From Planctomycetota bacterium (GTDB lineage Bacteria; Planctomycetota; B15-G4; SIAN01): a DNA stretch of 64,000 nucleotides. The translations under genes were made by a program, and so were the position numbers. The notes under the pieces are model-generated. The model did not search any database and had not been told where the DNA came from. It saw only the letters and a list, made by a program, of their open reading frames with translations. Location of the stretch: positions 1 through 64,000 of the forward strand of contig JAEUIC010000023.1 of assembly GCA_016795285.1 (NCBI GenBank), given 5' to 3'. Below, piece after piece: positions 1 through 64,000 of the stretch. The stretch's first letter is position 1. The number at the start of each line of letters is the position of its first letter.

Positions 1-22
1 ATCACAGCGCCTCCCCCGCCGC

Positions 23-158
23 GGTGCCGGGGAGTTTCCATCCATCCCGGTGCCGGGGAGTTTCCATCCAGGTCGACAGCGGGGCATTTCCCCTCGTAGC
101 CGGACGGAAACTCCCCGGCACCGGGCGGCGCTAAGCCGGACGGAAACTCCCCGCCACC
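23..158. repeat. Composite palindromic repeat element. Two direct copies of GGTGCCGGGGAGTTTCCATCCA (23-44, 49-70) are followed by two inverted copies (101-122, 135-158). A second copy of the element lies at 58408-58602.
   Basis: Read directly from the sequence. The 22-mer occurs twice directly and twice as its reverse complement (CGGACGGAAACTCCCCGGCACC) within 136 bp. The same four-unit arrangement recurs at 58.4 kb. Confidence 0.8.
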
Positions 159-208
159 CGGACGAGGGGGGCGCCAGCGGTCGGAGAGCGGTCGGAGAGG
201 AGCGCGAG

Positions 209-769
209 ATGGGCAAGCGGAGCAAGAGCGTGGGCAAGGCGAAGGGGCCGGCGGTGGCGGCGCTGCGGCGGATCGTGCTGCTGGCGATGGACGTCGACGG
301 GACGCTCACCGACGGGACGATCTCGCTCTCCGAGTCGGGCGAGGAGACCAAGGCGTTCCACGCGCGCGACGGCATCGGCTTGAAGCTCTGGAAGCTCGCC
401 GGCCACGAATCGGCCTTCATCACCGCGCGCAGCAGCAAGGCGGTCACCCGCCGCGCCGGTGAGGTCGGCGTCCGCGACGTCATCCTCGGCTCGAGCGACA
501 AGGGCGCCGCGCTGTGCGCGCTCTGCGCCAAGCGCGGCCTCGCCCTCGATCAGGTCGCCTTCATGGGCGACGACCTGCAGGACCTCGCCGCGCTGCAGAT
601 CGCCGGCCTCTCGATCGCCGTCGCCGACGCCCCGCTCGAGGTGCGCGAGCGCGTCGACTGGGTGACGCAGGCGCGCGGCGGCGAGGCCGCGGTCCGCGAG
701 GCGATCGAGCGGCTGCTCCAGGCGCAGGGCCGCTTCGACGCCGCGCTCGCCCACTTCGTCCGGGACTAG
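209..769 (+). CDS. kdsC: 3-deoxy-D-manno-octulosonate 8-phosphate phosphatase (KdsC, HAD family)
   Basis: HAD motif I LAMDVDGTLTDG, a KDSK-like lysine, and motif FMGDDLQD in the C-terminal part; about 186 aa. Start at ATG 209 (MGKRSKS). The ORF-track start at 50 is an upstream extension that runs through the repeat element. Confidence 0.8.
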   Translation: MGKRSKSVGKAKGPAVAALRRIVLLAMDVDGTLTDGTISLSESGEETKAFHARDGIGLKLWKLAGHESAFITARSSKAVTRRAGEVGVRDVILGSSDKGAALCALCAKRGLALDQVAFMGDDLQDLAALQIAGLSIAVADAPLEVRERVDWVTQARGGEAAVREAIERLLQAQGRFDAALAHFVRD

Positions 770-898
770 CGGCGCCGTGCCGCGGCTCGTGGTGCAACTG
801 CCCCGCCACCGCAACCGCCACCGCAGCCACCGCCGCGCACGCCGCCGCCACGCCCCGTCGCAGCTCGCGCGCCCGTTTCCATTAACCTCTGGCCCTCG

Positions 899-3800
899 AT
901 GAAGCGCCTGCTCCTCTTCGGCTCGATCTTCGGCTTCGGGCTCCTCGTGCTGGTGCTCGTGCTCGGGCCCGGCCGGCTCGTGCGCGAGTCGGGCGAGCAG
1001 GAGATCGGCGACTCGAACCTCGCGGACGTGCGCACCGCCGTCTCGATGAAGGAGAGCGGCCAAGGCGGCGCGACGATCGGCGTCGCCATGGAGGGCGCCG
1101 GCCGCATCCCGATCTGGAAGGAGCGCGTGCTGCCCGACGGCTCCGTGCAGCGCGTGAAGGCCGCGCTGCTGGCCTACCGCGGCATCGAGCCGTTCGCCGG
1201 CGGCTTCCACTTCGATCAGCCGCACCTCGAGTTCTTCCCGGGCGTCGTCGTCGACGAGCGCCCCACCGCCGTCATCGACGCCGAGGGTTGCGACCTCGCG
1301 CTCCACGGCGAGCAGGCGGGCGCCGCGCAGTTCGCGCAGGGCTTCAAGCCGGCCGACGTGAAGGCGTTCACCTTCTCGCCGAAGGTCGTGGTGCAGAAGC
1401 TCGACCCGACGAGCGGCGCGCCGACGCTGCGCTTCGAGACCGAGCGCCTCGAGGCGCCCGAGCTGCCGCTCACCGGCGAGGCCGAGCCGCTCTTCCTCGA
1501 GCGGCTGATCGCGCCCGGTCCGCTGCGGCTGCAGCAGGGCGACGGCTTCGACCTGCGCGCCGGCGGTCTCGAACTCGATCGCCGCAGCGGCCGCCTCACG
1601 CTGCAGCCGCCGCTGGCGCTGACCGCCACCGAGTTCGATCTCCCCGGCCTCACGGGCGAAGCGCCTGCCGAAGCACCCGCCGAAGCACCCGCCAACGCAC
1701 CCGCCGCGCCGCCGGCGAAGCGCGCGCGCACCGCCGCCCCGCGCCCGCCGCTCTTCCTCACCAGCGACGGCCCTGCCACCTACCTGCGCGCCAACCCCGC
1801 CGCCGACGCTTCGTCCAGCGGCGACGCATCGCCTCCCGCGAACGCGCCGCGCCCCGCCGCCGCCACCGACGCCTTCGACCTCGATTCGGTGCTCGGGCCC
1901 GGCGAGATCGTCTTCACCCAGAACGTGCTGCTGAAGCAGGAGGAGCGGTGGCTGCGGACCGAGCGACTCGCCCTGACGCTCGCCCGCAACGCGCTCGGCG
2001 AGCTGGTCGCGACGCGCGTCGACGCGGGCCGCGTGGTGACGCCGCTCGCGTTCGGCCTCCTCGGCGGCGAGGGCGACGCGTCGCAGCTCGAGTGGAGCGA
2101 ACGCGAGCAGGCGCTCGTGCTGCAGGGCCCGGTCGCGCTGCGCGACCTCGTGCTGGGCGAGGGGGCGGCCGCGCGCAAGTTCGAGCTCGCCGCGCGCGAG
2201 AGCCTGCGCGTGCGCAACCTGCCGGCCGACGCCACGCTGCCCGAGCGCATCGAGCTGACGCTCGAGCAGGGCGCGCATGTCGCGATCGGCGGCGAACTGG
2301 TCGCCGACGGCGATCGCATCGTCGCGCTGCTGCTGCCGCCCGCCGAGGAGACGGCCGCGGCACCCGGCTCGCCAGCGCGCCCCGCGCAGCCGCTGCGGCT
2401 CCTCTCGGTCGAGCTGACCGGCGCCCCCGCCACCGCGACGATGAGCGGCCGCGGCGACGCGCGCGCCCGACTGCTCCGCCTCACCGAGAGCGCCGATGGC
2501 ACGCGCACCCTCCACCTCGACGGCGACGCGCGCGCCGAGTTCGAGCGCGGCTTCGTCGAGGGACCGACGCTCGACCTCACGCTGCCGCTCGATCCGAAGG
2601 CGCCGACCACGGTGCTGGTCCCGCGGCTGGTCGCCGCCGAACTCGAGCTGCCCGCCGGCGCCGCCCCCTTCGAACCGCGCTTCGCCGCGACGAGCAGCGC
2701 GACCGCGCCGGCGCCCGTCGCGCGCCGCCTCAAGATCGAACCACTCGGCCCCTGCTCGCTGACGCAGATCGGCGAGCAGGTCGACTTCGTCGGCCGCGCC
2801 ATCTACCGCGTCCGTGCGATCGCCGCGGACGCCACGGACGCCACGGACGCCGCCGATCCTGCGGCTGCCGCCGCTGCCGCGCCCGATCTGCAGACGCTCC
2901 ACGCCGACGAGCTCCACCTGAAGCCCGACGGCGCCGGCTCCTTCGACGCGCGCGCGCTCGGCGACGTCGTGCTGCTCGATCCATCGCGCGGCCTCGTCGT
3001 GCGCGCCGCGCTGGCGCGCACCGAGACGGCGACGCGGGCGGGCCGCTCCGCGCACCTGCTGCTGCTGGAAGGGAAGCGGGCCCACGTCGAGCTGACGCCG
3101 CCGCAGTCGACCGCCGGCGCGCTGGTGGTCGAGGCGCCGGACTTCGAGCTCGATCTCGACCGCGGCTCGCTGCTGGCCGTCGATCCGAGCGGCGCCGTGC
3201 GGCTGCAAGCACCCGAAGCGCTGCTGGCTGACCTCTTCCCGAGCCTCGCGCTGCCGCCGACCGGCGCACCGCCCGCGCCGCCTGCGCCTGCTGCGCCGGC
3301 GGCGAACGCGCCGCCGGCCGGCGAGGCGCCCGCGCCGCTCGAGCTCTCCGCCGAACGGATCGAGTTCGCGCCGGGCGAAGGCGCCGACCCGTTCCAGAGC
3401 GGCGCGCTGCACCTCGCGCGCCGCGTCGTCGTCCTCCGGCCCGCCGACGGCAGCGTCGCGCGCTGCGACACGCTCGACTTCGACCTCGCCGCCGGCACCG
3501 CCGCGCTCGACGGGCGCCCCGACGCGCCCGTCGTGCTGCAGCGCCCGAAGCCCTACGCCGCCGAGCGGATCGACTCGCTCACCACCGCGTGGATCCGCAT
3601 CGATCGCCGCCGCCAGCGCATCACCGCCGCGCCCGCGACGCTGCTGGTGCTCCACCCCGAAGAGGCGCCGACGCCGGAGAAGCCGGTCCCGCCGCTCGTC
3701 CGCATCGAACTGCGCACCAGCGACTCGCCCGAGCTGCAGGGGCGGCGCATCGCGCTCGGCGGCGGCGTCGAGATGGACGTCGCGTTCGGCGATCGGCTCG

Positions 3801-4165
3801 CCCATGCGCGCGCCGAGCGGGCCGAGCTGCTGCTCGCGAACGGGCTCGAGGAGGGCCCCTTCGAGCCGCTGCGCTTGAACCTCTCGCAGCGCGTGCGCCT
3901 CGACTACGGCGACTACCACGCGACCGGCGACCTCCTCTCCTACCGGATCCGCGGCACGCCCGACGACACGCCGGCGCCCGGCTGGATCGAGCTGAAGGAG
4001 GGCGTCGAACCGGGCGCGCTGCTCGGGCAGGATGAGGCGGGTCGCTGGCTGGTGACCGCTCGCTTCGAGCGGATGCGCGTCCACCCGCCGTCGGCCGACG
4101 ATCCGCGGGAGATGATCGAGTTCGATGGGCTTTCGCTGGTGGTCGAGGCAGCGCATGGCGAGTGA
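899..4165 (+). CDS. Large membrane-anchored periplasmic protein of 1088 aa, possibly an LptC/LptA-like (OstA-fold) protein, or alternatively an AsmA/TamB-like protein
   Basis: N-terminal transmembrane helix (LLLFGSIFGFGLLVLVLVL) followed by a long beta-rich periplasmic region. It sits between kdsC and an LptD-like gene, the usual context for lptC/lptA. The stop overlaps the next gene's start. Confidence 0.45.
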   Translation: MKRLLLFGSIFGFGLLVLVLVLGPGRLVRESGEQEIGDSNLADVRTAVSMKESGQGGATIGVAMEGAGRIPIWKERVLPDGSVQRVKAALLAYRGIEPFAGGFHFDQPHLEFFPGVVVDERPTAVIDAEGCDLALHGEQAGAAQFAQGFKPADVKAFTFSPKVVVQKLDPTSGAPTLRFETERLEAPELPLTGEAEPLFLERLIAPGPLRLQQGDGFDLRAGGLELDRRSGRLTLQPPLALTATEFDLPGLTGEAPAEAPAEAPANAPAAPPAKRARTAAPRPPLFLTSDGPATYLRANPAADASSSGDASPPANAPRPAAATDAFDLDSVLGPGEIVFTQNVLLKQEERWLRTERLALTLARNALGELVATRVDAGRVVTPLAFGLLGGEGDASQLEWSEREQALVLQGPVALRDLVLGEGAAARKFELAARESLRVRNLPADATLPERIELTLEQGAHVAIGGELVADGDRIVALLLPPAEETAAAPGSPARPAQPLRLLSVELTGAPATATMSGRGDARARLLRLTESADGTRTLHLDGDARAEFERGFVEGPTLDLTLPLDPKAPTTVLVPRLVAAELELPAGAAPFEPRFAATSSATAPAPVARRLKIEPLGPCSLTQIGEQVDFVGRAIYRVRAIAADATDATDAADPAAAAAAAPDLQTLHADELHLKPDGAGSFDARALGDVVLLDPSRGLVVRAALARTETATRAGRSAHLLLLEGKRAHVELTPPQSTAGALVVEAPDFELDLDRGSLLAVDPSGAVRLQAPEALLADLFPSLALPPTGAPPAPPAPAAPAANAPPAGEAPAPLELSAERIEFAPGEGADPFQSGALHLARRVVVLRPADGSVARCDTLDFDLAAGTAALDGRPDAPVVLQRPKPYAAERIDSLTTAWIRIDRRRQRITAAPATLLVLHPEEAPTPEKPVPPLVRIELRTSDSPELQGRRIALGGGVEMDVAFGDRLAHARAERAELLLANGLEEGPFEPLRLNLSQRVRLDYGDYHATGDLLSYRIRGTPDDTPAPGWIELKEGVEPGALLGQDEAGRWLVTARFERMRVHPPSADDPREMIEFDGLSLVVEAAHGE

Positions 4166-6746
4166 GTCGCGTCCGCGAGCGCACGGCGGTTCCGCACCGC
4201 GCTGCGCGGCCGCGTGGCTCTGCGCCGCCGCCTTGGCCGCGCCGCTCTCCGCTCGCGCGCAGGAGACGCCCGCGACGGCGCCGAGCGGTGCGCCCGCCAC
4301 TGCGCCCGCGCCGCAAGCCGCGCCGCCGCGCGCGCCGCGCCCCGCCGAACTCGGCGCGACCCACCTCGAAGTGCTCTCCAGCACCGACGCCGATCAGGCG
4401 ATCCTGCTGGCCGAGAACCTCTGGCTGCGCCTCGACGACGGCGCCGTCGAGCTGCGCGCCGACTGGGCGATCCTCTGGGGCGATCGCGACCTGCTGCTGC
4501 TGCGCAAGGTCGAGCGCTCGCAGGACGCTCCCAGCGCGCCGTTCCGTCCCGAGGTGCCGCCTGCGCCGGGCCGCGCGCCGCTGCCGCTCGCCGGCGGAGC
4601 GAGCGACGCGTCCGCGGCGCTGGTCCAGGGGCTGCACGAGGTCTACGCCGAAGGGCACGTCTACTTCCGCCAAGGCGCCGAGCAGGTGCTCTTCGCCGAG
4701 AGCCTCTACCAGCACCTCCTCGAGCAGCGCGGCGTGCTGGTCGAAGCCGACGCCTTCGGCCGCTCGGCCTACAAGGGCACGCCGATCGATGTCCACGTGC
4801 GCGCCGCCGCGCTGCGCACGCTCGGCCCGCGCCTGCTGGTGGCGGAGGAGGCGCAGTTCTCGACCTGCGCCTACGGCCACCCCCACTACCACGTGCGCAG
4901 CGACGCGCTGTCGATCACGCTGCGCGATCCGCTGGCGCGGGCCGCCGGCGCAGCCCCCGCCGGCAGCGCCGCCTCCCCCGGACCGGGCATCGAGAGCCTC
5001 GCGCTGCGCGACAACGTGCTGCGGCTCGACGACACCACGCTCTTCCCGCTGCCGAGCTTCACCGCGCGCCTCGACGCCGGCGACGGCCTGCCGCTGAAGA
5101 AGGTGCGCGCCGGCCACTCGAAGCGCTTCGGCGCCTACCTGCAGACGCTGTGGGGCGCCGACCTGCCCGACGAGGCGGCCGCGCTGCAGGAGTCGCTGGC
5201 GCTCGATCCGGCGCGGCCGCTCGAACTCGGCTGGGAGCTCGACGTCGACGGCTACGCGCGGCGCGGCGGCGGCCTCGGTCCGGCGCTGCAGTGGAAGGTG
5301 CCGGGCGCCATCGACGGCGAGCTCGGCGGCTACTGGATCCACGATCGGCGCGGCGAGGACTTCGGCCAGCCGTTCGACTTCGAGCACGCCGATCGCGGCC
5401 GCGCCTACCTGCGCGACCGCTTCACGCCGATCGAGCACTGGCGCCTCGACACCGAGGTGCAGTGGCTCTCCGACGCCGGCTTCCAGCCCGAGTACTTCGA
5501 GCGCGAGTTCAAGGAGGAGAAGGAGCCGGAGAGCTACGCCCACCTGGTGCGCCAGGAGGAGCAGACGCGCTGGCGCTTCCTCTACCGCAATCGCCTGAAC
5601 GACTTCACCACGCAGGTCGACCAGCTGCCGCGCGCCGGCTTCGATCGGGTCGGCGAGCCGCTGCTGCGCCTGCCGCTGCCGCGCTTCCTCGAGAACGACG
5701 GCAAGCCGGCGTGGGTGGTGCTGACGCAGGCGCACGACGTCGCCCACCAGCGGCTGCGCACCGCCGACGGCTCGCTGCTCGACGACGAGCGCGTCGCGCG
5801 CGCCGACTCGCTGCTCGACCTGTCGACGACGCTCTCGCTCGGGCCGCTCTCGCTGCGGCCGTTCACGGCGGGGCGCTTCACCGGCTGGGATCGCCGCGCC
5901 GACGACGGCAGCTCGATCGGGCGCGCGGCCGGCCTCGCCGGCGCTCGCAGCGAGCTGATGGTGCATCGCAACTACGACGCCTGGGCGCCGAGCTTCGGCA
6001 TCGACGGATTGCGCCACATCGTGCTGTTCGACGCCGACTACGTGAACCTCTACGACGTCTCGCGCGACCCCGACGAGCTGGTGCAGATCGACGACGTCGA
6101 CGCGCTCGACCAGCGCGAGGTCTACCTGCTGGCGATCCGCCAGCGCGCGCAGACGCATCGCGGCCAGTCGATCGAGGACGTCGCCGAGCTCGACCTCGAG
6201 CTGCCGCTCTACCCGCATGCGCAGCGCGACAACGTCGGCCCGATCGCCGGCTCGACGGCCGGGCGCACGGCGGGCCCGCTGCGCTACGACGCGGTGGTCC
6301 GGCCGGGGCTGCGCGACCCGATCTTCCGCCACGCCTACGCCTGGTCGGAGGGCGAGTGGAACTTCCACGACGGCGCGTTCGACACGGTGAACGTCGGCGC
6401 GGCGCTGCAGCCGACGCTCGAGTGGACCACGCTGCTCAGCTGGCGCGTCACGCGCGGCTACTCGCGCGTCATCACCGGCGAGCTCGATTGGCGCCTCACC
6501 GACAAGTGGTCGGTGGCGCTCCTCGAGCAGTACGACCTCGAGCAGAGGAACGGCCTCGAGCACCGCTACGAGCTGCGCCGCCACGGCCACGACTTCACGC
6601 TCACCTTCGGCTTCGAGCGCGATCGCGGCGACGGCGACCTCGCCTTCACCTTCGCCCTCTACCCGAGCTTCCTCATGCGCGGCCGCGCCGAGCGGTCGCT
6701 CAGCTCCGGCCGCGGCGATCGCCCGCAGCTCGGCGAGGGGTACTGA
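4155..6746 (+). CDS. OstA/LptD-family outer-membrane LPS-assembly protein (LptD-like)
   Basis: Signal peptide (AAAWLCAAALAAPLSARAQE), an N-terminal OstA-like segment, a large C-terminal region and a C-terminal aromatic residue (..GEGY) typical of OM beta-barrels; about 863 aa. Start chosen at ATG 4155, which overlaps the upstream stop. Confidence 0.45.
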   Translation: MASESRPRAHGGSAPRCAAAWLCAAALAAPLSARAQETPATAPSGAPATAPAPQAAPPRAPRPAELGATHLEVLSSTDADQAILLAENLWLRLDDGAVELRADWAILWGDRDLLLLRKVERSQDAPSAPFRPEVPPAPGRAPLPLAGGASDASAALVQGLHEVYAEGHVYFRQGAEQVLFAESLYQHLLEQRGVLVEADAFGRSAYKGTPIDVHVRAAALRTLGPRLLVAEEAQFSTCAYGHPHYHVRSDALSITLRDPLARAAGAAPAGSAASPGPGIESLALRDNVLRLDDTTLFPLPSFTARLDAGDGLPLKKVRAGHSKRFGAYLQTLWGADLPDEAAALQESLALDPARPLELGWELDVDGYARRGGGLGPALQWKVPGAIDGELGGYWIHDRRGEDFGQPFDFEHADRGRAYLRDRFTPIEHWRLDTEVQWLSDAGFQPEYFEREFKEEKEPESYAHLVRQEEQTRWRFLYRNRLNDFTTQVDQLPRAGFDRVGEPLLRLPLPRFLENDGKPAWVVLTQAHDVAHQRLRTADGSLLDDERVARADSLLDLSTTLSLGPLSLRPFTAGRFTGWDRRADDGSSIGRAAGLAGARSELMVHRNYDAWAPSFGIDGLRHIVLFDADYVNLYDVSRDPDELVQIDDVDALDQREVYLLAIRQRAQTHRGQSIEDVAELDLELPLYPHAQRDNVGPIAGSTAGRTAGPLRYDAVVRPGLRDPIFRHAYAWSEGEWNFHDGAFDTVNVGAALQPTLEWTTLLSWRVTRGYSRVITGELDWRLTDKWSVALLEQYDLEQRNGLEHRYELRRHGHDFTLTFGFERDRGDGDLAFTFALYPSFLMRGRAERSLSSGRGDRPQLGEGY

Positions 6747-6779
6747 GGGAGGCGAGCGGCGGTCGCGACGGCGCGCCGC

Positions 6780-8192
6780 TCACCGCACCGCGCGGTCGGG
6801 CAGGTGGCGGACCGGGTCGCGCGCCTCGGCCAGCGTCGCGAGGCGCAGCAGCGCCAGCGCTTCGCCGGCGGCCCCCAGCATCAGGTCGACGCTGGCGGCA
6901 CCGTCGCCACCGCCGCTCGACGGGTCGTGCGTCGCGCCTTGGTGCCAGAGGACGCCCGCGCCATCGGCCACCGCCGCCTGCACCAGCCAGTCGCCCGCGC
7001 GCGCGGCGAAGGCGGCGTGCTCCGCGGCGCCGGTCACGCGATGGAGATCGCAGAAGAAGTCGAGCACGCCCGCGACACCGCAACAGAACGAGGGCGGGAA
7101 GGCGGCCGGGGCGGCGGCGCGCGGGTCAGCGTCGGCGGGTTGCGCCTCGCGCGGCGCCTGCGCCATGACGAAGCGCGCGCCGGCCAGCGCGGCGTCGAGG
7201 TAGCGCGCTTCGCCGCTCTGCGCGTGGAGCAGCAGGAAGAGGCGCGCCGTGCCGGGCGGCCCGTGGCACCAGCCGCCCATCGTCTGCGGCGCGCCGGCAA
7301 TCACCGGCCACGCGAGCCCGTCGCCGTGCACCAGCGACTGCGCCAGCAGCCACTCGGCGCCGTCGCGAGCCGCGCGCGCGCACGCCTCGTCGCCGGTCAC
7401 GGCCGCCACGCGCGCCAACGCGTAGGCGACGCCCGCCGAGCCGTGGCTGAAGTTGACGTACGGCTGATTCCCGGCGAGCTGCCAGCGCCAATGGAGCAGC
7501 CGCTGCTGGCCGTCCGCGCCCCCGTGCGACACCTGCGCCTGCGCGATCAGCCAATGCGCCGCCGCCTGCGCCGCCGCGACGAAGCTCTCCTCGCCGCTCG
7601 CCTCGCCGAGATCGAGCAGGAAGAGGAGCGTCCCCGCGGCGCCGAAGATGATCTCGACCTGCTGATCCCACGAGAGGCGGTCCTCCTCCGCGGTGCCGCG
7701 CGCGACGATCGAGTCGCCGATGGCGACGGCCAGCTCGAGCGCCTCGTCGTCGTCGCGCAGCCGCGCGCGCGCGAGGAACGCGGCGCCGACGCCGGCATCG
7801 CCGGCGTAGAGCGCGGTCGCCCCCTCGCGCATGCCGTCCGGCATCCAGGTCAGCTCGCCCGTGCGCGTCTGCTGTTGCGTCGCGCGCAGCCCCTTCGCGA
7901 TCCCGTCGGCGAGCGTGCGTGCCCGCGCGTCGTCCAGCACGGCCGCGGCGTTCTCGAGGAAGAGCAGCGCCCCCGCGCTGCCGCCGTAGACCGCGGCGCC
8001 GAGCCGCGTGTTGCGCCGCTGCGGATCGACGAAGAGGAGCGCCCCCTCCTCGCCCTCGAGCGGCGCCGCCTGCCGCTCGATCCACTCGACGGCGCGCGCC
8101 ACCGTCGCGCGCAGCTCGGCCGGATCGCTCGCCGGCAGGATCGCCGACGAGACGGCGCAGAGGAAGCGAGCAGCGATCGTCATCGGGAACAT
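6780..8192 (-). CDS. LanC-like (lanthionine synthetase C-like) cyclase-domain protein
   Basis: Three conserved LanC motifs: FSHGSAGV (GxxHG), GGWCHGPPG (WCxG) and FCCGVAGV (CxG). Start MFPMTIAAR at 8192, 18 nt after the stop of the upstream sulfatase gene. The longer ORF reaching 9164 overlaps the sulfatase and is an artefact. Confidence 0.75.
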   Translation of the reverse strand: MFPMTIAARFLCAVSSAILPASDPAELRATVARAVEWIERQAAPLEGEEGALLFVDPQRRNTRLGAAVYGGSAGALLFLENAAAVLDDARARTLADGIAKGLRATQQQTRTGELTWMPDGMREGATALYAGDAGVGAAFLARARLRDDDEALELAVAIGDSIVARGTAEEDRLSWDQQVEIIFGAAGTLLFLLDLGEASGEESFVAAAQAAAHWLIAQAQVSHGGADGQQRLLHWRWQLAGNQPYVNFSHGSAGVAYALARVAAVTGDEACARAARDGAEWLLAQSLVHGDGLAWPVIAGAPQTMGGWCHGPPGTARLFLLLHAQSGEARYLDAALAGARFVMAQAPREAQPADADPRAAAPAAFPPSFCCGVAGVLDFFCDLHRVTGAAEHAAFAARAGDWLVQAAVADGAGVLWHQGATHDPSSGGGDGAASVDLMLGAAGEALALLRLATLAEARDPVRHLPDRAVR

Positions 8193-8209
8193 GCGGCAGC
8201 TCCAAGCTC

Positions 8210-9598
8210 TCAGCGATCGTCGCCACCCGGCTCCGCGCGCTCGTCCTCGCCGAACTCCTCGACGCCGCGCCACAGCGAGGGGACGTTGGTGGCGTTCCAC
8301 TGCTCCCACGCGGCCAGCAGCTCGGCGACCTGCTCGGGCCGCTCCTCGGCGAGGTCGCGGAGCTCGCGCGGATCGGCGGCGAGGTCGAATAGCGAGAGGG
8401 CGCGGCCCGGCGCCACGCGCACCAGCTTCCAGTCGCCGCGGCGCACCGCGAGGCGCGAGCCGGAGCGCCAGAAGAGGGCGGCGTGCGGCGGCGTCGCGAC
8501 GGCCCCCGCGAGGAACGGCACCAGGTCGACCCCGTCGTGCTCGGGCACCGCGAGGCCGCACGCCGTGGCGGCGGTGGCCGCGAGGTCGAGCAGGTGGACC
8601 GGCCGCTCGAAGACGACGCCCGCCGGGATGCGGCCGTTCCAGCGCAGCAGCAGCGGCACCCGCAGTCCGCCCTCGAGGAACTGCGTCTTCACGCCGCGCA
8701 ACGGCGCATTGCCGTCGTGCCGGATCGAGCCGTTGTCGCTGGTGAAGAACAGCAACGTGTTCGCGCCGAGGCCGTGCGCCTCGAGCCGCTCCAGCACGAC
8801 GCCCACCGCGTCGTCGAGCCCGACGATCAGGTTCGCGTAGGCGCGCCGGCCGGGATCGGCGATCGACGCGACGCGCTCCGCGAGCGCCGGGTCGGGCTGC
8901 ACCGGCGGATGGACCGCGCCGAACGGCAGGTAGAGGAAGAACGGCCGCGCCGCGTGGCGATCGATGAAGGCGGCCGCTTCGCGCGCCAGCGCCGGCGTGA
9001 GCCACCCCTTCTCCTCGACCGGCTCGACGCCGCGCAGCAGCTGCGTCGGCGCGTTGCGGCGGCGGCGGCTCGGGTCGTAGGCGCTCGCCTTGTCGAGGAA
9101 GCCGAAGAACTCGTCGAAGCCGCGCTCGGTCGGGCGCTGGCCCGGCTTCGTGCCGAGGTGCCACTTGCCGACCAGGCCGGTCGCGTAGCCGGCGGCGCGC
9201 AACCGCTCGGCGAGCGTCGTCGCATCGGGCGGCAGCCCGAACGTGTCGTTGCCCGCTTCAGGCGGCCCCTGGTTGAACTCGAAGCCGAAGCGCTGCCCGT
9301 AGCGGCCGGTCAGCAGCGCGGCGCGCGACGGGGCGCAGACGGGTGCCGTCGCGTAGGCCTGCGTGCAGCGCGCGCCGCTCCGCGCGAGCGCGTCGAGGTG
9401 GGGCGTCGCGACGTCGCTGGCGCCGCAGATGGCGAGGTCGGCGCTGCCGAGATCGTCGGCGACGATCACCACGACGTTCGGCCGCGGATCGGCGGCGCGC
9501 GCGTCCGCCTGCGCGCTGGCGGAGGCGGCCGCAACGAGCAGCAGGGCGCCGCCGACGATGGCGCGAAGGGGCATCGTCGTGGCTCGTTCGAAGGACAT
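8210..9598 (-). CDS. Formylglycine-dependent (aryl)sulfatase, secreted
   Basis: Signal peptide, then VVVIVADDLGSADL, the C-x-P-x-R motif (CAPSRAALLTGR) and GKWHLG, as in the PF00884 sulfatase family. Confidence 0.85.
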   Translation of the reverse strand: MSFERATTMPLRAIVGGALLLVAAASASAQADARAADPRPNVVVIVADDLGSADLAICGASDVATPHLDALARSGARCTQAYATAPVCAPSRAALLTGRYGQRFGFEFNQGPPEAGNDTFGLPPDATTLAERLRAAGYATGLVGKWHLGTKPGQRPTERGFDEFFGFLDKASAYDPSRRRRNAPTQLLRGVEPVEEKGWLTPALAREAAAFIDRHAARPFFLYLPFGAVHPPVQPDPALAERVASIADPGRRAYANLIVGLDDAVGVVLERLEAHGLGANTLLFFTSDNGSIRHDGNAPLRGVKTQFLEGGLRVPLLLRWNGRIPAGVVFERPVHLLDLAATAATACGLAVPEHDGVDLVPFLAGAVATPPHAALFWRSGSRLAVRRGDWKLVRVAPGRALSLFDLAADPRELRDLAEERPEQVAELLAAWEQWNATNVPSLWRGVEEFGEDERAEPGGDDR

Positions 9599-9699
9599 GG
9601 GCTGGCGCCTCGCCGCGATTCGACTCTCGATCGCCGCTCGATCAGGCCGGAGATGGTAGGCGCGCGCGCTGCCGCAGGCGAGCCGTCAGCGCTCGGCCG

Positions 9700-11301
9700 T
9701 CACGGCGAAGCGGTGGTCGGCTTCGCGGCGGCCGCGGTCGTGGCGCTGCCGTCGCCGCGATCGGACGCTTCGCCGACCACCTTGCCGAAGAACTCCGGCA
9801 TCTTCACGCCGCCGACGTCCTGCATCAGGTTCATCATCGGCGGGATCGAGCGGGCGAGGCTCTGCAGGAAGCCGGCCGCGCCGCCGCTGCCGTCGGTGCC
9901 CTTGCCCGAGTCCCACACCACGACCTTGTCGAACTTGATGTTCGAGATCGCCGTCGCCGCGGTCGCCGCGAGCGCCTGCACGTGCTCGAGCATCATCATC
10001 TGGAAGGCCGGCTGGGCGCCGCCGCACGCCTCGATGATCCGCTTCAGGCCTTCGCCCTTCTTGGCGAGGATCTCGTACTCGCCGCGCGCCTGCGCCTCGA
10101 GCTTGGCGTAGAGCCCCTTCGCCTCGCCCTCCGCCTCGATGCGCAGCTTCTCCGCGTGCGCCTCGGCATCGACGATCTGCTTCGCCTTCGACGCCTTCGC
10201 CACCGCTTCGAGCTCGCCGCGCTTCTCCTGCTCGATCCGCTCGGCGAGCGCCTGCATCGCGCGCGCCTCGGCGATGTAGCCCGCCTCGGCCACCGCCGCC
10301 TGCGCCTCGCGGTGCTTGGTCTCGGCCGACTGGAACGCGGACGCCTCCTTGATGCGCAGCTCGGCGTTGGCGGCGGCGATCTGCCCCTTGGCGAGGTTCT
10401 CGCCGGCGACCGCCTTCGCGTTCGCCTCGGCCACCGCGATGCGCATCTGCCGCTCGCGCTCCTTGACCTGCGCCTCCTGCTCGAACGCCGCGGTCCGCTC
10501 GCCGACCGTCTTCTCCTTGGTCAGCTCGGCGATCTTCACGGTCTGGTCGCGCGCCGCCTCGGAGGTGCCGATCTCCTGCAGCTTGCGGGCGTTCGCCACC
10601 TCGATCGCCTTGACGCGATCGGCCGCCGCGACGCCGATGGCGCCCTTCTTCTCCTGCTCGGCGACGTCGATGGTCGCCTGCTGGACCGCCTCGCTGGCCG
10701 CCTTGCGGCCGATCGCCTCGATGTAGCCCGACTCGTCGGTGATGTCGGTGATGTTGACGTTGATGAGGACCAGGCCGACCTTCTCGAGTTCCGGCTCGAG
10801 CGATTTCTGGATCGCGGCGAGGAACTGGTCGCGGTTGCGGTTGATGTCCTCGATGCGCATCGAGGCGATCACCTGGCGCAGCTGGCCGAAGATGATGTCC
10901 TCGGTCTGCTTCACGATCTGCGGGATCTGCAGCCCGAGCAGGCGGATCGCCGCGTTCTGCATCGGGACCGGCTCGGTGCCGATGGCCACCGTGAAGACGC
11001 TCGGCACGCTGACGCGGATGTTCTCGGCCGAGAGCGCGCCCTTCAGCGGGATCCCGATCTGCATCGGGTCGAGGTGGAGGAAGTCGTAGTCCTGGATCAG
11101 CGGCCAGACGAACGCGCCGCCGCCGTGCAGCGTCTTCGCCGAGCGCCCCTCGCCGGTCTTGCCGTAGATGACGAGGATCTTGTTGCTGGGGCAGCGCTTG
11201 TACCGCTTCGCCAGCAGCAGCACGAAGCCGAACAGGATCAGCACCGCCGCGGCGACCATCGCCAACGTGTAGGGGTTCTGGCTCGCGATCTCGGGGGGCA
11301 T
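9700..11301 (-). CDS. Flotillin-like SPFH/band-7 protein (YqiK/FloT-like)
   Basis: N-terminal TM helix, SPFH domain, then long Ala/Glu-rich coiled-coil repeats (EAQ/EAE). Typical bacterial flotillin architecture; 533 aa. Confidence 0.85.
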   Translation of the reverse strand: MPPEIASQNPYTLAMVAAAVLILFGFVLLLAKRYKRCPSNKILVIYGKTGEGRSAKTLHGGGAFVWPLIQDYDFLHLDPMQIGIPLKGALSAENIRVSVPSVFTVAIGTEPVPMQNAAIRLLGLQIPQIVKQTEDIIFGQLRQVIASMRIEDINRNRDQFLAAIQKSLEPELEKVGLVLINVNITDITDESGYIEAIGRKAASEAVQQATIDVAEQEKKGAIGVAAADRVKAIEVANARKLQEIGTSEAARDQTVKIAELTKEKTVGERTAAFEQEAQVKERERQMRIAVAEANAKAVAGENLAKGQIAAANAELRIKEASAFQSAETKHREAQAAVAEAGYIAEARAMQALAERIEQEKRGELEAVAKASKAKQIVDAEAHAEKLRIEAEGEAKGLYAKLEAQARGEYEILAKKGEGLKRIIEACGGAQPAFQMMMLEHVQALAATAATAISNIKFDKVVVWDSGKGTDGSGGAAGFLQSLARSIPPMMNLMQDVGGVKMPEFFGKVVGEASDRGDGSATTAAAAKPTTASP

Positions 11302-11408
11302 CGAGACTCTCCTGTTGGGTCGGGCAGGGACCGCGGACGCGGACCGCGGAGCTGGGCGCGTTGGTGATCGTGGCGGTGGTCGTGGCGGTGAACTTGGCGG
11401 CGGCGCGA

Positions 11409-12002
11409 TCAGACGGCGTCGGCGGCGGCGACCTCGACGACATCGGGGCTGCGCAGCGCGACGATGCGGACCGCGGCGCCGGTCGGCAGCGACGGCCCGC
11501 GCGAGACGGCCTTGAGCTCGACCGTGCGACCTTGCAGCGCGAGCGTCACCTTGCCCTGCCCCTCGCCGTTCGCCGGGATCTGCAGGTAGACGGTGCCGCT
11601 CTCGCCGACGGCGCGCTCGAGCGAGACGTTGCCGCGCGATTGCAGGCCGGCGAGCGTCTTCATCAGCCAGGCGACGCCGTAGAGGGCGATCCCGCCGGCG
11701 AGCAGCGCGAGGACGAAGCCGCTCGCGGGGTGGGTGCCGGCCCGTTCCGCGGCGAGGCCGGCGAGCCCGAAGAAGGTGAGGAACGCGACCACCGTCTTCA
11801 GCGTGAAGAGCTTGACGAAGGCGTCACCGTCGGCCGCGCCGTGATGGCCGCCATGGTGCCCGCCGTGGCTCGCGCCGTCGTGGACGTCGTCGAGCCCGGC
11901 GTCGGCATCGTGGTGGCCGGCGCCCAGCAACTGGGCGAGCGTCTGCAGGACCAGCACCGCGCCGCCCGCGGCAGCGCAGCCGAAGTAGACGTTCAGCAAC
12001 AT
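11409..12002 (-). CDS. NfeD-like membrane protein (YqiJ-like partner of flotillin)
   Basis: N-terminal hydrophobic segments, a His-rich linker and a C-terminal OB-fold-like segment. It lies immediately upstream of the flotillin gene on the same strand, the canonical nfeD-flotillin pair. Confidence 0.7.
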   Translation of the reverse strand: MLLNVYFGCAAAGGAVLVLQTLAQLLGAGHHDADAGLDDVHDGASHGGHHGGHHGAADGDAFVKLFTLKTVVAFLTFFGLAGLAAERAGTHPASGFVLALLAGGIALYGVAWLMKTLAGLQSRGNVSLERAVGESGTVYLQIPANGEGQGKVTLALQGRTVELKAVSRGPSLPTGAAVRIVALRSPDVVEVAAADAV

Positions 12003-12166
12003 CGGCGCACCCCTTCGTGACTCTCCGTCTCGAGCAGGCGCACACTACCGCGAGGTCGTGCGACGGGTTCGCATGCCGTTCGCGCCGCGCAACGGAGCCT
12101 CCCGCCGACAGTGCCGCCGTAGACTGCCGCGCCGGTCGCGATCCCGCGCGATCGCGGAGTCTCTTG

Positions 12167-15133
12167 ATGTCGATCGCTGCGCTGTTGCTCACCGCTGTCG
12201 CATGGGTCGCAGACGACGGGCCGGCCGCGGCGCCCGCTGCGGCACCGCCGCGACGGCTGCGCCTCTTCGACCACTTCGCGCCGGGGAGCGCGCTGCCAGT
12301 GCCGCGTCCCGCGCCGCTGCCCGAGACGGCCGCGCGCCCGCTCGGCTTCGAGCCCGGCTTCGCGGCGCCCGTCTGGCTGGCGCGCCGCATCGGTCGCGAG
12401 ACGCGCTACGAAGCCGATCCGTGGAGCGCGGCGGCGCTGCTGCCCGAAGGCGGCGCGCACGGCGGCGCGCTGCGGCTCGGCCCGGGCCTCGCCGAGGACG
12501 GCAGCCACTTCGGCTTCCTCCTCGAGGCGAAACCACAGACTCGCTACGTGCTGCGCGGCCGCGTGCGCCACGTCGGCCATCCCGATCCCGACGCGGCGAG
12601 CGCTCGCGAGGTCGCTCGGCTGCTGGTCCACGCCGGCCGCGTGACCGATCCGAGCCGCTGGCCGCGCGGCGCACCGACGCTGCTCGACACGCAGCGCGCG
12701 ACGCGCGAGCGCAGCGAGGACGGCTGGGACCGCTTCGAGCTCGCCGTCGCCGCCACCGACGCGCGCACCGGCACGCTCGAGGTGCGCTTGCTGCAGCGCA
12801 GCGGCGGCAGCGCGAACGCCGAGACGTGGTTCGACGATCTCGAGCTGGTCGAGCAGCCGCTCGACGAGGCGCAGCTGCTGGCGATCGGCTGCCTCGGCCT
12901 CGCGCCGGGCGATCGCGAGGCGGCGCGCACGCCGTGGCGGTTGCGCGTCACGCTGCCCGACGACGGCGGCGTCAAGGAGACGACGAAGGACGCCGCGCTG
13001 CTCCTGCCCGGCCGCGCGCTCGAGTTCGACCTCACGGTGCCGGAGCTCGCGGCAGCGCCGCGGCTGCGCTTCAGCCATGCGCTGCTGCCCGGCTGCTTCG
13101 CGGCGCCGGGCGACGGCGTGCGCCTCGACGTCACCTTCCGCTCCGCCGATGGCTCCGCCAGCGCCTCGCTCGGCAGCTTCGAGTTCGATCCGAAGAACGA
13201 CCCCGAGCAGCGCCGCTGGCTCCACGCGCAGGTCGACCTGCTGGCCGTCGCCGGCCAGACCGGCCGCCTCGCGATCGCGTGCCGCGACGTCGGCCCACCC
13301 GACGGCCAGGACCACGTCGTGATCGCGACGCCGCGCATCGAGCCGCGCGAGGAGCCGCCCGCCGGCTGGAACGTGCTGGTCATCGCCTCCGACACGCTGC
13401 GCGCCGATCGCCTCTCCGCCTTCGGCTACGGCCGCCCGACCTCGCCGCACGTGGAACGGCTCGCGCGCGGCGGCGTCACCTTCCTGCAGGCGCGCTCGCA
13501 GGCGCCGTGGACGCTGCCGAGCTTCAGCTCGATCCTCACCTCGCAGTACCCGTCGCAGCACGGCGCCGGGCGCGGCGGCCACGACGAGTGGACGCCGCTC
13601 GAGCCGGGCGTGGCGACGCTCGCCGATGCGCTGGCGCGGGTCGGCTACGAGACGGTCGGCATCACCGCCAACCACCTGATCTCGCCCGAGTACGGCCTCG
13701 ACCAGGGGTTCGAGAGCTACGCAGTGCCGGGCGAGGTGGCGTGGCAGCGGCTCGGCCTCGAGTCGGTCGAGCTCGACGCGCCGCTGGTGGTGCAGTTCCT
13801 CGAGCAGCACCGCGCCACGCCGTTCTTCCTCTTCTGGCACTTGATGGACCCGCACCTGCCCTACACCACCGACGCGGAGCTCCGCAGCGCGTTCACCGCC
13901 GCCGACTACGACGGCCGCTTCCGCGGGGCGCGCCGCGAAGTGCCCTTCCAGGTGCTCGATCCGCGGCCCGGCCGGCGCTGGTTCACCCACGAAGGGCCGC
14001 CGAAGCCGCCGCCGCTCTCCCCTGCCGACGTGCAGTTCGTCAGCGACTACTACGACGCCGAGGTGGCCGAGATCGATCGCGCGATCGGTCAGGTGATCGA
14101 CGCGTTGCAGCGGCTCGGCCTGTGGGAGCGGACCGTCATCGCGCTGGTGGCCGACCACGGCGAAGGGCTCGGCGACCACGGCCACTACCACCACGGCTAC
14201 ACGCTCTTCGACGACCAGGTCCACATCCCGCTGCTGGTGCGCGTGCCCGGCCGCGACGAAGGCGTGCAGCGCCACGACCCGGTCCAATCGATCGACCTCG
14301 CCCCGACCCTGCTCGCAGCGCTCGACCTCCCCGCGCCCGCCACGTTCGTGGGCCGCAATCTCCTTGGTGGCGGGGAGAAAACGGCGGTCAGAACCGCACC
14401 CTCGGAGCGCGACGCCGGCACCGACCCTGCTGCCGACCCCGCCGCCGCGCCGCCCGTCTTCCTCGAGTACCCGAGCTACGACAGCTCCGCGCAGAAGGGC
14501 GTCGTGCTCGGCCGCTTCAAGTACCTGCACGACCCGTGGTTTCGCACCGAGGCGCTCTACGACCTCGCCGCCGATCCGCGCGAGCTGCACGACGTGAAGG
14601 GCGACCACCCCGACATCGTCGCGCGCGGTCGCGAGCAGCTCGACGCCTTCCGCTGGGAGCACCTGCAGCGCGGCCGCTTCCACCTGCGCGTCGCGGCGCG
14701 CGCCGGCGCACGGCTGCGCATCGCGCTCTCGACCGACGATCTCTTCGACGCCAACTTCGCGGCCCGTCCGCTGCCGCCCGAGACCGACTGCACGCTCGAC
14801 CTCGAGCGGCGCCACCTCGTGATCGAGACCACGCTCACCGCCGACCGTTTCGAGCTGGTCTGCTGGGCGCGCGGCGATCGCCTCACGCTCGACGTCACGC
14901 TCGACGGCCAGCCGCTCGAGCGGGGGGTGCGCCTCGGGTCCGCGAGCGACGCGCAGCCGGCGCCGCTCGCTTTCGAGCGGCCGACGCTGGTCGCGGTGGA
15001 GGGGGCGACGCTCACGCCGCCGCACCTCGGCGAGGCGCTCTTCTGGCTCGAGCCGGGGGCGGGCAACGCCGCGCCGGTCGTCCCCTCGCCCGCGGAGCTC
15101 GAGCTGCTGCGCCAGCTCGGCTACGCCCACTGA
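12167..15133 (+). CDS. Large sulfatase-family (alkaline-phosphatase superfamily) hydrolase/transferase with N- and C-terminal extensions
   Basis: Central PF00884-like domain with VLVIASDTLRADRL, MDPHLPY and ALVADHGEGLGDHGHYHHGYT. A Thr, not Cys or Ser, occupies the nucleophile position. Start MSIAALLLTAVAW at 12167; about 988 aa. Confidence 0.7.
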   Translation: MSIAALLLTAVAWVADDGPAAAPAAAPPRRLRLFDHFAPGSALPVPRPAPLPETAARPLGFEPGFAAPVWLARRIGRETRYEADPWSAAALLPEGGAHGGALRLGPGLAEDGSHFGFLLEAKPQTRYVLRGRVRHVGHPDPDAASAREVARLLVHAGRVTDPSRWPRGAPTLLDTQRATRERSEDGWDRFELAVAATDARTGTLEVRLLQRSGGSANAETWFDDLELVEQPLDEAQLLAIGCLGLAPGDREAARTPWRLRVTLPDDGGVKETTKDAALLLPGRALEFDLTVPELAAAPRLRFSHALLPGCFAAPGDGVRLDVTFRSADGSASASLGSFEFDPKNDPEQRRWLHAQVDLLAVAGQTGRLAIACRDVGPPDGQDHVVIATPRIEPREEPPAGWNVLVIASDTLRADRLSAFGYGRPTSPHVERLARGGVTFLQARSQAPWTLPSFSSILTSQYPSQHGAGRGGHDEWTPLEPGVATLADALARVGYETVGITANHLISPEYGLDQGFESYAVPGEVAWQRLGLESVELDAPLVVQFLEQHRATPFFLFWHLMDPHLPYTTDAELRSAFTAADYDGRFRGARREVPFQVLDPRPGRRWFTHEGPPKPPPLSPADVQFVSDYYDAEVAEIDRAIGQVIDALQRLGLWERTVIALVADHGEGLGDHGHYHHGYTLFDDQVHIPLLVRVPGRDEGVQRHDPVQSIDLAPTLLAALDLPAPATFVGRNLLGGGEKTAVRTAPSERDAGTDPAADPAAAPPVFLEYPSYDSSAQKGVVLGRFKYLHDPWFRTEALYDLAADPRELHDVKGDHPDIVARGREQLDAFRWEHLQRGRFHLRVAARAGARLRIALSTDDLFDANFAARPLPPETDCTLDLERRHLVIETTLTADRFELVCWARGDRLTLDVTLDGQPLERGVRLGSASDAQPAPLAFERPTLVAVEGATLTPPHLGEALFWLEPGAGNAAPVVPSPAELELLRQLGYAH

Positions 15134-15153
15134 GCGGTCGGCGGGAGCGCGCG

Positions 15154-15921
15154 ATGGCTCACCTGCTGATCTGTGCGACGCAACGCAGCGGCAGCACGCT
15201 GGTCGCCGAGCTCTTGGCGCAGACCGGCGTCGCGGGGCTGCCCGATGAACACTTGCTGCTCTGGCTGCGCGAACGCCACCGCACGGAGCCGGCCTTCTGG
15301 CTCGAGACGCTGCAGCGCACGGTCGACGCGGGCAGCACGAAGAACGGCGTCTTCAGCTGCAAGGTGATGGCGAGCTACTTCGCCGAGGCGATGGACCTGC
15401 TGCGCGTCATCCCGGGCGGCGAGGGGCTCGACTGCTGGGAGATCGCGACGCGCGCGTTCGTCGGCCCGAAGGTGGTCCGCGTGCGCCGGCGCGAGCGGCT
15501 GCGCCAGGCGATCTCGACCTACATCGCCGAGTCGACCGGCGTCTGGCACATGGCGCGGCGCGCGGGCGCGAGCGACCCGTTCCTGCGCGGGGCGTTGGCG
15601 CCGCGCAACGACGCGCACGCCGCCGAGCTCCCCTTCGACTACGAGCGCATCAAGAGCCACCTCTTCGGCATCGACGCCGGCGAGCGCTGGTGGGACGAGC
15701 TGCTGGCGAAGCACGGCGTGCAGCCGTTCGAGATCGTCTACGAGGAGTTCGTCGCGGCACGGCGCGTGCAGATCTGCGCGATCCTCGACTTCCTCGGCGT
15801 CGCCTATGACCCCGCGGCGCTGCGGCTCGAGGAGCACTTGGACCGCCTCTCGAATGCGACCAACGAGCGCTTCCTCGCCCTCTACCGCGAGGAGGCGGCG
15901 CGGCGCGGCGAGAGGGTGTAG
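15154..15921 (+). CDS. Stf0-family sulfotransferase
   Basis: N-terminal PAPS-binding motif LICATQRSGSTLVAELL; size (255 aa) and overall pattern match Stf0 (trehalose 2-sulfotransferase family). Real start at ATG 15154, inside the long artefactual ORF 12058-15921. Confidence 0.75.
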   Translation: MAHLLICATQRSGSTLVAELLAQTGVAGLPDEHLLLWLRERHRTEPAFWLETLQRTVDAGSTKNGVFSCKVMASYFAEAMDLLRVIPGGEGLDCWEIATRAFVGPKVVRVRRRERLRQAISTYIAESTGVWHMARRAGASDPFLRGALAPRNDAHAAELPFDYERIKSHLFGIDAGERWWDELLAKHGVQPFEIVYEEFVAARRVQICAILDFLGVAYDPAALRLEEHLDRLSNATNERFLALYREEAARRGERV

Positions 15922-15944
15922 CGCGCGCTACGCTGCCGCTCCCC

Positions 15945-16493
15945 TTGGAGGAGCCCCCGATGACCCGCCTCTCGTTCCGATCGCCGCGCGCTGCGCGCTG
16001 GCTGGCTGCCCTCGGCTTCGTCACCGCCTCGCTCGCTTGCTCGAAGGAGGCCGACTCCGGCGCCGCGCCCGAGAAGGAGGAGGGCGGCCTCTTCACGGCT
16101 GCGCGCGGCGCGCTCGGGGAGGCCTCGAAGAAGCTCGAGCAGGTGGAGCTGGTCGGCGCGGAGCTGCTCGAGCGCGCGAGCGCGATGGTGGCCGAGGTCG
16201 CGAAGGAGCTCGGCGCGATCAAGGACTCGGCGACCGCGAAGGCGATGCGCGCGAAGGCAGAGCCGCTGCTGGACAAGCTGCTGGCGGCCAAGGAGTCGCT
16301 GGGGAAGAAGGTCGATCTCGCGCCGCTGCGCGATGCCGCCACGGCGTTGCGCGCGCGCTTCAAGGACGACGCGAGCCTCACCGCGACGCTGAAGCCGCTG
16401 CTCGACAAGCTCGATGCGCTGACCGGCGAGACGGCGGCGCCGGCGGCGGCGGGCGGCGCGCCCGCGCCTGCGAAGGGCCCAGAGAAGGAGTGA
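15945..16493 (+). CDS. Hypothetical helical lipoprotein
   Basis: Signal peptide with lipobox (TASLAC-S), then Ala/Lys/Glu-rich helical repeats. Alternative start at 15960. Confidence 0.5.
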   Translation: MEEPPMTRLSFRSPRAARWLAALGFVTASLACSKEADSGAAPEKEEGGLFTAARGALGEASKKLEQVELVGAELLERASAMVAEVAKELGAIKDSATAKAMRAKAEPLLDKLLAAKESLGKKVDLAPLRDAATALRARFKDDASLTATLKPLLDKLDALTGETAAPAAAGGAPAPAKGPEKE

Positions 16494-16550
16494 CGCGCTC
16501 GACCGGGCGGCGCGGGCTCGGCCAGCCGCGGGCGGCTCGGCAGGAACGAA

Positions 16551-16594
16551 CCGGCCGCGGCACCCGTGAGGGCACCGCGGCCGGTCCGATCGAT
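16551..16594. terminator. GC-rich hairpin between convergent genes (candidate bidirectional terminator)
   Basis: CCGGCCGCGG....CCGCGGCCGG, a 10-bp perfect stem flanking a short loop, between the lipoprotein stop (16493) and the S8 protease stop (16656). No T-tract. Confidence 0.3.
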
Positions 16595-16655
16595 CGAGCT
16601 TGCGGGGCGCGACGCGCGAAACGACTGCGCGCCACGCCAGGACCTCACGCTCCCA

Positions 16656-19600
16656 TCACTGCGCCGTCAGCGAGAGCGTCCACTTGTTGAGCTTGCCGGT
16701 GTCGGTCGCGGCGAGGTCGCGGACCTTCAGCGTCCAGTTGCCGGCGATGCTCTTGCCGGTGAAGGCGGAGAGCGAGCCGGCGGGCGCCGTCAGGTCGGGG
16801 TACTCGGTCTGGAGGTTGTCGGTCGCGCCGCCGGTCCGATTGTGCAGCAGCACCGTCGTCCCGTCGGGCGCGATCAGCGACACCTCGAGATCGCCCTTGT
16901 AGGTGTGGGTGATGTCGACCCGCACCTTCACGCTGGCGACCGTCCCGGTCTGGCTGTACGTGATCGGGCTCGACACGCCGGTCGTGTTGTTGTCGGGGAT
17001 CGAGAGGTTCGGCGAGACGGAGGCCTCGCCGTTGAAGGTGATCGTCCACGAGCCGAGCGTGCCCGTGTCGGTCGCCGCGAGGTCGCGGACCTTCACGCTC
17101 CAGTTGCCCGCCGTGTTCTTGCCGTTGAAGGCCGAGAGCGCCGCCGCCGGCGTGGTGACGATGGCGAACGTCGTCTTGAGGTTGTCGGTCGAGCCGCCGG
17201 TCCGGTTGTGCACGATCACTGTCGTCCCGTCCGGCCCGATCAGCGACACCTCGAGGTCGCCCTTGTAGGTGTGGGTGATGTCGGTGGTCAGCGCGATCGA
17301 CGACACCGTCAGGCTGTTGGGCACGTTGATGGTGCTGGTGACGCCGGTCGTGTTGTTGTCCGGGATCGCGACGTTCGGCGCGACGGTGAAGGTCTTCACC
17401 GGGTTGCCGCCGCCGCCCGCCGAGTTGATGACCAGCTGCACCGTCGTCGAGTGGACGAGGCTGCCGCTGGTGCCGGTGATCGTCACCGTGTGGGTGCCGA
17501 CCGTCGCCGTCGCCGTCGTGGTGACCGTCAGCGTCGAGCTGCCGTTCGCCGCGATCGGGTTGGGCGAGAAGCTGTAGCTGACGCCGCTGATCACCGGCGA
17601 GGCCGACAGCGTGACGCTGCCGCCGAAGCCGTTGCTGGGCGTGCTGGTCGCCGTGTAGCTGGTCGACTGCCCCTGCGTGATCGTCTGCGAAGCGGGCGTC
17701 GCGGAGAGGGAGAAGTCGGGCGTCGGCGCGCCCGCCGTCGCGTTGTAGACCACCAGCGCGAAGTCCTGGTCGGTGGTGTCGGCGTTGCCCGGCACGCCGT
17801 CGCCCGCGATGTTGGTCGCGCGCACGGTGACCGAGATCGCGCCGGTCGTGCCGGCCGGCAGGAAGACGCTCTCCACGTTGTTGCGCACGTCAGCGGTGCC
17901 GCCCGTGATCGAGCCGCCGCCGGTGAAGACGTTGCCGCGGTAGAGCGTGCCGTTGACCGTCACCTCGAGGTCGAGGTTGTTGACGTAGGCGTTGCCGGTG
18001 GTCGGGCCCGGCGCATCGGTCCACGCCAGCGTCACGCGCACCGGCTGGGTCGAGGTCGAGATGTTGCCGGTCGCCGTGTAGGTCGCGCCGGTCGCGCCGA
18101 GCACCTGCGTCTCGTCGACGGTGATCCGCCCGGTCGTGTCGAACGTGCGGCCGAGGTCGACGCGGCCGTAGCCCTGGTTGTTGGAGGGCAGCGTGTCGTT
18201 CGCGCCGACGCCGGTCATGTAGGCCGTCGTCGAGGTGAGCCACGCCTTCTGCATCGCCGGGCTCGGCGCCGGCAGGCCGTTGTTGAGGAACCACTGGCGC
18301 AGCAGCGCGCTGGCGCCGGCGATGGCGGGCGTCGAGTGGCTGGTGCCGGACGACCACGCGTAGAGCGTCTGCCCGGTCGGCCAGTACTGGTTGCAGACGC
18401 CCGAGCCGTTGTAGCCCACCGCACGGCTGGCGGCGCCCTCGATGTGGGTGCCGGGCGCCATGATGTCGGGCTTCTTGCGCGAGTCGGAGGTCGGGCCGCG
18501 CGACGAGAAGCTGATGATGTCCTTCGCGTTGTCGGCGCCGGTGTTGCCGATGGCGCATCCATCGGTGCCGGTCATCCGGTAGTTCTCCGACGCGCCGACC
18601 GTGAAGACGTTCTTCGCGGTGCCCGGCGGGTGGATCGTCGAGGCGCCCGAGCCGTCGTTGCCCGCGGCGAAGACGATCGCCATCGCCTGGTTGCCGGCCG
18701 TCCCGCTCACCGCATCGCGCACCGCGGCGTCATGCGCCTGGCTGTCGCTGTTGTAGGTGGTGCCGCTCGTGTAGCCCCACGAGTTCGACGAGATGCGCGC
18801 GCCGCCGTTCCACGCGTTCGCCATGCGGGTCGGCGTCGACTGGTTGAAGACGCCCGCGCCCGCGTTGGAGAAGACCTTCGAGTTGCCGATCTTCACCCAC
18901 GGCGCGATGCCGAGCCCGTAGTTGTAGCCGCTCGCGTCCTCGTAGGCCGTGCCGGCGAGATTGTTGAATCCGCCGATGATCGACGCGTTGATGTTGCCGT
19001 GGCCCGCCTGGCTGTCGCCGAGCGCGTCGCCTGAGTAGTTGTTCGAGTAGACGAAGCGGCTGGCGCCGGTCGAGACGCCGTCGACGCGGTACTCGACGTT
19101 GACGTCGGTGAGGCTCCCCTTGTCGACGCCGTCATCCACGACGTCGACCGCGAAGCTGAACGGGTTGGCGCCGGCGCCCGGGAAACCGAGCCCCTGCAGC
19201 CAGCTCAGGTAACCCGGCCCGGTCGGCTGGGTCCCCGCCGCGTTCAGGTTGCCGGCCATGATCTGGCCTTGCGCCTCGTCGAACAGCATCGCGTCGAGCT
19301 TCGGCTCGACCGCGAAGACGTGGGTGTCGCGCGCCAGCGCCAGCGCCATCGCGCCGCTCGTGTAGAGCTCGACGTTGATGTAGTCGAGCACGCGCCACGG
19401 CTCGCACAGCGACTGCTCGCGTGCGACCAGGCGATCGACGAACTCCTGCCCTTCGGCGTCGGCGATCACCTGCACGATGATCCGCTGCAGCGCGTTCTCG
19501 AGCAGGAACGGCGGGCGCAGCTCGGGACGGAGCTTGAAGGCCGGCTCGTAGGTCGAGATCGAGAGGAGCCAGTCGTTCACCCGCAGCTTGCCGAGCGCCC

Positions 19601-20261
19601 CTTCGGAGAGCGGGTCGGTGACCACCACGTAGGCGTTGTTCGGCAGGTAGGAGACGACGAAGGCGCCCGTCGCGCGCAGCTCATCGAGCCACGCGTCCTT
19701 CACCGGGCCGTCGAACTGGACGATCCGCAGCCGCCGCTCGCCGTCGGCCGGCGGCTCGACCGGACCGCGCAGATCCTCGCGGATCGACGCGAGGCGCGAG
19801 CGCGTGCCGAGGCGATCGGCGCCGTCCAGCACGAAGCCGTTCACCGGGATCAGCGTCTGCTCGTCGGCGAGCTCTGCGCCCGCGTCGAGCCACTGCGCCA
19901 GCGTCCGGTCGAGCGAGGTGTCGACCAGCGCGTAGGCGAAGGAGCCGTACTCCTCCAGCCGCTCGACCGCGATGCTCTCGGCCAGATGCGCCCGCGCGGC
20001 CGACTCGGTCGGCACCAGCAGGCGGTGGAAGTGGCCCGGCGCCACGTACCCCTCGGGCAGCGCGCCGGCGACGGTCGACTGCGTCGCGCCGTCCTCGGAA
20101 TCGACCCCGACCGCCGCCTCCTGCGCGGGACTCAGCGCTTGGAGCGGCCGCGGCAGCGGCGGCGGCTTCGAACCCAGCAACGGCGCGGCCCCGAGGGCCA
20201 GCAGCGCTGGAATGACCAGCATTCGCGGATCGCGACGCATCTCTTCCTCCCGAGTAGGCAA
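16656..20261 (-). CDS. Secreted subtilisin-like serine protease (S8 family) with two C-terminal proprotein-convertase P-domains
   Basis: Catalytic motifs VDDGVD, GHGNINAS and GTSHSTPAIAGA, followed by two tandem P-domain repeats (ITHTYKGDLEVSLI.PDGTTV..HNRTGG.TDNL ... DLAATDTG.L..WT). Visibly lower GC than neighbouring genes. Confidence 0.85.
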   Translation of the reverse strand: MPTREEEMRRDPRMLVIPALLALGAAPLLGSKPPPLPRPLQALSPAQEAAVGVDSEDGATQSTVAGALPEGYVAPGHFHRLLVPTESAARAHLAESIAVERLEEYGSFAYALVDTSLDRTLAQWLDAGAELADEQTLIPVNGFVLDGADRLGTRSRLASIREDLRGPVEPPADGERRLRIVQFDGPVKDAWLDELRATGAFVVSYLPNNAYVVVTDPLSEGALGKLRVNDWLLSISTYEPAFKLRPELRPPFLLENALQRIIVQVIADAEGQEFVDRLVAREQSLCEPWRVLDYINVELYTSGAMALALARDTHVFAVEPKLDAMLFDEAQGQIMAGNLNAAGTQPTGPGYLSWLQGLGFPGAGANPFSFAVDVVDDGVDKGSLTDVNVEYRVDGVSTGASRFVYSNNYSGDALGDSQAGHGNINASIIGGFNNLAGTAYEDASGYNYGLGIAPWVKIGNSKVFSNAGAGVFNQSTPTRMANAWNGGARISSNSWGYTSGTTYNSDSQAHDAAVRDAVSGTAGNQAMAIVFAAGNDGSGASTIHPPGTAKNVFTVGASENYRMTGTDGCAIGNTGADNAKDIISFSSRGPTSDSRKKPDIMAPGTHIEGAASRAVGYNGSGVCNQYWPTGQTLYAWSSGTSHSTPAIAGASALLRQWFLNNGLPAPSPAMQKAWLTSTTAYMTGVGANDTLPSNNQGYGRVDLGRTFDTTGRITVDETQVLGATGATYTATGNISTSTQPVRVTLAWTDAPGPTTGNAYVNNLDLEVTVNGTLYRGNVFTGGGSITGGTADVRNNVESVFLPAGTTGAISVTVRATNIAGDGVPGNADTTDQDFALVVYNATAGAPTPDFSLSATPASQTITQGQSTSYTATSTPSNGFGGSVTLSASPVISGVSYSFSPNPIAANGSSTLTVTTTATATVGTHTVTITGTSGSLVHSTTVQLVINSAGGGGNPVKTFTVAPNVAIPDNNTTGVTSTINVPNSLTVSSIALTTDITHTYKGDLEVSLIGPDGTTVIVHNRTGGSTDNLKTTFAIVTTPAAALSAFNGKNTAGNWSVKVRDLAATDTGTLGSWTITFNGEASVSPNLSIPDNNTTGVSSPITYSQTGTVASVKVRVDITHTYKGDLEVSLIAPDGTTVLLHNRTGGATDNLQTEYPDLTAPAGSLSAFTGKSIAGNWTLKVRDLAATDTGKLNKWTLSLTAQ
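16680..17410. repeat. Tandem direct repeat of about 366 bp (two units, about 85% identical) inside the S8 protease gene, encoding the duplicated P-domain
   Basis: Sequence 16715-16925 closely matches 17081-17300. The shared segment GTCGCGGACCTTCA..CCAGTTGCC ... ATCAGCGACACCTCGAG.TCGCCCTTGTAGGTGTGGGTGATGTC occurs in both. Confidence 0.8.
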
Positions 20262-20520
20262 CCATTCCGGGTCGCAGTCCGTGACGGACGCGACCGATCC
20301 GCCGCCGTCTTCCCGGGCGGCAGCGAACGACGAAGCGGACGCTAGCCGCCGCCGTCACGCGAAGGAACGAGCCGCTGCACGCGCGAAGGTTCCATCGCGG
20401 ACGAGTCGCGCGACCCTTTTCGCGGTGGCGGCGCGCGACGAGCGTGCGGATCGTCGCGCCGCCGGATTCACCGTCTACTCCTCGGTGGCCCAGCGCCCCG
20501 CTCGATGCGAAGTTGCCGGC

Positions 20521-21609
20521 ATGAAGCGCTCACGAAGCATGGCCCCCGTGGCCCCGCCCCTCCCAACCCTCCCGCCGCGCGCGGCGCTGCTGCGCGCGGT
20601 GGCTGCCCGCGACGCGAGCTTCGACGGGCTCGTCTACTTCGCGGTGAAGACCACCGGGATCTTCTGCCGGCCAGGCTGCCCCGCGCGCACGCCGCGGCCC
20701 GACCACGTCGACTTCTTCGCGACCGCCCGCGAGGCGAGCTTCGCCGGCTACCGCCCCTGCCTGCGCTGCCGGCCGCTCGAGCCGCGCGACGCGCCGCCGG
20801 CCTGGCTCGCGCCGTTGCTCTCCGCGCTGGAGTCCGAGCCGCAGCGGCGCTGGCGCGATGCCGATCTGCGCGCGCGCCGCCTCGACCCGGCGCGCGTGCG
20901 CCGCTGGTTCCTCCGCCAGCACGGGATGACCTTCCAAGCCTACTCGCGTGCGCGAAGGCTCGGGACCGCGCTGGCGGAGCTTCGGCGCGGCCAGAAGCTC
21001 GACGCCGTCGCGCTCGACCACGGCTTCGAATCGCACAGCGGCTTCCGCGACGCCTTCGCGCGGTGGTTCGGCGCCCCGCCCGGCCGCGCGCGCCGCGCCG
21101 ATTGCATCACCTTCGCGTGGATCGAGAGCCCGCTCGGACCGTTGATCGCCGCTGCCGTCGACGAGGGGCTCTGCCTGCTCGAGTTCACCGATCGGCGCAT
21201 GCTCGAAGCGCAGCTCACCCGCCTGCGCCGCCGCATCGATCGCCCGGCGCTCGAAGGCGACCACCCCCACCTCGCGCAGCTGCGCCGCGAACTCGCCGAC
21301 TTCTTCGCCGGACGGCGCACCCGCTTCGACGTGCCGCTCTACGCCCCCGGCAGCGACTTCGAGCAGCGCGTCTGGCAGGAGCTGCAGCGCATCCCGTGCG
21401 GCGCGACGCGCAGCTACGTCGAGCTCGCGCGCGCGATCGGCATCCCGAAGGCGGCGCGCGCCGTCGGCCGCGCCAACGGCATGAACCGCGTCGCCATCGT
21501 CATCCCGTGCCACCGCGTCATCCGCGACGACGGCACGCTCGGCGGCTACGGCGGCGGCAAGTGGCGCAAGGAGCGGCTGCTGGCGCTCGAGCGGGGGGAA
21601 GCCGGCTGA
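20521..21609 (+). CDS. ada: Bifunctional Ada: methylphosphotriester-DNA methyltransferase / AraC-type regulator / O6-methylguanine-DNA methyltransferase
   Basis: N-terminal Ada zinc domain (FCRPGCPAR), AraC HTH region, and C-terminal MGMT active site IPCHRVI. Start MKRSRSMAP at 20521. Confidence 0.85.
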   Translation: MKRSRSMAPVAPPLPTLPPRAALLRAVAARDASFDGLVYFAVKTTGIFCRPGCPARTPRPDHVDFFATAREASFAGYRPCLRCRPLEPRDAPPAWLAPLLSALESEPQRRWRDADLRARRLDPARVRRWFLRQHGMTFQAYSRARRLGTALAELRRGQKLDAVALDHGFESHSGFRDAFARWFGAPPGRARRADCITFAWIESPLGPLIAAAVDEGLCLLEFTDRRMLEAQLTRLRRRIDRPALEGDHPHLAQLRRELADFFAGRRTRFDVPLYAPGSDFEQRVWQELQRIPCGATRSYVELARAIGIPKAARAVGRANGMNRVAIVIPCHRVIRDDGTLGGYGGGKWRKERLLALERGEAG

Positions 21610-21627
21610 GGAGCCACGGCCAGGCGC

Positions 21628-23100
21628 CTACAGCAGCGTCCAGACCAGCACGCCCACCAGCAGCGGATAGAGCAGCATCGACGGCCAGCCGAACCGCGGA
21701 CCGCGGTAGAGGCGCGCTTCGTTGGCGCGGGCGACGACCCGCGCGGCCATCTCACCGAGGTGCGGTGCATCGGAGGTCGGCGCCTTCAGTTCGACGGTGT
21801 TGCCCGAGCTGGCGCTGACGTGCCACGGAGTTCGTTCCGGACCGAGGTACGTCAACGGTCCAACGCGCTCCACGGCGATCGACTGCTCCTCGAGCGTCCG
21901 CTCCAGCAGGCGCACCGTGGTTGCATCGTCGAGGCCGACGATCACTCTGGAGACATGGTCGCGCGGCCACCACCAGCGAGTCGTGATGACGTAGACCACG
22001 ACCACCACGATGGGTTGGCCGAGCCCCCACCAGAAGTCATGGCCGAGCGAACCGCGCCAATCGCCGAGTCGCAGGCAGAGAGCGGCAAGCGAGTCGTCAG
22101 CGAAGATCAGGAACATCGGCACCAGCGGCCAGACGAGGTCGCGCGCGCGCGCCGCCGGCAGCAACTCCACGCGGCGGCGGAACCAACGCCGCCATTCCTT
22201 CACGCTCATGAGGCAGCAGTACGCCAGCAGGACCACCCACCAGGAGTTATCGATCCAGCCCGCCGGCCACTGCCTTCGCTCGGGAGGCGGCGCGACCAGC
22301 GCGAAGTGGCTCGCGTCGAAGGTGCGGTCGAACCGCGTCTCGATCTGCAGCAGGAGGTGATCGGGCCAGTCGCGGTCGCGCCGCGCTTCGACGATCTCGC
22401 AGTGCCGCACGGCCGCGTCCTGCGGATCGATCCAGAGCGTCACCGCGCGATGCGGCTGTTCCAGCTGGAGCCGCTGCACCGATCGCCCGTCCCACTGGAC
22501 CTCCGCCACCGCGCTCCGCGGGGTGCCAGCGAGCAGCAGCATCGGCGTCGGCCGCCCCGGCGGCACATCGCCGCCGCCCGGCTCGAGCAGCTCGAGCAGC
22601 GCGCGCGGCAGCTCCGGATCGCCGGCGTCGAGCGCGTCGTCGAGATCGGCGCAGACTTGCGGCTGCGAGCGGTGCCCCGCCCAGCGCTGCAGGGCATCGG
22701 GTGCGCCGTCGCCGCGATCGACGGCCACGAACTTCCCTTCCTCGCTCTCGCCATCGCGCGAATCGAGCGCGACGAAGAGGCGGCCGCCCCGCTCGAAGCG
22801 GATCGTCAGCGACTGCTCCACGCGTTCCCGCAGCTCGTCGCCCTCATGGGTGCGCAAGTCAGCCGCGACGATCAACTCGGCCCGCTCGCACTCGCCGTAG
22901 CGCTGCCGCACCCGCTCGACCAGCGCGACGGCGTCGGTCGGCGCAGAGTCGATCGTTGCAGCGCCGGTCGGCGCGGCCTCCTGCAGCACAGCGCTCGCTC
23001 TCGCCATCGTCGCCGACGTCGCTGGCGTCGCCGGCGCCGCCGGCGCCGCCACGGTGATGGTGACCGCCGCGAGCAGCAGTGCGTTCCGCAGCGCACTCAT
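21628..23100 (-). CDS. Hypothetical exported protein with a C-terminal polytopic membrane region (491 aa)
   Basis: Signal peptide (MSALRNALLLAAVTITVAA), a soluble domain, then Trp-rich TM segments (WWVVLLAYCCLM, IVVVVVYVITTRWWW). Its start overlaps the upstream stop as ATGA. Only the C-terminal 491 aa of the giant ORF 21628-25992 is credible. Confidence 0.5.
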   Translation of the reverse strand: MSALRNALLLAAVTITVAAPAAPATPATSATMARASAVLQEAAPTGAATIDSAPTDAVALVERVRQRYGECERAELIVAADLRTHEGDELRERVEQSLTIRFERGGRLFVALDSRDGESEEGKFVAVDRGDGAPDALQRWAGHRSQPQVCADLDDALDAGDPELPRALLELLEPGGGDVPPGRPTPMLLLAGTPRSAVAEVQWDGRSVQRLQLEQPHRAVTLWIDPQDAAVRHCEIVEARRDRDWPDHLLLQIETRFDRTFDASHFALVAPPPERRQWPAGWIDNSWWVVLLAYCCLMSVKEWRRWFRRRVELLPAARARDLVWPLVPMFLIFADDSLAALCLRLGDWRGSLGHDFWWGLGQPIVVVVVYVITTRWWWPRDHVSRVIVGLDDATTVRLLERTLEEQSIAVERVGPLTYLGPERTPWHVSASSGNTVELKAPTSDAPHLGEMAARVVARANEARLYRGPRFGWPSMLLYPLLVGVLVWTLL

Positions 23101-23750
23101 GTGCCCGCGCTCTCTTGTGCTCCGCTCTTCACCACGGTCGGCGAGAAGAAGAGCGGCTCCGCCTGCTCGACCGGCAGCGCCGCGGCGGCGCGCCGCAGCG
23201 CCGCGCCATCGCCCTTCTCGACCCGCTCGCGCACCGTGTGGCCGACGAGACCGCGCCCCCACACTTCCCAACCGCTGACCGAAAGCCCTTCCGCGTCGCA
23301 CCACTCGACGTAGCGCGCCACCTGCGACGTCGGCAGCGCGAAGCGCTGCGAATCGACCGGGGCGATCGCGGTCGCCATGAGCGAGTCGGGCAGCGGGCCG
23401 TTCGCGTAGAGATGCGTCTCCTCGCCGGCGAACGTGAAGCCGCAGCTCGGGCAGCTCGCGACGTCGGCGAGCAGCGGCTCCTTGCAAGCGAGGCAGCGTT
23501 CCGGCCCCTCCGCGATCGGCGCGTCGTCGAGCCGTCCACCGCGTGCGAGGCCGGCCAGCAGCGCGCGCGCGCGCTCCTCCTGCTCGATCGGCACGCGCAG
23601 TCGCACCTCGCCGAGGCAGCCGGCCCAGAGGTCGGTCGAGTTCGCGTGGAGCAGCTCGACGGCGATCCCTTCCGCCTCGAGCAGCGCCTTCGCGGTCGCC
23701 GCCGCCGCGTAGTGCTGGAACGAGTCGACCTGCACCTGCTCGCTCGCCAT
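23097..23750 (-). CDS. DUF2007-like putative signal-transducing protein with a Cys4 zinc ribbon
   Basis: N-terminal SFQHYAAAATAKALLEAEGIAVEL matches the DUF2007 pattern; CLACKEP...CPSCGF forms a zinc ribbon. Translationally coupled to the downstream gene. Confidence 0.5.
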   Translation of the reverse strand: MASEQVQVDSFQHYAAAATAKALLEAEGIAVELLHANSTDLWAGCLGEVRLRVPIEQEERARALLAGLARGGRLDDAPIAEGPERCLACKEPLLADVASCPSCGFTFAGEETHLYANGPLPDSLMATAIAPVDSQRFALPTSQVARYVEWCDAEGLSVSGWEVWGRGLVGHTVRERVEKGDGAALRRAAAALPVEQAEPLFFSPTVVKSGAQESAGT

Positions 23751-23771
23751 GGGAACTCCCCTTCGCGCCGA

Positions 23772-24560
23772 TCAGAGGAACTCGAGCGCGAGATTGAACA
23801 GCGCGTGCGCCAGCGCCACCACCCACAAGTTCCGCGTCACCAGCCAACCCGCGGTGAGGAGCGCGCCGAAGCCGAAGACCGCCGTGATGCCGGACGCGTC
23901 GTAGTAGACGTGGTACGACGTGAACGCGACGTTCGACAAGAGCAGCGCCACTGCCAGCGAACCGGTCGCCGCGCGCAGGCGCGTGATCAGGTAGGCGCAC
24001 ATCGCCAGCTCCTCGGCGAAGCCGTTGGCGAGGTGCGTCGCGACGATCCCCGCCACCGCGAGCGGCGCGCGCTGCACGGTCGCGAAGCCCGCGCCTTCGA
24101 GCGACTCGTCCGTCGGCGCGTCGTCGAGCCACGGCACCGACCCGCTCCACGCCCACCAGCCGCGCTGCACGGTCCCGTCGACGCCGAACAGCAGCACCAC
24201 CAGCAGCCCGATCATCAGCGCGCCGGCCACGCCCTCTTTCCAGCGCGGCCGCACGAGGCCGAGTTCGCGCCAAGCCATCCCGCCGCGGCGAGCGATGAAG
24301 AGGAGCGGGATCGCGACGTAGAGGCTGCGCAGGAGGATGCGCGCGTAGTAGGCGCTCGGCTCGATGGCGTACGGTGCGAGCCGGTAGTGCACGGCTTCGA
24401 CCAGCGCCGGCACGACGGCGATGCAGGCGACGGCCAGCAGCTCCGGAACAAGCTCCGGCCGCCGCTCCACCGCACGAGGGGGCGCGGCGGCGCGCTCCTC
24501 CACGCCGCCACGCTCCGCTGGCGCGGCGCGCGGATCGATGTGCTCCCCGATCGGCGACAT
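23772..24560 (-). CDS. CPBP-family intramembrane metalloprotease (CAAX protease / Abi-like)
   Basis: Multi-TM protein with the three CPBP motifs: FAEELAMCAYLITRL (EExxxR), TSYHVYYD (FxxxH) and HALFNLALEF (HxxxN). Confidence 0.75.
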   Translation of the reverse strand: MSPIGEHIDPRAAPAERGGVEERAAAPPRAVERRPELVPELLAVACIAVVPALVEAVHYRLAPYAIEPSAYYARILLRSLYVAIPLLFIARRGGMAWRELGLVRPRWKEGVAGALMIGLLVVLLFGVDGTVQRGWWAWSGSVPWLDDAPTDESLEGAGFATVQRAPLAVAGIVATHLANGFAEELAMCAYLITRLRAATGSLAVALLLSNVAFTSYHVYYDASGITAVFGFGALLTAGWLVTRNLWVVALAHALFNLALEFL

Positions 24561-24641
24561 GCCTCAGACCTCCGCTCGGCGGGACAGGCGCGAGCGGCGG
24601 TGAGCGTAGCGCGAGCGGCGCGATCGTGCGGTCGCTCGGCG

Positions 24642-27086
24642 TCAGCCGCCGTTGTCGCCGTCGTCGACCGCTTCGCCTGCGTCGCCGGTCGGTTCCGGCG
24701 GGGCGACGGACGAGCTGTCGTAGATCAGCTCGACGCCCGCGCTCGCGCCCTCGCCGCCGTCGACGGTGAAGACGGCGCCGTCGCCGAAGCTGATCGATCC
24801 GAAGTCGAAGGTGATCGTCTGGCCGCGGCGCTGCTCGTGGCACTGGGTGCAGGAGTCGGGTTCGGGGAGCGCGATCCAGGCGAGCTCCTCGCGGCGGCGC
24901 TCGGTCATCTCCAGCGCGACGACTTGCGGCAGCGGTTCGCCGTAGCGGAGGTCGAGCGCGACGGGGGCGCTCTCGTAGCCACCGCAGCGCACCGTCAGCG
25001 ACAGCTGCGCGCGCGGCAGCGGACCGATCAGGAAGGCGTCGGAGCGCTTCGCGACGACATCGAGTCCGATCGGTTCGAGCTGCGGCTCCTGCACGGCGAC
25101 GCGCAGCGCATCCTCCGCCGCACGTTCGCGATCGATCCGGTCGGGCCAAGGCGAGGCGGTCATCTCGCGGTAGATCGGGCTGCCCTCGAAGTCGGTGAGG
25201 AAGGCGTGTCGGGTCGTCGATTCGACGCGCGTCTGCAACAGCCGCATGATCTGGACGACCGCCCGCTCCTGCAGCGTGCCGTTCGCCTCGTTCTCGCCGT
25301 TGGCCATCGCCGGCAGCAGGACGAGCGGCGGGCCGACCGACGCTCGCACCGCCTCGCCCTCCGGGACGAACGTCCCTTCGGCGATCCGCTTCGCGTCGCG
25401 CTCCACGAGGAACTCGATCGGCGCGCGCTCCTCGCGGTGGAACGTCGCCCAGTCGCCGCCGAACAGCGCGCCGCGCGCGTGGCGCAGCTCGACGACGAGG
25501 TGGGTCGGTGCGCTGACGTCGAGCGCCTGCCAGGTGTAGCCGCCGCGCGCCACGTCGACGCGCACTTGCGCGACGTCGCGCCGCGCGGGATCGAAGGCGC
25601 GCAGGAAGTAGCTGCCCTCGGCCAATCCGGTGAAGCGGAAGCGGCGGGTGCGCGAGAGGGTGAACCAGGTCGGATCGTCGCCGTCCCCGCAACCGTGCTG
25701 CGGCGCGTCGTTCGACTCGGCGATCAGCTCCTCCTCCGTCGCCCGCTCCGCCGCCTGCGCCGCCGCCTGCACCGCCGCGCGGCAGTCGGCGCAGCGGCGG
25801 CGCCCGCGTCCGCGCAGCTCGACCTGCACCGGCGCGTCGTCGGGCAGATGGCGCGCGATCACCTCGCCCTCGATCACGCCGTGGCCTCGCGACAGCGCGA
25901 AGGGGCCGAGCGCGAGCTGCACCGCCGGCTCCACCGTGAAGTCGGGGAGGAGCAGCGGCTCGTAGCCGCGCGCCTCGACCAGCGCGCTCCACCGCCCCGC
26001 GGTGAGCCCGACGTCGATCGTCGCGCCGTCGCCGTGCTCCGCGAAGCGCGCGTCCGCGAGGAAGCGCACCTGCACGTCGCTGCCGATCGGCAGCCCCGAC
26101 TCCTCATCGACCAGCGTGAAGGTGACCCGCCCCGCTTGCGGCAGCTCGCTCACCGCCGCGTTCGGGTCGCCGTCGCGCTGCGCCGCCTCGCGCTGCGCTT
26201 CCGGCAGCGCCGCGTCGGCGAGGGGCGCGTGCGCGACGCTCGCCGGATCCGCGAGCGGCGCGACGCTCGGCGCCTCGACGCGCGCACCGGACCCCACCAG
26301 CGCGGGCGGCAGCCAGCTCGTGCGCGTCGAGTAACCGACGGCGACCAACGCCGCGCTCGCGAGCCCGACCGTAAGCCAACTCTTGATCGCCATGATCGAG
26401 ACTCCCGCGGCGCACGCTCCGCCGACCCACCACCCCGTGCCGCCACTCGCGTGGACGGGAACCGTGCCCGCGCTGGCAGCGCTGCCGCTCGCGCCGGCGG
26501 CGCCGACCGTGAGCTCCGCCACCGTCCGCACGCCGGCGATCGGCAGCAACAACGCGACCCAACCGTGCGCGCCGTAGCGCCGATCGAGCTCGGCGCGCAA
26601 CCGCTCGAGCCCGCGCCGCAGCCGCGCGCGCACCGTATCGGCCGGCAGCCCGACGCGCGCCGCGATCTCGCCCGGCGTGAGCCCTTCGTGGAAGCGCAGC
26701 AGCAGCGTGGTGCGCTCCGGCTCGCCCAACGCGAGGACGGCGCGCGACAGCTCCTGTTCGAGCTCGACCCGCTCCACCAGCTCCGCCGTCGACGGGAGCG
26801 CCTCGCGTTGCGCCGCGCCCCGCTCGCGCGTTCCGCGGCGCGCTTCGCTGCGCCACCACTTCGCTGCGAGCTGCCGCGTCGCCGTCGCCAGCCAGCCGCG
26901 CAGCGCGCCCGCCTCGCGCGGCGGTGCAGCGAGGCTGGCCGTCAGCACCTCCTGCGCGACGTCGTCGGCCGCCGCCGGCGCCACCAACCGCCGCGCCAGC
27001 GCGCGCACGAAGCCGCGCTGCGCCACCAGCCGTGCGGCGTGGGGCGAGAGCGGTTCGGAGGTCGGCGGGTCGGGGAAGGGGCGCAT
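24642..27086 (-). CDS. ECF sigma-70 factor fused in frame to a transmembrane segment and a large extracytoplasmic domain of about 550 aa (single 814-aa ORF)
   Basis: Region 2 (DDVAQEVLTA ... WLATATRQLA) and region 4 (LLLRFHEGLTPGEIAARVGLPADTVRARLRRGLERLR) of ECF sigma factors. Then a TM helix (MAIKSWLTVGLASAALVAVGY) with no intervening stop in this frame, then a long C-terminal domain. Could also be sigma plus anti-sigma separated by an undetected frameshift. Confidence 0.6.
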   Translation of the reverse strand: MRPFPDPPTSEPLSPHAARLVAQRGFVRALARRLVAPAAADDVAQEVLTASLAAPPREAGALRGWLATATRQLAAKWWRSEARRGTRERGAAQREALPSTAELVERVELEQELSRAVLALGEPERTTLLLRFHEGLTPGEIAARVGLPADTVRARLRRGLERLRAELDRRYGAHGWVALLLPIAGVRTVAELTVGAAGASGSAASAGTVPVHASGGTGWWVGGACAAGVSIMAIKSWLTVGLASAALVAVGYSTRTSWLPPALVGSGARVEAPSVAPLADPASVAHAPLADAALPEAQREAAQRDGDPNAAVSELPQAGRVTFTLVDEESGLPIGSDVQVRFLADARFAEHGDGATIDVGLTAGRWSALVEARGYEPLLLPDFTVEPAVQLALGPFALSRGHGVIEGEVIARHLPDDAPVQVELRGRGRRRCADCRAAVQAAAQAAERATEEELIAESNDAPQHGCGDGDDPTWFTLSRTRRFRFTGLAEGSYFLRAFDPARRDVAQVRVDVARGGYTWQALDVSAPTHLVVELRHARGALFGGDWATFHREERAPIEFLVERDAKRIAEGTFVPEGEAVRASVGPPLVLLPAMANGENEANGTLQERAVVQIMRLLQTRVESTTRHAFLTDFEGSPIYREMTASPWPDRIDRERAAEDALRVAVQEPQLEPIGLDVVAKRSDAFLIGPLPRAQLSLTVRCGGYESAPVALDLRYGEPLPQVVALEMTERRREELAWIALPEPDSCTQCHEQRRGQTITFDFGSISFGDGAVFTVDGGEGASAGVELIYDSSSVAPPEPTGDAGEAVDDGDNGG

Positions 27087-27317
27087 GGGCTCGATACGGA
27101 GTACCCACGGAGTGCGCGGGTGCGAAGGGGCCGGCCGATTTCACGCCGCGCCGCCGGTGCGGCTCCCGTGCCGTGCGGAGCGGTGCGCCGGCGCCGGGCG
27201 TTCGCGAGAAAGTCGGGCTAGACTCCCGCGCCGCTCGTACGAGTGACGCGCGCGACGACGAGGCGGCAGTGCGCCGCTCCCACCGCGCCCCTGCCGCTCG
27301 CGGAACGGAGTCCTGCG

Positions 27318-27722
27318 ATGCCACTGCTGCTGCTCGGCCCGATCGGGGCCCCGGAACTGCTGATCATCCTGATGCTCGGCCTGCTGATGTTCGGCGGCCG
27401 GCTGCCCGACGTGGCGCGCTCGCTCGGCAAGTCGGTGAACCAGTTCAAGAAGGGGCTGAAGGACCTCGACGACGACGTCGACGCCGCCGACCGCCGCAAC
27501 AGCGCGCCGACTCCCGTCACGCCGCGCGCGACGCTCGCCCCGCCCGCGCTCCACGCGCCGCTGATTGATCGCAGCGAGCCGACCGGCAGCGCCGTCGGCG
27601 CCACCGGAGGTGCCGTCGCCAACGAGGTCGCCAGCACGGCCAGCGCCGCCACGAGCGCCGCGACCGTCCCCTCGGCCGACGCGAGCAGCGCCCCGCCCGC
27701 GAGCGAGCCGCCGCGCGCCTGA
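27318..27722 (+). CDS. tatA: Sec-independent protein translocase TatA/E
   Basis: MPLLLLGPIGAPELLIILMLGLLMFGGRLPDVARSLGKSVNQFKKG: TM helix, the FGxxKLP hinge and an amphipathic helix, with an Ala/Ser/Pro-rich tail. Start at 27318. Confidence 0.8.
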   Translation: MPLLLLGPIGAPELLIILMLGLLMFGGRLPDVARSLGKSVNQFKKGLKDLDDDVDAADRRNSAPTPVTPRATLAPPALHAPLIDRSEPTGSAVGATGGAVANEVASTASAATSAATVPSADASSAPPASEPPRA

Positions 27723-27744
27723 GCTGCGAGCCCGAACCACGCGC

Positions 27745-30075
27745 TCAGTACGGGTTGGCTGGCGCGAGTTCCCATGCGTCGACGCGGCGCACCGCGGCCG
27801 CGCCGCCCCGCGTGCGCAGGAAGAGGCCGGCGCTGTCGGCGCGGGTCGGATAGACGCGCCGCGTGATCGCTTGGCGGTCGTTGGCGAAGAGCTCGACGAC
27901 GGAACGATCGACGAAGAGGCGCAGCTGCAGCGGCTCGCCGGGCGCCAGCGCGAACGGAGCGCGCTCGATCGCGCGCCGCCCGTCGCCGCCGCTGCGCGTC
28001 GAATCGAAGACCAGCTCGCCGGCGCGGGCGTCGTAGTAGAGCAGCGTCTCCTCGGCGCCGTCGGGTGACGCGCGCACGACCAGCGCGACGCGATCGGCCT
28101 CCTCGGCGGCGATCTCGACGGCGAGCTCGCACGAGGTGCCGTCCACCCCCTCGATCCGCTGGTCCACGCCGTCGCGCAGCGCGACCGCGGTCTGCGTGCG
28201 CCGCTCGCCGCGCAGCTGCTCGAGCTCCTCCACCGGCGCCTGGCGAAGCGTCCCGTCCTCGCCGAGCCAGAGCGTGCGCGGCAGGCCGTAGACGCCCGAC
28301 CAGCCGCGCGCGCGCTCCCCCTGCGGATTGTCGAGCAGCCACGCCCAGAGGAGCTGTCGGCCGCGACCGTCGATCAGCGCTTCGGGGGCGAAGAAGGTGT
28401 TGTCGACCCAGGTCATGCGCCCGTGCTGCTCGGGGTGGAAACGCTGGTCGCGGTAGGTGCCGACGTAGTACTGGCAGCCCTTGTTGTGCGAGATGAACGC
28501 GAGCAGGTGCTTGCCGCTCGGCGGCCCTCCCGCGCGGCTGCTCGGCAGCGGGAGGAACGACGGGCACATGTTGTCTTCGCTGCGGTCGGTCCACTCGGCG
28601 CGCCGCTCGTAGAAGACGTGGCGGTAGCTCCAATTCACGAGGTCGGGCGAGGTCCAGAGGTAGAGGCGATCGCCCTGGGTCTCCGGCGGCGCATCGACGG
28701 CGCGCCCGATCCGATCGAGCACCAGCAGGTTGCCGGTCAGCACGTGGTAGAGGCCGTCCTGCTTCCAGAGGTTCGACGGGTCCGCCGAGCCGAGCAGCAG
28801 CGGCCGCCCCTCCAGGTCGCGCGTCTCGGTGACGCCGAACGCCGTCGAGCGGATCACCGGATTCGCGGCGCTCTTCTGCCAGCGATCGAGGTCGCGGCTC
28901 GACGCCAGGCCGATCCCCTTCGCGCCCCAGAGCATCCAGTAGCTGAGATGCACCGTGCCGTCGTCGTCGACGAAGGCGCCGCCGCTGAAGCAGCCGTCGT
29001 CGCCGTCGCCCGGTCCGATCGCGTCGGGATGGTGGCGCCAGTGGACGAGGTCGGCGCTCGAGACGTGGCCCCACCAGAAGCCCGCGCCGCGCCGCTCGTA
29101 GAGGTACATCAGGTGGTAGCGGCCGTCGCGATGGAAGGCGCCGTTCGGGTCGCCCGGGATGCCGAGGTCTTCGGGCAGGCAGAAGTGCCAGCGCGGTCGA
29201 TGCGGGTCGGCGAGGAGGCGCTCGCGGAGGAGGCGCGTCGAGCGCAGCACGGCGTCGGGGACTGGCCCCGTCTCCGACCAGCTGCGTGGCACGGCGACCG
29301 CGCTGCGCGCCTCGTCGCCGCGCGCGCGCTGGATCACCGTCGCGCCGGCGCCGCCGAGCACGAGGCAACCGTCGGCGACCCGCGCGTCGCCCACCAGCTC
29401 GATCGTGCGGAAGCGGCCGCTCTTCTCGCGGAGCCCCTCGCCGGCGAAGTCCCACCACGCCCACGGCGCGCGCTCGCCATCGGGCGTCCCCGCGCGCAGC
29501 GCAGCGATCGCCGTCCCGGAGAGCGCCTCGGCGTAGATGCGCGCCTCGCGGATGCGACCGGTGAACGAGTGCTGCGGATCGCCCGCATCGAGGTGGCGCC
29601 GGCCGAAGAGCACGGCGCACTGCGGGCCGTAGCTCGGCGGCGCCTCGGCCGCTTCGTGCCGCGCGTAGAGCACGCCGTCGCGCCAGAGCTCGACCTCGCG
29701 ACCGCGCTGCACGAGCGCCAACTGGAGGAAGGTCGTGGGGCTCGCCGTCTCCTCCGCGTAGCTCGCCTGCTCGCGCTGCGTCCGGCGGAACCCCTCGCTC
29801 CCCGCCATCCAGCGGCGCGGCTCGATCTCGCCGAAGACGATCGCGTCGAAGCGGCCCGCCTCGTCGTCGATGGTGAACGCGCTGCCGGCGCGTTGCGCGA
29901 GGTCCGCCGGCGCGCACCAGACGACCAGCGTCCGATCGGCGAGCTGCTGCGGCGCCGCGCGCGCGAGCGCGAGGGCGGACGCCAGCACCACGACGAGGAG
30001 AGCGCGCGCGGCGCGGCGAAGGGTGTACGAGTGGAGTTGGTGCATGGGCGCGATGGTACGCGGCGCGCCGCGCAC
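27745..30075 (-). CDS. Glycoside hydrolase family 32 protein (beta-fructofuranosidase/levanase-like) with an N-terminal accessory domain
   Basis: WHFCLPEDLGIPGDPNGAFHRDGRYHLMY (the WMNDPNG-type nucleophile motif), an FSGGA region and the acid/base ECP-like motif NMCPSF. Signal-like N-terminus. 776 aa. Confidence 0.65.
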   Translation of the reverse strand: MRGAPRTIAPMHQLHSYTLRRAARALLVVVLASALALARAAPQQLADRTLVVWCAPADLAQRAGSAFTIDDEAGRFDAIVFGEIEPRRWMAGSEGFRRTQREQASYAEETASPTTFLQLALVQRGREVELWRDGVLYARHEAAEAPPSYGPQCAVLFGRRHLDAGDPQHSFTGRIREARIYAEALSGTAIAALRAGTPDGERAPWAWWDFAGEGLREKSGRFRTIELVGDARVADGCLVLGGAGATVIQRARGDEARSAVAVPRSWSETGPVPDAVLRSTRLLRERLLADPHRPRWHFCLPEDLGIPGDPNGAFHRDGRYHLMYLYERRGAGFWWGHVSSADLVHWRHHPDAIGPGDGDDGCFSGGAFVDDDGTVHLSYWMLWGAKGIGLASSRDLDRWQKSAANPVIRSTAFGVTETRDLEGRPLLLGSADPSNLWKQDGLYHVLTGNLLVLDRIGRAVDAPPETQGDRLYLWTSPDLVNWSYRHVFYERRAEWTDRSEDNMCPSFLPLPSSRAGGPPSGKHLLAFISHNKGCQYYVGTYRDQRFHPEQHGRMTWVDNTFFAPEALIDGRGRQLLWAWLLDNPQGERARGWSGVYGLPRTLWLGEDGTLRQAPVEELEQLRGERRTQTAVALRDGVDQRIEGVDGTSCELAVEIAAEEADRVALVVRASPDGAEETLLYYDARAGELVFDSTRSGGDGRRAIERAPFALAPGEPLQLRLFVDRSVVELFANDRQAITRRVYPTRADSAGLFLRTRGGAAAVRRVDAWELAPANPY

Positions 30076-30115
30076 GGCCGGTCCGCGGAACGCGTGGATC
30101 AGCGGAGCGCGTGGG

Positions 30116-30787
30116 TCAGCTGACCGCGCCGCCCGTCTCCTGCCGATCGCCGCGCGCCACCGAGAGCGCCGTCTCGATCGTCCGCACCACCGCCCGCTCC
30201 ATCAGGTCGAGCGGCAGGCCGGGAGCGCCGGGGTGGCGCGCCGCCTGCTCGTCGCTGTACGGCACGTGGACGAAGCCGGCGCGCACGTCATCGCGCCGCG
30301 AGAGCGCGTGCAGCAGCGCATAGAAGACGTGGTTGCAGACGAAGGTGCCGGCCGTCTGCGAGACGGCGGCCGGGATCGAATCGGCGCGCAGCGCATGGAC
30401 GATCGCCTTGATCGGCAGCGTCGCGAAGTAGGCGGCGGGGCCGTCGGCGACGATCGGCAGGTCGATCGGCTGCGCGCCGTAGTTGTCGGGGATGCGCGCG
30501 TCGTCGACGTTGATGGCGACCCGCTCGAGGCTGATCTCGGCGCGGCCGCCCGCCTGCCCGAGCGCCACCACCAGCTGCGGCGCCGCATCGGCCAGCGCCG
30601 CATGCAGCGCCTCGCGCGCCGCCCCGAAGCGGCACGGCAGCACGCGGCCGACCACGCGGTGGCCCGCGACGACGCGGCCGTCGAGCCGCTGCGCCAGCTC
30701 CTGCGACGGGTTGGTCGCCTCGCCGCCGAACGGCTCGAAGCCGGTCACCAGCACCGTGCCTGCTCGCTGCGTTCTGCGCGTCGCCAT
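30116..30787 (-). CDS. pcp: Pyroglutamyl-peptidase I (pyrrolidone-carboxylate peptidase)
   Basis: [17 protein letters not shown] near the N-terminus; catalytic Cys in [11 protein letters not shown]. Start chosen at MATRR (30787). Confidence 0.8.
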
Positions 30788-30823
30788 CGTCCTCGCCCTC
30801 CCGCGCGGCGCGGCCGCCACCGC

Positions 30824-31798
30824 TCAGCGGTAGACCAGCGCCCCCATCGCCATCACGTTGAAGAGCCAGCAGAGCGCCGCGAAGGGCGCCTGCACCTTCA
30901 AGATCGCGTGGCGATCGTCGAGCTCGAGCAGCACCGCCGGCACCACGTTGAAGTTGGCCGCCATCGGCGTGACCAGCGTCCCGCAGTAGCCCGAGAGCAT
31001 GCCGAACGCCCCCATGATCGCCGGGTCGCCGCCGTACTGCTGCACGATGAACGGGATGCCGATGCCCAACGTCAGCACCGGGAACGCCGCGAAGGCGTTG
31101 CCCATCAGCACCGTGAAGAGCGTCATCCCGCCGCAGTAGAGGACCACGGCCAGCAGCGGCGCGCCGTCGGGCAGCAGCTCCTTCGCGCCGCCCGCGATCA
31201 CGTCGCCGACGCCGCTCTTCGCGAAGATCCCGCCGAGCGCCGCCAGCATCTGCGGCAGGATCAGCGCCCAACCGAGCTCCTGCAGCAGCCGCCCGCCCGC
31301 TCGCAACGGCGCCCGCGGACCGGCGCGCGTGAGCGGCAGCGCCAGCAGCAAGGCCGCGACGACGCCGAGCCCGAGCGCGACCGTCGTCGCCTGCTTCGGA
31401 TCGACGAGCCGCCCGCCCTCCCACGTGATGCGCGGCAGGAGCAGCGCACCGCCCGCCGCCACCAGCGCCAGCAAGAGCGGCGGCCAGAGCAGCCGCGCGC
31501 GCAGCCGCAGCGACTCGGCGAGGCGGGCCGCGCCATCGATCGCCACGCGCCGCGGCGCGCCGACCTGCTTCGTCGCCGCCAACGCGACCAGCGCCACCAC
31601 GCAGCCGCCCACCAGCGGCGGCGGCAGCTTGCGGCCGACGAGGAACGTGAGCGCCAGCAGCGCCCAGAACGCCGCGCTGCCGATGCGGCGCGGATGGTCG
31701 CGATCGCGCGCGATCGAGAACGCGACGCACAGCAGGATCACCCCCGCCAGCGCGTGGAACGCCTCGACCGGCAGCCAAGTGGTGAGCAGCAGCGTCAC
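30824..31798 (-). CDS. DUF979-family membrane protein (pcp-associated)
   Basis: Polytopic membrane protein of 324 aa immediately upstream of pcp. GTG start at 31798, overlapping the DUF969 stop as GTGA. The Arg-rich N-terminal extension in the ORF track is an artefact. Confidence 0.55.
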   Translation of the reverse strand: MTLLLTTWLPVEAFHALAGVILLCVAFSIARDRDHPRRIGSAAFWALLALTFLVGRKLPPPLVGGCVVALVALAATKQVGAPRRVAIDGAARLAESLRLRARLLWPPLLLALVAAGGALLLPRITWEGGRLVDPKQATTVALGLGVVAALLLALPLTRAGPRAPLRAGGRLLQELGWALILPQMLAALGGIFAKSGVGDVIAGGAKELLPDGAPLLAVVLYCGGMTLFTVLMGNAFAAFPVLTLGIGIPFIVQQYGGDPAIMGAFGMLSGYCGTLVTPMAANFNVVPAVLLELDDRHAILKVQAPFAALCWLFNVMAMGALVYR

Positions 31799-32547
31799 GG
31801 CGCGCGCTCCGCGGCGGCGCGCGCGGCGTGCTGCTCGATCGCGCGATCGAGGCGGCGGAAGCGCCACGCGCCGAGCAGCAGCGCGAAGAGCGCCGTCGGC
31901 AGCCCCCACGCGCCGAGCGCCGCGACCGAGACGGCGATGCCGGCCGACTCGAAGACCCCCTTCATCAGCAGCACCGGGCCGATCGCCACCACGATGTCGT
32001 CGGCGAAGAAGTTGCCCCAGTTCTCGGCCGCCGCCGCGTGGGCGCGCAGCTCTTGGCGCAGCGGCGCCGGCAGCGGAACGGGCGGCGACGCGCGCGCGCC
32101 GCTCGCCTCCGCCGCCGCTTCCGCCATCGGCGCCACCAGCGGCCGGATCATCTGCGCATGGCCGCCGAGGTTGATCCCGAACATGCTGCTCAACTCGCGC
32201 AGCAGCTGGTAGGCCAGCAGGATGCGCCCCGCCGTCGCCTTGCCCGCCGCGCGGATCAGCGCCGCCGCGCGCTCCTGCAGGCCGTGCTCCTCGAGCAGCC
32301 CGATCAGCGGCATCAGCAGCACGATCGGCAGCGTGGTGAAGAGGTTGTCGACGAAGAGCGTGCCGATCAGCCCGAGCAGCTCGAGCGGCCCGATGCCCGC
32401 CGCGAAGCCGGTCGCCACGCCCGCCACCAGCAGCACCAGCAGCGGATGGAGGCGCAGCGCGAAGCCGGCCGCGACCACCGCGACGCCGATCAGCTTCAGC
32501 GCCTCGCGCCACGGGCCGGCCTGCGCGGGCAGCTCGGGCAGCTCCAT
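31795..32547 (-). CDS. DUF969-family membrane protein (pcp-associated)
   Basis: 250-aa polytopic membrane protein starting MELPELPAQ at 32547. Its ATG overlaps the pxpA stop (ATGA). Confidence 0.55.
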   Translation of the reverse strand: MELPELPAQAGPWREALKLIGVAVVAAGFALRLHPLLVLLVAGVATGFAAGIGPLELLGLIGTLFVDNLFTTLPIVLLMPLIGLLEEHGLQERAAALIRAAGKATAGRILLAYQLLRELSSMFGINLGGHAQMIRPLVAPMAEAAAEASGARASPPVPLPAPLRQELRAHAAAAENWGNFFADDIVVAIGPVLLMKGVFESAGIAVSVAALGAWGLPTALFALLLGAWRFRRLDRAIEQHAARAAAERAP

Positions 32548-33317
32548 CAGCGCGGCTCGCCTTCGCGGCGCGGCGCCGCCAGCACGACGCCGCACGCCGC
32601 GAGCTCGCGCCGCAGCCGCCGCGCGAAGGCGAGCGCGTGGGGCGAGTCGCCGTGCAGGCAGAGCGTCTCGGCGCGCACCGCCACTTCGCCGCCGTCGAGC
32701 GTCGGCGCGACGCCGCGCTCCACCATCGAGCGCACCTGCGCGACCGCCTGCGCCTCGTCCTCGATCAGCGCTCCCGCCCGCCCGCGCGGCACCAGCGTCC
32801 CGTCGCGCTGGTAGGCGCGATCGGCGAAGACCTCGCGCACGAACGGCACGCGCGCCGCCACGCACGCTCGCTCGAGCGCGCTCCCGGCCGGCCCGACCAT
32901 GTGGAGCGCGCGCTGCAACCGGGCGATCGTCGCCACGCACGCCGCCGCCAGCGCCTCGTCGCGCGCCACTTGGTGGTAGAGCGCGCCGTGCAGCTTCACG
33001 TGGCGCACGCTCGCCCCCTCGGCCTTCGCCAGCGTGGCGAGCCGCGCGAACTGCGTCTCGAGCAGTGCGGCCAACTCGGCCGGCGCGAGCGGCCGCTCGA
33101 CCCGCCCGAACTGCGCGCGATCGGCGTGGCCGGGATGGGCGCCGACGGCGACGCCGGCCGCGACCGCGCAACGCACCGCCGCGCGCATCGATTGCTCGTC
33201 GCCCGCATGCGCGCCGCATGCGACGTTGGCCGAGGTCAGCAGCGGGATCAGCTGCGCGTCGTCGCCGACCCCTTCGCCGACGTCGCCGTTCAGGTCGAGC
33301 GTGCGCGCGGCGGCCAT
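32547..33317 (-). CDS. pxpA: 5-oxoprolinase subunit A (LamB/YcsF family)
   Basis: DLNGDVGEGVGDDAQLIPLLTSANVACGAHAGD is the hallmark PxpA N-terminal motif. Start MAAARTLDLNGD at 33317. Confidence 0.8.
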   Translation of the reverse strand: MAAARTLDLNGDVGEGVGDDAQLIPLLTSANVACGAHAGDEQSMRAAVRCAVAAGVAVGAHPGHADRAQFGRVERPLAPAELAALLETQFARLATLAKAEGASVRHVKLHGALYHQVARDEALAAACVATIARLQRALHMVGPAGSALERACVAARVPFVREVFADRAYQRDGTLVPRGRAGALIEDEAQAVAQVRSMVERGVAPTLDGGEVAVRAETLCLHGDSPHALAFARRLRRELAACGVVLAAPRREGEPR

Positions 33318-33321
33318 CGCG

Positions 33322-35157
33322 CTACTTCCCGCCGCGCAGCCGCATCGCCACCGAGAGCATCGCCATCGCGCGCTCCTCCTCGTCGGCGAGCGGCGGCGCC
33401 GCCTCGAGCTCGATCCGCTCGAAACGGACCGTGTCGCCCGGCCGCCGTTGCGCGAGGCGACCGAGATCGGCGGCGACGACGTTGGCGATCTTCGGGTAGC
33501 CGCCGATCGTCTGCCGATCGGCCAGCAGCACGATCGGCTGGCCGTCGGGCGGCACCTGGATCGTGCCGGCCGCGACCCCTTCGGAGAGGAGTTCGCGCGG
33601 CTCCGGCAAGAGGAGCGGCGGGCCGTCGAGGCGCACGCCCATCCGATCGGAGCGCACGGTGACCGTGAAGGCGCGCGCCAGCAGCGTGCCCCACGTCTCG
33701 GCGCTGAACCAATCGGCTTGCGGGCCGCGCACGATGCGCAGCGGCGCGCGCAGGTCGCGGCCGCAGAGGTGCGCCGCGTCGACGAACCAGTCGGGCGGCG
33801 TCGCGAGCGGCGATGCGGCGAGCGAAGGCGCCGCGCCCTTCGCACGGGGCGTCGCCCGCGAGCGCGCGCGGGGCGGCGCCACGCCGCAGAGCCGGTCGCC
33901 CGCTTGCAGCACGCGGCCGCCGAGCCCGCCGAAGCGGGCGCGCAGATCGGTGCCGCAACCACCGAGCACCGGCTCGACCGCGAAGCCGCCCGCCACCGCG
34001 AGGTAACCGCGTGCCCCGCGCGTCACCGTCCGCAGATCGAGCAGCGTGCCCGCGGCGACCTCGAGCGGCCGGCCGCCCGCAAGGCCGGCGACGCTCGCGC
34101 CGGTGACGGCGATCTTGAGCGCGTGCAGCGTGCGCAGTTGCGGACCGACCAGCGCGAACTCGAGGCAGGGCGCGTCGTCGCGATTGCCGAGCAGGCGGTT
34201 GGCGAGCCGCAGCGCTTGCGGGTCGACGGCGCCGCCCGGCGTGATGCCATGGCGCTGCAAGCCGGGGCGCCCGAGATCCTGCAGCGTCGACTGCGGACCG
34301 GCGTCGAGCACCTCGAGCAGCGGCGCGGCGGGCGCGTCGGCTCGGCGGGCCGGGTCGCGGCGCGCGCGGGCGGGCAGCCGCGCAGGCGACGACGCGGGAG
34401 CGGCGGCGGCAGCAGCATCGGCGACGCTGCGCAGCCGGCGGCGGAAGGTGGCGGCATTGATCGGCTCGAAGCGGACGCGATCGCCGAGCGACAGGAGCGT
34501 CGCGGGCGCGCGCGCCGGCTCGAAGAGGGCGAGCGGCGTGCGGCCGATCAGCTGCCAGCCGCCCGGCGACTCGATCGGATAGATGCCGGTCTGCGCGCCG
34601 CCGATGGCGACGCTGCCGGCCGGCACCGCGACGCGCGGCGAGGGGCGACGCGCCACCGCCAGCGCCGCCGGCAACCCGGCGAGGTAGGGGAAGCCGGGCG
34701 TGAAGCCGATGGCGCGCACCGCGTAGCGACCTGCCGCGTGCGCCTCGATGACGTCGGCCGGCGCGAGCCTGCAGACCGCCGCCACGTGGTCGAGATCGGG
34801 CCCGAACGAGCCGCCGTAGACGACCGGGACCAGCCGCTCGGGCGCCGTGCCAGCGACGACGCCGGTCACCGCCGCCGCGCGCGCCTCGATCGCGCGCACC
34901 CGCTCCGCGAACGAGCGGCCGGCGGCCGGGAGCGGCGCAGCGTCGCGCGCGGTGCTGCTGCCGGCGAAATGGACCGTGATGGTCGCATTGGCCGGCACCA
35001 CATCGACCACGCCCGGCAGCGGCGGCTCCTGCAACGCCGCCGCGAGCGCCTGCACGCGCGCCGCCGTCGCCTCGTCGACGACCGTCCCGACGCGGACCAA
35101 CACCGCCGACTCGCCGAGCGGAACGCAGTCGAGAGAACCTTGGTCGAGTGGCGGCAT
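33322..35157 (-). CDS. pxpBC: Fused 5-oxoprolinase subunits B and C (KipI/KipA, allophanate-hydrolase-like subunits 1 and 2)
   Basis: N-terminal KipI-like half (FTPGFPYLAGL) and C-terminal KipA-like half (QTIGGYPKIANVVAADL). Start MPPLDQG at 35157; 612 aa. Confidence 0.75.
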   Translation of the reverse strand: MPPLDQGSLDCVPLGESAVLVRVGTVVDEATAARVQALAAALQEPPLPGVVDVVPANATITVHFAGSSTARDAAPLPAAGRSFAERVRAIEARAAAVTGVVAGTAPERLVPVVYGGSFGPDLDHVAAVCRLAPADVIEAHAAGRYAVRAIGFTPGFPYLAGLPAALAVARRPSPRVAVPAGSVAIGGAQTGIYPIESPGGWQLIGRTPLALFEPARAPATLLSLGDRVRFEPINAATFRRRLRSVADAAAAAAPASSPARLPARARRDPARRADAPAAPLLEVLDAGPQSTLQDLGRPGLQRHGITPGGAVDPQALRLANRLLGNRDDAPCLEFALVGPQLRTLHALKIAVTGASVAGLAGGRPLEVAAGTLLDLRTVTRGARGYLAVAGGFAVEPVLGGCGTDLRARFGGLGGRVLQAGDRLCGVAPPRARSRATPRAKGAAPSLAASPLATPPDWFVDAAHLCGRDLRAPLRIVRGPQADWFSAETWGTLLARAFTVTVRSDRMGVRLDGPPLLLPEPRELLSEGVAAGTIQVPPDGQPIVLLADRQTIGGYPKIANVVAADLGRLAQRRPGDTVRFERIELEAAPPLADEEERAMAMLSVAMRLRGGK

Positions 35158-35403
35158 GTTCAGCTCGTGATCGGCAGATGCGCAGGAAGGGCGTGGAACG
35201 AGGTCACCGACGCCTGCTCCGATCGACCACCCTCGAGGCAGCGGCGAGCCGTTGCCGGAGACGTCGGCCTGATCGAAGTGGGGTCGTTGCGGCGGCAGCA
35301 TGCCGTCCCTTCCTCGGGGAGGACACGGTCCTCGACCCAGACTCATGGAAGGGAGACGCGGCGTTCGAGGCGAGCAGCGTCCCGCGTCGACCGCGATGGC
35401 ACG

Positions 35404-37071
35404 TCAGCGGAGCGTCAACTCCAGCTCCTCTTCGCTTCCGCTCGCGAGCTGGCATCGGACCGTCTCAGATCGCCGCCCGCCGCCGGAGGTCACCGCGAAC
35501 AGCGATACCTCCCCCGACTTCACGCGATCGAACTCGAACTGGCCGTCCTTCCCCGATACCGCGCGTTGCTCGGTCGTTCGGCCCTGGAGGATCACTTCGA
35601 CCCCCGTCATCGCGCTCCCTGCGGAGTCGACCGTCCGGCCGCGCACACGGGCGACTCGCTCCATGACGAGGTCGGGTGCGATGGACGCCTCGCGCCGCGC
35701 GACGACCTCGAGCCGGAGCTCCTCCACACAAAGGTGGTCTTTCCCAGCTCCCAAGATGAGGATCGCTCCGGCCGGAACGCCTTCGAGCACGTAACTGCCA
35801 TCGTGCGCGCTGGTCGCCGTCGACTTCAGCGTCACCGCGTTCGAGCGCGCCTCCGGCATCCGCGCGATCGCCGTCATGCCGGCCATCGGCTTCCCATCGG
35901 CGTCGCGAATCACGCCACGGACTTCGTAGCCCGCGTCGAAAACGAGGCTCGGAAGGCTGGTCTCGATCCCCGGTTCGATGACCACCCTGCCAGCACGCAA
36001 GGGCACGAGGCGCTCGACCGTCACGATCACGTCGTACTCACCCGGCGCGAGCCCCTCGAGGCGGAACGCTCGCTCCTCGAGCGGCGTCTCGCGCACGAGC
36101 GGCTCCCCCGAGTTCGCGGGCGGTCGGGTGAGCGTCACCCACATGCGACCGCGGTCCGGTCCGCTGTCGGCTCGCACGCGCCCCGTCAACACGCCCGACC
36201 GGGTCAGCACCAGCCGGACATCGGTGCGACCCGAGAGGATGCGCGTCTCGAGGGGCACGTATCCGGGGCATTGCACCTCGATCGTGTAGTCGCCGCGAGT
36301 CAGCCCCGGCAACGCGAACGCTCCGATCGAGTCGGTCGTGCCGGCCCAGACGAACGGGCGATTCCTCGGGTCGAGCGACCGAGCCGTGAGACTCGCCGAG
36401 GCGACTCCACGCCCCTCGGAGTCGACCACGAGTCCCGCGAGCGGCTCGGCGATCGAGAGCCTGAAGTCGAACCGTTCGAGTTCACCGACTGGGGCCTGAT
36501 GCCGCTCGACGAGCAGCGTCCCGTACCCTTCCTTCGCCACCTCGATCACGATGAACTGCAGCTCGTGCTCGATGGAGAAGCGCCCCTCCGAGTCGCTGAC
36601 GCCACTGGCGGAAGGACCCGACGCGAGTGCCGCCGCGTCGGGCGGCCGCCGGTTGAACAGTCGCACGTTCGCGAGCTCAACCACCCGAACCGTCGCCCCC
36701 TCGATCGGCCGCCCACCCACATCGGCGACCGTGCCAACGAGGCGTCTTCCACCGGGCGGAACGCTCGGCTCTTCCGGCACCTCGGCCCGCACGGCGGTCG
36801 GCTCATCGACGGCGGCGGCCGACGGCGCTGCCGAGCGCGCCGCGGCGGCGATCTCGGCGATCTCGGCGGCGGCCGGAGCGACGGCGGGATCCTGCGAGCC
36901 GGCTGGTTCGGTGCCCCCGGCATGCGGACCGATTGCCTCCCCGCGACCGCTCCCCCAGAACAGACGTCCAAGCCCGAAGCCGAGGAGAAGCATGAGAAGC
37001 AGTGGCATCCCACGAGCCCACACGCTCTTCCCGTGCTCTGCACTGCGCATGGTCGCTGCTCCTCCCGCCAC
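35404..37071 (-). CDS. Membrane-anchored protein with repeated carboxypeptidase-regulatory-like (CarbopepD_reg) domains
   Basis: Signal-anchor (MPLLLMLLLGFGLG), then repeated segments with GxVxDxxGxPIxGAxV and SDSEGRFSI-type motifs. Confidence 0.5.
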   Translation of the reverse strand: MAGGAATMRSAEHGKSVWARGMPLLLMLLLGFGLGRLFWGSGRGEAIGPHAGGTEPAGSQDPAVAPAAAEIAEIAAAARSAAPSAAAVDEPTAVRAEVPEEPSVPPGGRRLVGTVADVGGRPIEGATVRVVELANVRLFNRRPPDAAALASGPSASGVSDSEGRFSIEHELQFIVIEVAKEGYGTLLVERHQAPVGELERFDFRLSIAEPLAGLVVDSEGRGVASASLTARSLDPRNRPFVWAGTTDSIGAFALPGLTRGDYTIEVQCPGYVPLETRILSGRTDVRLVLTRSGVLTGRVRADSGPDRGRMWVTLTRPPANSGEPLVRETPLEERAFRLEGLAPGEYDVIVTVERLVPLRAGRVVIEPGIETSLPSLVFDAGYEVRGVIRDADGKPMAGMTAIARMPEARSNAVTLKSTATSAHDGSYVLEGVPAGAILILGAGKDHLCVEELRLEVVARREASIAPDLVMERVARVRGRTVDSAGSAMTGVEVILQGRTTEQRAVSGKDGQFEFDRVKSGEVSLFAVTSGGGRRSETVRCQLASGSEEELELTLR

Positions 37072-37163
37072 TCAGCGGCTGGAGCGTAGGCGCGCAACAG
37101 GGAACCTTGCATCCGACACGACCGAACGCGGTCGGGAGGGGCGGGTCGCGAACTCCGCCCCGC

Positions 37164-37421
37164 TCACACGGTCCGCTTGCGGACGTGGGTCGGGCGCATG
37201 GCGGGGGCCTGCTTGGTGCGGCCGGCGAAGCCCTCGCGGCGAGCGGTGGCGTCGCCCTGCTTCTGCGCCTTGGCGGCTTCGTCGCCGTCGAGCGTGTCGG
37301 TCAGCGCGGCGTTCTCGGCGGCCAGCGCTTCGCCGCGCTTCGCCTCGTCCTTCGCCTCGCAGCACTTCTTGTACTTCTGCCCGGAACCACACGGGCAGGG
37401 ATCGTTGCGACCGGTCTTCAT
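37164..37421 (-). CDS. Small SEC-C motif protein
   Basis: [21 protein letters not shown] is a SEC-C metal-binding motif; 85 aa. Confidence 0.6.
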
Positions 37422-37680
37422 GGCGTCACCTCGGGAGCGGCGGGCCGGCGGCGGCGCGGCGGGATCGATCGCGGGATCGATCGCCTGCCCGCAGCGCGCT
37501 CGGCTCGGTTCAGGCCAAGAGAGTAGGCGAACATCGTCACCGCGCCCGGGGCGGAATCAACCGGGCGGCGAGGGCGGCGCGCTCGGAGCGGTCGCGCGCG
37601 GCGGGCGCGGCGGGAATATCGGACCGCGCGGCGCTCGTCTGGTGGCAGGCGACGCCCGACCCCTCCCGCGACCGGAGCCG

Positions 37681-38331
37681 ATGACCGCCTCATCGACGCC
37701 CCTCTCGACCACCTTCCCTGCCGAGGCCATCGCGCGCCTCGCCGCGGGCGACCGCGCCGCGTTGGCCGACTGCTTCCGGCAGTTCGGCGCGCGCGTCTGG
37801 CGGATCGCGAAGGGGCTGCTCGGCCAGGCGGCGGAGGCGGACGACGCGGTGCAGGAGGTCTTCCTCAAGGTGCGGGAGAAGGCGGCGCAGTTCGATGGGC
37901 GTGGCGCGTTCGAGGGGTGGCTGCGGCAGATCGCCGTGCGCCACTGCCTCGATCGCCTCGCGCAGCGGCGCCGCGACCGGCTCGCGCCCGCGGACGCCGC
38001 GCTGCGGGAGGCGCCGGCGCGAGCGCGGAGCGACGTCGCCGCGCTCGAGGACCGCGAGCAGCTCGAGCGGGCGCTCGAACGGCTGCCGGAGGAGTTCCGG
38101 ACGATCCTGCTGCTGCGCGAGATCGGCGGCTTCTCCTACCGCGAGCTCGCCGACGCGCTCGAGGTGCCGATCGGGACGGTGATGTCGCGGCTGGCGCGGG
38201 CGCGCGAGCGGCTGCTCGGCCATGCGCCGCTGGCGACGAAGGGCGCGGCGCCCGCGGCGGCGGAGCGGCGCGCGGCGGCGACGCACGAGACGGACGTGGA
38301 ACGAGGAGCGAGCGATGCGACCGGGCGATGA
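37681..38331 (+). CDS. ECF-type RNA polymerase sigma factor
   Basis: Region 2 DDAVQEVFLKV and region 4 LLLREIGGFSYRELADALEVPIGTVMSRLARARERL. Start MTASSTP at 37681. Confidence 0.8.
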   Translation: MTASSTPLSTTFPAEAIARLAAGDRAALADCFRQFGARVWRIAKGLLGQAAEADDAVQEVFLKVREKAAQFDGRGAFEGWLRQIAVRHCLDRLAQRRRDRLAPADAALREAPARARSDVAALEDREQLERALERLPEEFRTILLLREIGGFSYRELADALEVPIGTVMSRLARARERLLGHAPLATKGAAPAAAERRAAATHETDVERGASDATGR

Positions 38332-38881
38332 AGCGATCGAGCTCGACTGCGCGGCGGCGCGGCTAGCGGCGAGCCGCTGCTGCGATGGCGAAGGCGGCGA
38401 CGACGGCGCGCTCGAGCGCCATCTGGCCGGCTGCCCTGCGTGCTGCGAGTTCGCGGAGGCGTTGCCCTCGCTGGCGCAGGCGGTGCGCGCGAGCGTCGCA
38501 GAGCCCGACGGCGCGGCGCTGGCGGCGCTCGCGGCGCGGCTGCTGCTGCGCGCCGGCGGCCAGGAGCGCGCGGGCTGGCGCGGCGAGCACGGTGAGCCGC
38601 CGCGCGGCCGCGTGCTGCGTTGGCCGCGCGGGGCGCGCTTCGCGGCGGGGCTGATCGGCGCGGCGCTGGTCGGCCTGCCGGCGTGGGCGCTGCGGCGCGG
38701 AGCCGTGGACGGCGCGCTCGCCGCCGGAACGGCCGCAGCAACGGACGGCGTGCGCGCGGCGCCGCTGGTGCTCGCAGAATCGGCGTGGCTCGCGCCGCTG
38801 CAGGGGGTCGCGCTGTTGCCGGCCGATGCGTCGCTGGTGCCGTGGCGAGAGGCGCTCGGCGCCGAAGGAGGTGCGCGATGA
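38315..38881 (+). CDS. Putative zinc-binding anti-sigma factor (ChrR/RsrA-like HxxxCxxC)
   Basis: ERHLAGCPACCEF motif, a central TM helix (FAAGLIGAALVGLPAWAL), and an overlap with the sigma gene. Start MRPGDEAIELD at 38315. Confidence 0.6.
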   Translation: MRPGDEAIELDCAAARLAASRCCDGEGGDDGALERHLAGCPACCEFAEALPSLAQAVRASVAEPDGAALAALAARLLLRAGGQERAGWRGEHGEPPRGRVLRWPRGARFAAGLIGAALVGLPAWALRRGAVDGALAAGTAAATDGVRAAPLVLAESAWLAPLQGVALLPADASLVPWREALGAEGGAR

Positions 38882-39429
38882 ACGGTTCCTTCGTCCCCTG
38901 GCTGCTCGGCGGCGCGCTGGTGGCGAGCCTCTCGTGGAACGCGCTGCAGTGGGTCGACCGCGCGACGCCGGCCGACGGGGCGCGCGAGGCGGCGGCGCCG
39001 CGCGACGCGACGGGCCGCTCCGCGGCGAACGCCGCGGGGATGCAGGGCGGCGGTTGCAAGGCGGCGCTGGCGCGCGCTGGCCTCGCGCTCGATCCGGCGC
39101 GTCAAGCCGAGGTCGAGCAGCTGCTCGCGCGCTGCGACGAAGGGTGCACGAGCGACGATGCGCAGGCCGCGGCGCTGTCGAGCGCCCTGTTCGCCGCGCT
39201 GCGCGGCGCGGAGCCGCTCGATGCGGCGGCGCTGCGCGGGCGCGCTCGTGAACTCGGCGAGCTGCGGGCGGCGGCGGTCGCGCGCTCGATCGACTCGCTG
39301 GTGCGGCTGCGCGAACTCCTGGGGGCGGGCGACTTCGTCAAGCTGCTCGACGCGTGCTGCGGCACCGACGGCTGCGGCGGGAGCTGCGGCCCTGGCGACG
39401 TCGCTCCTGGCAATGGCGGCGCGGAATAA
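38878..39429 (+). CDS. Periplasmic helical protein with a C-terminal Cys cluster (possible CpxP/ZraP/Spy-like stress protein)
   Basis: Signal-anchor (MNGSFVPWLLGGALVASL), helical Ala/Leu/Arg-rich body, and a CCGTDGCGGSCGPGD tail. The ATGA overlap with the anti-sigma gene indicates co-transcription. Confidence 0.45.
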   Translation: MNGSFVPWLLGGALVASLSWNALQWVDRATPADGAREAAAPRDATGRSAANAAGMQGGGCKAALARAGLALDPARQAEVEQLLARCDEGCTSDDAQAAALSSALFAALRGAEPLDAAALRGRARELGELRAAAVARSIDSLVRLRELLGAGDFVKLLDACCGTDGCGGSCGPGDVAPGNGGAE

Positions 39430-39496
39430 ACGGCGCGGGCGGCGCGGTCCTCCTGGCGCGCGCTCGCGATGGGGCGACGCGCACCTGGAGCGAGCG

Positions 39497-39847
39497 ATGG
39501 TGAAGACCTTGGTGATCTCGTTCGGCGCGGCCTCGCTGGCGGCGCTCGGCTACGCGGGGACGCGCGGCGGCGAGGAGGGCTGTTGCGCGCCGAAGGGCGC
39601 CGCCGCGAAGGCGGCCCCGAGCGAGTGCTGCGCGAGCGAGCCGCGGCCGGCGACGATCGAGTGCACCGGCAGCGCGTGCGTCGTGCGCTACACGACCAGC
39701 GACGGCCGCGACGGCGTGATCGAGATCGCCTGCGACGGCGACGCGTGCAAGGTGGTGCGCTGCGAGCCGGCGTGCGACCGCGGCTGCGGGCCGGCCGATT
39801 GCCCGGACGGCGGCGGCTCCGGTGAGTGCTGCTCGAAGCGCGACTGA
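39497..39847 (+). CDS. Small secreted cysteine-rich protein (14 Cys in about 95 mature residues)
   Basis: Signal peptide MVKTLVISFGAASLAALGYA; mature part CCAPKG...ECCASE...CTGSAC...CDGDAC...CEPACDRGCGPADC...ECCSKRD. Confidence 0.5.
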   Translation: MVKTLVISFGAASLAALGYAGTRGGEEGCCAPKGAAAKAAPSECCASEPRPATIECTGSACVVRYTTSDGRDGVIEIACDGDACKVVRCEPACDRGCGPADCPDGGGSGECCSKRD

Positions 39848-39943
39848 GCGGCGGGGGCGGCGGCGCGCGCGGCGGTGCGGGTGACGGGCGGCGCGCGCGA
39901 ACTTCGTTCGTTCCGGCGACCCGCACCGTCGCCGGAGCCGCGC

Positions 39944-40660
39944 GTGAAGAAGCTGATCCACTACGTCTGGATGGGATCCGCCATCCTCAACACCGAAGAG
40001 AACCCCGACGTCGGGATCCTCGCCACGTGGGCGCGCTTGAACCCCGACTGGAAGGTGAACCTCTGGGTCGTCCACAAGCTGCTCGACAAGCGGGCGCGCC
40101 AGCAGATCGCGACGATCGGGAACAACTTCCACATCGAGATCCGCGACTGCGTCGACCAGGACAAGCGGGTGCTCGTCGGGTTGAACGACCAGTTCACCCA
40201 TGAGCTCTTCACGAAGTACCCGAACTACGGCGCCGCCAGCGACATCCTGCGCGTCGCGATCCTGATCAAGGAGGGCGGCCTCTACGTCGACCACGAGATC
40301 GTGCCGAAGGTGCCGCTCGGCAACCTGAACGCATCGCGCGGGCTGCTGGTCCACTTCGTCGGCGGCACCCCCACCAACGACATCCTCTATTCCGACTGCG
40401 TCGCCCACTCCTTCTTCGTGAAGTACCGCGAGCGGCTGATCGAGCGCTACGACACCGCCGATCCGAAGGTGCTGAAGCTGCGGCGCACCGACAAGGAGCT
40501 GAAGAACCAGACGACGCAGGACATGTCCGGCCCGGGGCTCCTCTGGGACGTGCTGCAGGAGACCGGCTACACCTCGCTCGAACGCCCGACCCCCGCCGAG
40601 ATCCGCTTCCCCGACGACCGCATCCGCGTGCCGACCACCTCGGCGACGAGCTGGCTCTAG
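39944..40660 (+). CDS. GT32-like glycosyltransferase (Gly_transf_sug / TcdA-TcdB-Lgt-type catalytic fold) with lower GC
   Basis: KKLIHYVWMGS (the IHxxWxG motif) and ASDILRVAILIKEGGLYVDHE (DXD region). GC is clearly lower than the flanks. Possible GTG start at 39944; an ATG start at 39875 is also possible. Confidence 0.6.
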   Translation: MKKLIHYVWMGSAILNTEENPDVGILATWARLNPDWKVNLWVVHKLLDKRARQQIATIGNNFHIEIRDCVDQDKRVLVGLNDQFTHELFTKYPNYGAASDILRVAILIKEGGLYVDHEIVPKVPLGNLNASRGLLVHFVGGTPTNDILYSDCVAHSFFVKYRERLIERYDTADPKVLKLRRTDKELKNQTTQDMSGPGLLWDVLQETGYTSLERPTPAEIRFPDDRIRVPTTSATSWL

Positions 40661-40811
40661 CGCCGGCGCCGGAACCCGCACCGCCGCCGCGACCGGCGCA
40701 GCGATCGGCCCGCCGCCGCTCGGCCGCTCCGCTCCCGCCCGCTACCGATCGGCCGCCTCGCGCGTACCACGTCCCTGCGCCGGCCAGTGGCGCCGACCTC
40801 GGAGCCCGCGC

Positions 40812-42014
40812 ATGGCCCTCTCCGCCGCTGCCGCCTTCGGACTGCTGCTGTCGTGGTTCGCGCTCGATCCGGCGGCGTCGGCGGCTTCCGCGGCGTCTTG
40901 CTCCCGGATCGGGACGCTCGCGAGGAGCGCGCTGCGGAGCGGTCCGAACGTCGCGCCGCCGGCGGACGACGACGATCGCAAGGGCAAGCCGAAGCGGCCG
41001 GCGACCGCCGACCCGAGCGCGGTCGTGGAGGGCGCGGCCGGGCAGGAACTCGACGAGTTCATGCAGTCGGCGCAGCACTTCCCCGAGGGGTTCAACGGCT
41101 GCGTGCTGGTCGCGAAGGAGGGCGCGGTCCTCCTCGCGAAGGGGTACGGCGTCGCCAAGGCCGACCCGCCGACGCCGATGCGCGCCGACGCGCTGTGGGA
41201 TTGGTGCAGCGTCAGCAAGCAGTTCACGGCGGCGGCCGTGCTGAAGCTCGAGATGCAGAAGAAGCTGAAGCTCGATGATCCGCTGAAGAAGTTCTGGAAG
41301 GACGCGCCGAAGGACAAGCAGGCGATCACGGTGCGCCAGCTGCTGAACCACACCTCGGGGCTCCCCACCGCGCCCGAGCTCGATCGCGCGAAGCTGTTCG
41401 ATCGCGACGCGACCGCGCAGGGGATCCTCGCCGCGCCGGTCGTCCGCGAGCCGGGCAAGAAGTGGGAGTACAACAACGCCGCCTACTTCCTGCTGGCCGC
41501 GTTGATCGAGCGCGTCTCGGGCGAGAGCTTCGAGGCGTACTGCCGCACGAACCTCTTCGCGCCGGCCGGCATGAAGGAGGCCGGCTTCATCGGCGACGGC
41601 AAGGCCGACCACGCGCGCGCGCCCGGCGACGCGCGCGGCACCAAGCCGCCGTTCGCCTATGGCGAGCGGATGTCGTGGGGCTACCGCGGCGCCGGCGGCG
41701 CGCTGGCATCGGTCTTCGACATGCTCGCGTGGGACGAGGCGCTGCGCGGCGACAAGCTGCTCTCGAAGGCGGCGAAGGCGCAGTACTACGCCGTCGGCCT
41801 CGAGAACTACGCGCTCGGCTGGGAGATGACGAAGGGGGCCGGCGGCCTGCGCGCGGCGCACAGCGGCCACACCGGCAACCTCGTCACCTACTACCTGCGC
41901 TTGCTCGACGAGCGCGTCGTCATCGCCATCGCCTACAGCTACGAGCCGAAGACCCACCCGTCGATCACGGTGGAGGAGCTGCTGCGGATCGCGCGATCGG
42001 CGAAGGGGAAATGA
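40812..42014 (+). CDS. Beta-lactamase-family serine hydrolase (class C / PBP4*-like esterase)
   Basis: SxxK (CSVSKQF), YxN (YNNAAY) and HSGHTG motifs; N-terminal signal region. Confidence 0.75.
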   Translation: MALSAAAAFGLLLSWFALDPAASAASAASCSRIGTLARSALRSGPNVAPPADDDDRKGKPKRPATADPSAVVEGAAGQELDEFMQSAQHFPEGFNGCVLVAKEGAVLLAKGYGVAKADPPTPMRADALWDWCSVSKQFTAAAVLKLEMQKKLKLDDPLKKFWKDAPKDKQAITVRQLLNHTSGLPTAPELDRAKLFDRDATAQGILAAPVVREPGKKWEYNNAAYFLLAALIERVSGESFEAYCRTNLFAPAGMKEAGFIGDGKADHARAPGDARGTKPPFAYGERMSWGYRGAGGALASVFDMLAWDEALRGDKLLSKAAKAQYYAVGLENYALGWEMTKGAGGLRAAHSGHTGNLVTYYLRLLDERVVIAIAYSYEPKTHPSITVEELLRIARSAKGK

Positions 42015-42090
42015 CCGGGGCGGTCGGACCGCGGGTCGCGTCACGCCTCGACGACGCGCGCGGCGAACGCGGCGCCCCCTAGGAACCACG

Positions 42091-42660
42091 ATGCGCTGCT
42101 TCCTCGCGCTCGAGCTGCCCGAAGGGGTGCGCGACCAGCTGTGCGCGATGGTCGCGAGCGCCGCCGCTTCCGAGTGTGGCGCCGCCGCCCGCTTCGTCGA
42201 TCCGCGCCAGCTCCACCTGACGCTGCTCTTCGCGGGGGCGGTCGAGGAGGCGACGGTCGCGGCGTGGCGAGCCGCCCTGTCGACGACGACGCTCCCGACG
42301 CTGCGGTTGCAGCTCGGCCCCGCCGGCGTCTTCCCGCGCCGCAACTGGCCGCGCGTCTTCTGGATCGGCCTGCGCGGCGAGGTCGACGCGCTCGTGCGCT
42401 GGCAGCGCGAACTGGCGGAGCAGGCGCGCGCGCTCGGAGTGGCGTTCGACGAGCAGCCGTTCGTGCCGCACGTGACGCTCGCGCGCGCCCGCGTGGAGGC
42501 GCCGGCGCACCGCCTCGCGGCACTGGCGGCGCGTCTCGAGGAGATCGCTGCAGCGACGCCCGCCGACCCGTTCGAGCCACCGTCGTTCACCCTGTTCCGC
42601 AGCGAGCCGGGGCCGCAGGGCGCGCGCCACGAAGCGCTGTTGCGCCGCGCGATGCGTTGA
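42091..42660 (+). CDS. thpR: RNA 2',3'-cyclic phosphodiesterase (2H phosphoesterase, LigT/ThpR)
   Basis: Two H-x-T-x motifs: HLTLLF and HVTLAR. Confidence 0.75.
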   Translation: MRCFLALELPEGVRDQLCAMVASAAASECGAAARFVDPRQLHLTLLFAGAVEEATVAAWRAALSTTTLPTLRLQLGPAGVFPRRNWPRVFWIGLRGEVDALVRWQRELAEQARALGVAFDEQPFVPHVTLARARVEAPAHRLAALAARLEEIAAATPADPFEPPSFTLFRSEPGPQGARHEALLRRAMR

Positions 42661-42690
42661 GCCGCGCGCGCAGCCGCGCTCGGCGTCGGC

Positions 42691-43188
42691 TCAGCTCCCG
42701 AACAGCTGATCGAGCCGCGAGGCGACCTGCTTGCCGAGGTCTTCCGGCGGGTAGCGCTCGTTCAGGAGCGCTTCGAGTTCCGCCTTCTGCGTGATCACGA
42801 AGGCGAGCCGCTTGCCGGTCTCCGCCTCGATGTCGGCCACCGCCTGCGGATCGAGGTCGGAGTAGGTGGCGATCAGCAGCACGTCGCCGAAGACGTCGAG
42901 CGGCAGCACCTTGTGCTGGTAGAGCGTCGCGGCCGGCAGGATCGTCTTCACGTCCTTCGGCGAGCCGTACTGCTTGGCGCTCAGGTAGGGCAGCGAGAGC
43001 TGATGGACCAGCGCCTTGGCGAGGTCGTATTCGGTCGCCAGCCCGCGCGCGAGGATGACGTCGGCGACGCGCTCGCCGCTCGCGGTCGCGTCGGCCTGCA
43101 CCTCTTCGAGCTGCTCGGGCGTGAGGATCCCCTCGGCACGCAACACCTGGCCGGCGTGGAGGGAGGAGATCTTGGTCGCGGTTCGCAT
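42691..43188 (-). CDS. Stand-alone T2SS-E N-terminal (MshEN/GspE_N) domain protein
   Basis: LGQVLRAEGILTPEQLEEVQ ... DVILARGLATEYDLAKALVHQLSLPYL matches the GspE N-terminal domain pattern; about 165 aa. Start MRTATK at 43188. Confidence 0.6.
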   Translation of the reverse strand: MRTATKISSLHAGQVLRAEGILTPEQLEEVQADATASGERVADVILARGLATEYDLAKALVHQLSLPYLSAKQYGSPKDVKTILPAATLYQHKVLPLDVFGDVLLIATYSDLDPQAVADIEAETGKRLAFVITQKAELEALLNERYPPEDLGKQVASRLDQLFGS

Positions 43189-43243
43189 GTTCGGGAGGGA
43201 AACCTCCCTGCCCCGATCGACGCCGCCCACCCCGCGACTTGAG

Positions 43244-43268
43244 GGGCGGGAAGGAAGTTCTCCCGCCC
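43244..43268 (-). terminator. Candidate terminator hairpin after the DJ-1/PfpI gene
   Basis: GGGCGGGA (9-nt loop) TCCCGCCC, an 8-bp GC stem, 30 nt downstream of the stop at 43298 on the minus strand. Confidence 0.3.
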
Positions 43269-43297
43269 GCCGCGGCGCGCCGTCGCGAGGACCGCCT

Positions 43298-44155
43298 TCA
43301 GCGCTTCTTCGCGAAGGGGTCGACGCTCGGATCGCGGTGCCACTGGTACTCGGTCCAGGCGGCCACCTGCTCGGCGCGCGCCTTGCCGTAGAGGCGCTCG
43401 ATGACGTGCAGCGCCATGTCCATGCCCGCCGAGACGCCCGACGAGGTGACGAACTCGCCGTCGTCGACCCAGCGCGCCTCGTAGACCCACTCGACCGCGC
43501 CGCTCTGCTTCACCGCGAGGTCGAACCAAAGCTTGTTCGAGGTCGCCTTGCGACCGTCGAGCAGCCCCGCCTTGGCCAGCAACGCCGAGCCGCTGCAGAC
43601 CGACGTGGTCAGCTCGGCGCGCTCCGACCGCTCGCGCAGGAAGGCGAGGAACGCCTCGTTCTCGAGCTCCTTCAGCGTCCCCATCCCGCCCGGCACCATC
43701 AGCAGGTCGAGCTCGGGACAGTCGGCAAACGAGTGGTCGGCGACCAGCGCGACGCCCTGGATCGAGTTCACGCGGCCGCTGCGCTGCGACACCGTGACGA
43801 GCCGCAGCTCGGCGACGTTGCCCCACATCTCGAGCGGGCCGCACGCGTCGAGCAGCTCGAAGCCGGGATAGAGCACGACACCTACCGTCTTCTGCTTGGC
43901 CGCCTGTGCCGCCTGCAGCGCGATCACCGCCGAACGGCTCTGCAGCGCCATGCCGCACTGCGGGCAGTTCCCGGCCGCGGCGTGGTCGACCAGGTCGCAC
44001 GGCTTCCCGCGCATCACGCACCACCACGGCTCCGCTTCCTGCGCCGCGCGCGCGCCTTCCTGGGCGACGGCGCGGCGGGCGTCCGCCACCACGAGGAGGA
44101 ACGCGGCGGCCACCGCGCAGCAGAACAGTGCCACGAGTCGACGAGGCGCATTCAT
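43298..44155 (-). CDS. DJ-1/PfpI-family protein with signal peptide and N-terminal Cys4 motif
   Basis: Catalytic-Cys elbow TTSVCSGSALLAKAGLL; upstream CDLVDHAAAGNCPQCGM; signal peptide MNAPRRLVALFCCAVAAAFLLVVA. Real start at 44155 inside the giant artefactual ORF 43298-46240. Confidence 0.7.
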   Translation of the reverse strand: MNAPRRLVALFCCAVAAAFLLVVADARRAVAQEGARAAQEAEPWWCVMRGKPCDLVDHAAAGNCPQCGMALQSRSAVIALQAAQAAKQKTVGVVLYPGFELLDACGPLEMWGNVAELRLVTVSQRSGRVNSIQGVALVADHSFADCPELDLLMVPGGMGTLKELENEAFLAFLRERSERAELTTSVCSGSALLAKAGLLDGRKATSNKLWFDLAVKQSGAVEWVYEARWVDDGEFVTSSGVSAGMDMALHVIERLYGKARAEQVAAWTEYQWHRDPSVDPFAKKR

Positions 44156-44184
44156 GGTGAGTTCACCGATGGCTTCGGGGAGCG

Positions 44185-46963
<2,779 letters not shown>

Positions 46964-46973
46964 GGAACTCCCC

Positions 46974-48071
46974 TCACAAGCTCATCGGCATCACGACGTA
47001 GGCGAAGCCCGCGGCCGGCCGGAAGACGCACGCCGCCGTCGAGTCGCGGAAGCTGAACGGCAGCTTCTCGGGCAGCTGCTTCTTGCCGAAGTCGAGCAGG
47101 AAGGCGGGGTTGAAGGAGATCTTCACCTCCGGCCCGATGTAGTCGACCGGCATCTCGCTGCGCGCATCGCCGCGCCCTTCGTGCTTGCCCGCCAGCACGA
47201 GGCTGCCCTCGCTGAAGGTCAGCGTGATGGCCGGCGCGTCATCGCCCGCCATGACGTTCACCTGGCGCACGCAGCCGAAGAAGTTGTCGCGATCGAGCTG
47301 CACCGTCGTGCCGACGTCGTCGGCCGGCACCACGCCGCGGTAGTCAGGGAACTCGGCGTCGCGCGAGGTCGCCGAGAGGACCGTGTTGCCGCAACGCAGC
47401 AGCGCGCGCCGCTTGCTCAAGTGGAGGCCGACGACCTCCGCGTTCGGACCGAGCGCGCGCAGGAAGTGGGTCACCCCCTTCAGCGGCACGATCTCCTTCA
47501 CCGGATGGGCGACCGGCTGCTCGAGCGTCGCTTCGGCCAGCGCGAGACGTCGCCCGTCGGTGCTCACCATGCGGATCGTCTTGCCGTCGAGCTCGAGCAG
47601 GATGCCGTCGATGGCGTAGCGGCCGAGCTCGCGGCTGGCGGCGAACTCGGTGCGCTCGGCGAGCTCGCGGAAGAGCGGCGCCGGGAGGTCGACGAAGTTC
47701 GGGGCATCACCGACCGCGACCTCGGGGAAGTCGGCCGGGTTCTCGCCGCTGACGCGGAACTGCCCGCGCGCCGAGCGCAGCAGGGCGACGTTCCCGTCGG
47801 TCGAGAGGTCGATCGTCTCGCCCGGCGCCTCGCGCAGGATCCCGGCCAGCATCCCGGCGGGCAGCGCGAGCGTCCCCTGCTCCTCGATCAGCAGCGGCGT
47901 GTAGCGGCAGCGCAGCGACACCTCGAGGTCGGTCGCCAGCAGCTCGAGCTCCGGCCCGTGCGTCTTGAAGAGGATGTGCTGCAGGATCGGCCGCGTACCG
48001 CGGCTGGCCGTCACTCCGCCGACGACTCCAACGATCTCCTGCAGCTCCTTGCGATCGCAGCGCAGCTTCAT
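46974..48071 (-). CDS. dnaN: DNA polymerase III beta sliding clamp
   Basis: MKLRCDRKELQEIVGVV...RPILQHILFKTHGPELELLATDLEVSL; 365 aa, three-domain length. Confidence 0.95.
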   Translation of the reverse strand: MKLRCDRKELQEIVGVVGGVTASRGTRPILQHILFKTHGPELELLATDLEVSLRCRYTPLLIEEQGTLALPAGMLAGILREAPGETIDLSTDGNVALLRSARGQFRVSGENPADFPEVAVGDAPNFVDLPAPLFRELAERTEFAASRELGRYAIDGILLELDGKTIRMVSTDGRRLALAEATLEQPVAHPVKEIVPLKGVTHFLRALGPNAEVVGLHLSKRRALLRCGNTVLSATSRDAEFPDYRGVVPADDVGTTVQLDRDNFFGCVRQVNVMAGDDAPAITLTFSEGSLVLAGKHEGRGDARSEMPVDYIGPEVKISFNPAFLLDFGKKQLPEKLPFSFRDSTAACVFRPAAGFAYVVMPMSL

Positions 48072-48528
48072 GCCTCTCCCTCACCGTTCCGCAGAGCCCG
48101 ACCGGGCTGCACTGGATGCTCGAGGCGCGGGATTCTAGGGAAGAAGAACTCGATTCGTTCGTGTCCGTGTCGATGGGGTCGCACGAATCGGGACAAGTCG
48201 CGAGCCACCTTCGGTAAGTCGAGTCAGGGCTTCGAGTTCGGAGCTTCGGCGAGAGGTCGGCCGGCGGGGAGAGACCGTGGACTCCAATCCCGATCTCCAC
48301 GCGCGGTCGGTGGAGTCGTGCCGCCGCGCGCCGAGGCTCTGGATCGTCCGCGAACTTGCCGCGGTCTTGTGCGGCGTTTGCCCGACGGATCTCCACCGAT
48401 CCTGATGGGCGCCACGGGCGAAACGGCGCACTCCGCCGGACGCCGACCGGAAGCGCCGCGGGCGGCCCCTCCCGGAGGAGAGACCGCCCGCGTGCCGATT
48501 CGTCGTGGGGTCAGGCGCGTGCTGCGGC
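48072..48528. promoter_or_regulatory. Candidate oriC / dnaN promoter region (dnaA-dnaN intergenic spacer)
   Basis: 457 bp of non-coding sequence with locally reduced GC (GGGATTCTAGGGAAGAAGAACTCGATTCGTTCGTG). DnaA-box-like 9-mers with 2 mismatches to TTATCCACA occur at 48291-48300 (GATCTCCAC) and 48388-48397 (GATCTCCAC), with inverted partial copies at about 48278 (GTGGACTCC) and about 48311 (TGGAGTCGTG). Confidence 0.4.
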
Positions 48529-49977
48529 TCAACGCTCGAGCAGCGTCCGCAGCCGCGAAAGGTGGTCGCGGATGCGGCTGTCGCTGGTGGCCACCTCGTC
48601 GATCTTGCGGATGCCGTGCAGGATCGTCGTGTGGTCGCGGCCGCCGAGCTGCGCGCCGATCTCCGACAGCGACAGCTCGGTCCGCTCGCGCAGCAGGTAC
48701 ATCGCCGCCTGCCGCGCGAAGGAGAGCGCCTGCGGGCGGCGCGGCGAGCAGAGGTCGGCGACGGTCACCTCGAAGTGCTGGCAGATCGCCTTCAAGATGC
48801 GATCGGGCGACGAGGAGGGCCGCTGCAGCAGCGTGTCGTCGTGCAGCGCCGCGCGCGCCGACTTCAGCGTGACCGGCGCGCCGATCAGCTTGGCGCCGGC
48901 GATCACGCTGGTGAGCGCTCCCTCGAGCTCGCGCACGTTGTTGGTCGGCAGCTCGGCGAGGAAGTCGGCCACGTCGGCCGGCAGCGTCTCGCCGCGCAGC
49001 TTCGCCTTGGCGACGACCAGCGCGTGGCGCGTCTCGCGATCGGGAGCGCGCAGCCCGACGCGGTAGGCGCCGGCCAAGCGCGCCTGCAGCGCCGGGTCGA
49101 GGTTCAGCGTCTCGCCAGGCGCGCAGCTCGCCGCGAAGAGGAGCCGCGTCCCGCGATCGCCCCACGCGTTCAGCGTGTGGACGAGCTCGGCCTGCGTGCC
49201 GGTCTTGCCGGCGAGCAGCTGCAGGTCGTCGAAGCAGACGAAGTCGAGGCCGCGCCAGCGATCGCGGAAGCGGCTGGCCGCCTCGGCGCCCTGCGCGCAG
49301 GCGGTCACGAACTCGTTCACGAAGTTCTCGCCGCGCACGTAGGCGACCTGGCGCCCCGGCTCCGACCGAGCCGCCGCCGCTCGCGCGGCCGCCTGCAGGA
49401 GGTGGGTCTTGCCCGTGCCGGTCGCGCCGACGATGAAGAGGGTCGCGAAGTCGACCTGCGGGGAGGTGGCGAGCGACTGCGCCGCCGCCGCCGCTAGCTG
49501 GTTGCTCGGGCCGAGGACGAAGCGCGCGAGGTCGTACCCCTCGGTCAGCGGAAGGTCGCCGCAAGTCCTGACGGAGCCAGGCTTTGCGCTCTTCGCCGCC
49601 GGCGCCGCAGCGGCCGCCGGGAGGGCATTCGCGCCCCCGGAGGTGCGGCCGGTGTCCGCCTTGCCCGCCTTCGCCGGAGCGGTGGCCGGCGCCGTGGTCC
49701 GCCCGTTGGCGGCCTCGGCCCCGTCACGCCCGCCGACCTCCAGATGGAGCTCGCGGGCGCCGCCCAGCACGGTCGCGACCGACTCCTCGACCACGTCGCG
49801 GTAGTAGGTCACGATCCAATCACGGTGGAACTTGCTCGGCACTCGAAGGACTACGCGCTGCTCGTCGAGCTCCGCCAACTGCAAGTTGCGGAACCACGTC
49901 GCGAACTGTTGCGCCGTGGTCTTCTGCTCAATCTTCTCGAGAACAGCCTGCCAAAGAGTGACCGCTTTCGCGGGCAG
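48529..49977 (-). CDS. dnaA: Chromosomal replication initiator DnaA
   Basis: N-terminal LWQAVLEKIE...FATWFRNL, AAA+ Walker A LFIVGATGTGKTHLL, and domain IV ILKAICQHFEVTVADLCSPRRPQALSFARQAAMYLLRE. Start uncertain; MLPAK at 49977 is chosen, and MVGEG at 50004 or M at 50103 are also possible. Confidence 0.9.
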   Translation of the reverse strand: MPAKAVTLWQAVLEKIEQKTTAQQFATWFRNLQLAELDEQRVVLRVPSKFHRDWIVTYYRDVVEESVATVLGGARELHLEVGGRDGAEAANGRTTAPATAPAKAGKADTGRTSGGANALPAAAAAPAAKSAKPGSVRTCGDLPLTEGYDLARFVLGPSNQLAAAAAQSLATSPQVDFATLFIVGATGTGKTHLLQAAARAAAARSEPGRQVAYVRGENFVNEFVTACAQGAEAASRFRDRWRGLDFVCFDDLQLLAGKTGTQAELVHTLNAWGDRGTRLLFAASCAPGETLNLDPALQARLAGAYRVGLRAPDRETRHALVVAKAKLRGETLPADVADFLAELPTNNVRELEGALTSVIAGAKLIGAPVTLKSARAALHDDTLLQRPSSSPDRILKAICQHFEVTVADLCSPRRPQALSFARQAAMYLLRERTELSLSEIGAQLGGRDHTTILHGIRKIDEVATSDSRIRDHLSRLRTLLER

Positions 49978-50337
49978 CATCGGACGGATCCCCTCCCCCA
50001 CCATGGGTCGCCCAACCCAGGCATGCAGGTTCGGAATAGGTTGCGGCCTCGCAGGGGTCGGCGCGCAGCGCACCGGCCTGGGCCCACATGTCGTGCACGG
50101 CATCTGCTGCGGTCGCCCCCGCCTCAGAGCCGTTCTTCGTGAAGGATGTCTCCGCAGCCGGTTGGACGTCCGGTCGCGGCGTGCTGCTCTTCACTGAGAA
50201 GGCACAAGTTCTAGGGGCCGGGATTGAAGGTCGTCAACGACCTCTCCTCGTCGGACCGTTTGCGTCCCGTTCCGTGAGGACGACGCAAGTCGTTGCGCGC
50301 GACGGCTCGACGCGGATGTTGCGACTCGAAAAAAATC

Positions 50338-51495
50338 TCAGCGCGAGCGCAGCGAGACGACCGCTGCGTGGAGTCGTCGCGCCAGCTCTTCGACGTTCGC
50401 GCGCGTCGTCGTGCGTCCCATCGAGAAGCGAAGGGAGCGCGTGGAATGGTCCGCAGCGCCGATTGCCGACAAAACCGGCGAGGGGAGCGCCGCGCGCGTC
50501 GAGCAGGCGGAGCCGTGGCTCGCCGCGACCTCGAGCGCGTCGAGCGCGGCCACCAGCCAGTCGCCGCGCAGCTCCGCGAAAGAGCAGTTGACGAGGCCCG
50601 GCACGCCGTACTCCGTGCTCGAGTGCAGGGTTACGTCGGGCAGCAGCTCGCGCAGTCGCGCCACCAGCAGCGCGGAGAGCTCGCGCAGCGATGCCGCCAG
50701 CGCGTGCAGCTCGGCGCGCGCGGACTGCCACGCGACCGCCGCGGCGACGATCGTCGCGACGTCTTCGGTGCCGCCGCGCACGCCCTGTTCTTGGCGACCG
50801 GGCGAGAGCGGCGTGCCGAGCTCGACGCCGGCGCGACGCGCCAGCACGCCGATGCCGCGCGGCCCGCCGAACTTGTGCGGCGAGAGGACGAGCAGGTCGA
50901 CGCCCAACTCCGGCAGCGCGAGGTCGAGCTTGCCGGCCGCCTGCGTCGCGTCGCAGTGGAAGAGCGCGCCGTGCCCGTGCGCGAGCACGGCCAGCTCCGC
51001 CACCGGTTGCACCGTCCCGATCTCGTGGTTCACGAGCTGCACGCTGACGAGTCCGGTCGTCGGCCGCAGGCGACGCGCGAGCTCCTCCGCCGCGACCCGC
51101 CCGAAGCGGTCGACCGGCAGCGTCTCGAGCTCGATCGCCCCATTGCGGGCGGCGCGCTCGAGCGGCTCGAGGACGCTCGGATGCTCGATGGCGCTGGCGA
51201 GGACATGGCGGCGGTCGCGTGGTAGATCTGAAACCGAGCCGTCGAGGGCGACCAGGTTCGCCTCGCTGCCGTTCCCCAGGAAGAAGAGGTCGTCGCGAGC
51301 GACCCCGAGGGAGTCGGAGAAGGTGCGGCGAGCGCGCTGGAGCGCGGCGCGGGCGTGGCGACCGAAGGCGTGGGCGCTCGAGGCGTTGCCGTAGTCGTCG
51401 CAAAGCGCCTCGAGCAGCGCCGCCTTCGCCTCGGGGCGCAGCGGCGCCGTCGCGGCCCAGTCGAAGTAGAGGCGCTCGCGCGCCGGCCCGCTCAC
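50338..51495 (-). CDS. Cysteine desulfurase-family class-V aminotransferase
   Basis: PLP-lysine motif LLVLSPHKFGGPRGIGVL; persulfide Cys loop SHGSACS. GTG start at 51495 overlaps the bshA stop (GTGA); 385 aa. Confidence 0.75.
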   Translation of the reverse strand: MSGPARERLYFDWAATAPLRPEAKAALLEALCDDYGNASSAHAFGRHARAALQRARRTFSDSLGVARDDLFFLGNGSEANLVALDGSVSDLPRDRRHVLASAIEHPSVLEPLERAARNGAIELETLPVDRFGRVAAEELARRLRPTTGLVSVQLVNHEIGTVQPVAELAVLAHGHGALFHCDATQAAGKLDLALPELGVDLLVLSPHKFGGPRGIGVLARRAGVELGTPLSPGRQEQGVRGGTEDVATIVAAAVAWQSARAELHALAASLRELSALLVARLRELLPDVTLHSSTEYGVPGLVNCSFAELRGDWLVAALDALEVAASHGSACSTRAALPSPVLSAIGAADHSTRSLRFSMGRTTTRANVEELARRLHAAVVSLRSR

Positions 51496-52661
51496 CCGAC
51501 CGCCCCGCGCCCCCGTCGCGCCAGCGCAGCGTGGTAGATGCGCTCGTGGACGGTCAGCACCTGCGCCAAGTCGAACTGCTCGACCGCCCGCTTGCGACCG
51601 CGCGCGCCGAAGTCGCGGCGCAGCGTCGCGTCGGCCAGCAGCGTCTTCAACCGCGCGGCCAGCGCCGGCACGTCGCCGAAGCGGACCAGGAAGCCGGTGG
51701 AGTTGTCCTCGACGACCTCGCGCATGCCGCCCGAGTCGTAGCCGACCACCGGCACGCCGCACGCATGCGCCTCGAGCGCCGCGAGGCCGAAGCTCTCGCT
51801 CTCGCTCGAGACGACCAGCACGTCGGCGAAGGGCAGCAGGTCGTGCACGTCGTCGACGATGCCGAGGAACTGCACGCGCTCCTCGAGCTTCAGCTCCGCC
51901 ACCAGCGCCTCGGCGCCGGCCCGCTCCGGCCCGTCGCCCACCAGCACGAGCTGCGCCTTCGTCCCCGCCGTCGCGTCGGCGAAGGCGCGCACCGTGTCGC
52001 CGAGCCGCTTCACCGGCCGGAAGTTCGAGACGTGCATCACGATCGGCGAGTCGGCGCACGCGCAGAGCAGCGGCGACGTGCGCCCCTCCTTCGGGCGGAA
52101 GCGCGTGACGTCGACGAAGTTCGGGACGACCTGGATCTCCTTGGTCGCGCCGAAGATCCGCTGCGTCTCCTTCTTCAGCCACTCGGAGACGGCGATCACC
52201 TCGTCGCTCTGCTCGATGCCGAAGCGCGTGACGTCGCGGTAGGCGTTGCCGCTGCCGACCAGCGTGATGTCGGTGCCGTGCAGCGTGGTGACGATGCCGA
52301 AGCGGACGCCCGGCATCAGCTGGCGCGCGAGGTAGGCGCTGATCGAGTGCGGGATCGCGTAGTGGACGTGGAGCAGGTCGAGGCGCCGTTCGCCGATCAC
52401 CTCGATCATCTTCGAGGCCAACGCGAGGTCGTAGGGCGGGTACTTGAAGAGCGGGTACTCCGACACCTCGACCAGGTGGCAGAAGATGCGCGGGTGGTAG
52501 CGCGACAGGCGCGGCGGCTTGCTGTAGGCGAGGAAGTGGACCTCGTGGCCACGCTCCGCCAGCGCGACGCCGAGCTCGGTCGCCAGCACGCCGCTGCCGC
52601 CGTGCGTCGGATAGCAGGCGATGCCGATCTTGAGCGGGAAGTCGGTGGAGCCGGCGTTCAT
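51492..52661 (-). CDS. bshA: N-acetyl-alpha-D-glucosaminyl L-malate synthase (GT4 glycosyltransferase)
   Basis: N-terminus LKIGIACYPTHGGSGVLATELGVALAERGHEVHFL closely matches the BshA signature; the C-terminal GT4 EX7E region is present. Confidence 0.75.
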   Translation of the reverse strand: MNAGSTDFPLKIGIACYPTHGGSGVLATELGVALAERGHEVHFLAYSKPPRLSRYHPRIFCHLVEVSEYPLFKYPPYDLALASKMIEVIGERRLDLLHVHYAIPHSISAYLARQLMPGVRFGIVTTLHGTDITLVGSGNAYRDVTRFGIEQSDEVIAVSEWLKKETQRIFGATKEIQVVPNFVDVTRFRPKEGRTSPLLCACADSPIVMHVSNFRPVKRLGDTVRAFADATAGTKAQLVLVGDGPERAGAEALVAELKLEERVQFLGIVDDVHDLLPFADVLVVSSESESFGLAALEAHACGVPVVGYDSGGMREVVEDNSTGFLVRFGDVPALAARLKTLLADATLRRDFGARGRKRAVEQFDLAQVLTVHERIYHAALARRGRGAVG

Positions 52662-52698
52662 GGCGTCCCTTCGTGGAGCGAGCGGCGCGGCGCGGCGC

Positions 52699-53448
52699 TC
52701 ACGGCAGCAAGCTCATCGGATCGGCGATCTTCGGCGGTCCTTGCGTGAAGAACGGCTCGGCGTAGTCGACGCCGACCTGCGCGCCGAAGAAGCGATCGCG
52801 CGCGGCGCGCCGCTCGAGGAAGTCGGGGCGCGACAGCGCGGTCTGCGGCTCGGCGCGCGCCGGATCGTGGAGCTGCGACTGGTGGCAGCGGATCGCGGCG
52901 AGCTTCTTCTCGAAGACCGACGACACGTCGACCACGCAGGTCGGTGCGTGCTGCTCGTGCTCGAAGTACTGCAGGAGGAGGTCGGGGCGATGGCGTTCGG
53001 TGGCGCGCGCGGCGCCCCCCGCCACCGGCTGCCACTTCTTCAGCCCGGCGAGGTAGCGCGCCTGCTTCACCGTCTCGCCGACGATGACGTGGTCGGGGTG
53101 GGCGTCGCTCGGGTAGTTGGCCAGCACGAGGCGCGGCCGGTGCTCGCGGATCAGCTCGACGACTCTTGCGACCGCGAGTTCTCGCACGGCGAGGCCGCTC
53201 GCCGGATCGCGGAACGGCAGGAAGCCGTCGGGCAGCTCGAGGTTGAGGCGCGCCTTCGCGCCCAGCACCCGCGCCGCCGCGTCGGCCTCGGCGCGCCGCT
53301 CGGCCACGCTGCCGCGCGTCCCCATCTCGCCGCGCGTGAAGTCGACCAGCACCACCTCGCGCCCTTGCGCCGCCAGCAGCGCGAGCGTGCCGCCGCAGCC
53401 GATCTCGAGATCGTCGGGGTGGGCACCGAAGGCGAGCACGTCGGCCAT
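52699..53448 (-). CDS. bshB1: LmbE-like deacetylase, likely N-acetyl-glucosaminyl-malate deacetylase BshB1
   Basis: AHPDDLEIGCGGTLA and HPDH motifs of the LmbE/PIG-L family. It lies between bshC and bshA. Start MADVLAFGAHPDD at 53448. Confidence 0.7.
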   Translation of the reverse strand: MADVLAFGAHPDDLEIGCGGTLALLAAQGREVVLVDFTRGEMGTRGSVAERRAEADAAARVLGAKARLNLELPDGFLPFRDPASGLAVRELAVARVVELIREHRPRLVLANYPSDAHPDHVIVGETVKQARYLAGLKKWQPVAGGAARATERHRPDLLLQYFEHEQHAPTCVVDVSSVFEKKLAAIRCHQSQLHDPARAEPQTALSRPDFLERRAARDRFFGAQVGVDYAEPFFTQGPPKIADPMSLLP

Positions 53449-53492
53449 GGAAGGGAGGCTCCGCGGACGAAGGGAGGCGCGGTCAGCGTGGG

Positions 53493-54884
53493 CTAGAGCA
53501 CTGGATGGGGCACGACGCCGTGCTGGTCGGGTTCCCCGCGCAGCTCGAGCAGCGCTTCGATCAGCGCCGGCCCGCGCTGCGCCAGGAAGGGCAGCCCGTT
53601 CAGCGAGCGGTCCTGCGGCTTGCCGCGCGGGCGCAACGTCGCGGCGAGCGTCTTCCAGCGCGCCGTCTCGCTCTGCTCGCCGTCGGCGACCGCGCTGGCG
53701 GCTCGCTCGAGCAGCCCGTCGAAGCTCTGCAGCAGCTGGGTCGCGCGCCGGTCCGCGGCGCTCTTCACGGCGGGACTGAGCGCAAGGAGTTGCTCGACGT
53801 AGCCGGCGACTTCGTGGCGCAGCGCCGCGCCGCGTTCGAGGAGCGGCGAGCGGGCGGGTGGCCCTGCTTCGCGAGCGGCCAGCGCGGCCAGCAGTCGGTC
53901 GGGCGCGAGGCCGAGCTTCCGGGCGGCGCGCGCGGCGGCGGTGGTGAGCAGGGTGGCGTGCGGCCGGCGGACGAGCTGCGGGAAGGGGACGCCGAAGAGG
54001 CGGTGGAGCGGCTCGAGCTGGCGGTAGTAGAGGAGCTCGGTCGGCCCGGCGACGTAGGCGAGTGCTGGGAGACAGCCCGCCTGCACGATCGTCCGCAGCG
54101 CGACGTTGGCGGAGAGGCGCGGCAGCCCGGGCCCCGCGAGATCGAGCAGCGCCGCGCGGCTGATGGTGCGCTCGCCGACGAGGAACTCGCCCGGGCGCGC
54201 GCCGCGACGGACTCGGGTGCGCGCCCCCCTCTCGATCACGAAGAGCGGCGGCTCGTCCTCGACCGGGAGCGGGGCGGCGAGGCCGGCGGCGGCATTGGCG
54301 GCGGCTCCCTCGGCGAGCGCGCGGCCGATCGCGCCGTCGTCGCGGAGCGCCTGATCGAAGAGCGGGCGAGCGGCGGCGGTCAGCTCGCGCGGCTCGATCA
54401 CCGCGGGCGCGTGGGCGCCGAAGAGCTGCCGGAAACAGCGGATGAACCAGCTCGCGAGGGTGTCGCCCGGCTGCGGGAGCCACGGCTCGAGCGGGAAGGC
54501 GGCCGGGTCGATGGCGGCCAGCGTGAAGAGCTCCGCGACGAGCGCTCGGCCCGCTTCGATCGGGACGACAACTTCACTGGCAGCGCCGCGATCCGGCCCG
54601 AGCTCGAGGCGCAACCTCTGGACTTCGTCCTGTCCGTTCACGACGAAGGTGTGGTGGATCTCGTCGAGGTCGTGGTCGTCGGAAGCGGCCCAGAAGAGCG
54701 GCACCACGGGCGCCCCGCGCTCCGCCGTCTGCTCCCGCGCGAAGGAGATCGCCCGCGCCGCCTTGAGCAGGGTGAGCAGCGGGCCCGTGAGGACGCCGAC
54801 CTGCTGTCCCGTGACGACGCAGGCGGCACCGACCGGCAGGCCGGGCAATGAAACGGGACAGCGAGGGGTGGGTGGGGCGACCAT
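53493..54884 (-). CDS. bshC: Bacillithiol biosynthesis cysteine-adding enzyme BshC
   Basis: N-terminal VVTGQQVGVLTGPLLTLLKA (the GQQ motif characteristic of BshC); length about 460 aa; operon with bshB1 and bshA. Confidence 0.65.
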   Translation of the reverse strand: MVAPPTPRCPVSLPGLPVGAACVVTGQQVGVLTGPLLTLLKAARAISFAREQTAERGAPVVPLFWAASDDHDLDEIHHTFVVNGQDEVQRLRLELGPDRGAASEVVVPIEAGRALVAELFTLAAIDPAAFPLEPWLPQPGDTLASWFIRCFRQLFGAHAPAVIEPRELTAAARPLFDQALRDDGAIGRALAEGAAANAAAGLAAPLPVEDEPPLFVIERGARTRVRRGARPGEFLVGERTISRAALLDLAGPGLPRLSANVALRTIVQAGCLPALAYVAGPTELLYYRQLEPLHRLFGVPFPQLVRRPHATLLTTAAARAARKLGLAPDRLLAALAAREAGPPARSPLLERGAALRHEVAGYVEQLLALSPAVKSAADRRATQLLQSFDGLLERAASAVADGEQSETARWKTLAATLRPRGKPQDRSLNGLPFLAQRGPALIEALLELRGEPDQHGVVPHPVL

Positions 54885-55069
54885 CGGGGCGGTGGGTTCG
54901 GGGCTCGGGGATGCCGCGCGAGGCGGGGAGGTTACCCGGGCGGGTGGCGAGGCAGCTGTTCCGCGCGACGAAGCGGCCGGCGCGTCGTACGTTGTCGCGC
55001 CTCGTTCGTGCCGCGCGGGCTCCCCGGCGCTTGGCGGCGTGGACGCGTCCCACCGTGAGGAGCGATTCG

Positions 55070-57253
55070 ATGACTGCCAGCGCCCGGCTCACCCTGTTCG
55101 TGCTCTTCCTCGGGTCGATGACCACGACCGGGCGCGCCCTCGCGCAGGGTCGCGCCCCCAGCGACCGCCGCCCCTTCGACCTCGCCGATGTCTACGGCGT
55201 CGCGCAGGTGCAGGCGCCGGCGCTGTCGCCCGATCGGTCGCGGGTCGCCTTCGCGGTGAAGCGCTACGACGTCGACGCGGGCAGCTCGTGGAGCGAGCTC
55301 TGGTTGGTCGGCGTCGATGGCGCCGGCCTGCGGCAACTCACCTTCGCCAAGAAGGGGGACCGCGACCCGCTCTTCGCGCGCGACGGGCGCTCGCTCTTCT
55401 TCGTCTCGAATCGCAGTGGCAGCGACCAGGTGTGGGCGCTCGCGCTCGACGGCGGCGAGGCGCGGCAGCTCACCGACTGGCCGCTCGGCGTCGATGGAGC
55501 GCGGCTCTCGCCTGACGGCCGCTACCTCGCCGTCACCAGCGAGGTGTGGCCCGATCTGCCGTGCGATGGCGCGCTGCAACAGGCGCGCGATGAGGAGCGG
55601 GCGAAGGGGAAGCTCGACGTCCTGCTGACCGACTCGCTGTTGTATCGCCACTGGACGAGCTGGGAGGACGGCAAGGCGACTCACGTGCTGCTGGTCGATG
55701 CGGCGAGTGGCGCGGTCGTGGGCGACCTCACGCCCGGCCCGTTCGACAGCCCGCCCTTCATGCTGGGCGGCGGGCGCGGCTACGACTTCGCGCCCGACGG
55801 CCGCCACTTCGTCTTCATGTCGAACCACGATCTGGTGCAGGCGACCTCGACCAACGCCGACCTCTTCTGGATCGCACTCGATCGCCCCGAGGCGGCGACC
55901 AACCTCACCGAAGCGTGCGATGGCTGGGACGGCGCGCCGCTCTTCTCGCCCGACGGGACGAAGCTCGCCTACTTGAGCCAGGAGACGCCGGGCTACGAGT
56001 CGGACCTGAAGCGGCTCGCGGTGCTGGACGTCGCGACGCGCAGGACGAGCTACCTCACGGCGCGCGACGGCTTCGACGACATGGTCGGCGAGATGCGCTT
56101 CACGCGCGACGGCGCGACCCTCTTCTTCCAGGCCGAGCAGAAGGGCCGCACGCCGCTCTTCGCGCTGCCGGTGGCGGGCGGCACGCCGAAGAAGGTGCAC
56201 GAGCACGCGTCGATCGACGCGTGGGAGCTCCTGGCCGACGACGGCTCGTTCCTCTACGCGCGGCGCGGCTTCACCGAGCCGCACGAGCTCTGCGTCAAGC
56301 GCGCGGGCGACGCCGCGCCGACCCGCCTCACCGCGTTCAACGCGAAGTACGAGGCGGAGATCGATCTTCGGCCGGCGCAGGAGCTCTGGATCGACGCCGA
56401 GGACGGCAACAAGATCCACACCTTCGTGATCACGCCGCACGGCTTCGATCCGGCGAAGAAATACCCGCTGATCTTGAACGTCCACGGCGGCCCGCAGTCG
56501 CAGTGGCAGGATTCGTTCCGTGGCGATTGGCAGGTCTATCCAGCGAAGGGCTACGTGCTGGCGTTCGCCAATCCGACCGGGTCGACGGGCTACGGCCAGA
56601 AGTTCTGCGACGGGATCGGCGGCGATTGGGGCGGCCGCGTCTACCGCGATCTGATGAAGGTGACCGACGCGCTGGCGGCGCTGCCGTATGTCGACTCGCA
56701 GCGCATGGGCGCGATGGGCTGGTCGTACGGCGGCTACATGATGATGTGGATGCAAGGCCACACCGACCGCTTCCAGTGCCAGGTCGCGATGATGGGCCTC
56801 TACGACTTGAGGAGCTTCTACGGCGCCACCGAGGAGCTCTGGTTCCCGAAGCACGACTTGCGCGGCGAGCCGTGGAGCAGCGACCACTTCGAGCAGTGGT
56901 CGCCGTCGAACCACGTCGCGCAGTTCAAGACGCCCGCGCTGGTGATCACCGGCGAGCTCGACTTCCGCGTCCCCTACACGCAGAGCCTGCAGTACTTCAC
57001 CGCGTTGCAGGAGCGGGGCGTGCCGTCGCGCTTGGTCGTCTTCCCGAACGCCGGCCACTGGCCCGGCTGGCAGGAGATGCTGTTCTATTACGGAGCGCAC
57101 GTCGACTGGTTCGCGCGCCACCTCGGCGGCGAGCCGCTCGACCGCGACCTGAACGATTGGGCGCGGATGCGGAAGATGCCGGCGAAGCCGGCGAAGCCGG
57201 CGATGCGCGCGGGCGCGGCCGGCGCGGCCGGCGGCAGCGCGAGCGGGAGCTGA
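55070..57253 (+). CDS. S9-family serine peptidase (prolyl oligopeptidase/acylaminoacyl-peptidase-like), secreted
   Basis: Signal peptide MTASARLTLFVLFLGSMTTTGRALAQG, a beta-propeller region, and GWSYGGYM (GxSxGG) with downstream Asp and His in an alpha/beta-hydrolase domain. Confidence 0.8.
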   Translation: MTASARLTLFVLFLGSMTTTGRALAQGRAPSDRRPFDLADVYGVAQVQAPALSPDRSRVAFAVKRYDVDAGSSWSELWLVGVDGAGLRQLTFAKKGDRDPLFARDGRSLFFVSNRSGSDQVWALALDGGEARQLTDWPLGVDGARLSPDGRYLAVTSEVWPDLPCDGALQQARDEERAKGKLDVLLTDSLLYRHWTSWEDGKATHVLLVDAASGAVVGDLTPGPFDSPPFMLGGGRGYDFAPDGRHFVFMSNHDLVQATSTNADLFWIALDRPEAATNLTEACDGWDGAPLFSPDGTKLAYLSQETPGYESDLKRLAVLDVATRRTSYLTARDGFDDMVGEMRFTRDGATLFFQAEQKGRTPLFALPVAGGTPKKVHEHASIDAWELLADDGSFLYARRGFTEPHELCVKRAGDAAPTRLTAFNAKYEAEIDLRPAQELWIDAEDGNKIHTFVITPHGFDPAKKYPLILNVHGGPQSQWQDSFRGDWQVYPAKGYVLAFANPTGSTGYGQKFCDGIGGDWGGRVYRDLMKVTDALAALPYVDSQRMGAMGWSYGGYMMMWMQGHTDRFQCQVAMMGLYDLRSFYGATEELWFPKHDLRGEPWSSDHFEQWSPSNHVAQFKTPALVITGELDFRVPYTQSLQYFTALQERGVPSRLVVFPNAGHWPGWQEMLFYYGAHVDWFARHLGGEPLDRDLNDWARMRKMPAKPAKPAMRAGAAGAAGGSASGS

Positions 57254-57317
57254 CGAAGCGCGCGCGCGAGGAGCGGTGCGGTGGTGGTGCGCAGCGCGAA
57301 GCGCTCGCTGCGCTCGA

Positions 57318-58265
57318 TCACCGCCCCGCCACCGCCGCGCGGATCGCGTCGCTCGCGCTGATCGCTGCCGCGCGGGCGAGCTCGGCGAAGCGGGCGGCGC
57401 CGCCGCTCTTCTCCTGTTCTTTCCAGGCGAAGAGGACGCCGCGCGACGAGTTGACGACGGCGCCGCCGCCGCGGGCATCGAAGCAGCAGGCGACGTCGGC
57501 GGCCGTGCCGCCCTGCGCGCCGTAGCCGGGCACCAGGAAGAAGGTCTTCGGCAGCTCGCGGCGCAGGAGCGCGCCCTCGTCGGGGTGGGTCGCGCCGACG
57601 ACCGCGCCGACATCGCTGTAGCCGCTCGTGCCGACGTTGGTGGCGCCCCACTGCTCGAGCAGCGCGCCGACGCGGCGGTAGAGCGCGCCGCCGCTGTTGG
57701 CGACGCCCGGCCCCGCGGCGCCGACGTCCTGGATCTCCTTGCCGGAGGGATTCGAGGTGCGTGCCAGCACGAAGACGCCGCGGCCCTTGGCGCGGCCGAC
57801 CTTGAGGAACGGCTCGATGCCATCGACGCCGAGGTAGGGATTGAGCGTGACCGCGTCGACCGCCGAGCCGTCGTCGGGGCCGAGGTGGCCCTTCGCGTAG
57901 GCGGCCGCGGTCGAGCCGATGTCGGCGCGCTTGATGTCGCCGATCACGAAGAAGCCGCGGCGGTGCGCCTCGCGGACGATCTCGAAGTAGAGCGCGTAGC
58001 CGTCGGGGCCGAGCGCCTCGAAGAAGGCGATCTGCGGCTTCAAGCACGGGACGACGCCCTCGAGCGCGCCGATCACGTCGAAGAGGAAGTCGCGCACGTG
58101 GAGCAGGACGCCGCGCCCTTTCGGGTCGGGCGGCAGCTGCTCGTAGTGGGGATCGAGGCCGACGCAGATCGCCGAGCGGCTCTTCTGGCAGAGTTCGGCG
58201 AGACGATCGAAGCAGTGGCTGGTCGGCACGCGCGCGCTCCATCCGTTGGCTGTCCGCCGCCTCAT
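57318..58265 (-). CDS. pyrF: Orotidine 5'-phosphate decarboxylase, type 2
   Basis: ICVGLDP, KPQIAFFE and DIKRADIGSTA motifs. Start MRRRTANG at 58265; a nearer GTG start is possible. Confidence 0.75.
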   Translation of the reverse strand: MRRRTANGWSARVPTSHCFDRLAELCQKSRSAICVGLDPHYEQLPPDPKGRGVLLHVRDFLFDVIGALEGVVPCLKPQIAFFEALGPDGYALYFEIVREAHRRGFFVIGDIKRADIGSTAAAYAKGHLGPDDGSAVDAVTLNPYLGVDGIEPFLKVGRAKGRGVFVLARTSNPSGKEIQDVGAAGPGVANSGGALYRRVGALLEQWGATNVGTSGYSDVGAVVGATHPDEGALLRRELPKTFFLVPGYGAQGGTAADVACCFDARGGGAVVNSSRGVLFAWKEQEKSGGAARFAELARAAAISASDAIRAAVAGR

Positions 58266-58407
58266 CGCCGCGAACGCGCGCGATCGTAACGCCCGCCGCC
58301 GCCCCCCTCTCGCGCGGTGGCGGGGTTGATTCTTCCGCCACGGTGCCGGGCACGATTCTTCCGCCCACCCACGTCGCGCGCCCTCCACCGCACGGTCCCG
58401 ATCGCAC

Positions 58408-58602
58408 GGTGCCGGGGAGTTTCCGTCCAGCGGATCCCGCAGCGCTCGAGCGGTGTGGTGCCGGGGAGTTTCCATCCACCTGATGCCGTCAACGCGTTCA
58501 GAGCGGCACTTCCGAGCCATTCGGTGACTCGGACGGAAACTCCCCGCCACCCGACGATGGAGCGAACGCGGTGCGCTGGCAGACGGAAACTCCCCGGCAC
58601 CG
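58408..58602. repeat. Second copy of the composite palindromic repeat element. Two direct copies of GGTGCCGGGGAGTTTCC(G/A)TCCA (58408-58429, 58457-58478) and two inverted copies (58529-58551, 58582-58602).
   Basis: Read directly from the sequence; same 22-mer and same 2+2 inverted architecture as 23-158, with longer spacers. Confidence 0.8.
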
Positions 58603-58756
58603 GGCGTGCGCGGCGGCGGGCGTGCGAAGGGCGTGGGTCACGCCACGCGCTGGGCTCGGTCGAAGGGGGCGGAAGAATCAACCCCGCCACCGTGGTGGAG
58701 GCCGTTCGAGCGGGGGTCGCGTGGCACCGAGCGTTGCGCGGGGCGCGCGAGGGGCG

Positions 58757-60220
58757 TCACTCGCCGGGGCGCCAGGTGACTTCGAAGTAGCCGATCAGCA
58801 TCTCTTCGTGGGTCTGGAGGCCGAAGTAGACGGTCGCTGACGGGTCGGGGTTGGCGGGGTTCTCGGCGCTGTTGTCGAAGTGCGCCGTGACGCGCAGCAC
58901 CGTCCCTTCCGGCAGCTCCTTTCGCTCGGCCAGCACGTACTCGTGCTGCCAGTTGAAGTCGTAGGCCGGCACGTGGAGCAGCGTCTCCTCGCGCCCGTCG
59001 GGGTAGCGCGCGACGTAGGTGAACGAGCGGCCGCGCAGATGGAGGTGGGGCTGCAGCGAGCGCAGCGTCGCGGCGACCGGCAGGCGGTACTCGGCGCTCA
59101 CCGCGTGGTCGCTCGCGCCGGGCGGGATCGCGAAGACGACGGTCGCCACCCCGCGCGTGTCGAGCGCCCGCGGCCGCGCCCCCTCCGCGAACCAGAGCGC
59201 GATCGACGTCGACGACTCGGTCGCCTTGCCGATCGGCTGGTAGTGGAGCTGCACGATCAGGTCGGAGCCGGCCGCGAGGAACTTCCCCTCGTCGGGCTCG
59301 AACTCGACCGCGCCGCCGCCCGCGAGGCCCGAGAGGAAGTAGCCGTTCAGCCCGCCCGACTCGCCGTAGCGCAGGTCGCGGCGGATCATCGCCATGAAGC
59401 GCGCGTTCCACTGCGGGATCTCGTGCGGCTTCGCGCCCTGCATCAGCTCGAGCTGGTTGAAGCCGGGCCGCCACGGCCGCTCGATCGCCGCGGTGCGCGC
59501 CGCTTCGGTCTCGCCCGCTGGGCTGCTTCCCGCTGCCGCACCCTCCTCGTTCGCGCTCGGCCGCGCCACGCGCGCGCCCCTCCCCTCGCTCTGGAAGACC
59601 AGCGAGTGGTGCACCACTTCGGGGTGGACGCTCTTCACCTCGGCCGCGCGCACGTAGCGATGCTCGGTGAGCCCCGTGGCGAGCCGCACGTACTGGTAGG
59701 GCAGCGTGCCCTCCGCCGGCACGGTGAAGCTCGGCGTCGTCAGCACCAGATCGGGAGGCGTCGCGAGCGACCAGCCGCTCGCCCACGCGCGCGGCGGCGG
59801 AGCGTCGCGCCGATCGCCTTCCGGAGCGCCGGCTGCGACCCAGGCCGCGACGGTGGCGAGCGCCGCCTCGGGCAACGACGGGTCGTTCGCGAAGCGGCCG
59901 ATGCTCCGATCGGCATGCCAAGGCGGCATCCGCCGCTGCGCCACCACCTCCCCCACCATCGCCGCGACCCCCGCCACATCGGCGTACTCGACCAGCGCGA
60001 ACGGCCCGGCACCGCCGTCGCGATGGCACTTCTCGCAATGGCGCTGCAGGAGCGGCGCGATGTCGCGATGGAAGGTGGGCGCGGCCGCCGGCGCCTGTGC
60101 GAGCGCGTCGCCGCTGTTCGCGAGCGATGCGGCGCAGGCGAGAGCGACGAGGCCGTGGCGAAGCCGGTCGAGGACGAACGCCGTGGCGCTGCAGCTGGGG
60201 GTGATGGCGGGAAGTCGCAT
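58757..60220 (-). CDS. Secreted copper type-II ascorbate-dependent monooxygenase-like protein (PHM/DBH-like) with an N-terminal c-type haem (CxxCH) domain
   Basis: Signal peptide; then FHRDIAPLLQRHCEKCHRDGGAGPFAL (CEKCH); His-rich HPEVVHHSLVF (CuH-like); LQPHLHLRGRSF (H-x-H, CuM-like) and the HEEMLIGYF Met region. Real start MRLPAIT at 60220, inside the artefactual ORF 58757-61201. Confidence 0.55.
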   Translation of the reverse strand: MRLPAITPSCSATAFVLDRLRHGLVALACAASLANSGDALAQAPAAAPTFHRDIAPLLQRHCEKCHRDGGAGPFALVEYADVAGVAAMVGEVVAQRRMPPWHADRSIGRFANDPSLPEAALATVAAWVAAGAPEGDRRDAPPPRAWASGWSLATPPDLVLTTPSFTVPAEGTLPYQYVRLATGLTEHRYVRAAEVKSVHPEVVHHSLVFQSEGRGARVARPSANEEGAAAGSSPAGETEAARTAAIERPWRPGFNQLELMQGAKPHEIPQWNARFMAMIRRDLRYGESGGLNGYFLSGLAGGGAVEFEPDEGKFLAAGSDLIVQLHYQPIGKATESSTSIALWFAEGARPRALDTRGVATVVFAIPPGASDHAVSAEYRLPVAATLRSLQPHLHLRGRSFTYVARYPDGREETLLHVPAYDFNWQHEYVLAERKELPEGTVLRVTAHFDNSAENPANPDPSATVYFGLQTHEEMLIGYFEVTWRPGE

Positions 60221-60499
60221 GGACGCATCGTACGGCGACGCGATCGCCACCTCGTTGGGCGCCGGTCCGAGCGCTGCCCGAGCACGCCCAGGAACGCCGC
60301 GGTGCTCACTCGCGCGGGCACGAGCGGCCGCACTGCAGCCCGAAGTGCCGGCGACCTCCTCCGCAGGGAACAACGGCTGGCGCGCTGGCGTCTGATCCTC
60401 GAACATCGCGCGGCCGCGTCGTGCGAGCGGTCGCGTGTCGACGAGCCCAAGCCCGAGCTCGCGATGTTCGCCCGGCCGCTTCCGTCGAAGGGGGTCCTC

Positions 60500-62131
60500 A
60501 TGGTTTCCATCCGCGCCGTGTCGGCGGTCCTCGTCTCGCTCGCGATCGCGAACCCCACCGCCCGCGCCCAGACGATCCCGGTTCCCCCCGTCGGCGGCGC
60601 GGGCCAGTCGCAATCGGTCTTCTTCGATGACGGCGGCGCCGAGACGGCGTGGAAGGTCTCGAACCCGACGGGGCCTGGCGAGGCGTTCAACGTCGATTTC
60701 GATTCGATCGCCGCCGGGATGACGATCACCGGCGTGGCATTGAGCACCTTCCAGACGAACTCCGCCGGAACGTTCGGCCTCAAGTACGTGCTGATCGCAC
60801 CCGACCACCCGCTCGATCCGACGGGCCACACGCCCGACCTGAACAACCCGCTCTCGATCCTCGGCTCGCTGAACGGCACGGTCACGATCACCGGAACGCC
60901 CAACGCCTCGGCCGGTTTCTGCTCCGGCTTCGTCGGCTACGACCTTCCCGACGTCACGGCACCGAACGGCGGTCTCCATGCGGTGACCACCTTCCTCACC
61001 GGCGACTCGATGACGTGGCTCTGCGCCGACTCGTCCGCGTCCGACGACCGCAGCTACTTCACGTCCACCAACTACTCGACCCCGGCGACCCTCCTCGCGG
61101 CGAACGACCTGATGGTCCGCGTCATCGGCACGGTCAACACGGGTGTCGGCTCGGCCTACTTGACCGTGAACAACGGCTCCGGCTCGATCGAGCTCGATCA
61201 AGCGGGGCTCCTGTCGGCGACCCTCTGGTCGAACTGCGCGATCCAGCCGACGCTCTTCATCACCGGCGTCACGATCCCTGGCTATCCGTTCGTGCAGTTC
61301 CCGTCGACCGTCCTCTCGACTGGTTTCGAGAACGGCTCGCCGATCGCCGATCCGACGCAGGGGACGATCAGCGGCTTCCTCTCCAGCTCGACTTCATGCG
61401 CGTGCGTGCCGGCCGGCACGCTCTTCGACGTCTCGGCCTTCTATCTCGACCACTGCAGCCTGAAGAGCAATGGCAAGCCGCGGTTGCGAGCCACCAACGC
61501 CGTGAGCGTCCTGGTGACTCCGAACCTCCTGGCGTGCAACCCCTGCGTCTGCTTCGGGCAGGTCGATGACGGCTCGTTCGACGGGAGCCTCTGGAAGACC
61601 AAGAACCCGACCGGTTCGCGCGACTACTTCAATGTCCGGATCGGCGGCACCAGCGACCCGTGCGGATCGGGATGCGGCATCACCACCGTGACCGCCATCG
61701 AGATGGCGTCGTGGGACTTCTGCGGATCGGGCCCGTCGTGGGCGTCGGTCGGCCTCTACGAGGAGAGCACGCTCGATCCCACGTCGCCCGATCTCGCCGC
61801 AGCGGTGGCGTTGGCGACCACGCTCGCCATGGCGCCGGGCGCGGCCGAAAGCGGCTACCCGGCCACCGTCTACGACTTCCCCGACCTGCTGGTGTCGACC
61901 TCGGCGGCACTCGCCAACCTCACCAGCGGCCACATCGCGGCGCGCTGGAAGACCAACGACACGTGCATCTGGATCGCCGCCGACGCGGATGGCACCGACG
62001 ACGACGCCAATCCCACGGGTGGCTGCTCGGTCTTGCCGTCCACCAGCAGCTACTTCACGCAGAACGGCTACTCGACGCCATCGACCCAGATGCCGACTGC
62101 CCACTGGATGATGAAGCTCGACTGGAGTTGA
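60500..62131 (+). CDS. Secreted Cys-containing protein with an internal two-fold duplication, function unknown
   Basis: Signal peptide MVSIRAVSAVLVSLAIANPTARAQ. The N half (WKVSNPTGPGEAFNVDF ... TSTNYSTPATL) is echoed in the C half (WKTKNPTGSRDYFNVRI ... TQNGYSTPSTQ). Lower GC. Start at 60500 has a good SD (AAGGGGG). Confidence 0.55.
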   Translation: MVSIRAVSAVLVSLAIANPTARAQTIPVPPVGGAGQSQSVFFDDGGAETAWKVSNPTGPGEAFNVDFDSIAAGMTITGVALSTFQTNSAGTFGLKYVLIAPDHPLDPTGHTPDLNNPLSILGSLNGTVTITGTPNASAGFCSGFVGYDLPDVTAPNGGLHAVTTFLTGDSMTWLCADSSASDDRSYFTSTNYSTPATLLAANDLMVRVIGTVNTGVGSAYLTVNNGSGSIELDQAGLLSATLWSNCAIQPTLFITGVTIPGYPFVQFPSTVLSTGFENGSPIADPTQGTISGFLSSSTSCACVPAGTLFDVSAFYLDHCSLKSNGKPRLRATNAVSVLVTPNLLACNPCVCFGQVDDGSFDGSLWKTKNPTGSRDYFNVRIGGTSDPCGSGCGITTVTAIEMASWDFCGSGPSWASVGLYEESTLDPTSPDLAAAVALATTLAMAPGAAESGYPATVYDFPDLLVSTSAALANLTSGHIAARWKTNDTCIWIAADADGTDDDANPTGGCSVLPSTSSYFTQNGYSTPSTQMPTAHWMMKLDWS

Positions 62132-62410
62132 CGAGAGGAGCGATCGGCGCGCTGTCGGCCGCAGTCGACTCGTCGCCGCCACCGCAAAGCCGCGTTCGCG
62201 CGCGCCGCTCGCGGGTGCGGCGCATCGGCCCGCGCGCGTTCGAGCGCGTTCGAGCGCCGTTGGTCGCGCGCTGCGAAGCGCCCGCCGCTCACCGCGATTG
62301 GTTCCAGCCATCGAAACGGCCGGGCGACGACGTTCCGTCACCCGGCCGCGTTCCATTGAGGTCCTGCGTCGCCGCGCAGCGCGCTCACGCCCGCTGCGCG
62401 ACGGCGCCGT

Positions 62411-64000
62411 TCACGGCAGGTCGATGCCGATGCGGAGCTTGAGGCCGGGCGTGAAGGAGAGCTTCTTCGAGGCGTAGGGATCGGCCTCGAGCACCTGCAC
62501 GAAGAACTCCGCCGTCGCCAGCGAGTAGTCCCACGGGACGTCCTCGGTGAACGTCGTGCCGGCCGCGTCGACCGTGAAGATGAAGCTCGCGAGGTCGTCG
62601 GTGCAGAGGATCGTGCCGCCCTTCGAGGTCAGGATGTTGGCCGGCTGGCTGCCGAGCATCAGCAGCGCCAGCGTCGGCGCGCCGAGCGAGTTGCCGACCG
62701 TGACGCTGATCGGCGAGCCGATCACCGGCTCGTTCAGCGCGGTGAGCGACGGCACGCCGAAGCGCCCCGGCCAGCCGGCGCCGTAGTTCTCCGCTGCTGA
62801 GGGCGCGCCGATGAAGGTGTTGCAGACGCCGGTGATCTCGAGCGAACCGTAGGGATAGAAGGCGTACTCGGGGTCGCTCCACGCGAGGTCGGCGAACGAG
62901 TCGCCGTTCCAGTCGCCGGCGCACAGGCCGAAGCCGAACTCGGCGAAGAAGAAGGCGCCGTTGTTGTCGGAACCCTCCCACGAGAAGAGCTCGTGGCCGT
63001 CGGCGCCCGACCAGACGCCGACCCGTCCGACCTCATCGTCGCCACCCTCCTTGGCGGTGGCCGCGATGTCCTCGACGCCATCGCCATCGAAGTCGCCGAG
63101 CCCCGCGACGCGGAAGCCGAGGCGATCGCCGTCGTCCTCGCCGTAGATCTTCTGCAGCGTCGTGAAGCTGGCGCCGCTCCAGAGCGAGATCGAGCCGTTG
63201 TCGGTGTAGCTCTTGTCGGTCTCCATCGCGCCGGTGAGGAAGTCGCCGCGCCCGTCGTCATCGACGTCGCCGCAACCCGACACCGACGAGCCGAGCCGCT
63301 CGCCGGCGAACGAGCCGGCGACGTGCGTGAGCTGCGTGCCGTCGACGCCCGAGTAGACCACCGCGCGCCCGCAATCGAGCAGCGGCGGGAAGAACTGGTC
63401 GAAGCCCGGCTCGCCGACGATCAGGTCGGCCCGGCCGTCGCCATCGAGGTCGTCGCAGCGCGCGATGGCGGCGGCGAACTCGACGTTCGGGCCGCGGACG
63501 ATCGCGTACTTCTTGTCGCCGTTGCCGTCGAGGACCAGCACTTCGCCGTCGTTCGGCCGCGTCGCGGCGAACTCGTCGACGCCATCGCCGTCGACATCGC
63601 CGAGCCACGCCAGCGCGGTGCCGAGCTCCTCGTTCGCGCTGCTGCCCTCGAACGTCCACATCACGGCGCCGGTCTTGCCGCTGTACGCGGTCAGCTGGCC
63701 GGCGTCCGCGTGGGTCGCGCTGTTCCAGTAGGGCGCGCTGATGACGAAGTCGCCGTAGCCGTCGCCATCGACGTCGCCGAGCTTGCACGCCGCGCTGCCG
63801 AACTCGGCGCCGACCTGCGTCCCCTCGACGTAGTGGATCCAATAGAAGAGCTTGTTCGGCTCGATCACGAAGACGCGGCCGGCGTTCACCACGTTGTTCG
63901 GGTCGGCCTCCGGCTCGCCGATGAAGAGCTCGCTGGTGCCGTCGCCATTCACGTCGCCGAGGTCGGCGATGAACTGCCCGAAGCGCCCGTCGCCCGGGTT
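62411..64000 (-). CDS. FG-GAP repeat (integrin-alpha-like beta-propeller) protein, 5' end beyond the window
   Basis: Repeated FG..GDxDGDG motifs (GDVDGDGYGDF, GDVDGDGVDEF, DDLDGDGRADL, GDFDGDGVEDI). The reading frame stays open to the window edge. Confidence 0.7.
   Translation of the reverse strand, partial: NPGDGRFGQFIADLGDVNGDGTSELFIGEPEADPNNVVNAGRVFVIEPNKLFYWIHYVEGTQVGAEFGSAACKLGDVDGDGYGDFVISAPYWNSATHADAGQLTAYSGKTGAVMWTFEGSSANEELGTALAWLGDVDGDGVDEFAATRPNDGEVLVLDGNGDKKYAIVRGPNVEFAAAIARCDDLDGDGRADLIVGEPGFDQFFPPLLDCGRAVVYSGVDGTQLTHVAGSFAGERLGSSVSGCGDVDDDGRGDFLTGAMETDKSYTDNGSISLWSGASFTTLQKIYGEDDGDRLGFRVAGLGDFDGDGVEDIAATAKEGGDDEVGRVGVWSGADGHELFSWEGSDNNGAFFFAEFGFGLCAGDWNGDSFADLAWSDPEYAFYPYGSLEITGVCNTFIGAPSAAENYGAGWPGRFGVPSLTALNEPVIGSPISVTVGNSLGAPTLALLMLGSQPANILTSKGGTILCTDDLASFIFTVDAAGTTFTEDVPWDYSLATAEFFVQVLEADPYASKKLSFTPGLKLRIGIDLP

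Follow-up and report, generated by a model that had tools for sequence, protein, structure and literature searches.

Introduction

Planctomycete genomes each carry dozens of ECF sigma factors, many with long C-terminal extensions; that of ECF01-Gob carries WD40 repeats. In the RsiW–PrsW–RasP pathway of Bacillus subtilis, an anti-sigma factor that spans the membrane once is cut first by a membrane protease, at site 1, and then by S2P; PrsW is an established protease for this first cut. The PrsW family differs from the PF02517 CPBP proteins, and we know of no CPBP protein proper that serves as a site-1 protease for an anti-sigma factor. In CheA-L/CheA-S, the IF2 isoforms and ClpB, an in-frame internal Shine–Dalgarno (SD) element and start codon give a second isoform that lacks the N-terminus but has the C-terminal domains in common with the full-length protein.

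IutY of Pseudomonas putida, an ECF243 sigma/anti-sigma hybrid, is released by sequential proteolysis, by Prc and then by RseP (PMC8999054). For planctomycetal ECF extensions, the proposed origin is that duplicated heads were inserted into other genes (PMC7671368). An ECF head joined to one membrane helix and an exported domain is thus an already known type of architecture: the preliminary description of the locus studied here regarded it as unusual, but membrane-spanning sigma fusions and long planctomycetal ECF extensions have been published (PMC8999054, PMC7671368, PMC7826278).

Here, a gene of this type is analyzed in the window, a stretch of 64,000 nucleotides of planctomycete DNA. What is new is that a ribosome-binding site and a start codon are conserved inside the gene, and these probably give a sigma-less version of the protein as well. 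One planctomycetal ECF extension emerges as a widespread exported module that alternates between free-standing and sigma-fused forms, and selection has preserved the module's own translation start in the fused genes. Should both products be made, signaling by these fusions would depart from the anti-sigma paradigm. The tempting inference that the neighboring CPBP protease belongs to the system is removed as unsupported.

The fusion gene and its orthologs

The features of the locus are collected in Table 1.

Table 1. Features of the fusion gene and its neighbors (positions in the window; residues refer to the 814-aa protein)
Feature	Position	Strand	Description
Promoter-like bipartite motif CTTCGC-N17-GTACTCCGTA	27095..27127	minus	Putative; ends 8 nt before ATG
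Full-length fusion gene	24642..27086	minus	ECF sigma head, juxtamembrane helix, linker, one TM helix, exported tail; 814 aa
Sigma-70 region 2	26835..27017	minus	Residues 24–84; PF04542, 27.6 bits (cut-off 24); pLDDT 91–98
Sigma-70 region 4	26592..26756	minus	Residues 111–165; PF04545 and PF08281 above cut-off; TIGR02937
Juxtamembrane helix	26535..26564	minus	W176, L180, L181 and P182 invariant in 14 orthologs; predicted helix 175–184, pLDDT ~75–92
Gly/Ala/Ser-rich linker	26394..26534	minus	Variable length; mostly disordered, pLDDT <50 at residues 202–236
Internal SD-like GGGAG	26402..26406	minus	Rare Gly228 codon GGA plus the next G
Internal in-frame ATG	26391..26393	minus	M232, nearly invariant; 8 nt past GGGAG; predicted start of a 583-aa headless TM–tail product
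Single TM helix	26322..26390	minus	Residues ~233–255, probably N-in/C-out; hydropathy (KD 1.69), orthologs, structure model
Tail beta-sandwich domain 1	25812..26132	minus	Residues 319–425
C432-x-x-C435	25782..25793	minus	Invariant; invariant C466 further downstream
Tail beta-sandwich domain 2	25365..25697	minus	Residues 464–574; H536 and H550 invariant
Tail beta-sandwich domain 3	24900..25142	minus	Residues 649–729; weak CarboxypepD_reg match at 684–725
C746-T-Q-C749-H750 (CxxCH)	24837..24851	minus	Invariant; candidate c-type heme attachment or metal site
CPBP/Rce1-like intramembrane protease	23772..24560	minus	PF02517, E 9e-14; 81 bp downstream of the fusion
Cytoplasmic DUF2007 and Zn-ribbon protein	23097..23750	minus	25.4 bits, just under the 25.7 cut-off
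490-aa membrane protein	21628..23100	minus	Start overlaps the DUF2007 stop by 4 nt

The 814-aa ORF is confirmed as a genuine planctomycete gene for a sigma–TM–exported-domain protein. A GC3 frame plot gave values of 0.88–1.00 in a single coding frame from ~27100 to 24640, with the stretch 26300–26500 included, and therefore no frameshift is present in 24642–27086. An identical protein (P0001) exists in NCBI, annotated as coming from a Planctomycetes MAG. Full-length orthologs (n = 14; 38–92% identity) all have the head–TM–tail plan; in addition to the identical NCBI protein, 13 full-length homologs of 760–821 aa retain the same uninterrupted architecture. About 70 further Planctomycetota fusions follow this plan with conserved sigma heads and differing tails, and have one hydrophobic segment 20–40 aa past sigma4. 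Most loci come from Planctomycetota or Phycisphaerales MAGs. The membrane-spanning ECF family to which the gene belongs is widespread in Planctomycetota.

Long spurious ORFs are frequent in high-GC MAGs such as the source of the window, and a frameshift or an overlooked stop could have joined a sigma gene to a membrane-protein gene. Nevertheless, the single GC3 frame throughout and the same unbroken ORF in at least 14 independent assemblies and ~46 representative clusters rule against such an artefact, which can be given almost no credence. The preliminary description of one minus-strand ORF with sigma, TM and exported parts and no internal stop was therefore accurate, and at 26300–26500, where it had asked for a frameshift to be excluded, the plot shows none and the ORF is continuous in the orthologs.

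Sigma head and membrane segment

Profile searches of the head recovered both sigma-70 regions 2 and 4, as first described, with Pfam and NCBIfam models exceeding their curated cut-offs. Sigma70_r4 (PF04545) matched residues 120–165 with 38.1 bits (cut-off 24.1), Sigma70_r4_2 (PF08281) scored 34.3 bits (cut-off 25.7) and TIGR02937 57.3 bits (cut-off 42.9). The sigma2–sigma4 head is complete over residues ~15–172, with pLDDT 91–98 for the sigma domains in the structure model. No Pfam match to sigma region 1.1 or region 3 was found in the 814-aa protein, and the gap between regions 2 and 4 is only ~25 residues. The head thus has the domain composition of an ECF (group 4) sigma-70 factor, a class expected to bind core RNA polymerase and to direct transcription from specific promoters.

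Hydropathy gives one consistent candidate for a TM helix, at ~233–255, in agreement with the single helix initially reported. The helix is only moderately hydrophobic in this ortholog group (KD 1.5–2.0). Its N-in/C-out orientation is suggested by headless homologs, in which the equivalent segment is an N-terminal signal anchor. A weaker hydrophobic patch at 177–195 was considered as a second TM helix, which would make the tail cytoplasmic. This was rejected, as the patch corresponds to the short conserved motif W176, L180-L181-P182, which spans just ~8 residues in homolog P0008, and the signal anchor of headless proteins directly precedes the tail. The W...LLP motif is also present in many distant fusions.

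The protein had been described as an anti-sigma factor attached to its own sigma factor. Searches between sigma4 and the TM helix gave no Pfam or NCBIfam match to an anti-sigma domain (ASD, ZAS or FecR-like). The distance between these elements is only ~60 residues, ~45 of which belong to the disordered Gly/Ala/Ser linker. Moreover, the tail is a free-standing exported module that occurs more often without a sigma head, and the anti-sigma description was abandoned.

Exported tail

Among 150 representative clusters of the tail family, ~104 lack a sigma head and have an N-terminal signal anchor, and ~46 are sigma-fused. The tail is therefore an independent, pre-existing exported module, found free-standing about twice as often as fused. 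The sigma head has been gained or lost recently, as headless P0085 and fused P0004 share 71% identity. Tandem headless paralogs are present in other genomes. A metagenome scan with a tail-only profile gave no matches, whereas a scan with the full-length alignment did.

Export of the tail is indicated by the headless homologs, which carry signal anchors directly before the domain; the large extracytoplasmic domain of the preliminary description thus appears to be correct. Structure prediction modeled the tail as three beta-sandwiches with generic transthyretin-like matches. The CxxCH motif was found in 14/14 orthologs compared with 0/70 distant fusions, and in 35 of the 36 tail-family representatives whose match extends to the C-terminus of the profile. 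No Pfam match to a cytochrome family was found in the 814-aa protein, and the CxxCH region of the model is of low confidence (pLDDT <55). H536 and H550 are candidate heme ligands only. A literature search on this tail and on heme-linked ECF extensions yielded nothing specific.

Probable internal start and upstream region

In fused genes, an (A/G)GGAG-N8-ATG element is conserved just ahead of the TM helix, and it uses the rare Gly codon GGA. The pre-TM Gly codon is GGA at 23 of 32 sites (~5 expected), counts that include related sequences (e.g. L020/L026, L006/L012 and window/L001), such that independent events are fewer. The excess was seen in a first set (16/20 sites against 3.1 expected; 0 of 500,000 simulations) and again in an independent one (7/12 against 1.9; P ~7e-4). 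Sixteen pre-TM ATGs are preceded by an SD-like element, compared with 13% of other internal ATGs.

Free-standing headless homologs start exactly at (A/G)GGAG-N8-ATG, in the same position. At the sequence level, there is support for the fused genes having retained, in frame, both the ribosome-binding site and the start codon of the tail module itself. Because headless genes start at the very element that is conserved in fused genes, the gene probably makes two products, a full-length sigma–TM–tail protein from an SD-less start and a headless TM–tail protein. Alternatively, ribosomes might pause at such an in-frame SD-like element rather than initiate there. No internal starts in sigma factor fusions were reported in the literature searched.

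The start codon of the full-length protein (M1) has no SD element, whereas the starts of the neighboring CPBP and DUF2007 genes do. As a result, the full-length mRNA might lack a leader altogether or carry a very short one. The promoter-like motif, with its fixed 17-nt spacing and variable spacer, also occurs upstream of orthologs L001, L003 and L005 and of the headless gene L010, and among the first 68 loci it was limited to these four upstream regions. A regulon defined by this motif was considered and rejected: the sole other exact match in the window (52965–52992) is intragenic and probably due to chance, with ~1.2 chance matches expected in the window at one mismatch or fewer.

Neighboring genes

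Profile searches and hydropathy bore out the initial description of the three genes downstream as encoding a CPBP protease, a DUF2007/Zn-ribbon protein and an exported polytopic protein. The last has an N-terminal hydrophobic segment and three further ones and gave no Pfam or NCBIfam match; only weak relatives of it were found, in L005 and L076. The DUF2007/Zn-ribbon gene is the usual partner of the CPBP gene. The family motifs EExxxR, FxxxH and HxxxN read EELAMC, FTSYH and HALFN in the window protein, the Arg of EExxxR being replaced by Cys in this copy only.

The preliminary description proposed that the CPBP protein frees the sigma head and that sigma, CPBP and DUF2007 form a self-contained cassette for regulated intramembrane proteolysis. 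The gene is close by and on the same strand, its product has the catalytic Glu, His and Asn motifs, and CPBP–DUF2007 lies near a tail gene in six distinct loci (window, L003/L074, L005, L009, L071 and L076). In L009 the CPBP gene directly follows a headless tail gene, and it lies within 1–6 kb in L003, L005, L071 and L076 (5.6 kb in L076). Nevertheless, these loci belong to one subclade, and tblastn and HMM scans of all loci were negative beyond it. No CPBP gene lies within 10 kb of the 57% ortholog (L001/L008), even though ada and the S8 peptidase gene still flank it, and none is present in L006/7, L011, L012, L067, L075 and L077–L080. The HMM scan detected none at 34 distant fusion loci (539 kb), and the CPBP–DUF2007 pair is absent from the 35–40% clade and from 78/80 metagenome loci. 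Conversely, L069/L070 have the pair without any tail gene, and in L005 an opposite-strand gene separates it from the tail gene. The association tracks the tail/TM module and local synteny rather than the sigma head, and the EExxxR Arg is lost in the window copy. A dedicated CPBP protease is thus quite unlikely; the pair appears to be a separate syntenic module and not a dedicated component of the fusion system. The lack of a conserved association is also the outcome that the preliminary description itself had named as refuting its proposal. The statement that CPBP and PrsW-like proteins are site-1 proteases of anti-sigma factors holds for PrsW but is not known to hold for CPBP proper.

Regulation of the sigma head

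The reading preferred here, with a probability of roughly 0.6, is that of a membrane-spanning ECF sigma factor with two probable products, inactivated by tethering and freed by processing of the tail or TM segment, with CPBP–DUF2007 as a separate module. The head would be held inactive by attachment to the inner membrane instead of by an anti-sigma domain. Its release might involve a site-1 cut followed by an S2P-type intramembrane cut, as for IutY, and the signal would be the state of the periplasmic tail, possibly its heme, redox or metal status. Given the analogy with IutY (PMC8999054), release by regulated proteolysis, as originally suggested, makes a reasonable model; the part of that suggestion naming CPBP as the protease does not survive the co-occurrence analysis.

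The sigma head might alternatively be active while tethered, recruiting RNA polymerase at the membrane like ToxR/CadC-type activators and without proteolysis. The linker of 45–60 residues between head and TM helix, disordered and variable in length, would provide reach, and the tail would modulate activity allosterically or by oligomerization. No anti-sigma domain would need to be removed. Nevertheless, we know of no sigma factor that works in holoenzyme while membrane-anchored. The recovery of planctomycete ECF sigma factors from detergent-soluble (membrane) fractions (PMC8567305) fits activity at the membrane, but IutY, the one characterized fused ECF, is released by Prc and RseP (PMC8999054), and tethered activity is considered unlikely. 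Another possibility is that a duplicated sigma head landed by chance in the 5' end of a gene for a membrane protein, which would leave no regulatory coupling, a tail with a function of its own, and an internal SD–ATG that is only a relic of the former gene start. Such an origin was proposed by Pinto and da Fonseca 2020 (PMC7671368), and it agrees with a tail family that is mostly headless, with recent head gain or loss and with an internal SD–ATG that coincides with the headless gene start. On the other hand, the fused state, W...LLP and the synonymous-site GGA are kept in orthologs down to 38% identity, and the same features recur in many distant fusions with unrelated tails, which argues for selection rather than a decaying relic and makes an uncoupled insertion very unlikely.

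The two probable products suggest a further, tentative reading, for which the chances are clearly below even. A weakly translated full-length form (SD-less, possibly leaderless) and a well-translated headless form might co-assemble, such that a sigma-tagged minority would report on a periplasmic protein. The tagged subunits would then sense the heme or redox state, or the turnover, of this abundant protein, and the tandem headless paralogs of other genomes would join the membrane assembly too. If true, this would be a form of ECF control without an anti-sigma domain or a dedicated partner gene, common to many planctomycetal fusions.

Comparison with known systems

The fusion resembles IutY in combining, within one polypeptide, an N-terminal ECF sigma domain with a single TM helix and a periplasmic domain. 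IutY has a FecR-type anti-sigma portion and takes part in TonB-dependent cell-surface signaling, whereas the present protein has no anti-sigma domain and no TonB receptor context, and its tail consists of three transthyretin-like domains and CxxCH. The actinobacterial ECF52, ECF53 and ECF48 groups (e.g. SCO4117) also have C-terminal extensions bearing TM segments and extracytoplasmic domains, and are proposed to be activated by proteolysis. Their extensions include a zinc-finger (ZAS-like) element, in contrast to the present protein, which has no ZAS motif in the stretch from sigma4 to the TM helix. In addition, SCO4117 has a carbohydrate-binding domain, and these groups come from a different phylum.

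The gene also resembles other planctomycetal ECF sigma factors (ECF01-Gob; Pinto and da Fonseca 2020), which share the phylum, conserved sigma2/sigma4 heads and long unrelated extensions. The census of fused and headless genes fits the insertion origin proposed for them. The planctomycetal ECF literature examined makes no mention of an internal SD–ATG, an invariant CxxCH or tandem headless paralogs. Unlike ECF01-Gob with its WD40 repeats, the tail described here gave no WD40 match and has transthyretin-like beta-sandwiches instead. RsiW–PrsW–RasP, the analogy behind the CPBP idea, differs in that its sigma and anti-sigma factors are separate proteins and in that the CPBP gene here does not consistently co-occur with the fusion across loci. 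Finally, the predicted short form resembles those of CheA, IF2 and ClpB in its in-frame internal start, but would differ from them in dropping the whole transcription-factor part.

Fusion gene and sigma head

The 814-aa minus-strand ORF found in the window had been described as an uninterrupted fusion of an ECF sigma factor, a TM helix and a large exported domain. Because spurious long ORFs are plentiful at the window's GC content of ~73%, its coding frame was tested directly. A plot of third-position GC (GC3) showed a single frame with values of 0.88–1.00 from ~27100 to ~24640, kept throughout 26300–26500, where a frameshift might have split the gene. Pfam placed Sigma70_r2 at residues 24–84 and Sigma70_r4 plus r4_2 at residues 111–165, all over the curated cut-offs, and TIGR02937, the NCBIfam ECF superfamily model, was also passed. 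An identical protein is on deposit from a Planctomycetes MAG, and 13 further full-length homologs (38–92% identity, 760–821 aa) have the same uninterrupted architecture. The fusion ORF is confirmed as a real observation. Elsewhere in the window, a second ECF-type sigma head is 37% identical to residues 30–163 of the fusion head.

A model of residues 1–270, built on 74 homologs, gave very confident sigma2 and sigma4 domains (pLDDT 91–98), then a predicted short helix (residues 175–184) that bears the invariant residues W176 and L180-L181-P182, followed by a disordered Gly/Ala/Ser linker (202–236) and a TM helix at ~229–257. A second TM segment at a weak hydrophobic patch (177–195) was rejected; the patch measures only ~8 residues in the homolog P0008. 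Among 84 related proteins, one hydrophobic segment almost always lies 20–40 residues past sigma4, and in distant relatives the segment after sigma4 is often strongly hydrophobic. The predicted type II orientation and the Gly/Ala-rich TM helix would suit S2P cleavage. Pfam and NCBIfam searches detected no anti-sigma domain between sigma4 and the membrane, contrary to the idea of an anti-sigma factor attached to its own sigma factor. The protein has no anti-sigma domain and consists of a complete ECF head that a single TM helix tethers covalently to an exported tail of three domains.

Features of the window and of compared loci
Feature	Location	Strand	Remark
Fusion gene	Window 24642-27086	-	814 aa
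Promoter-like motif, bipartite: C(T/A)TCGC-N17-GTACT(CCGTA), i.e. C(T/A)TCGC-N17-GTACTCCGTA	Window 27095-27127	-	Upstream of fusion gene
CTQCH (CxxCH), near tail C-terminus	Window 24837-24851	-	Invariant, 14/14 orthologs
CPBP/Rce1-like protein	Window 23772-24560	-	PF02517, E 9e-14
Syntenic region	Window 16656-21609, 27243-32512		Across related MAGs
GH32 + Laminin_G_3 gene	Window 27745-30075		Relatives carry a sulfatase here
Second ECF-type sigma head	Window 37804-38214	+	Within ORF 37177-38331
Headless tail paralog after fusion gene	L006 10352-12067; L012 ~9800-11521; L011 ~1650-3368		tblastn
T6SS_Tle1-like (alpha/beta hydrolase) gene	L003 10343-11227; L071 1538-2404		Between fusion/tail gene and CPBP-DUF2007; two lineages
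Linker remnant	L009 4492-4534		In frame
msrB, msrA and headless P0085	L067 418-3103		Same strand

Free-standing and fused tails

Head and tail were searched separately by tblastn to spot tail copies lacking a sigma head (headless). Such a copy lies directly 3' of the fusion gene in loci L006/7, L011 and L012, and likewise in L075, L079, L080, L083 and L085. The paralogs in the 35–40% identity clade are ~35% identical to the tail of their own fusion, signal-anchored, and keep CxxCH. This placement, together with a tandem array of headless tail genes in L080, suggests that tails work as pairs or oligomers. The headless form is the sole tail copy in L009 and L010. Headless copies retain CxxCH and open with typical signal anchors (MNSKRTLLAAGAALAIVGAAGWLV..., MALKTWILGG..., MRMRSWWLVGLAG...) immediately before the homologous domain, the best evidence for a predicted location of the tail outside the cytoplasm.

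A tail-only profile run against 1.84 billion representatives gave 175 clusters; among the best 150, ~46 had a sigma head and ~104 had none. The tail is an exported module in its own right. CxxCH is present in 35 of the 36 representatives that reach the profile's C-terminal end, often 7–14 residues from the C-terminus. CTQCH is a putative site for c-type haem or a metal, and the invariant CxxCH, CxxC, Cys and His of the exported domain suggest the hypothesis that haem, metal or redox chemistry is the signal.

Gain or loss of the sigma head is recent: the headless P0085 tail and the fused P0004 tail are 71% identical and mutual nearest relatives. This fits the proposal that planctomycetal ECF extensions arise via duplicated sigma heads inserting into other genes (PMC7671368). 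In L009, a linker remnant (…CAAAGVTI-M) right after a stop codon precedes the headless start codon, consistent with recent head loss. The msrB and msrA genes stand immediately upstream of P0085, a context that makes a link of the tail to oxidative stress possible; a gene beside it has a faint Cytochrom_C match.

Probable internal translation start and promoter-like motif

Headless genes begin exactly at the position of M232, a nearly invariant Met of the fused proteins. The nearly invariant G228 stands four residues before it in an otherwise variable linker, and five fused orthologs (window, L001, L005, L006, L012) encode this stretch with (A/G)GGAG-N8-ATG. L003, a sixth ortholog, differs in having AGGAG-N11-ATG (G-x-x-x-x-M) and was left out of the codon test. 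The pre-TM Gly codon is GGA despite a GC3 of 0.85–0.93. In the first locus set, 20 of 55 distinct fused ORFs have G-x-x-x-M just before the TM helix; counted over phylogenetically related sequences, GGA occupies 16 of these 20 sites, where the Gly codon usage of the individual genes predicts 3.1 (0/500,000 simulations reached 16), and 7/12 new sites in an independent metagenome set against 1.9 expected (P ~7e-4). Sixteen loci have an SD-like element ahead of the pre-TM ATG; for the remaining internal ATGs of these genes the share is 13% (36/270). As a positive control, real headless starts use the same element (L009 and L068, gcAGGAGtgacgatcATG; L010, gcAGGAGtcgtgacgATG; L067, gcTGGAGactcgcccATG). 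On the simplest reading, fused genes would also make a 583-aa TM-tail protein without the head, M232-G814; the in-frame SD could instead be a pause site.

The window M1 lacks an SD-like sequence; the CPBP and DUF2007 starts have one. The promoter-like motif ends 8 nt ahead of this ATG and so points to a transcript with a very short leader or none. It is also found upstream in L001, L003, L005 and the headless L010, with fixed spacing and variable spacer, and nowhere else in the first 68 loci. The window's one other exact match falls inside a gene and is probably due to chance.

CPBP-DUF2007 neighbours

The neighbouring genes are as the preliminary description had them: a CPBP protein, a DUF2007 plus zinc-ribbon protein just below the DUF2007 cut-off, and a 490-aa membrane protein without a Pfam or NCBIfam match. 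CPBP-DUF2007 lies 81 bp downstream of the fusion gene in the window and directly downstream of the headless tail in L009. It is near the tail gene, past the inserted Tle1-like gene, in L003/L074 and L071, 3.6 kb off with an opposite-strand gene between in L005, and at 5.6 kb in L076. No CPBP-DUF2007 lies within 10 kb of the 57% identity ortholog (L001/L008), although its ada-like and S8 peptidase flanks are retained, and the pair is also missing from the 35–40% clade (L006/7, L011, L012), L067, L075 and L077–L080. A CPBP profile HMM gave no match across the 34 distant fusion loci scanned (539 kb) and was positive in just two of the 80 metagenome loci. DUF2007 is the usual CPBP partner, with ORFs often overlapping or abutting (exception, L009), and in L069/L070 the pair adjoins ada and has no tail gene close by; the contig stems from the sample that also contains P0085, which sits elsewhere.

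The CPBP adjacency is confined to one subclade, and the CPBP-DUF2007 pair also occurs without a tail gene. The adjacency is therefore local synteny; if anything, it tracks the tail/TM module rather than the sigma head. Much of it follows from a region syntenic among related MAGs (S8 peptidase with P-domains, Ada-like regulator, TatA, pyroglutamyl peptidase (Peptidase_C15), DUF969/DUF979).

CPBP proteins here have the catalytic motifs of the family. The window copy, however, reads EELAMC at EExxxR, with Cys in place of the Arg that 5/5 orthologs in the comparison retain. Across the first ~40 codons of this copy a different frame has the better GC3 signal, and translation may in fact begin further downstream.

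Proposed mechanism and relation to known systems

Membrane tethering would sequester the sigma head, and its release would need processing of tail and TM helix, as in IutY, the Pseudomonas putida sigma/anti-sigma hybrid whose sigma domain is freed by Prc and RseP (PMC8999054). A sigma factor active while still tethered is rather unlikely. Release dependent on the CPBP neighbour, the central mechanistic proposal of a self-contained RIP cassette, is distinctly improbable; it is not supported, as no association of fusion and CPBP is conserved. A fortuitous fusion with no coupling of head and tail has a slightly smaller chance still.

The literature searched gave no description of this particular tail family and its invariant CxxCH, of the family's free-standing/fused duality with tandem headless paralogs, or of the conserved internal SD-ATG implying two products. 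The architecture, earlier called unusual, is not categorically new, because membrane-spanning sigma fusions (IutY/ECF243, ECF52/53/48 and ECF01-Gob) have already been described and planctomycetal ECFs are known to abound in variable C-terminal extensions.

Follow-up and report, generated by a model that had tools for sequence, protein, structure and literature searches.

A conserved four-gene ECF sigma factor module of Planctomycetota with a small, Cys-rich exported protein as its likely output

ECF sigma factors rank among the most abundant bacterial signalling devices, with dozens per Planctomycetota genome, and for most of them the signal, the promoter, and the output are not known. Here, we asked what one such sigma factor may respond to and what it may control. 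Its gene lies in a 64-kb stretch of DNA (the window) from the metagenome-assembled genome (MAG) "Planctomycetes bacterium" and is followed by genes for an anti-sigma factor and two further proteins, which we call P3 and P4.

The original prediction placed four consecutive plus-strand genes at 37681–39847, and this was confirmed, in the order sigma factor, anti-sigma factor, P3, P4 (Table 1). NCBI's calls for the same MAG (MBL8842204-07) have identical protein lengths for all four genes. NCBI names the first product a sigma-70 family sigma factor, and the other three carry locus tags JNL90_11840 to JNL90_11850. Third-position GC is 0.87–0.97 in the called frames, and a GGAG/GAGG-type ribosome-binding site lies directly 5' of each of the four starts. 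The first three genes are coupled by start-stop overlaps, as had been proposed: the anti-sigma reading frame begins 17 nt inside the sigma gene, and the P3 start overlaps the anti-sigma stop in the sequence ATGA. We looked around the module for a sigma-70-type promoter, an intrinsic terminator, and any Rfam family and found none. An inverted repeat after P4 (39860–39941) is no more stably folded than shuffled sequence (z = -0.17), and a general repeat search across the region returned only GC-rich noise.

Table 1. Genes and predicted regulatory elements of the module, in window positions.
Feature	Positions	Strand	Size or remark
ECF (group 4) sigma-70 family sigma factor	37681..38331	+	216 aa
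Single-pass membrane ZAS-type anti-sigma factor	38315..38881	+	188 aa
P3, PF13801-superfamily membrane-anchored helical protein	38878..39429	+	183 aa
P4, small exported Cys-rich protein	39497..39847	+	116 aa, 14 Cys
Predicted sigma-dependent autoregulatory promoter, GGAAT-N19-GTC	37613..37639	+	3' end 41 nt before sigma start codon
Predicted sigma-dependent internal P4 promoter, GGAAT-N19-GTC	39423..39449	+	3' end 47 nt before P4 start codon
Conserved box in predicted P4-leader hairpin	39459..39483	+	box GCGAT(G/C)G(G/T)GC at 39466-39476

The first gene product has the features of an ECF (group 4) sigma-70 factor, in agreement with the original prediction. It matched Pfam Sigma70_r2 (6e-17), Sigma70_r4_2 (2.9e-16), and Sigma70_ECF (3.9e-6) and scored 97.6 bits against TIGR02937, for which the cut-off is 42.9. 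Many ECF equivalogs in NCBIfam matched as well, all of them below threshold. The nearest solved relatives in the PDB are SigE, SigH, SigW, and RpoE; CnrH was not among the PDB matches at E < 1e-5. The zinc-finger assignment of the anti-sigma factor was likewise upheld. The protein carries the motif C12...H36-x3-C40-x2-C43, and all four candidate ligand residues, the set typical of ZAS proteins, are invariant across eight orthologues. Pfam zf-HC2 was matched by six of these eight (best E 1.3e-6), whereas the window copy itself reached only E 0.17 (12.4 bits; threshold 22.2), and the anti-sigma profile gave a single faint match in the PDB, to RsiW (E 0.65). One hydrophobic helix spans residues ~109–126, and the C-terminal part (residues 127–188) contains a short conserved segment, WL(A/E)PL-G-AL-P-D.

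In at least six independent Planctomycetota lineages the four genes keep the same order, and on partial contigs P3 and P4 are adjacent in every case. In every related locus, across ~10 Planctomycetota lineages, P4 follows either the triad or P3. Therefore, the arrangement is not due to chance. A scan of GTDB genomes with the P3 profile returned two MAGs, and the organisms that bear the module are all uncultured. The source metagenomes include JGI 3300032144, Ga0137432/Ga0137437, Ga0187893, ERZ1823572, and ERZ27257034. The triad is not a novel architecture, since a neighbourhood of this kind has already been published: ECF281 consists of an ECF sigma factor, a zinc-finger anti-sigma factor at +1, and a PF13801 protein at +2, in a bioinformatic description that cites no characterised member (Casas-Pastor et al. 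2021, NAR; PMC7826278). Compared by neighbourhood, the first three genes of the module have the same order and domain content as ECF281. The conserved fourth, Cys-rich gene and the promoter motif described below are features of the present loci that lie outside the ECF281 description.

P3 has an N-terminal hydrophobic helix followed by a helical domain and a Cys-rich C-terminal tail, which reads ...LLDACCGTDGCGGSCGPGDVAPGNGGAE. Its soluble domain spans residues ~57–183. PF13801 was matched by all eight P3 orthologues (best E 3.8e-13), and its predicted structure forms a hooked helical hairpin whose top structural matches are ZraP, CpxP, and CnrXs. The profile search that had been suggested for this protein thus assigned it, as a helical protein, to the CpxP/Spy/ZraP/CnrX ("heavy-metal resistance," PF13801) superfamily. 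The membership rests on the orthologues, because the window copy by itself scored 18 bits, below the gathering score of 29.2. As a family, P3 shows the hooked hairpin together with two LTXXQ motifs, which are degenerate in the window copy; LTXXQ (PF07813) was matched by two of the eight orthologues. Against the PDB, a four-sequence P3 profile found nothing meaningful, and an eight-sequence profile gave near-threshold matches to CpxP and Spy. Membership in PF13801 does not imply a metal signal, since the cue for its members CpxP and Spy is misfolded protein, not metal.

The cysteines set P3 apart from these relatives. ZraP, CpxP, and Spy are soluble periplasmic proteins with two-component partners and are not Cys-rich, whereas P3 has a membrane helix at its N-terminus and seven or eight Cys in every full-length copy. 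The two groups share the fold (by model), an association with envelope signalling, and LTXXQ motifs that are recognisable in distant P3 orthologues. The P3 cysteines form a CxxxC motif in helix 2 (C86/C90) and a CC-x4-C-x3-C motif in the tail (C160/C161/C166/C170); for the first part of the tail motif, the window copy has CC-x4-C and most lineages have CC-x3/4-C. The tail motif noted originally thus exists, although nine further residues come after it, so that it does not form the extreme C-terminus. Having no histidine, the window P3 lacks the metal site of CnrX-type Ni/Co sensors; other orthologues have zero to two histidines, and of the two methionines in the window copy one is the initiator. 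Cysteines would thus be the only candidate ligands in P3. Its original description as periplasmic is not secure. The membrane helix is flanked by zero to one K/R on its N-terminal side and one to three on its C-terminal side, and charges so placed do not favour a periplasmic C-terminus. Because the positive-inside rule does not favour a periplasmic P3 domain, a CnrX-like periplasmic docking geometry may be wrong.

P4 was correctly described as a 14-Cys exported protein of 116 aa, with cysteine making up 12% of its residues and an N-terminal Sec-type signal-like segment or anchor (MVKTLVISFGAASLAALGYAG). The mature protein would span residues ~23–116. Its conserved core contains two Cx4C beta-hairpins, and its flanks, variable and Cys-rich, carry CC pairs. 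A low-confidence model gives the core four beta strands, with every Cx4C flanking a hairpin turn. Such a geometry would suit structural disulfides no less well than a metal site. The proposal that P4 is metallothionein-like found no backing, since P4 has no profile or fold match to metallothionein families (e.g., SmtA) or to the Csp four-helix bundle, and the predicted core is of the beta type just described. Profile searches assigned P4 to no known family, and its profile matched nothing meaningful in the PDB. Across 1.84 billion protein representatives, an exhaustive search yielded only five credible relatives, and a profile scan of 185,579 GTDB species representatives gave no match. By these searches, P4 is a rare, unannotated family. 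We rejected three other candidate relatives: P0009, a large tandem-repeat sequence with a CKV(I/V)RC word, and P0010 and P0013, which are large ankyrin/STAND proteins. P4 orthologues have 10–16 Cys, and both odd and even counts occur. The odd counts imply that some thiols lie outside intramolecular disulfides.

The fold of P3 raises the question of whether the module handles folding stress, in the manner of Cpx or sigma-E. P3 would then be a chaperone-like inhibitor that misfolded envelope proteins titrate off the anti-sigma factor, P3 and P4 would have their cysteines in structural disulfides, and P4 would be a disulfide-stabilised envelope mini-protein with an unrelated function, e.g., structural, a protease inhibitor, or an adhesin. 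Both sequence and fold place P3 with CpxP, Spy, and ZraP, and precedents exist in CpxP, an inhibitor that gets titrated away, and in ZraP, a chaperone and repressor (PMC6737893). Hairpin turns flanked by Cx4C in the P4 model would suit disulfide staples, and the window has no metal genes near the module. However, both P3 and P4 conserve their Cys decoration, even where length and sequence otherwise vary freely; vicinal CC pairs do not easily form a disulfide together; the odd Cys counts of some P4 orthologues do not fit; and the clade-specific neighbours are related to arsenic and thiols. We consider this explanation, including its view of P4, quite unlikely.

A conserved ECF-dependent promoter motif upstream of 39497 had been proposed as something to look for, and we found one. 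The motif GGAAT-N19-GTC occurs upstream of both the sigma gene and P4, where it overlaps the last codons and the stop of P3. On both strands of the window it has three matches against ~1.0 expected, and two of the three are these predicted promoter sites. The third, at 50033, lies antisense inside dnaA, at its 5' end, and no plus-strand gene follows it; we treated it as chance. In related loci, the motif was found 5' of every sigma gene and every P4 gene with readable upstream DNA, with two small variations. It precedes the sigma gene in L003, L001, L011, L012, L016, and L020, and in L013 with N18 spacing. It precedes P4 in L003, L004, L001, L005, L008, L009, L011, L012, L016, and L019, with N18 spacing again in L013 and GGAAG at the -35 position in L020. 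The motif is specific elsewhere too: both matches in 16 kb of L001, and both in 9.3 kb of L011, fall at the sigma and P4 positions. Although the motif was derived from loci of this set, L005, L008, L009, L011, L012, and L013 were not used in the derivation and carry it. Furthermore, the P3 reading frame does not explain the conservation of the P4 motif, because in L005, L011, L012, and L013 it sits after the P3 stop codon. An alternative pairing of GGAAT with a CGCGATGG box ~39 nt away in the P3-P4 spacer was rejected, as that spacing is too long and GTC at N19 fits.

Because the sigma operon and P4 share this predicted promoter motif, P4 is linked to the sigma factor. Given the motif at both genes and three occurrences in 64 kb, two of them here, P4 is the likely dedicated sigma-dependent output of the module. 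What that output does can be read in more than one way. P4 could be regulatory and not an effector, namely a sigma-induced exported ligand of the anti-sigma periplasmic tail or of P3 that provides feedback, with the regulon elsewhere. The conserved short periplasmic segment of the anti-sigma factor needs a partner, P4 would be the sole co-conserved extracytoplasmic protein if P3 is cytoplasmic, and induced periplasmic feedback proteins have precedent in CpxP and ZraP. This role for P4 nevertheless strikes us as highly improbable: the window holds just one motif match beyond the two predicted promoters, the antisense one inside dnaA, and the variable Cys-rich tails of P4 resemble capacity more than a specific interface.

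As to the signal, the Cys-only decoration, the ArsD-like CC-x3/4-C tail, and two kinds of neighbouring genes point to thiol-reactive stress, by soft metal(loid)s or redox. One clade (L012, L016, and L017) has arsR, arsI/cadI, and a MIP::arsC fusion on the same strand, directly 5' of the module. In L005, a single lineage, the gene that immediately follows P4 encodes a ResA/DsbE-like thiol:disulfide oxidoreductase with a WCPNC motif. Among the window genes scanned with Pfam around the module, we found no metal, arsenic, or redox genes; nor did we find efflux genes near it. With each kind of neighbour confined to one clade, this context counts against the mechanism that we prefer below.

A further reading, in line with the oxidoreductase in L005, is a thiol/disulfide (redox) stress module. 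In such a module, the P3 cysteines, possibly with the zinc finger as in RsrA, would sense oxidants, electrophiles, or failure of disulfide formation, and P4 would either act in the envelope as a sacrificial or redox-buffering Cys-rich protein or pair with the P3 tail in a disulfide relay. All residues of the C...HxxxCxxC set known from redox-sensing ZAS proteins are present in the anti-sigma factor, odd Cys counts leave some P4 orthologues with thiols outside intramolecular disulfides, and the P3 thiols, if cytoplasmic, would be reduced and able to sense oxidants. However, the majority of ZAS anti-sigma factors are not known to be redox sensors, and the redoxin is a neighbour in one lineage only. 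Inducing a protein with 10–16 Cys would further burden an oxidative folding system that is already stressed, and the ars-operon linkage in another clade indicates metalloids instead. On balance, we regard a redox module of this kind, with either role for P4, as unlikely.

The metal(loid) version of the thiol-reactive signal draws on two comparisons. ArsD binds As(III) at Cys12/13/18, a CC-x4-C site (PMC4562236), and the window P3 tail has the same spacing, with an ars operon adjoining the module in one clade. The likeness is one of motif and not of homology: ArsD, which also carries vicinal C-terminal Cys pairs, is cytosolic and has a thioredoxin fold. For P4, Csp1 demonstrates that Cys-based metal storage occurs outside the cytoplasm (PMC7558416). 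Csp1, SmtA, and P4 are all small, Cys-rich, and inducible, the last by prediction for P4. However, Csp1 is a Tat-exported four-helix bundle and SmtA is cytosolic, whereas P4 has a Sec-type signal, a predicted beta-hairpin core, and no sequence or fold match to either. From the Cys-only ligands, the tail motif, and the neighbours, we infer that the module may respond to metals or thiol stress and that P4 may bind metal. In the boldest form of this reading, P4 would found a new class of exported Cys-based metal(loid) sponge under an exclusive, dedicated ECF sigma factor. P3 would be a thiolate sensor with the CpxP/ZraP fold, its His/Glu ligands replaced by an ArsD-like CC-x3/4-C site, and the pathway would be the first ECF pathway to sense thiophilic metal(loid)s such as As(III), Cd, Hg, or Cu(I) in the envelope. 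We find this combination rather doubtful.

The mechanism that we prefer is broader. At rest, the ECF sigma factor would be held at the membrane by the single-pass zinc-finger anti-sigma factor, and P3, co-translated with the latter, would be the sensor or a modulator. A thiol-reactive cue, preferably a thiophilic metal or metalloid (e.g., As(III), Cd, Hg, or Cu(I)) and alternatively disulfide/redox stress, would alter the P3/anti-sigma complex and free the sigma factor. The freed sigma factor would act at the two GGAAT-N19-GTC promoters, that of its own operon (positive autoregulation) and that of P4. P4 would then be exported, as a soluble or membrane-anchored protein in most lineages and as a lipoprotein in at least one, and would serve as a Cys-rich sink or buffer for the stress agent in the envelope. 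As a whole, this self-contained cassette with a thiol-reactive cue, a P4 sink, and the two-promoter logic of CnrYXH/cnrCBA is a tentative proposal, to which we give slightly less than an even chance.

The best-studied parallel drawn here is CnrYXH/cnrCBAT of Cupriavidus metallidurans, which senses Ni/Co and has the sigma-dependent promoters cnrYp and cnrCp; the metal site of CnrX comprises His42/His46/Glu63/His119 plus Met123 (PMC6851896). Both systems have an ECF sigma factor, a single-pass anti-sigma factor, a membrane-anchored sensor of the PF13801 fold, an autoregulated operon, and a second sigma-dependent promoter before the effector gene or genes, the last two and the sensor role by prediction for the module. 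They differ in most of the parts. The anti-sigma factor is of the ZAS type (class I) here and class II in CnrY, the sigma factor is not close to CnrH, and the gene order is unlike that of CnrYXH. P3 lacks the His/Glu/Met metal site of CnrX and has cysteines instead, and the likely effector is a small Cys-rich exported protein in place of an RND efflux pump. With no class II anti-sigma factor and no efflux genes nearby, the module does not match a CnrYXH system.

The module is a compact circuit that can be read from sensor to output in sequence, with a predicted motif, two target sites, and one likely dedicated output gene, and a heterologous host would allow it to be tested directly, with no need to culture the organism. 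Should a thiophilic metal or metalloid prove to be the signal, the CnrX/ZraP sensor family would gain a Cys-based variant, a new exported Cys-rich sequestering protein would be added, and the parts of the module might serve elsewhere as an orthogonal biosensor switch. With a signal other than a metal, the module would be an ordinary ECF cassette confined to its lineages, and its target a small protein with no annotation.

The P4 leader, finally, may form a hairpin. Its single-sequence fold has an energy of -26.7 kcal/mol (z = -2.0), and we found no Rfam match for the hairpin. The fold in the window suggested that the P4 Shine-Dalgarno sequence is sequestered; we rejected this, as other lineages do not conserve its CUCC partner, which is probably upstream of the transcription start. 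RNAalifold predicted nine pairs, four of them with compensatory changes and with a covariation term of ~0. The box within the hairpin is absent in L011 and L013; it occurs in six lineages (the window clade, L001, L005, L008, L009, and L012), with a variant in L020.

We confirmed that four consecutive genes, encoding an ECF sigma factor, a zinc-finger anti-sigma factor, a membrane-anchored PF13801-type helical protein (P3) and a small exported cysteine-rich protein (P4), lie on the plus strand where the original prediction had placed them. A GGAG/GAGG-type ribosome-binding site stands directly 5' of all four starts, and the called frames have 0.87–0.97 G+C at the third codon position in a window of ~73% G+C. 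The protein lengths are identical to the NCBI calls for the source MAG "Planctomycetes bacterium" (MBL8842204-07), which annotate the first protein as a sigma-70 family sigma factor and leave the rest as hypothetical proteins. The predicted 14 cysteines among the 116 residues of P4 are also present. The sole correction concerns P3, which had been described as ending in its cysteine motif; the motif is there, followed by 9 further residues, and the sequence of the tail is LLDACCGTDGCGGSCGPGDVAPGNGGAE. Coordinates of all features discussed are collected in the table.

Coordinates of the module genes, associated motifs and neighboring features
Feature	Sequence	Position	Strand	Remark
Extended ECF-like sigma gene	window	24642-27140	-	
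SEC-C-motif gene	window	37164-37421	-	
12-nt tandem repeat	window	37460-37483		
Motif match	window	37613-37639		3' end 41 nt before sigma start codon
Sigma gene	window	37681-38331	+	216 aa
Anti-sigma gene	window	38315-38881	+	188 aa; 17-nt overlap with sigma
P3 gene	window	38878-39429	+	183 aa; ATGA overlap with anti-sigma
Motif match	window	39423-39449		3' end 47 nt before P4 start codon
P4 leader hairpin (predicted)	window	39459-39483		
P4 leader box	window	39466-39476		
P4 gene	window	39497-39847	+	116 aa; 67-nt spacer before
Glycosyltransferase gene	window	39875-40660	+	
Serine hydrolase gene	window	40812-42014	+	
Serine hydrolase gene	L001	4997-6214	-	
dnaA-like ORF	window	48529-50103	-	
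Motif match	window	50033		taken as chance
arsR, arsI/cadI, MIP::arsC	L012	592-2532		
Thioredoxin-domain protein gene	L005	919-2376		485 aa

The closest solved relatives of the sigma factor are SigE, SigH, SigW and RpoE; CnrH was absent among its solved-structure matches. The window anti-sigma factor alone gives a faint zf-HC2 match (E 0.17), and 6 of 8 orthologues match this family, with a best E value of 1.3e-6. Residues C12, H36, C40 and C43 and a DGE motif are invariant in the alignment of eight orthologues. A single hydrophobic helix spans residues ~109–126, and the C-terminal end carries a short conserved segment, WL(A/E)PL-G-AL-P-D.

Next, we searched for relatives of the unit. Searching 5.8 billion proteins by word index returned P4 itself plus two relatives; for P3 there were just three relatives. 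An exhaustive HMM search with the P4 profile over 1.84 billion cluster representatives gave eight matches, five of them credible small relatives (P0003, P0007, P0008, P0011 and P0012). The other three, one tandem-repeat protein and two ankyrin/STAND proteins, were rejected as spurious. Further loci came from scanning GTDB genomes and JGI metagenomes: L012 (a Planctomycetota MAG), L013 (a Phycisphaeraceae MAG) and the metagenome contigs L016–L021. The order sigma, zinc-finger anti-sigma, PF13801 protein, P4 holds in every locus with enough DNA (the window, L003, L001, L011, L012, which is the same as L017, L016, L013 and L020), and the P3 C-terminus lies directly 5' of P4 in every short contig (L004, L005, L008, L009 and L019). 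The genes flanking the module vary across lineages. Neighboring genes are typical of Planctomycetota. On the 3' side of P4, L009 has an ORF with the PSCyt-type motif and L008 a large convergent ORF. The P4 family is small and restricted to uncultured Planctomycetota.

ECF promoters usually carry GGAAY at -35 and (C)GTC or GTT at -10, as in GGAAT-N18-GTT for the ZAS-regulated SigR. The original prediction had pointed to the region upstream of P4 as the place to look for such an element, and aligning the sigma upstream regions and P3–P4 spacers of L001 and the window clade (the window and its close relatives) uncovered a candidate: GGAAT-N19-GTC, usually cTGTC, common to all derivation sequences and recurring in other lineages. 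The window holds three matches against about 1.0 expected (64 kb, both strands), two of them upstream of sigma and P4. Among loci outside the derivation, the motif precedes both P4 and sigma in L011 (the only 2 matches in 9.3 kb), L012, L016 and, with an N18 spacer, L013. It precedes P4 in L005, L008, L009 and L019, contigs with no DNA upstream of sigma; L008 has another match ~0.9 kb downstream of P4. In L020 it is intact before sigma and has one mismatch before P4 (GGAAG-N19-GTC). The motif was derived post hoc from some loci and then confirmed in others. It recurs in at least five further lineages, which is far beyond chance, since roughly 8e-4 matches are expected per 100-nt upstream region at the window background rate; shared ancestry contributes to this recurrence, but the sequence between the two elements has otherwise diverged. 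In several lineages, moreover, the P3 gene has already ended before the motif, and coding constraint on P3 therefore does not account for its conservation. We infer that the sigma factor autoregulates its own operon and drives P4 directly. Read-through from P3 probably contributes too, because there is no terminator-like site between P3 and P4.

A conserved box, GCGAT(G/C)G(G/T)GC, is part of a predicted hairpin in the P4 leader; six lineages share it, and L020 has a variant. The complementary arms flanking it differ between lineages, with weak covariation support, and it has no counterpart in Rfam. Between the sigma gene and a divergent gene for a small SEC-C-motif protein (a zinc-binding motif), which is kept in L003 and not in more distant loci, is a tandem 12-nt repeat (two copies of CGGGATCGATCG, with the palindrome GATCGATC). 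The L003 copy is identical, and the repeat could be an operator for another regulator. The third motif match in the window is antisense inside the 5' end of a dnaA-like ORF identified by eye from its translation; this ORF suggests that the replication origin region of the chromosome may be ~10 kb from the module.

On its own, the window P3 matches PF13801 only below threshold (E 3e-3, 18 bits; cut-off 29.2). A profile search with its orthologues gave PF13801 in 8 of 8, with a best E value of 3.8e-13, and the LTXXQ family in 2 of 8. Distant orthologues have LTXXQ-like motifs at both expected positions (LTAEQ/LTDEQ in L011 and LMADQ/LTPAQ in L012). The AlphaFold model, confident at residues 59–163 (pLDDT 76–91), is a short-long-long-short hooked helical hairpin, a generic fold for which structural scores alone are non-discriminating. 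However, these scores are in line with both the sequence profiles and the near-threshold matches of the P3 profile to CpxP and Spy among PDB sequences, and we therefore place P3 in the CpxP/Spy/ZraP/CnrX superfamily. Unlike all characterized members, P3 has no histidine in the window copy (0–2 in other orthologues) and 7–8 cysteines in every full-length orthologue: one or two follow the membrane helix closely, the first long helix contains a CxxxC, and the tail is CC-x3/4-C in most lineages. C160 is invariant. The original prediction of a periplasmic helical protein agrees with the model as to the helices. Its periplasmic part gains no support from the positive-inside rule, as 0–1 K/R precede the membrane helix and 1–3 follow it; that location is suggested only by family analogy. 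A cytoplasmic domain would instead have reduced thiols and act beside the zinc-finger domain of the anti-sigma factor; P4 might then be the partner for the conserved periplasmic tail of that factor.

P4 has no match in Pfam, NCBIfam or PDB sequences. Its low-confidence AlphaFold model is poor overall (pLDDT 49), with a conserved four-stranded core at residues 51–93 (pLDDT ~70) in which each invariant Cx4C (C56/C61 and C79/C84) brackets a hairpin turn, and the core cysteines may form structural disulfides. Six core cysteines are invariant among orthologues; the cysteine-rich flanks differ in length and sequence, and the totals range from 10 to 16, odd in some. A K or R is present in the signal n-region of every orthologue; a lipobox occurs in the L011 copy (LAAC) and possibly in the L019 copy (LGGC).

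In gene neighborhood, the first three genes fit the published description of ECF281, a purely bioinformatic one in which an ECF sigma is followed by a zinc-finger anti-sigma (+1) and a "heavy-metal resistance" protein (+2); the group is related to the old ECF20 group containing CnrH (PMC7826278). No characterized ECF281 member was found in the literature. The layout also parallels CnrYXH/cnrCBAT, where a single autoregulated operon encodes sensor, anti-sigma and sigma, and another sigma-dependent promoter serves the effector (PMC6851896). The module is not a Cnr system: anti-sigma class, metal site, gene order and effector all differ, and the Ni/Co ligands of CnrX (three His, one Glu and one Met; PMC6851896) are absent from P3. 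Another precedent is provided by CpxP and ZraP, induced periplasmic proteins that damp their own signaling system and are titrated by ligand (PMC6737893). The regulatory part of the module is a known architecture; what is new is the co-conserved cysteine-rich P4 family, the replacement of His by Cys in a protein of the CpxP/ZraP/CnrX fold, and the predicted two-promoter wiring.

We favor a thiol-reactive cue on the basis of four hints. Candidate ligand residues of P3 and P4 are almost all cysteines, vicinal CC pairs included. The P3 tail (CC-x4-C in the window, CC-x3/4-C elsewhere) has the spacing of the ArsD As(III) site, Cys12/13/18 (PMC4562236), although this is only a resemblance. In the clade of L012, L016 and L017, three arsenic-related genes on the same strand directly precede the module: arsR, arsI/cadI (NF041414, 125 bits; cut-off 116) and an aquaporin fused to a thioredoxin-type arsenate reductase (MIP::arsC), whose 3' end is overlapped by the sigma promoter motif. 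In L005 only, P4 is directly followed by a protein whose C-terminal thioredoxin domain is ResA/DsbE-like (WCPNC). Of the possible cues, a soft metal or metalloid seems somewhat likelier than redox stress alone. In this reading P4 would be an envelope sink. Csp1 is a precedent for exported cysteine-based metal storage (PMC7558416), with a fold different from P4.

The window neighbors are unrelated to these hints: upstream the SEC-C-motif protein and a carboxypeptidase-regulatory-domain protein, and downstream a TcdA/TcdB-like glycosyltransferase, a serine hydrolase, LigT, an MshEN-domain protein and a DJ-1/PfpI protein. In both the window and L003, the gene for the glycosyltransferase, which has a DXD sugar-binding region, separates P4 from the hydrolase gene. 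It is missing from the close relative L004, where the hydrolase gene directly follows P4. Its G+C at first and second codon positions (0.62/0.40) is unusually low for the genome, which suggests an insertion. The hydrolase, of the beta-lactamase family (D-aminopeptidase/AmpH-like), adjoins the module downstream in the window clade and upstream and divergent in L001, and not in other lineages. Elsewhere in the window is an unusual extended ECF-like sigma factor.

Follow-up and report, generated by a model that had tools for sequence, protein, structure and literature searches.

In the bacillithiol (BSH) pathway of Bacillus subtilis and Staphylococcus aureus, the enzymes belong to the same three families, BshA, BshB1 and BshC, as those encoded at the locus described here, and the nearest solved relatives are Bacillus and Staphylococcus enzymes. 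In B. subtilis, bshA and bshB1 share an operon with mgsA, and bshC is found at a separate site together with panE (PMC5790435). BSH or N-methyl-BSH has been predicted in Chlorobi, Bacteroidetes, Acidobacteria, Chlamydiae, Gemmatimonadetes and Proteobacteria, and was chemically detected in Chlorobiaceae and Polaribacter, while Planctomycetes were placed among the major lineages for which no low-molecular-weight thiol had been either documented or predicted (Hiras et al. 2018, PMC6282198). Two members of Planctomycetota, Engelhardtia mirabilis and Saltatorellus ferox, are listed with BshA, BshB, BshC and NmbA in the supplement of a 2025 survey (PMC12719100). No report on the thiols of Planctomycetota was found in the literature searched.

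The locus lies in a window of 64,000 nucleotides, the whole stretch of DNA that was analysed, from an uncultured Planctomycetota bacterium. Judged from the sequence, it is probably a four-gene operon encoding the complete three-step bacillithiol pathway. BshA would couple UDP-GlcNAc with L-malate to form GlcNAc-malate, the zinc deacetylase BshB1 would convert GlcNAc-malate to GlcN-malate, and BshC would add cysteine to give bacillithiol. The analysis shows the identity and order of the genes, the overlap of bshA with the desulfurase gene, the synteny conserved among relatives, purifying selection and the predicted BshC fold. From these we infer the enzyme activities, the co-transcription of the operon, the physiological role of the desulfurase and actual bacillithiol production. 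The preliminary description regarded the locus as an extension of the range of bacillithiol. This claim is largely out of date because bsh genes from many diderm phyla have been on record since 2018 (PMC6282198) and two planctomycetes were listed in 2025 (PMC12719100), and all four functions are already named in GenBank (MBL8842217 to MBL8842220).

Compared with B. subtilis, the window has a single operon with the gene order C-B-A, to which a cysteine desulfurase gene is appended and which lies beside dnaA in a diderm planctomycete host. Acidobacteriota, Ignavibacteriales and Polyangia are likewise diderm with clustered bshC-bshB-bshA genes (loci L007-L010, L016, L037, L040, L067 and L086), but their clusters are not beside dnaA, have no flanking class-V desulfurase and encode a full-length BshC of about 537–545 aa. 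E. mirabilis and S. ferox share the phylum and the same gene-level predicted pathway with the window. They are cultured RefSeq species with NmbA, whereas the window's lineage and its relatives are represented only by metagenome-assembled genomes (MAGs), and no nmbA is present in the window.

Layout of the probable operon and its host

The features of the locus are as follows, in window coordinates.

48529–50004, minus strand: dnaA (gene call)
50005–50337: 333-bp spacer that separates the end of the desulfurase gene from the start of dnaA (sequence)
50338–51495, minus strand: type-I (NifS/IscS-like) PLP-dependent cysteine desulfurase, class V, 385 aa, GTG start, GenBank MBL8842217
51492–52661, minus strand: bshA, putative N-acetyl-alpha-D-glucosaminyl L-malate synthase, GT4, 389 aa, ATG start, MBL8842218
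52699–53448, minus strand: bshB1, putative GlcNAc-malate deacetylase of the LmbE/PIG-L family, 249 aa, ATG start, GenBank MBL8842219
53493–54884, minus strand: bshC, putative cysteine-adding enzyme, 463 aa, ATG start, GenBank MBL8842220
54885–55069: divergent spacer of 185 bp between bshC and the peptidase gene, presumed operon promoter region
55070–57253, plus strand: S9/Dpp5-like peptidase gene (gene call)

The span given in the preliminary description, 50338–54884, is bounded exactly by the stop codon of the desulfurase gene and the start codon of bshC, and its placement of the operon directly upstream of dnaA was correct, with the 333-bp spacer in between. Translational coupling, which had been proposed for the whole operon, applies strictly to a single gene pair, bshA and the desulfurase, in which a 4-nt overlap (GTGA) holds both the GTG that opens the desulfurase frame and the TGA that closes bshA; the other gaps are 44 nt (bshC-bshB1) and 37 nt (bshB1-bshA) in the gene calls and the sequence. 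The proposed linkage of the desulfurase to the bacillithiol genes is real, and the same 4-nt overlap was also found in a relative's locus (L021). A promoter scan found no sigma-70 consensus in the 185-bp spacer, in which the operon promoter is presumed to lie. A run of seven T directly follows the desulfurase stop codon, and no canonical terminator was called in the 333-bp spacer by a terminator scan. Across all four operon genes dN/dS was 0.06–0.37, and all four are under purifying selection.

The host was expected to be a diderm because of kdsC and an OstA-family gene. The kdsC gene is present at 2–769 (TIGR01670, 136.8 bits versus a cut-off of 106.95). The OstA-family gene was not borne out, since the sole match among the family models was LptD_N with an E-value of 0.24 on 770–4165. 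The diderm assignment itself holds for a Planctomycetota MAG carrying kdsC.

BshA, BshB1 and a shortened BshC

BshA and BshB1 both pass the cut-offs of their NCBIfam equivalog models. BshA scored 482.1 bits against TIGR03999 (cut-off 273.7) over profile positions 1–373 of 375, and its nearest PDB entries are all BshA structures (3MBO, 2JJM and 5D00, 356–367 bits), compared with only 45 bits for MshA (3C48). BshB1 scored 256.9 bits against TIGR04001 (cut-off 182.5), and its nearest PDB entries are 2IXD, 6P2T and 1UAN. Its zinc-site motifs FGAHPDDLEIG and DAHPDHV, which contain the AHPDD and HPDH expected from the LmbE-type signature noted earlier, align with those of B. cereus BC1534 (PDB 2IXD). 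GT4 and LmbE proteins are large and functionally diverse families, with 42 GT4 family matches listed, so that the two genes could in principle serve mycothiol, a polysaccharide or another glycoside, with a superficial match to bacillithiol enzymes. This is extremely improbable, as the next-best model for BshA reached 140 bits and MshA 84 bits, and BshB1 reached 61 bits with BshB2, 42 with MshB and 41.5 with Mca. Both genes are also clustered with bshC, a family known solely from bacillithiol synthesis, and other phyla have the same bshC-bshB-bshA cluster. These results agree with the first reading of the genes as bacillithiol-type, with Bacillus-type rather than MshA/MshB relatives in the PDB.

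BshC matched TIGR03998 with an E-value of 3.9e-75 and 253.7 bits, about 12 below the equivalog cut-off of 265.8. The match covers profile positions 76–521 of 529, and it begins at position 76 because the N-terminus is absent. In Pfam, the Rossmann-like domain PF10079 (166.2 bits) and the C-terminal coiled-coil domain PF24850 (33.9 bits) were both above the gathering score of 27. The GQQ motif reported earlier was found (VVTGQQVGVLTGP), and all of the 25 invariant columns in an alignment of 48 diverse BshC sequences are retained, including G26, Q27 and Q28 (GQQ), D70, H71 and D72 (DHD), and R264. The AF2 model has a pLDDT of 94.4 and a pTM of 0.90 and contains no disordered parts. Its top PDB match in Foldseek is B. 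subtilis BshC (4WBD, E 3.4e-30, TM 0.72), followed by class-I aminoacyl-tRNA synthetases. BshC aligns to residues 86–467 of 4WBD, and over the structural alignment the two proteins are 20% identical.

With 463 aa versus about 540 aa in the canonical enzyme, BshC lacks about 55–85 N-terminal residues, and relative to Bacillus BshC it is without the first ~85. Canonical BshC has a stretch of about 85 residues ahead of its first Rossmann strand, to which the missing segment corresponds, and neither the sequence nor the gene calls offered an in-frame start codon upstream of the bshC ATG. The loss, the score under the curated cut-off and the faster evolution of bshC (80% identity to the L001 orthologue, versus 97% for bshA) could together mean that a truncated bshC is decaying or inactive and that the pathway ends at GlcN-malate in this sub-lineage. 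Such a decay is very unlikely. The reading frame is intact, dN/dS of bshC is 0.21–0.35, and the short form is kept in many species including close relatives (432–484 aa). The confident model still has the first Rossmann strand with GQQ, and even in full-length BshC the N-terminal region is slightly less conserved (mean top-residue frequency 0.45 versus 0.52 elsewhere). The best explanation is that the N-terminal ~55–85 residues were lost in the window's sub-lineage while the predicted core fold was kept.

The end product may also be a derivative, such as N-methyl-bacillithiol, for which an NmbA gene would lie outside the window, or the last step may be altered by the divergent short BshC. The two Planctomycetota species of the 2025 survey each have NmbA besides BshABC (PMC12719100), and the low identity to the B. 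subtilis enzyme and the lost N-terminus of BshC point in the same direction. However, no methyltransferase of the NmbA kind was found in the window, BshA and BshB1 are close to their equivalog models, and every invariant BshC residue is kept. A changed end product is a possible but rather doubtful alternative, and it would affect just the final decoration and leave the nature of the locus as it is. Among the window ORFs, which represent 64 kb of a 207-kb MAG contig, the Pfam and NCBIfam searches detected no bacilliredoxin, Bdr/YpdA, BstA/DinB, FosB, BshB2 or NmbA.

The cysteine desulfurase and its neighbourhood

The desulfurase matched PF00266 in Pfam with 186.5 bits and is under every specific NCBIfam equivalog cut-off tested (NifS 298.5 versus 530.75 bits, IscS 229–240 versus 548–643, DndA 247 versus 480, SufS 110 versus 475). 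Against NFS1 and IscS in the PDB it scored about 200–219 bits. In the alignment with NFS1, SPHKFGG with the PLP lysine pairs with SGHKIYG, and SHGSACS with the catalytic cysteine pairs with SSGSACTS; both residues are kept in 7 of the 7 linked orthologues examined. No IscU, NifU, SufE/U, ThiI or MnmA gene lies beside it, where the only neighbours are bshA and dnaA. Orphan type-I desulfurases (Thermotoga 1ECX, Archaeoglobus IscS2 4EB5, and B. subtilis NifS/NifZ/YrvO) are alike in length (about 380–385 aa), have a conserved PLP lysine and a conserved cysteine in the catalytic loop, and are likewise without an adjoining IscU/NifU scaffold gene. Unlike them, the window enzyme sits in a bacillithiol operon and below all the specific NCBIfam cut-offs. 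We read it as a generic NifS-like enzyme, probably co-expressed with the bacillithiol pathway. It would most likely convert L-cysteine to alanine and form a persulfide on the enzyme that supplies Fe-S clusters or thio-cofactors, so that the persulfide or Fe-S role suggested earlier is plausible. The reason for co-expression would be that the desulfurase and the thiol pathway use a common cysteine pool and both contribute to the homeostasis of thiols, sulfur and Fe-S.

The gene order pyrF-bshC-bshB-bshA-desulfurase-dnaA-dnaN-dciA-gyrB is a conserved block among relatives, which range down to 39% identity in DnaA and 57% in GyrB. The full block is present in L001-L005, L015, L019 and L021. In L022 the block is present, but trpC is inserted between bshA and the desulfurase on the opposite strand, which means that co-transcription is not universal. 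In L013 and L014 the desulfurase directly adjoins bshC, and bshB and bshA are not in between. In other lineages, none of the 80 bshC loci (34 with at least 3 kb downstream) showed the desulfurase linkage, and it is also missing from the loci of Acidobacteriota, Ignavibacteriales and Polyangia; it was found only in the window's Planctomycetota lineage. A desulfurase within a bacillithiol operon was not found reported in the literature searched. The operon was probably inherited vertically within an old block beside the replication genes, and the peptidase gene was probably inserted upstream of bshC in the window's sub-lineage. The adjacency, conserved in one lineage, could be inherited synteny without functional meaning.

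According to a 2018 review (PMC5790435), it is not known how BshC catalyses its reaction, and attempts to reproduce this step in vitro have never succeeded, possibly because a cofactor, substrate or protein is lacking; the active site of BshC is solvent-exposed and could admit another protein. No later resolution of this reaction was found in the literature. The desulfurase might accordingly be imagined to serve the bacillithiol system as a dedicated partner. It could be the missing protein or sulfur donor of BshC, or a bacillithiol-persulfide synthase that makes BSSH by persulfide transfer to BSH. The direct adjacency to bshC in L013 and L014, kept over a long span of evolution although bshB and bshA have moved, fits such a role, as does an enzyme that falls outside the specific NifS, IscS and DndA equivalogs and lacks an adjoining scaffold gene. 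Nevertheless, a cofactor that every BshC needs would be expected in more than a single lineage, and there is no obvious chemical fit, since a desulfurase strips sulfur from cysteine, and what BshC requires is an activated carboxyl group of cysteine. The opposite-strand gene in L022 parts the two, and conservation that extends over the entire block, from pyrF to dnaA and beyond, has the look of plain inherited synteny. A functional partnership with BshC or with bacillithiol is thus improbable; if true, the operon would be a natural minimal system for reconstituting the last bacillithiol step.

Meaning for the Planctomycetota lineage

The locus fills in the known picture without changing it, and current understanding is not overturned. 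Since Hiras et al. 2018, only two cultured planctomycete species had been added, in a supplementary table. A complete bsh operon beside the replication genes is a conserved feature of a broad uncultured Planctomycetota lineage, and this conservation predicts bacillithiol or a derivative as the redox buffer of the lineage. The operon is a compact four-gene cassette for experimental expression. The lineage-specific coupling to a desulfurase gives a modest but concrete handle on the link of bacillithiol to the trafficking of sulfur and Fe-S, and a BshC that is short by nature gives a similar handle on the minimal needs of the enzyme.

The bsh locus and the identity of its genes

The window carries a four-gene bacillithiol locus upstream of dnaA, which was correctly identified in the preliminary description; the coordinates proposed there, 50338-54884, run exactly from the desulfurase stop to the bshC start. 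Identical copies of all four proteins are in GenBank (MBL8842217-MBL8842220), on a 207,514-bp contig of a 'Planctomycetes bacterium' MAG, and are already annotated there as cysteine desulfurase, BshA, BshB1 and BshC. Gene coordinates are the gene calls of the public contig identical to the window, whose G+C content is about 72%.

Genes of the bsh locus and its neighbours
57318-58229, minus strand: pyrF, beyond the peptidase gene
55070-57253, plus strand: S9/Dpp5-like peptidase gene, upstream of bshC on the opposite strand
53493-54884, minus strand: bshC, 463 aa
52699-53448, minus strand: bshB1, 249 aa
51492-52661, minus strand: bshA, 389 aa
50338-51495, minus strand: class-V aminotransferase-fold gene (cysteine desulfurase), 385 aa, GTG start
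48529-50004, minus strand: dnaA, downstream of the desulfurase
46974-48071, minus strand: dnaN, downstream of dnaA
46664-46963, minus strand: DciA-like ORF, 99 aa, between dnaN and gyrB, overlapping the gyrB start
44185-46692, minus strand: gyrB, downstream of the DciA-like ORF

The gaps between bshC and bshB1 and between bshB1 and bshA are 44 and 37 nt, and the desulfurase start overlaps the bshA stop as GTGA. A run of seven T directly follows the desulfurase stop (50328-50337) despite the 72% G+C; it could act as a weak terminator or belong to the dnaA control region. A scan for sigma-70 promoters and intrinsic terminators gave nothing useful for the operon boundaries and no canonical hairpin at the seven-T run, and both the operon promoter and its terminator are inferred.

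Among the NCBIfam models, BshA reached 482.1 bits with the equivalog TIGR03999 (cut-off 273.7) versus 84 with MshA, and BshB1 reached 256.9 bits with TIGR04001 (cut-off 182.5) versus 61 with BshB2 and 42 with MshB. Among all solved structures, those closest to BshA were its counterparts from B. anthracis and B. subtilis (3MBO, 2JJM, 5D00; 356-367 bits), compared with 45 bits for the MshA structure 3C48. The top solved relatives of BshB1 were B. cereus BC1534 (2IXD), 6P2T, which carries the name N-acetyl-alpha-D-glucosaminyl L-malate deacetylase 1, and Thermus TT1542, and its zinc-site motifs AHPDD and HPDH align with them. The model scores and PDB relatives rule out a mycothiol or other GT4/LmbE pathway, so the proposal of bacillithiol-type genes stands: the GT4 and LmbE genes do not group with those pathways.

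The fourth protein matched PF00266 at 186.5 bits (Pfam) and the NFS1 and IscS structures at about 200-219 bits, with its PLP lysine (SPHKFGG) and catalytic cysteine (SHGSACS) aligned to theirs. These matches identify it as a cysteine desulfurase of type I (IscS/NifS/NFS1-like). It reached no specific NCBIfam equivalog cut-off (NifS, IscS, DndA, SufS), and no scaffold gene was found among the neighbouring genes.

A naturally shortened BshC

BshC scored 253.7 bits on TIGR03998, 12 bits under the cut-off, with the match beginning at profile position 76; on the crystal structure of B. subtilis BshC, 4WBD, its alignment spans residues 86-467. Both Pfam BshC domains were above threshold, and the protein keeps all 25 alignment columns that do not vary among 48 diverse BshC sequences, including GQQ and DHD. 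AlphaFold2 gave a very confident model (pLDDT 94.4, pTM 0.90); among PDB folds, 4WBD matched it best (E 3.4e-30) and class-I aminoacyl-tRNA synthetases came next.

BshC is truly short, because there is no in-frame start codon upstream of bshC, where the DNA continues into the divergent peptidase gene. A frameshift or a mis-called start is ruled out, since in addition no BshC-like sequence was found in the other frames and short forms recur in relatives. The protein has 432-484 aa in the closest relatives, 510-538 aa in more distant members of the lineage and about 540 aa in other phyla. The dN/dS of bshC against three relatives was 0.21-0.35 and that of bshA 0.06-0.17, values which are upper estimates because dS is probably underestimated at such G+C. 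Thus bshC is under purifying selection, less tight than that on bshA.

The S9/Dpp5-like peptidase gene lies divergently between pyrF and bshC in the window and in two loci of relatives, L001 and L005, all of which belong to the sub-lineage whose BshC is shortest (432-484 aa). In relatives where pyrF directly precedes bshC, the protein has 510-538 aa. The 5' end of bshC may have been lost when the peptidase gene was inserted.

Conservation of the block and spread of the desulfurase linkage

Five species-level Planctomycetota genomes (L001-L005; BshC 56-80% identical) share the order bshC-bshB1-bshA-desulfurase-dnaA-dnaN-gyrB, and so does a further locus, L015. The block, together with the preceding pyrF, is kept in the much more distant MAGs L019, L021 and L022; identity between L019 and the window is 33% for BshC, 39% for DnaA and 57% for GyrB. 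L021 has the same 4-nt bshA/desulfurase overlap as the window, and in L022 (943-6556) trpC (IGPS) is inserted on the opposite strand between bshA and the desulfurase. In two loci, L013 (5426-8203) and L014 (5415-8146), the block lacks bshB and bshA, and bshC directly abuts the desulfurase. Taxonomy of the genomes follows the submitters' labels, and the closer GyrB relatives include no cultured organism, only MAGs labelled Planctomycetes or Planctomycetota. A further candidate, P0074 on a 5.2-Mb contig, proved to be a solitary bshC unrelated to this block.

The bsh clusters of Acidobacteriota, Ignavibacteriales and Polyangia loci have no desulfurase, and among 80 metagenome bshC loci, 34 of them with 3 kb or more of downstream sequence, not one has a flanking class-V enzyme. 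These absences rule out that bsh loci generally carry the linkage. In a neighbour-joining tree of desulfurases, the linked enzymes were not robustly one clade. From presence and absence across loci, the desulfurase association is therefore old, yet confined to one lineage, within a larger conserved block.

Within this block, the 99-aa DciA-like ORF matched PF05258 at E 6e-4, under the Pfam gathering score, and the genes at the syntenic position in L019, L021 and L022 have PF05258 on record. GyrB of several close relatives (P0273, P0275-P0277) is 1256-1409 aa long with intein and LAGLIDADG domains (PF14890, PF14528), and the window GyrB is without them. Immediately downstream of gyrB, a DJ-1/PfpI family protein (43298-44185, minus strand; PF01965, 91.6 bits) has a hydrophobic N-terminal segment and a cysteine-rich stretch before the catalytic domain. 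The non-coding dnaA-dnaN spacer (48072-48528) contains blocks conserved in four species (CATCAGGATCGGTGGAGATC, GTGGAGAnCGGGATTGGAnTCCAC, GACTTGTCCCGATTC, ACACGGACACGA and GAGTTCTTCTTCCCTAGAATCC), and the only two copies of GTGGAGATC in the window both lie inside it. No canonical DnaA box (TTATCCACA, at most one mismatch) was found anywhere in the window, and GC skew at 1-kb resolution did not pinpoint the origin. The conserved blocks may represent an oriC whose DnaA boxes have diverged, or else the promoter of dnaN.

Pathway, host context and relation to known systems

The best-supported reading of the locus is an operon for the canonical bacillithiol pathway. BshA would form GlcNAc-malate, BshB1 would deacetylate it and BshC would add cysteine, while a generic desulfurase, co-expressed with the pathway, would mobilise sulfur from cysteine. 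Such co-expression would agree with the shared demand for cysteine and with the connection of bacillithiol to Fe-S metabolism that is established in B. subtilis (PMC4554457). The desulfurase might instead be a partner of BshC, a cysteine-binding PLP enzyme held beside bshC. Chandrangsu et al., in a 2018 review (PMC5790435), state that the BshC reaction has never been reconstituted in vitro, which leaves room for such a partner, and no later literature resolving the reaction was found. Such a partnership is nevertheless very improbable: the linkage is limited to one lineage, the whole block is conserved and the chemistry does not match, since a desulfurase removes sulfur whereas the BshC step needs carboxyl activation.

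No genes for bacilliredoxin, Bdr, BstA, FosB or NmbA were found within the 64-kb window. The diderm context had been argued from kdsC and OstA-family genes. kdsC was confirmed at the window start, but the OstA/LptD assignment was not confirmed. Two very large ORFs follow kdsC (770-4165 and 4116-6746, plus strand; about 1131 and 876 aa) without any significant Pfam or NCBIfam match, the sole hit being LptD_N at E 0.24. The kdsD-kdsC-large-ORF arrangement is also present in L019-L022, where one syntenic orthologue has a weak LptD match, and the large ORFs may encode LPS-transport proteins that have diverged strongly. The window also encodes two sulfatases, a large subtilase with P-domains and a GH32 enzyme (8210-9685, minus; 11816-15133, plus; 16656-20354, minus; 27745-30201, minus), which fit a planctomycete lifestyle and are unrelated to the bsh operon.

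Hiras et al. 2018 (PMC6282198) predicted bacillithiol genes in Chlorobi, Bacteroidetes, Acidobacteria, Chlamydiae, Gemmatimonadetes and Proteobacteria, measured N-methyl-bacillithiol in Chlorobiaceae and Polaribacter, and placed Planctomycetes among lineages without a predicted thiol. A 2025 RefSeq survey (PMC12719100) records BshABC and NmbA in two Planctomycetota, Engelhardtia mirabilis and Saltatorellus ferox, in a supplementary table only. The suggestion that this locus extends the range of bacillithiol is thus largely superseded, bacillithiol genes in diderm phyla being established and two Planctomycetota already surveyed. Full-text searches found no paper discussing bacillithiol in planctomycetes beyond that survey and none reporting a bsh-desulfurase operon. 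Given the earlier diderm predictions and the 2025 survey, the locus therefore adds to known bacillithiol systems, and its less obvious points are that the operon is deeply conserved beside dnaA, that the desulfurase is lineage-specific and that BshC is naturally shortened.
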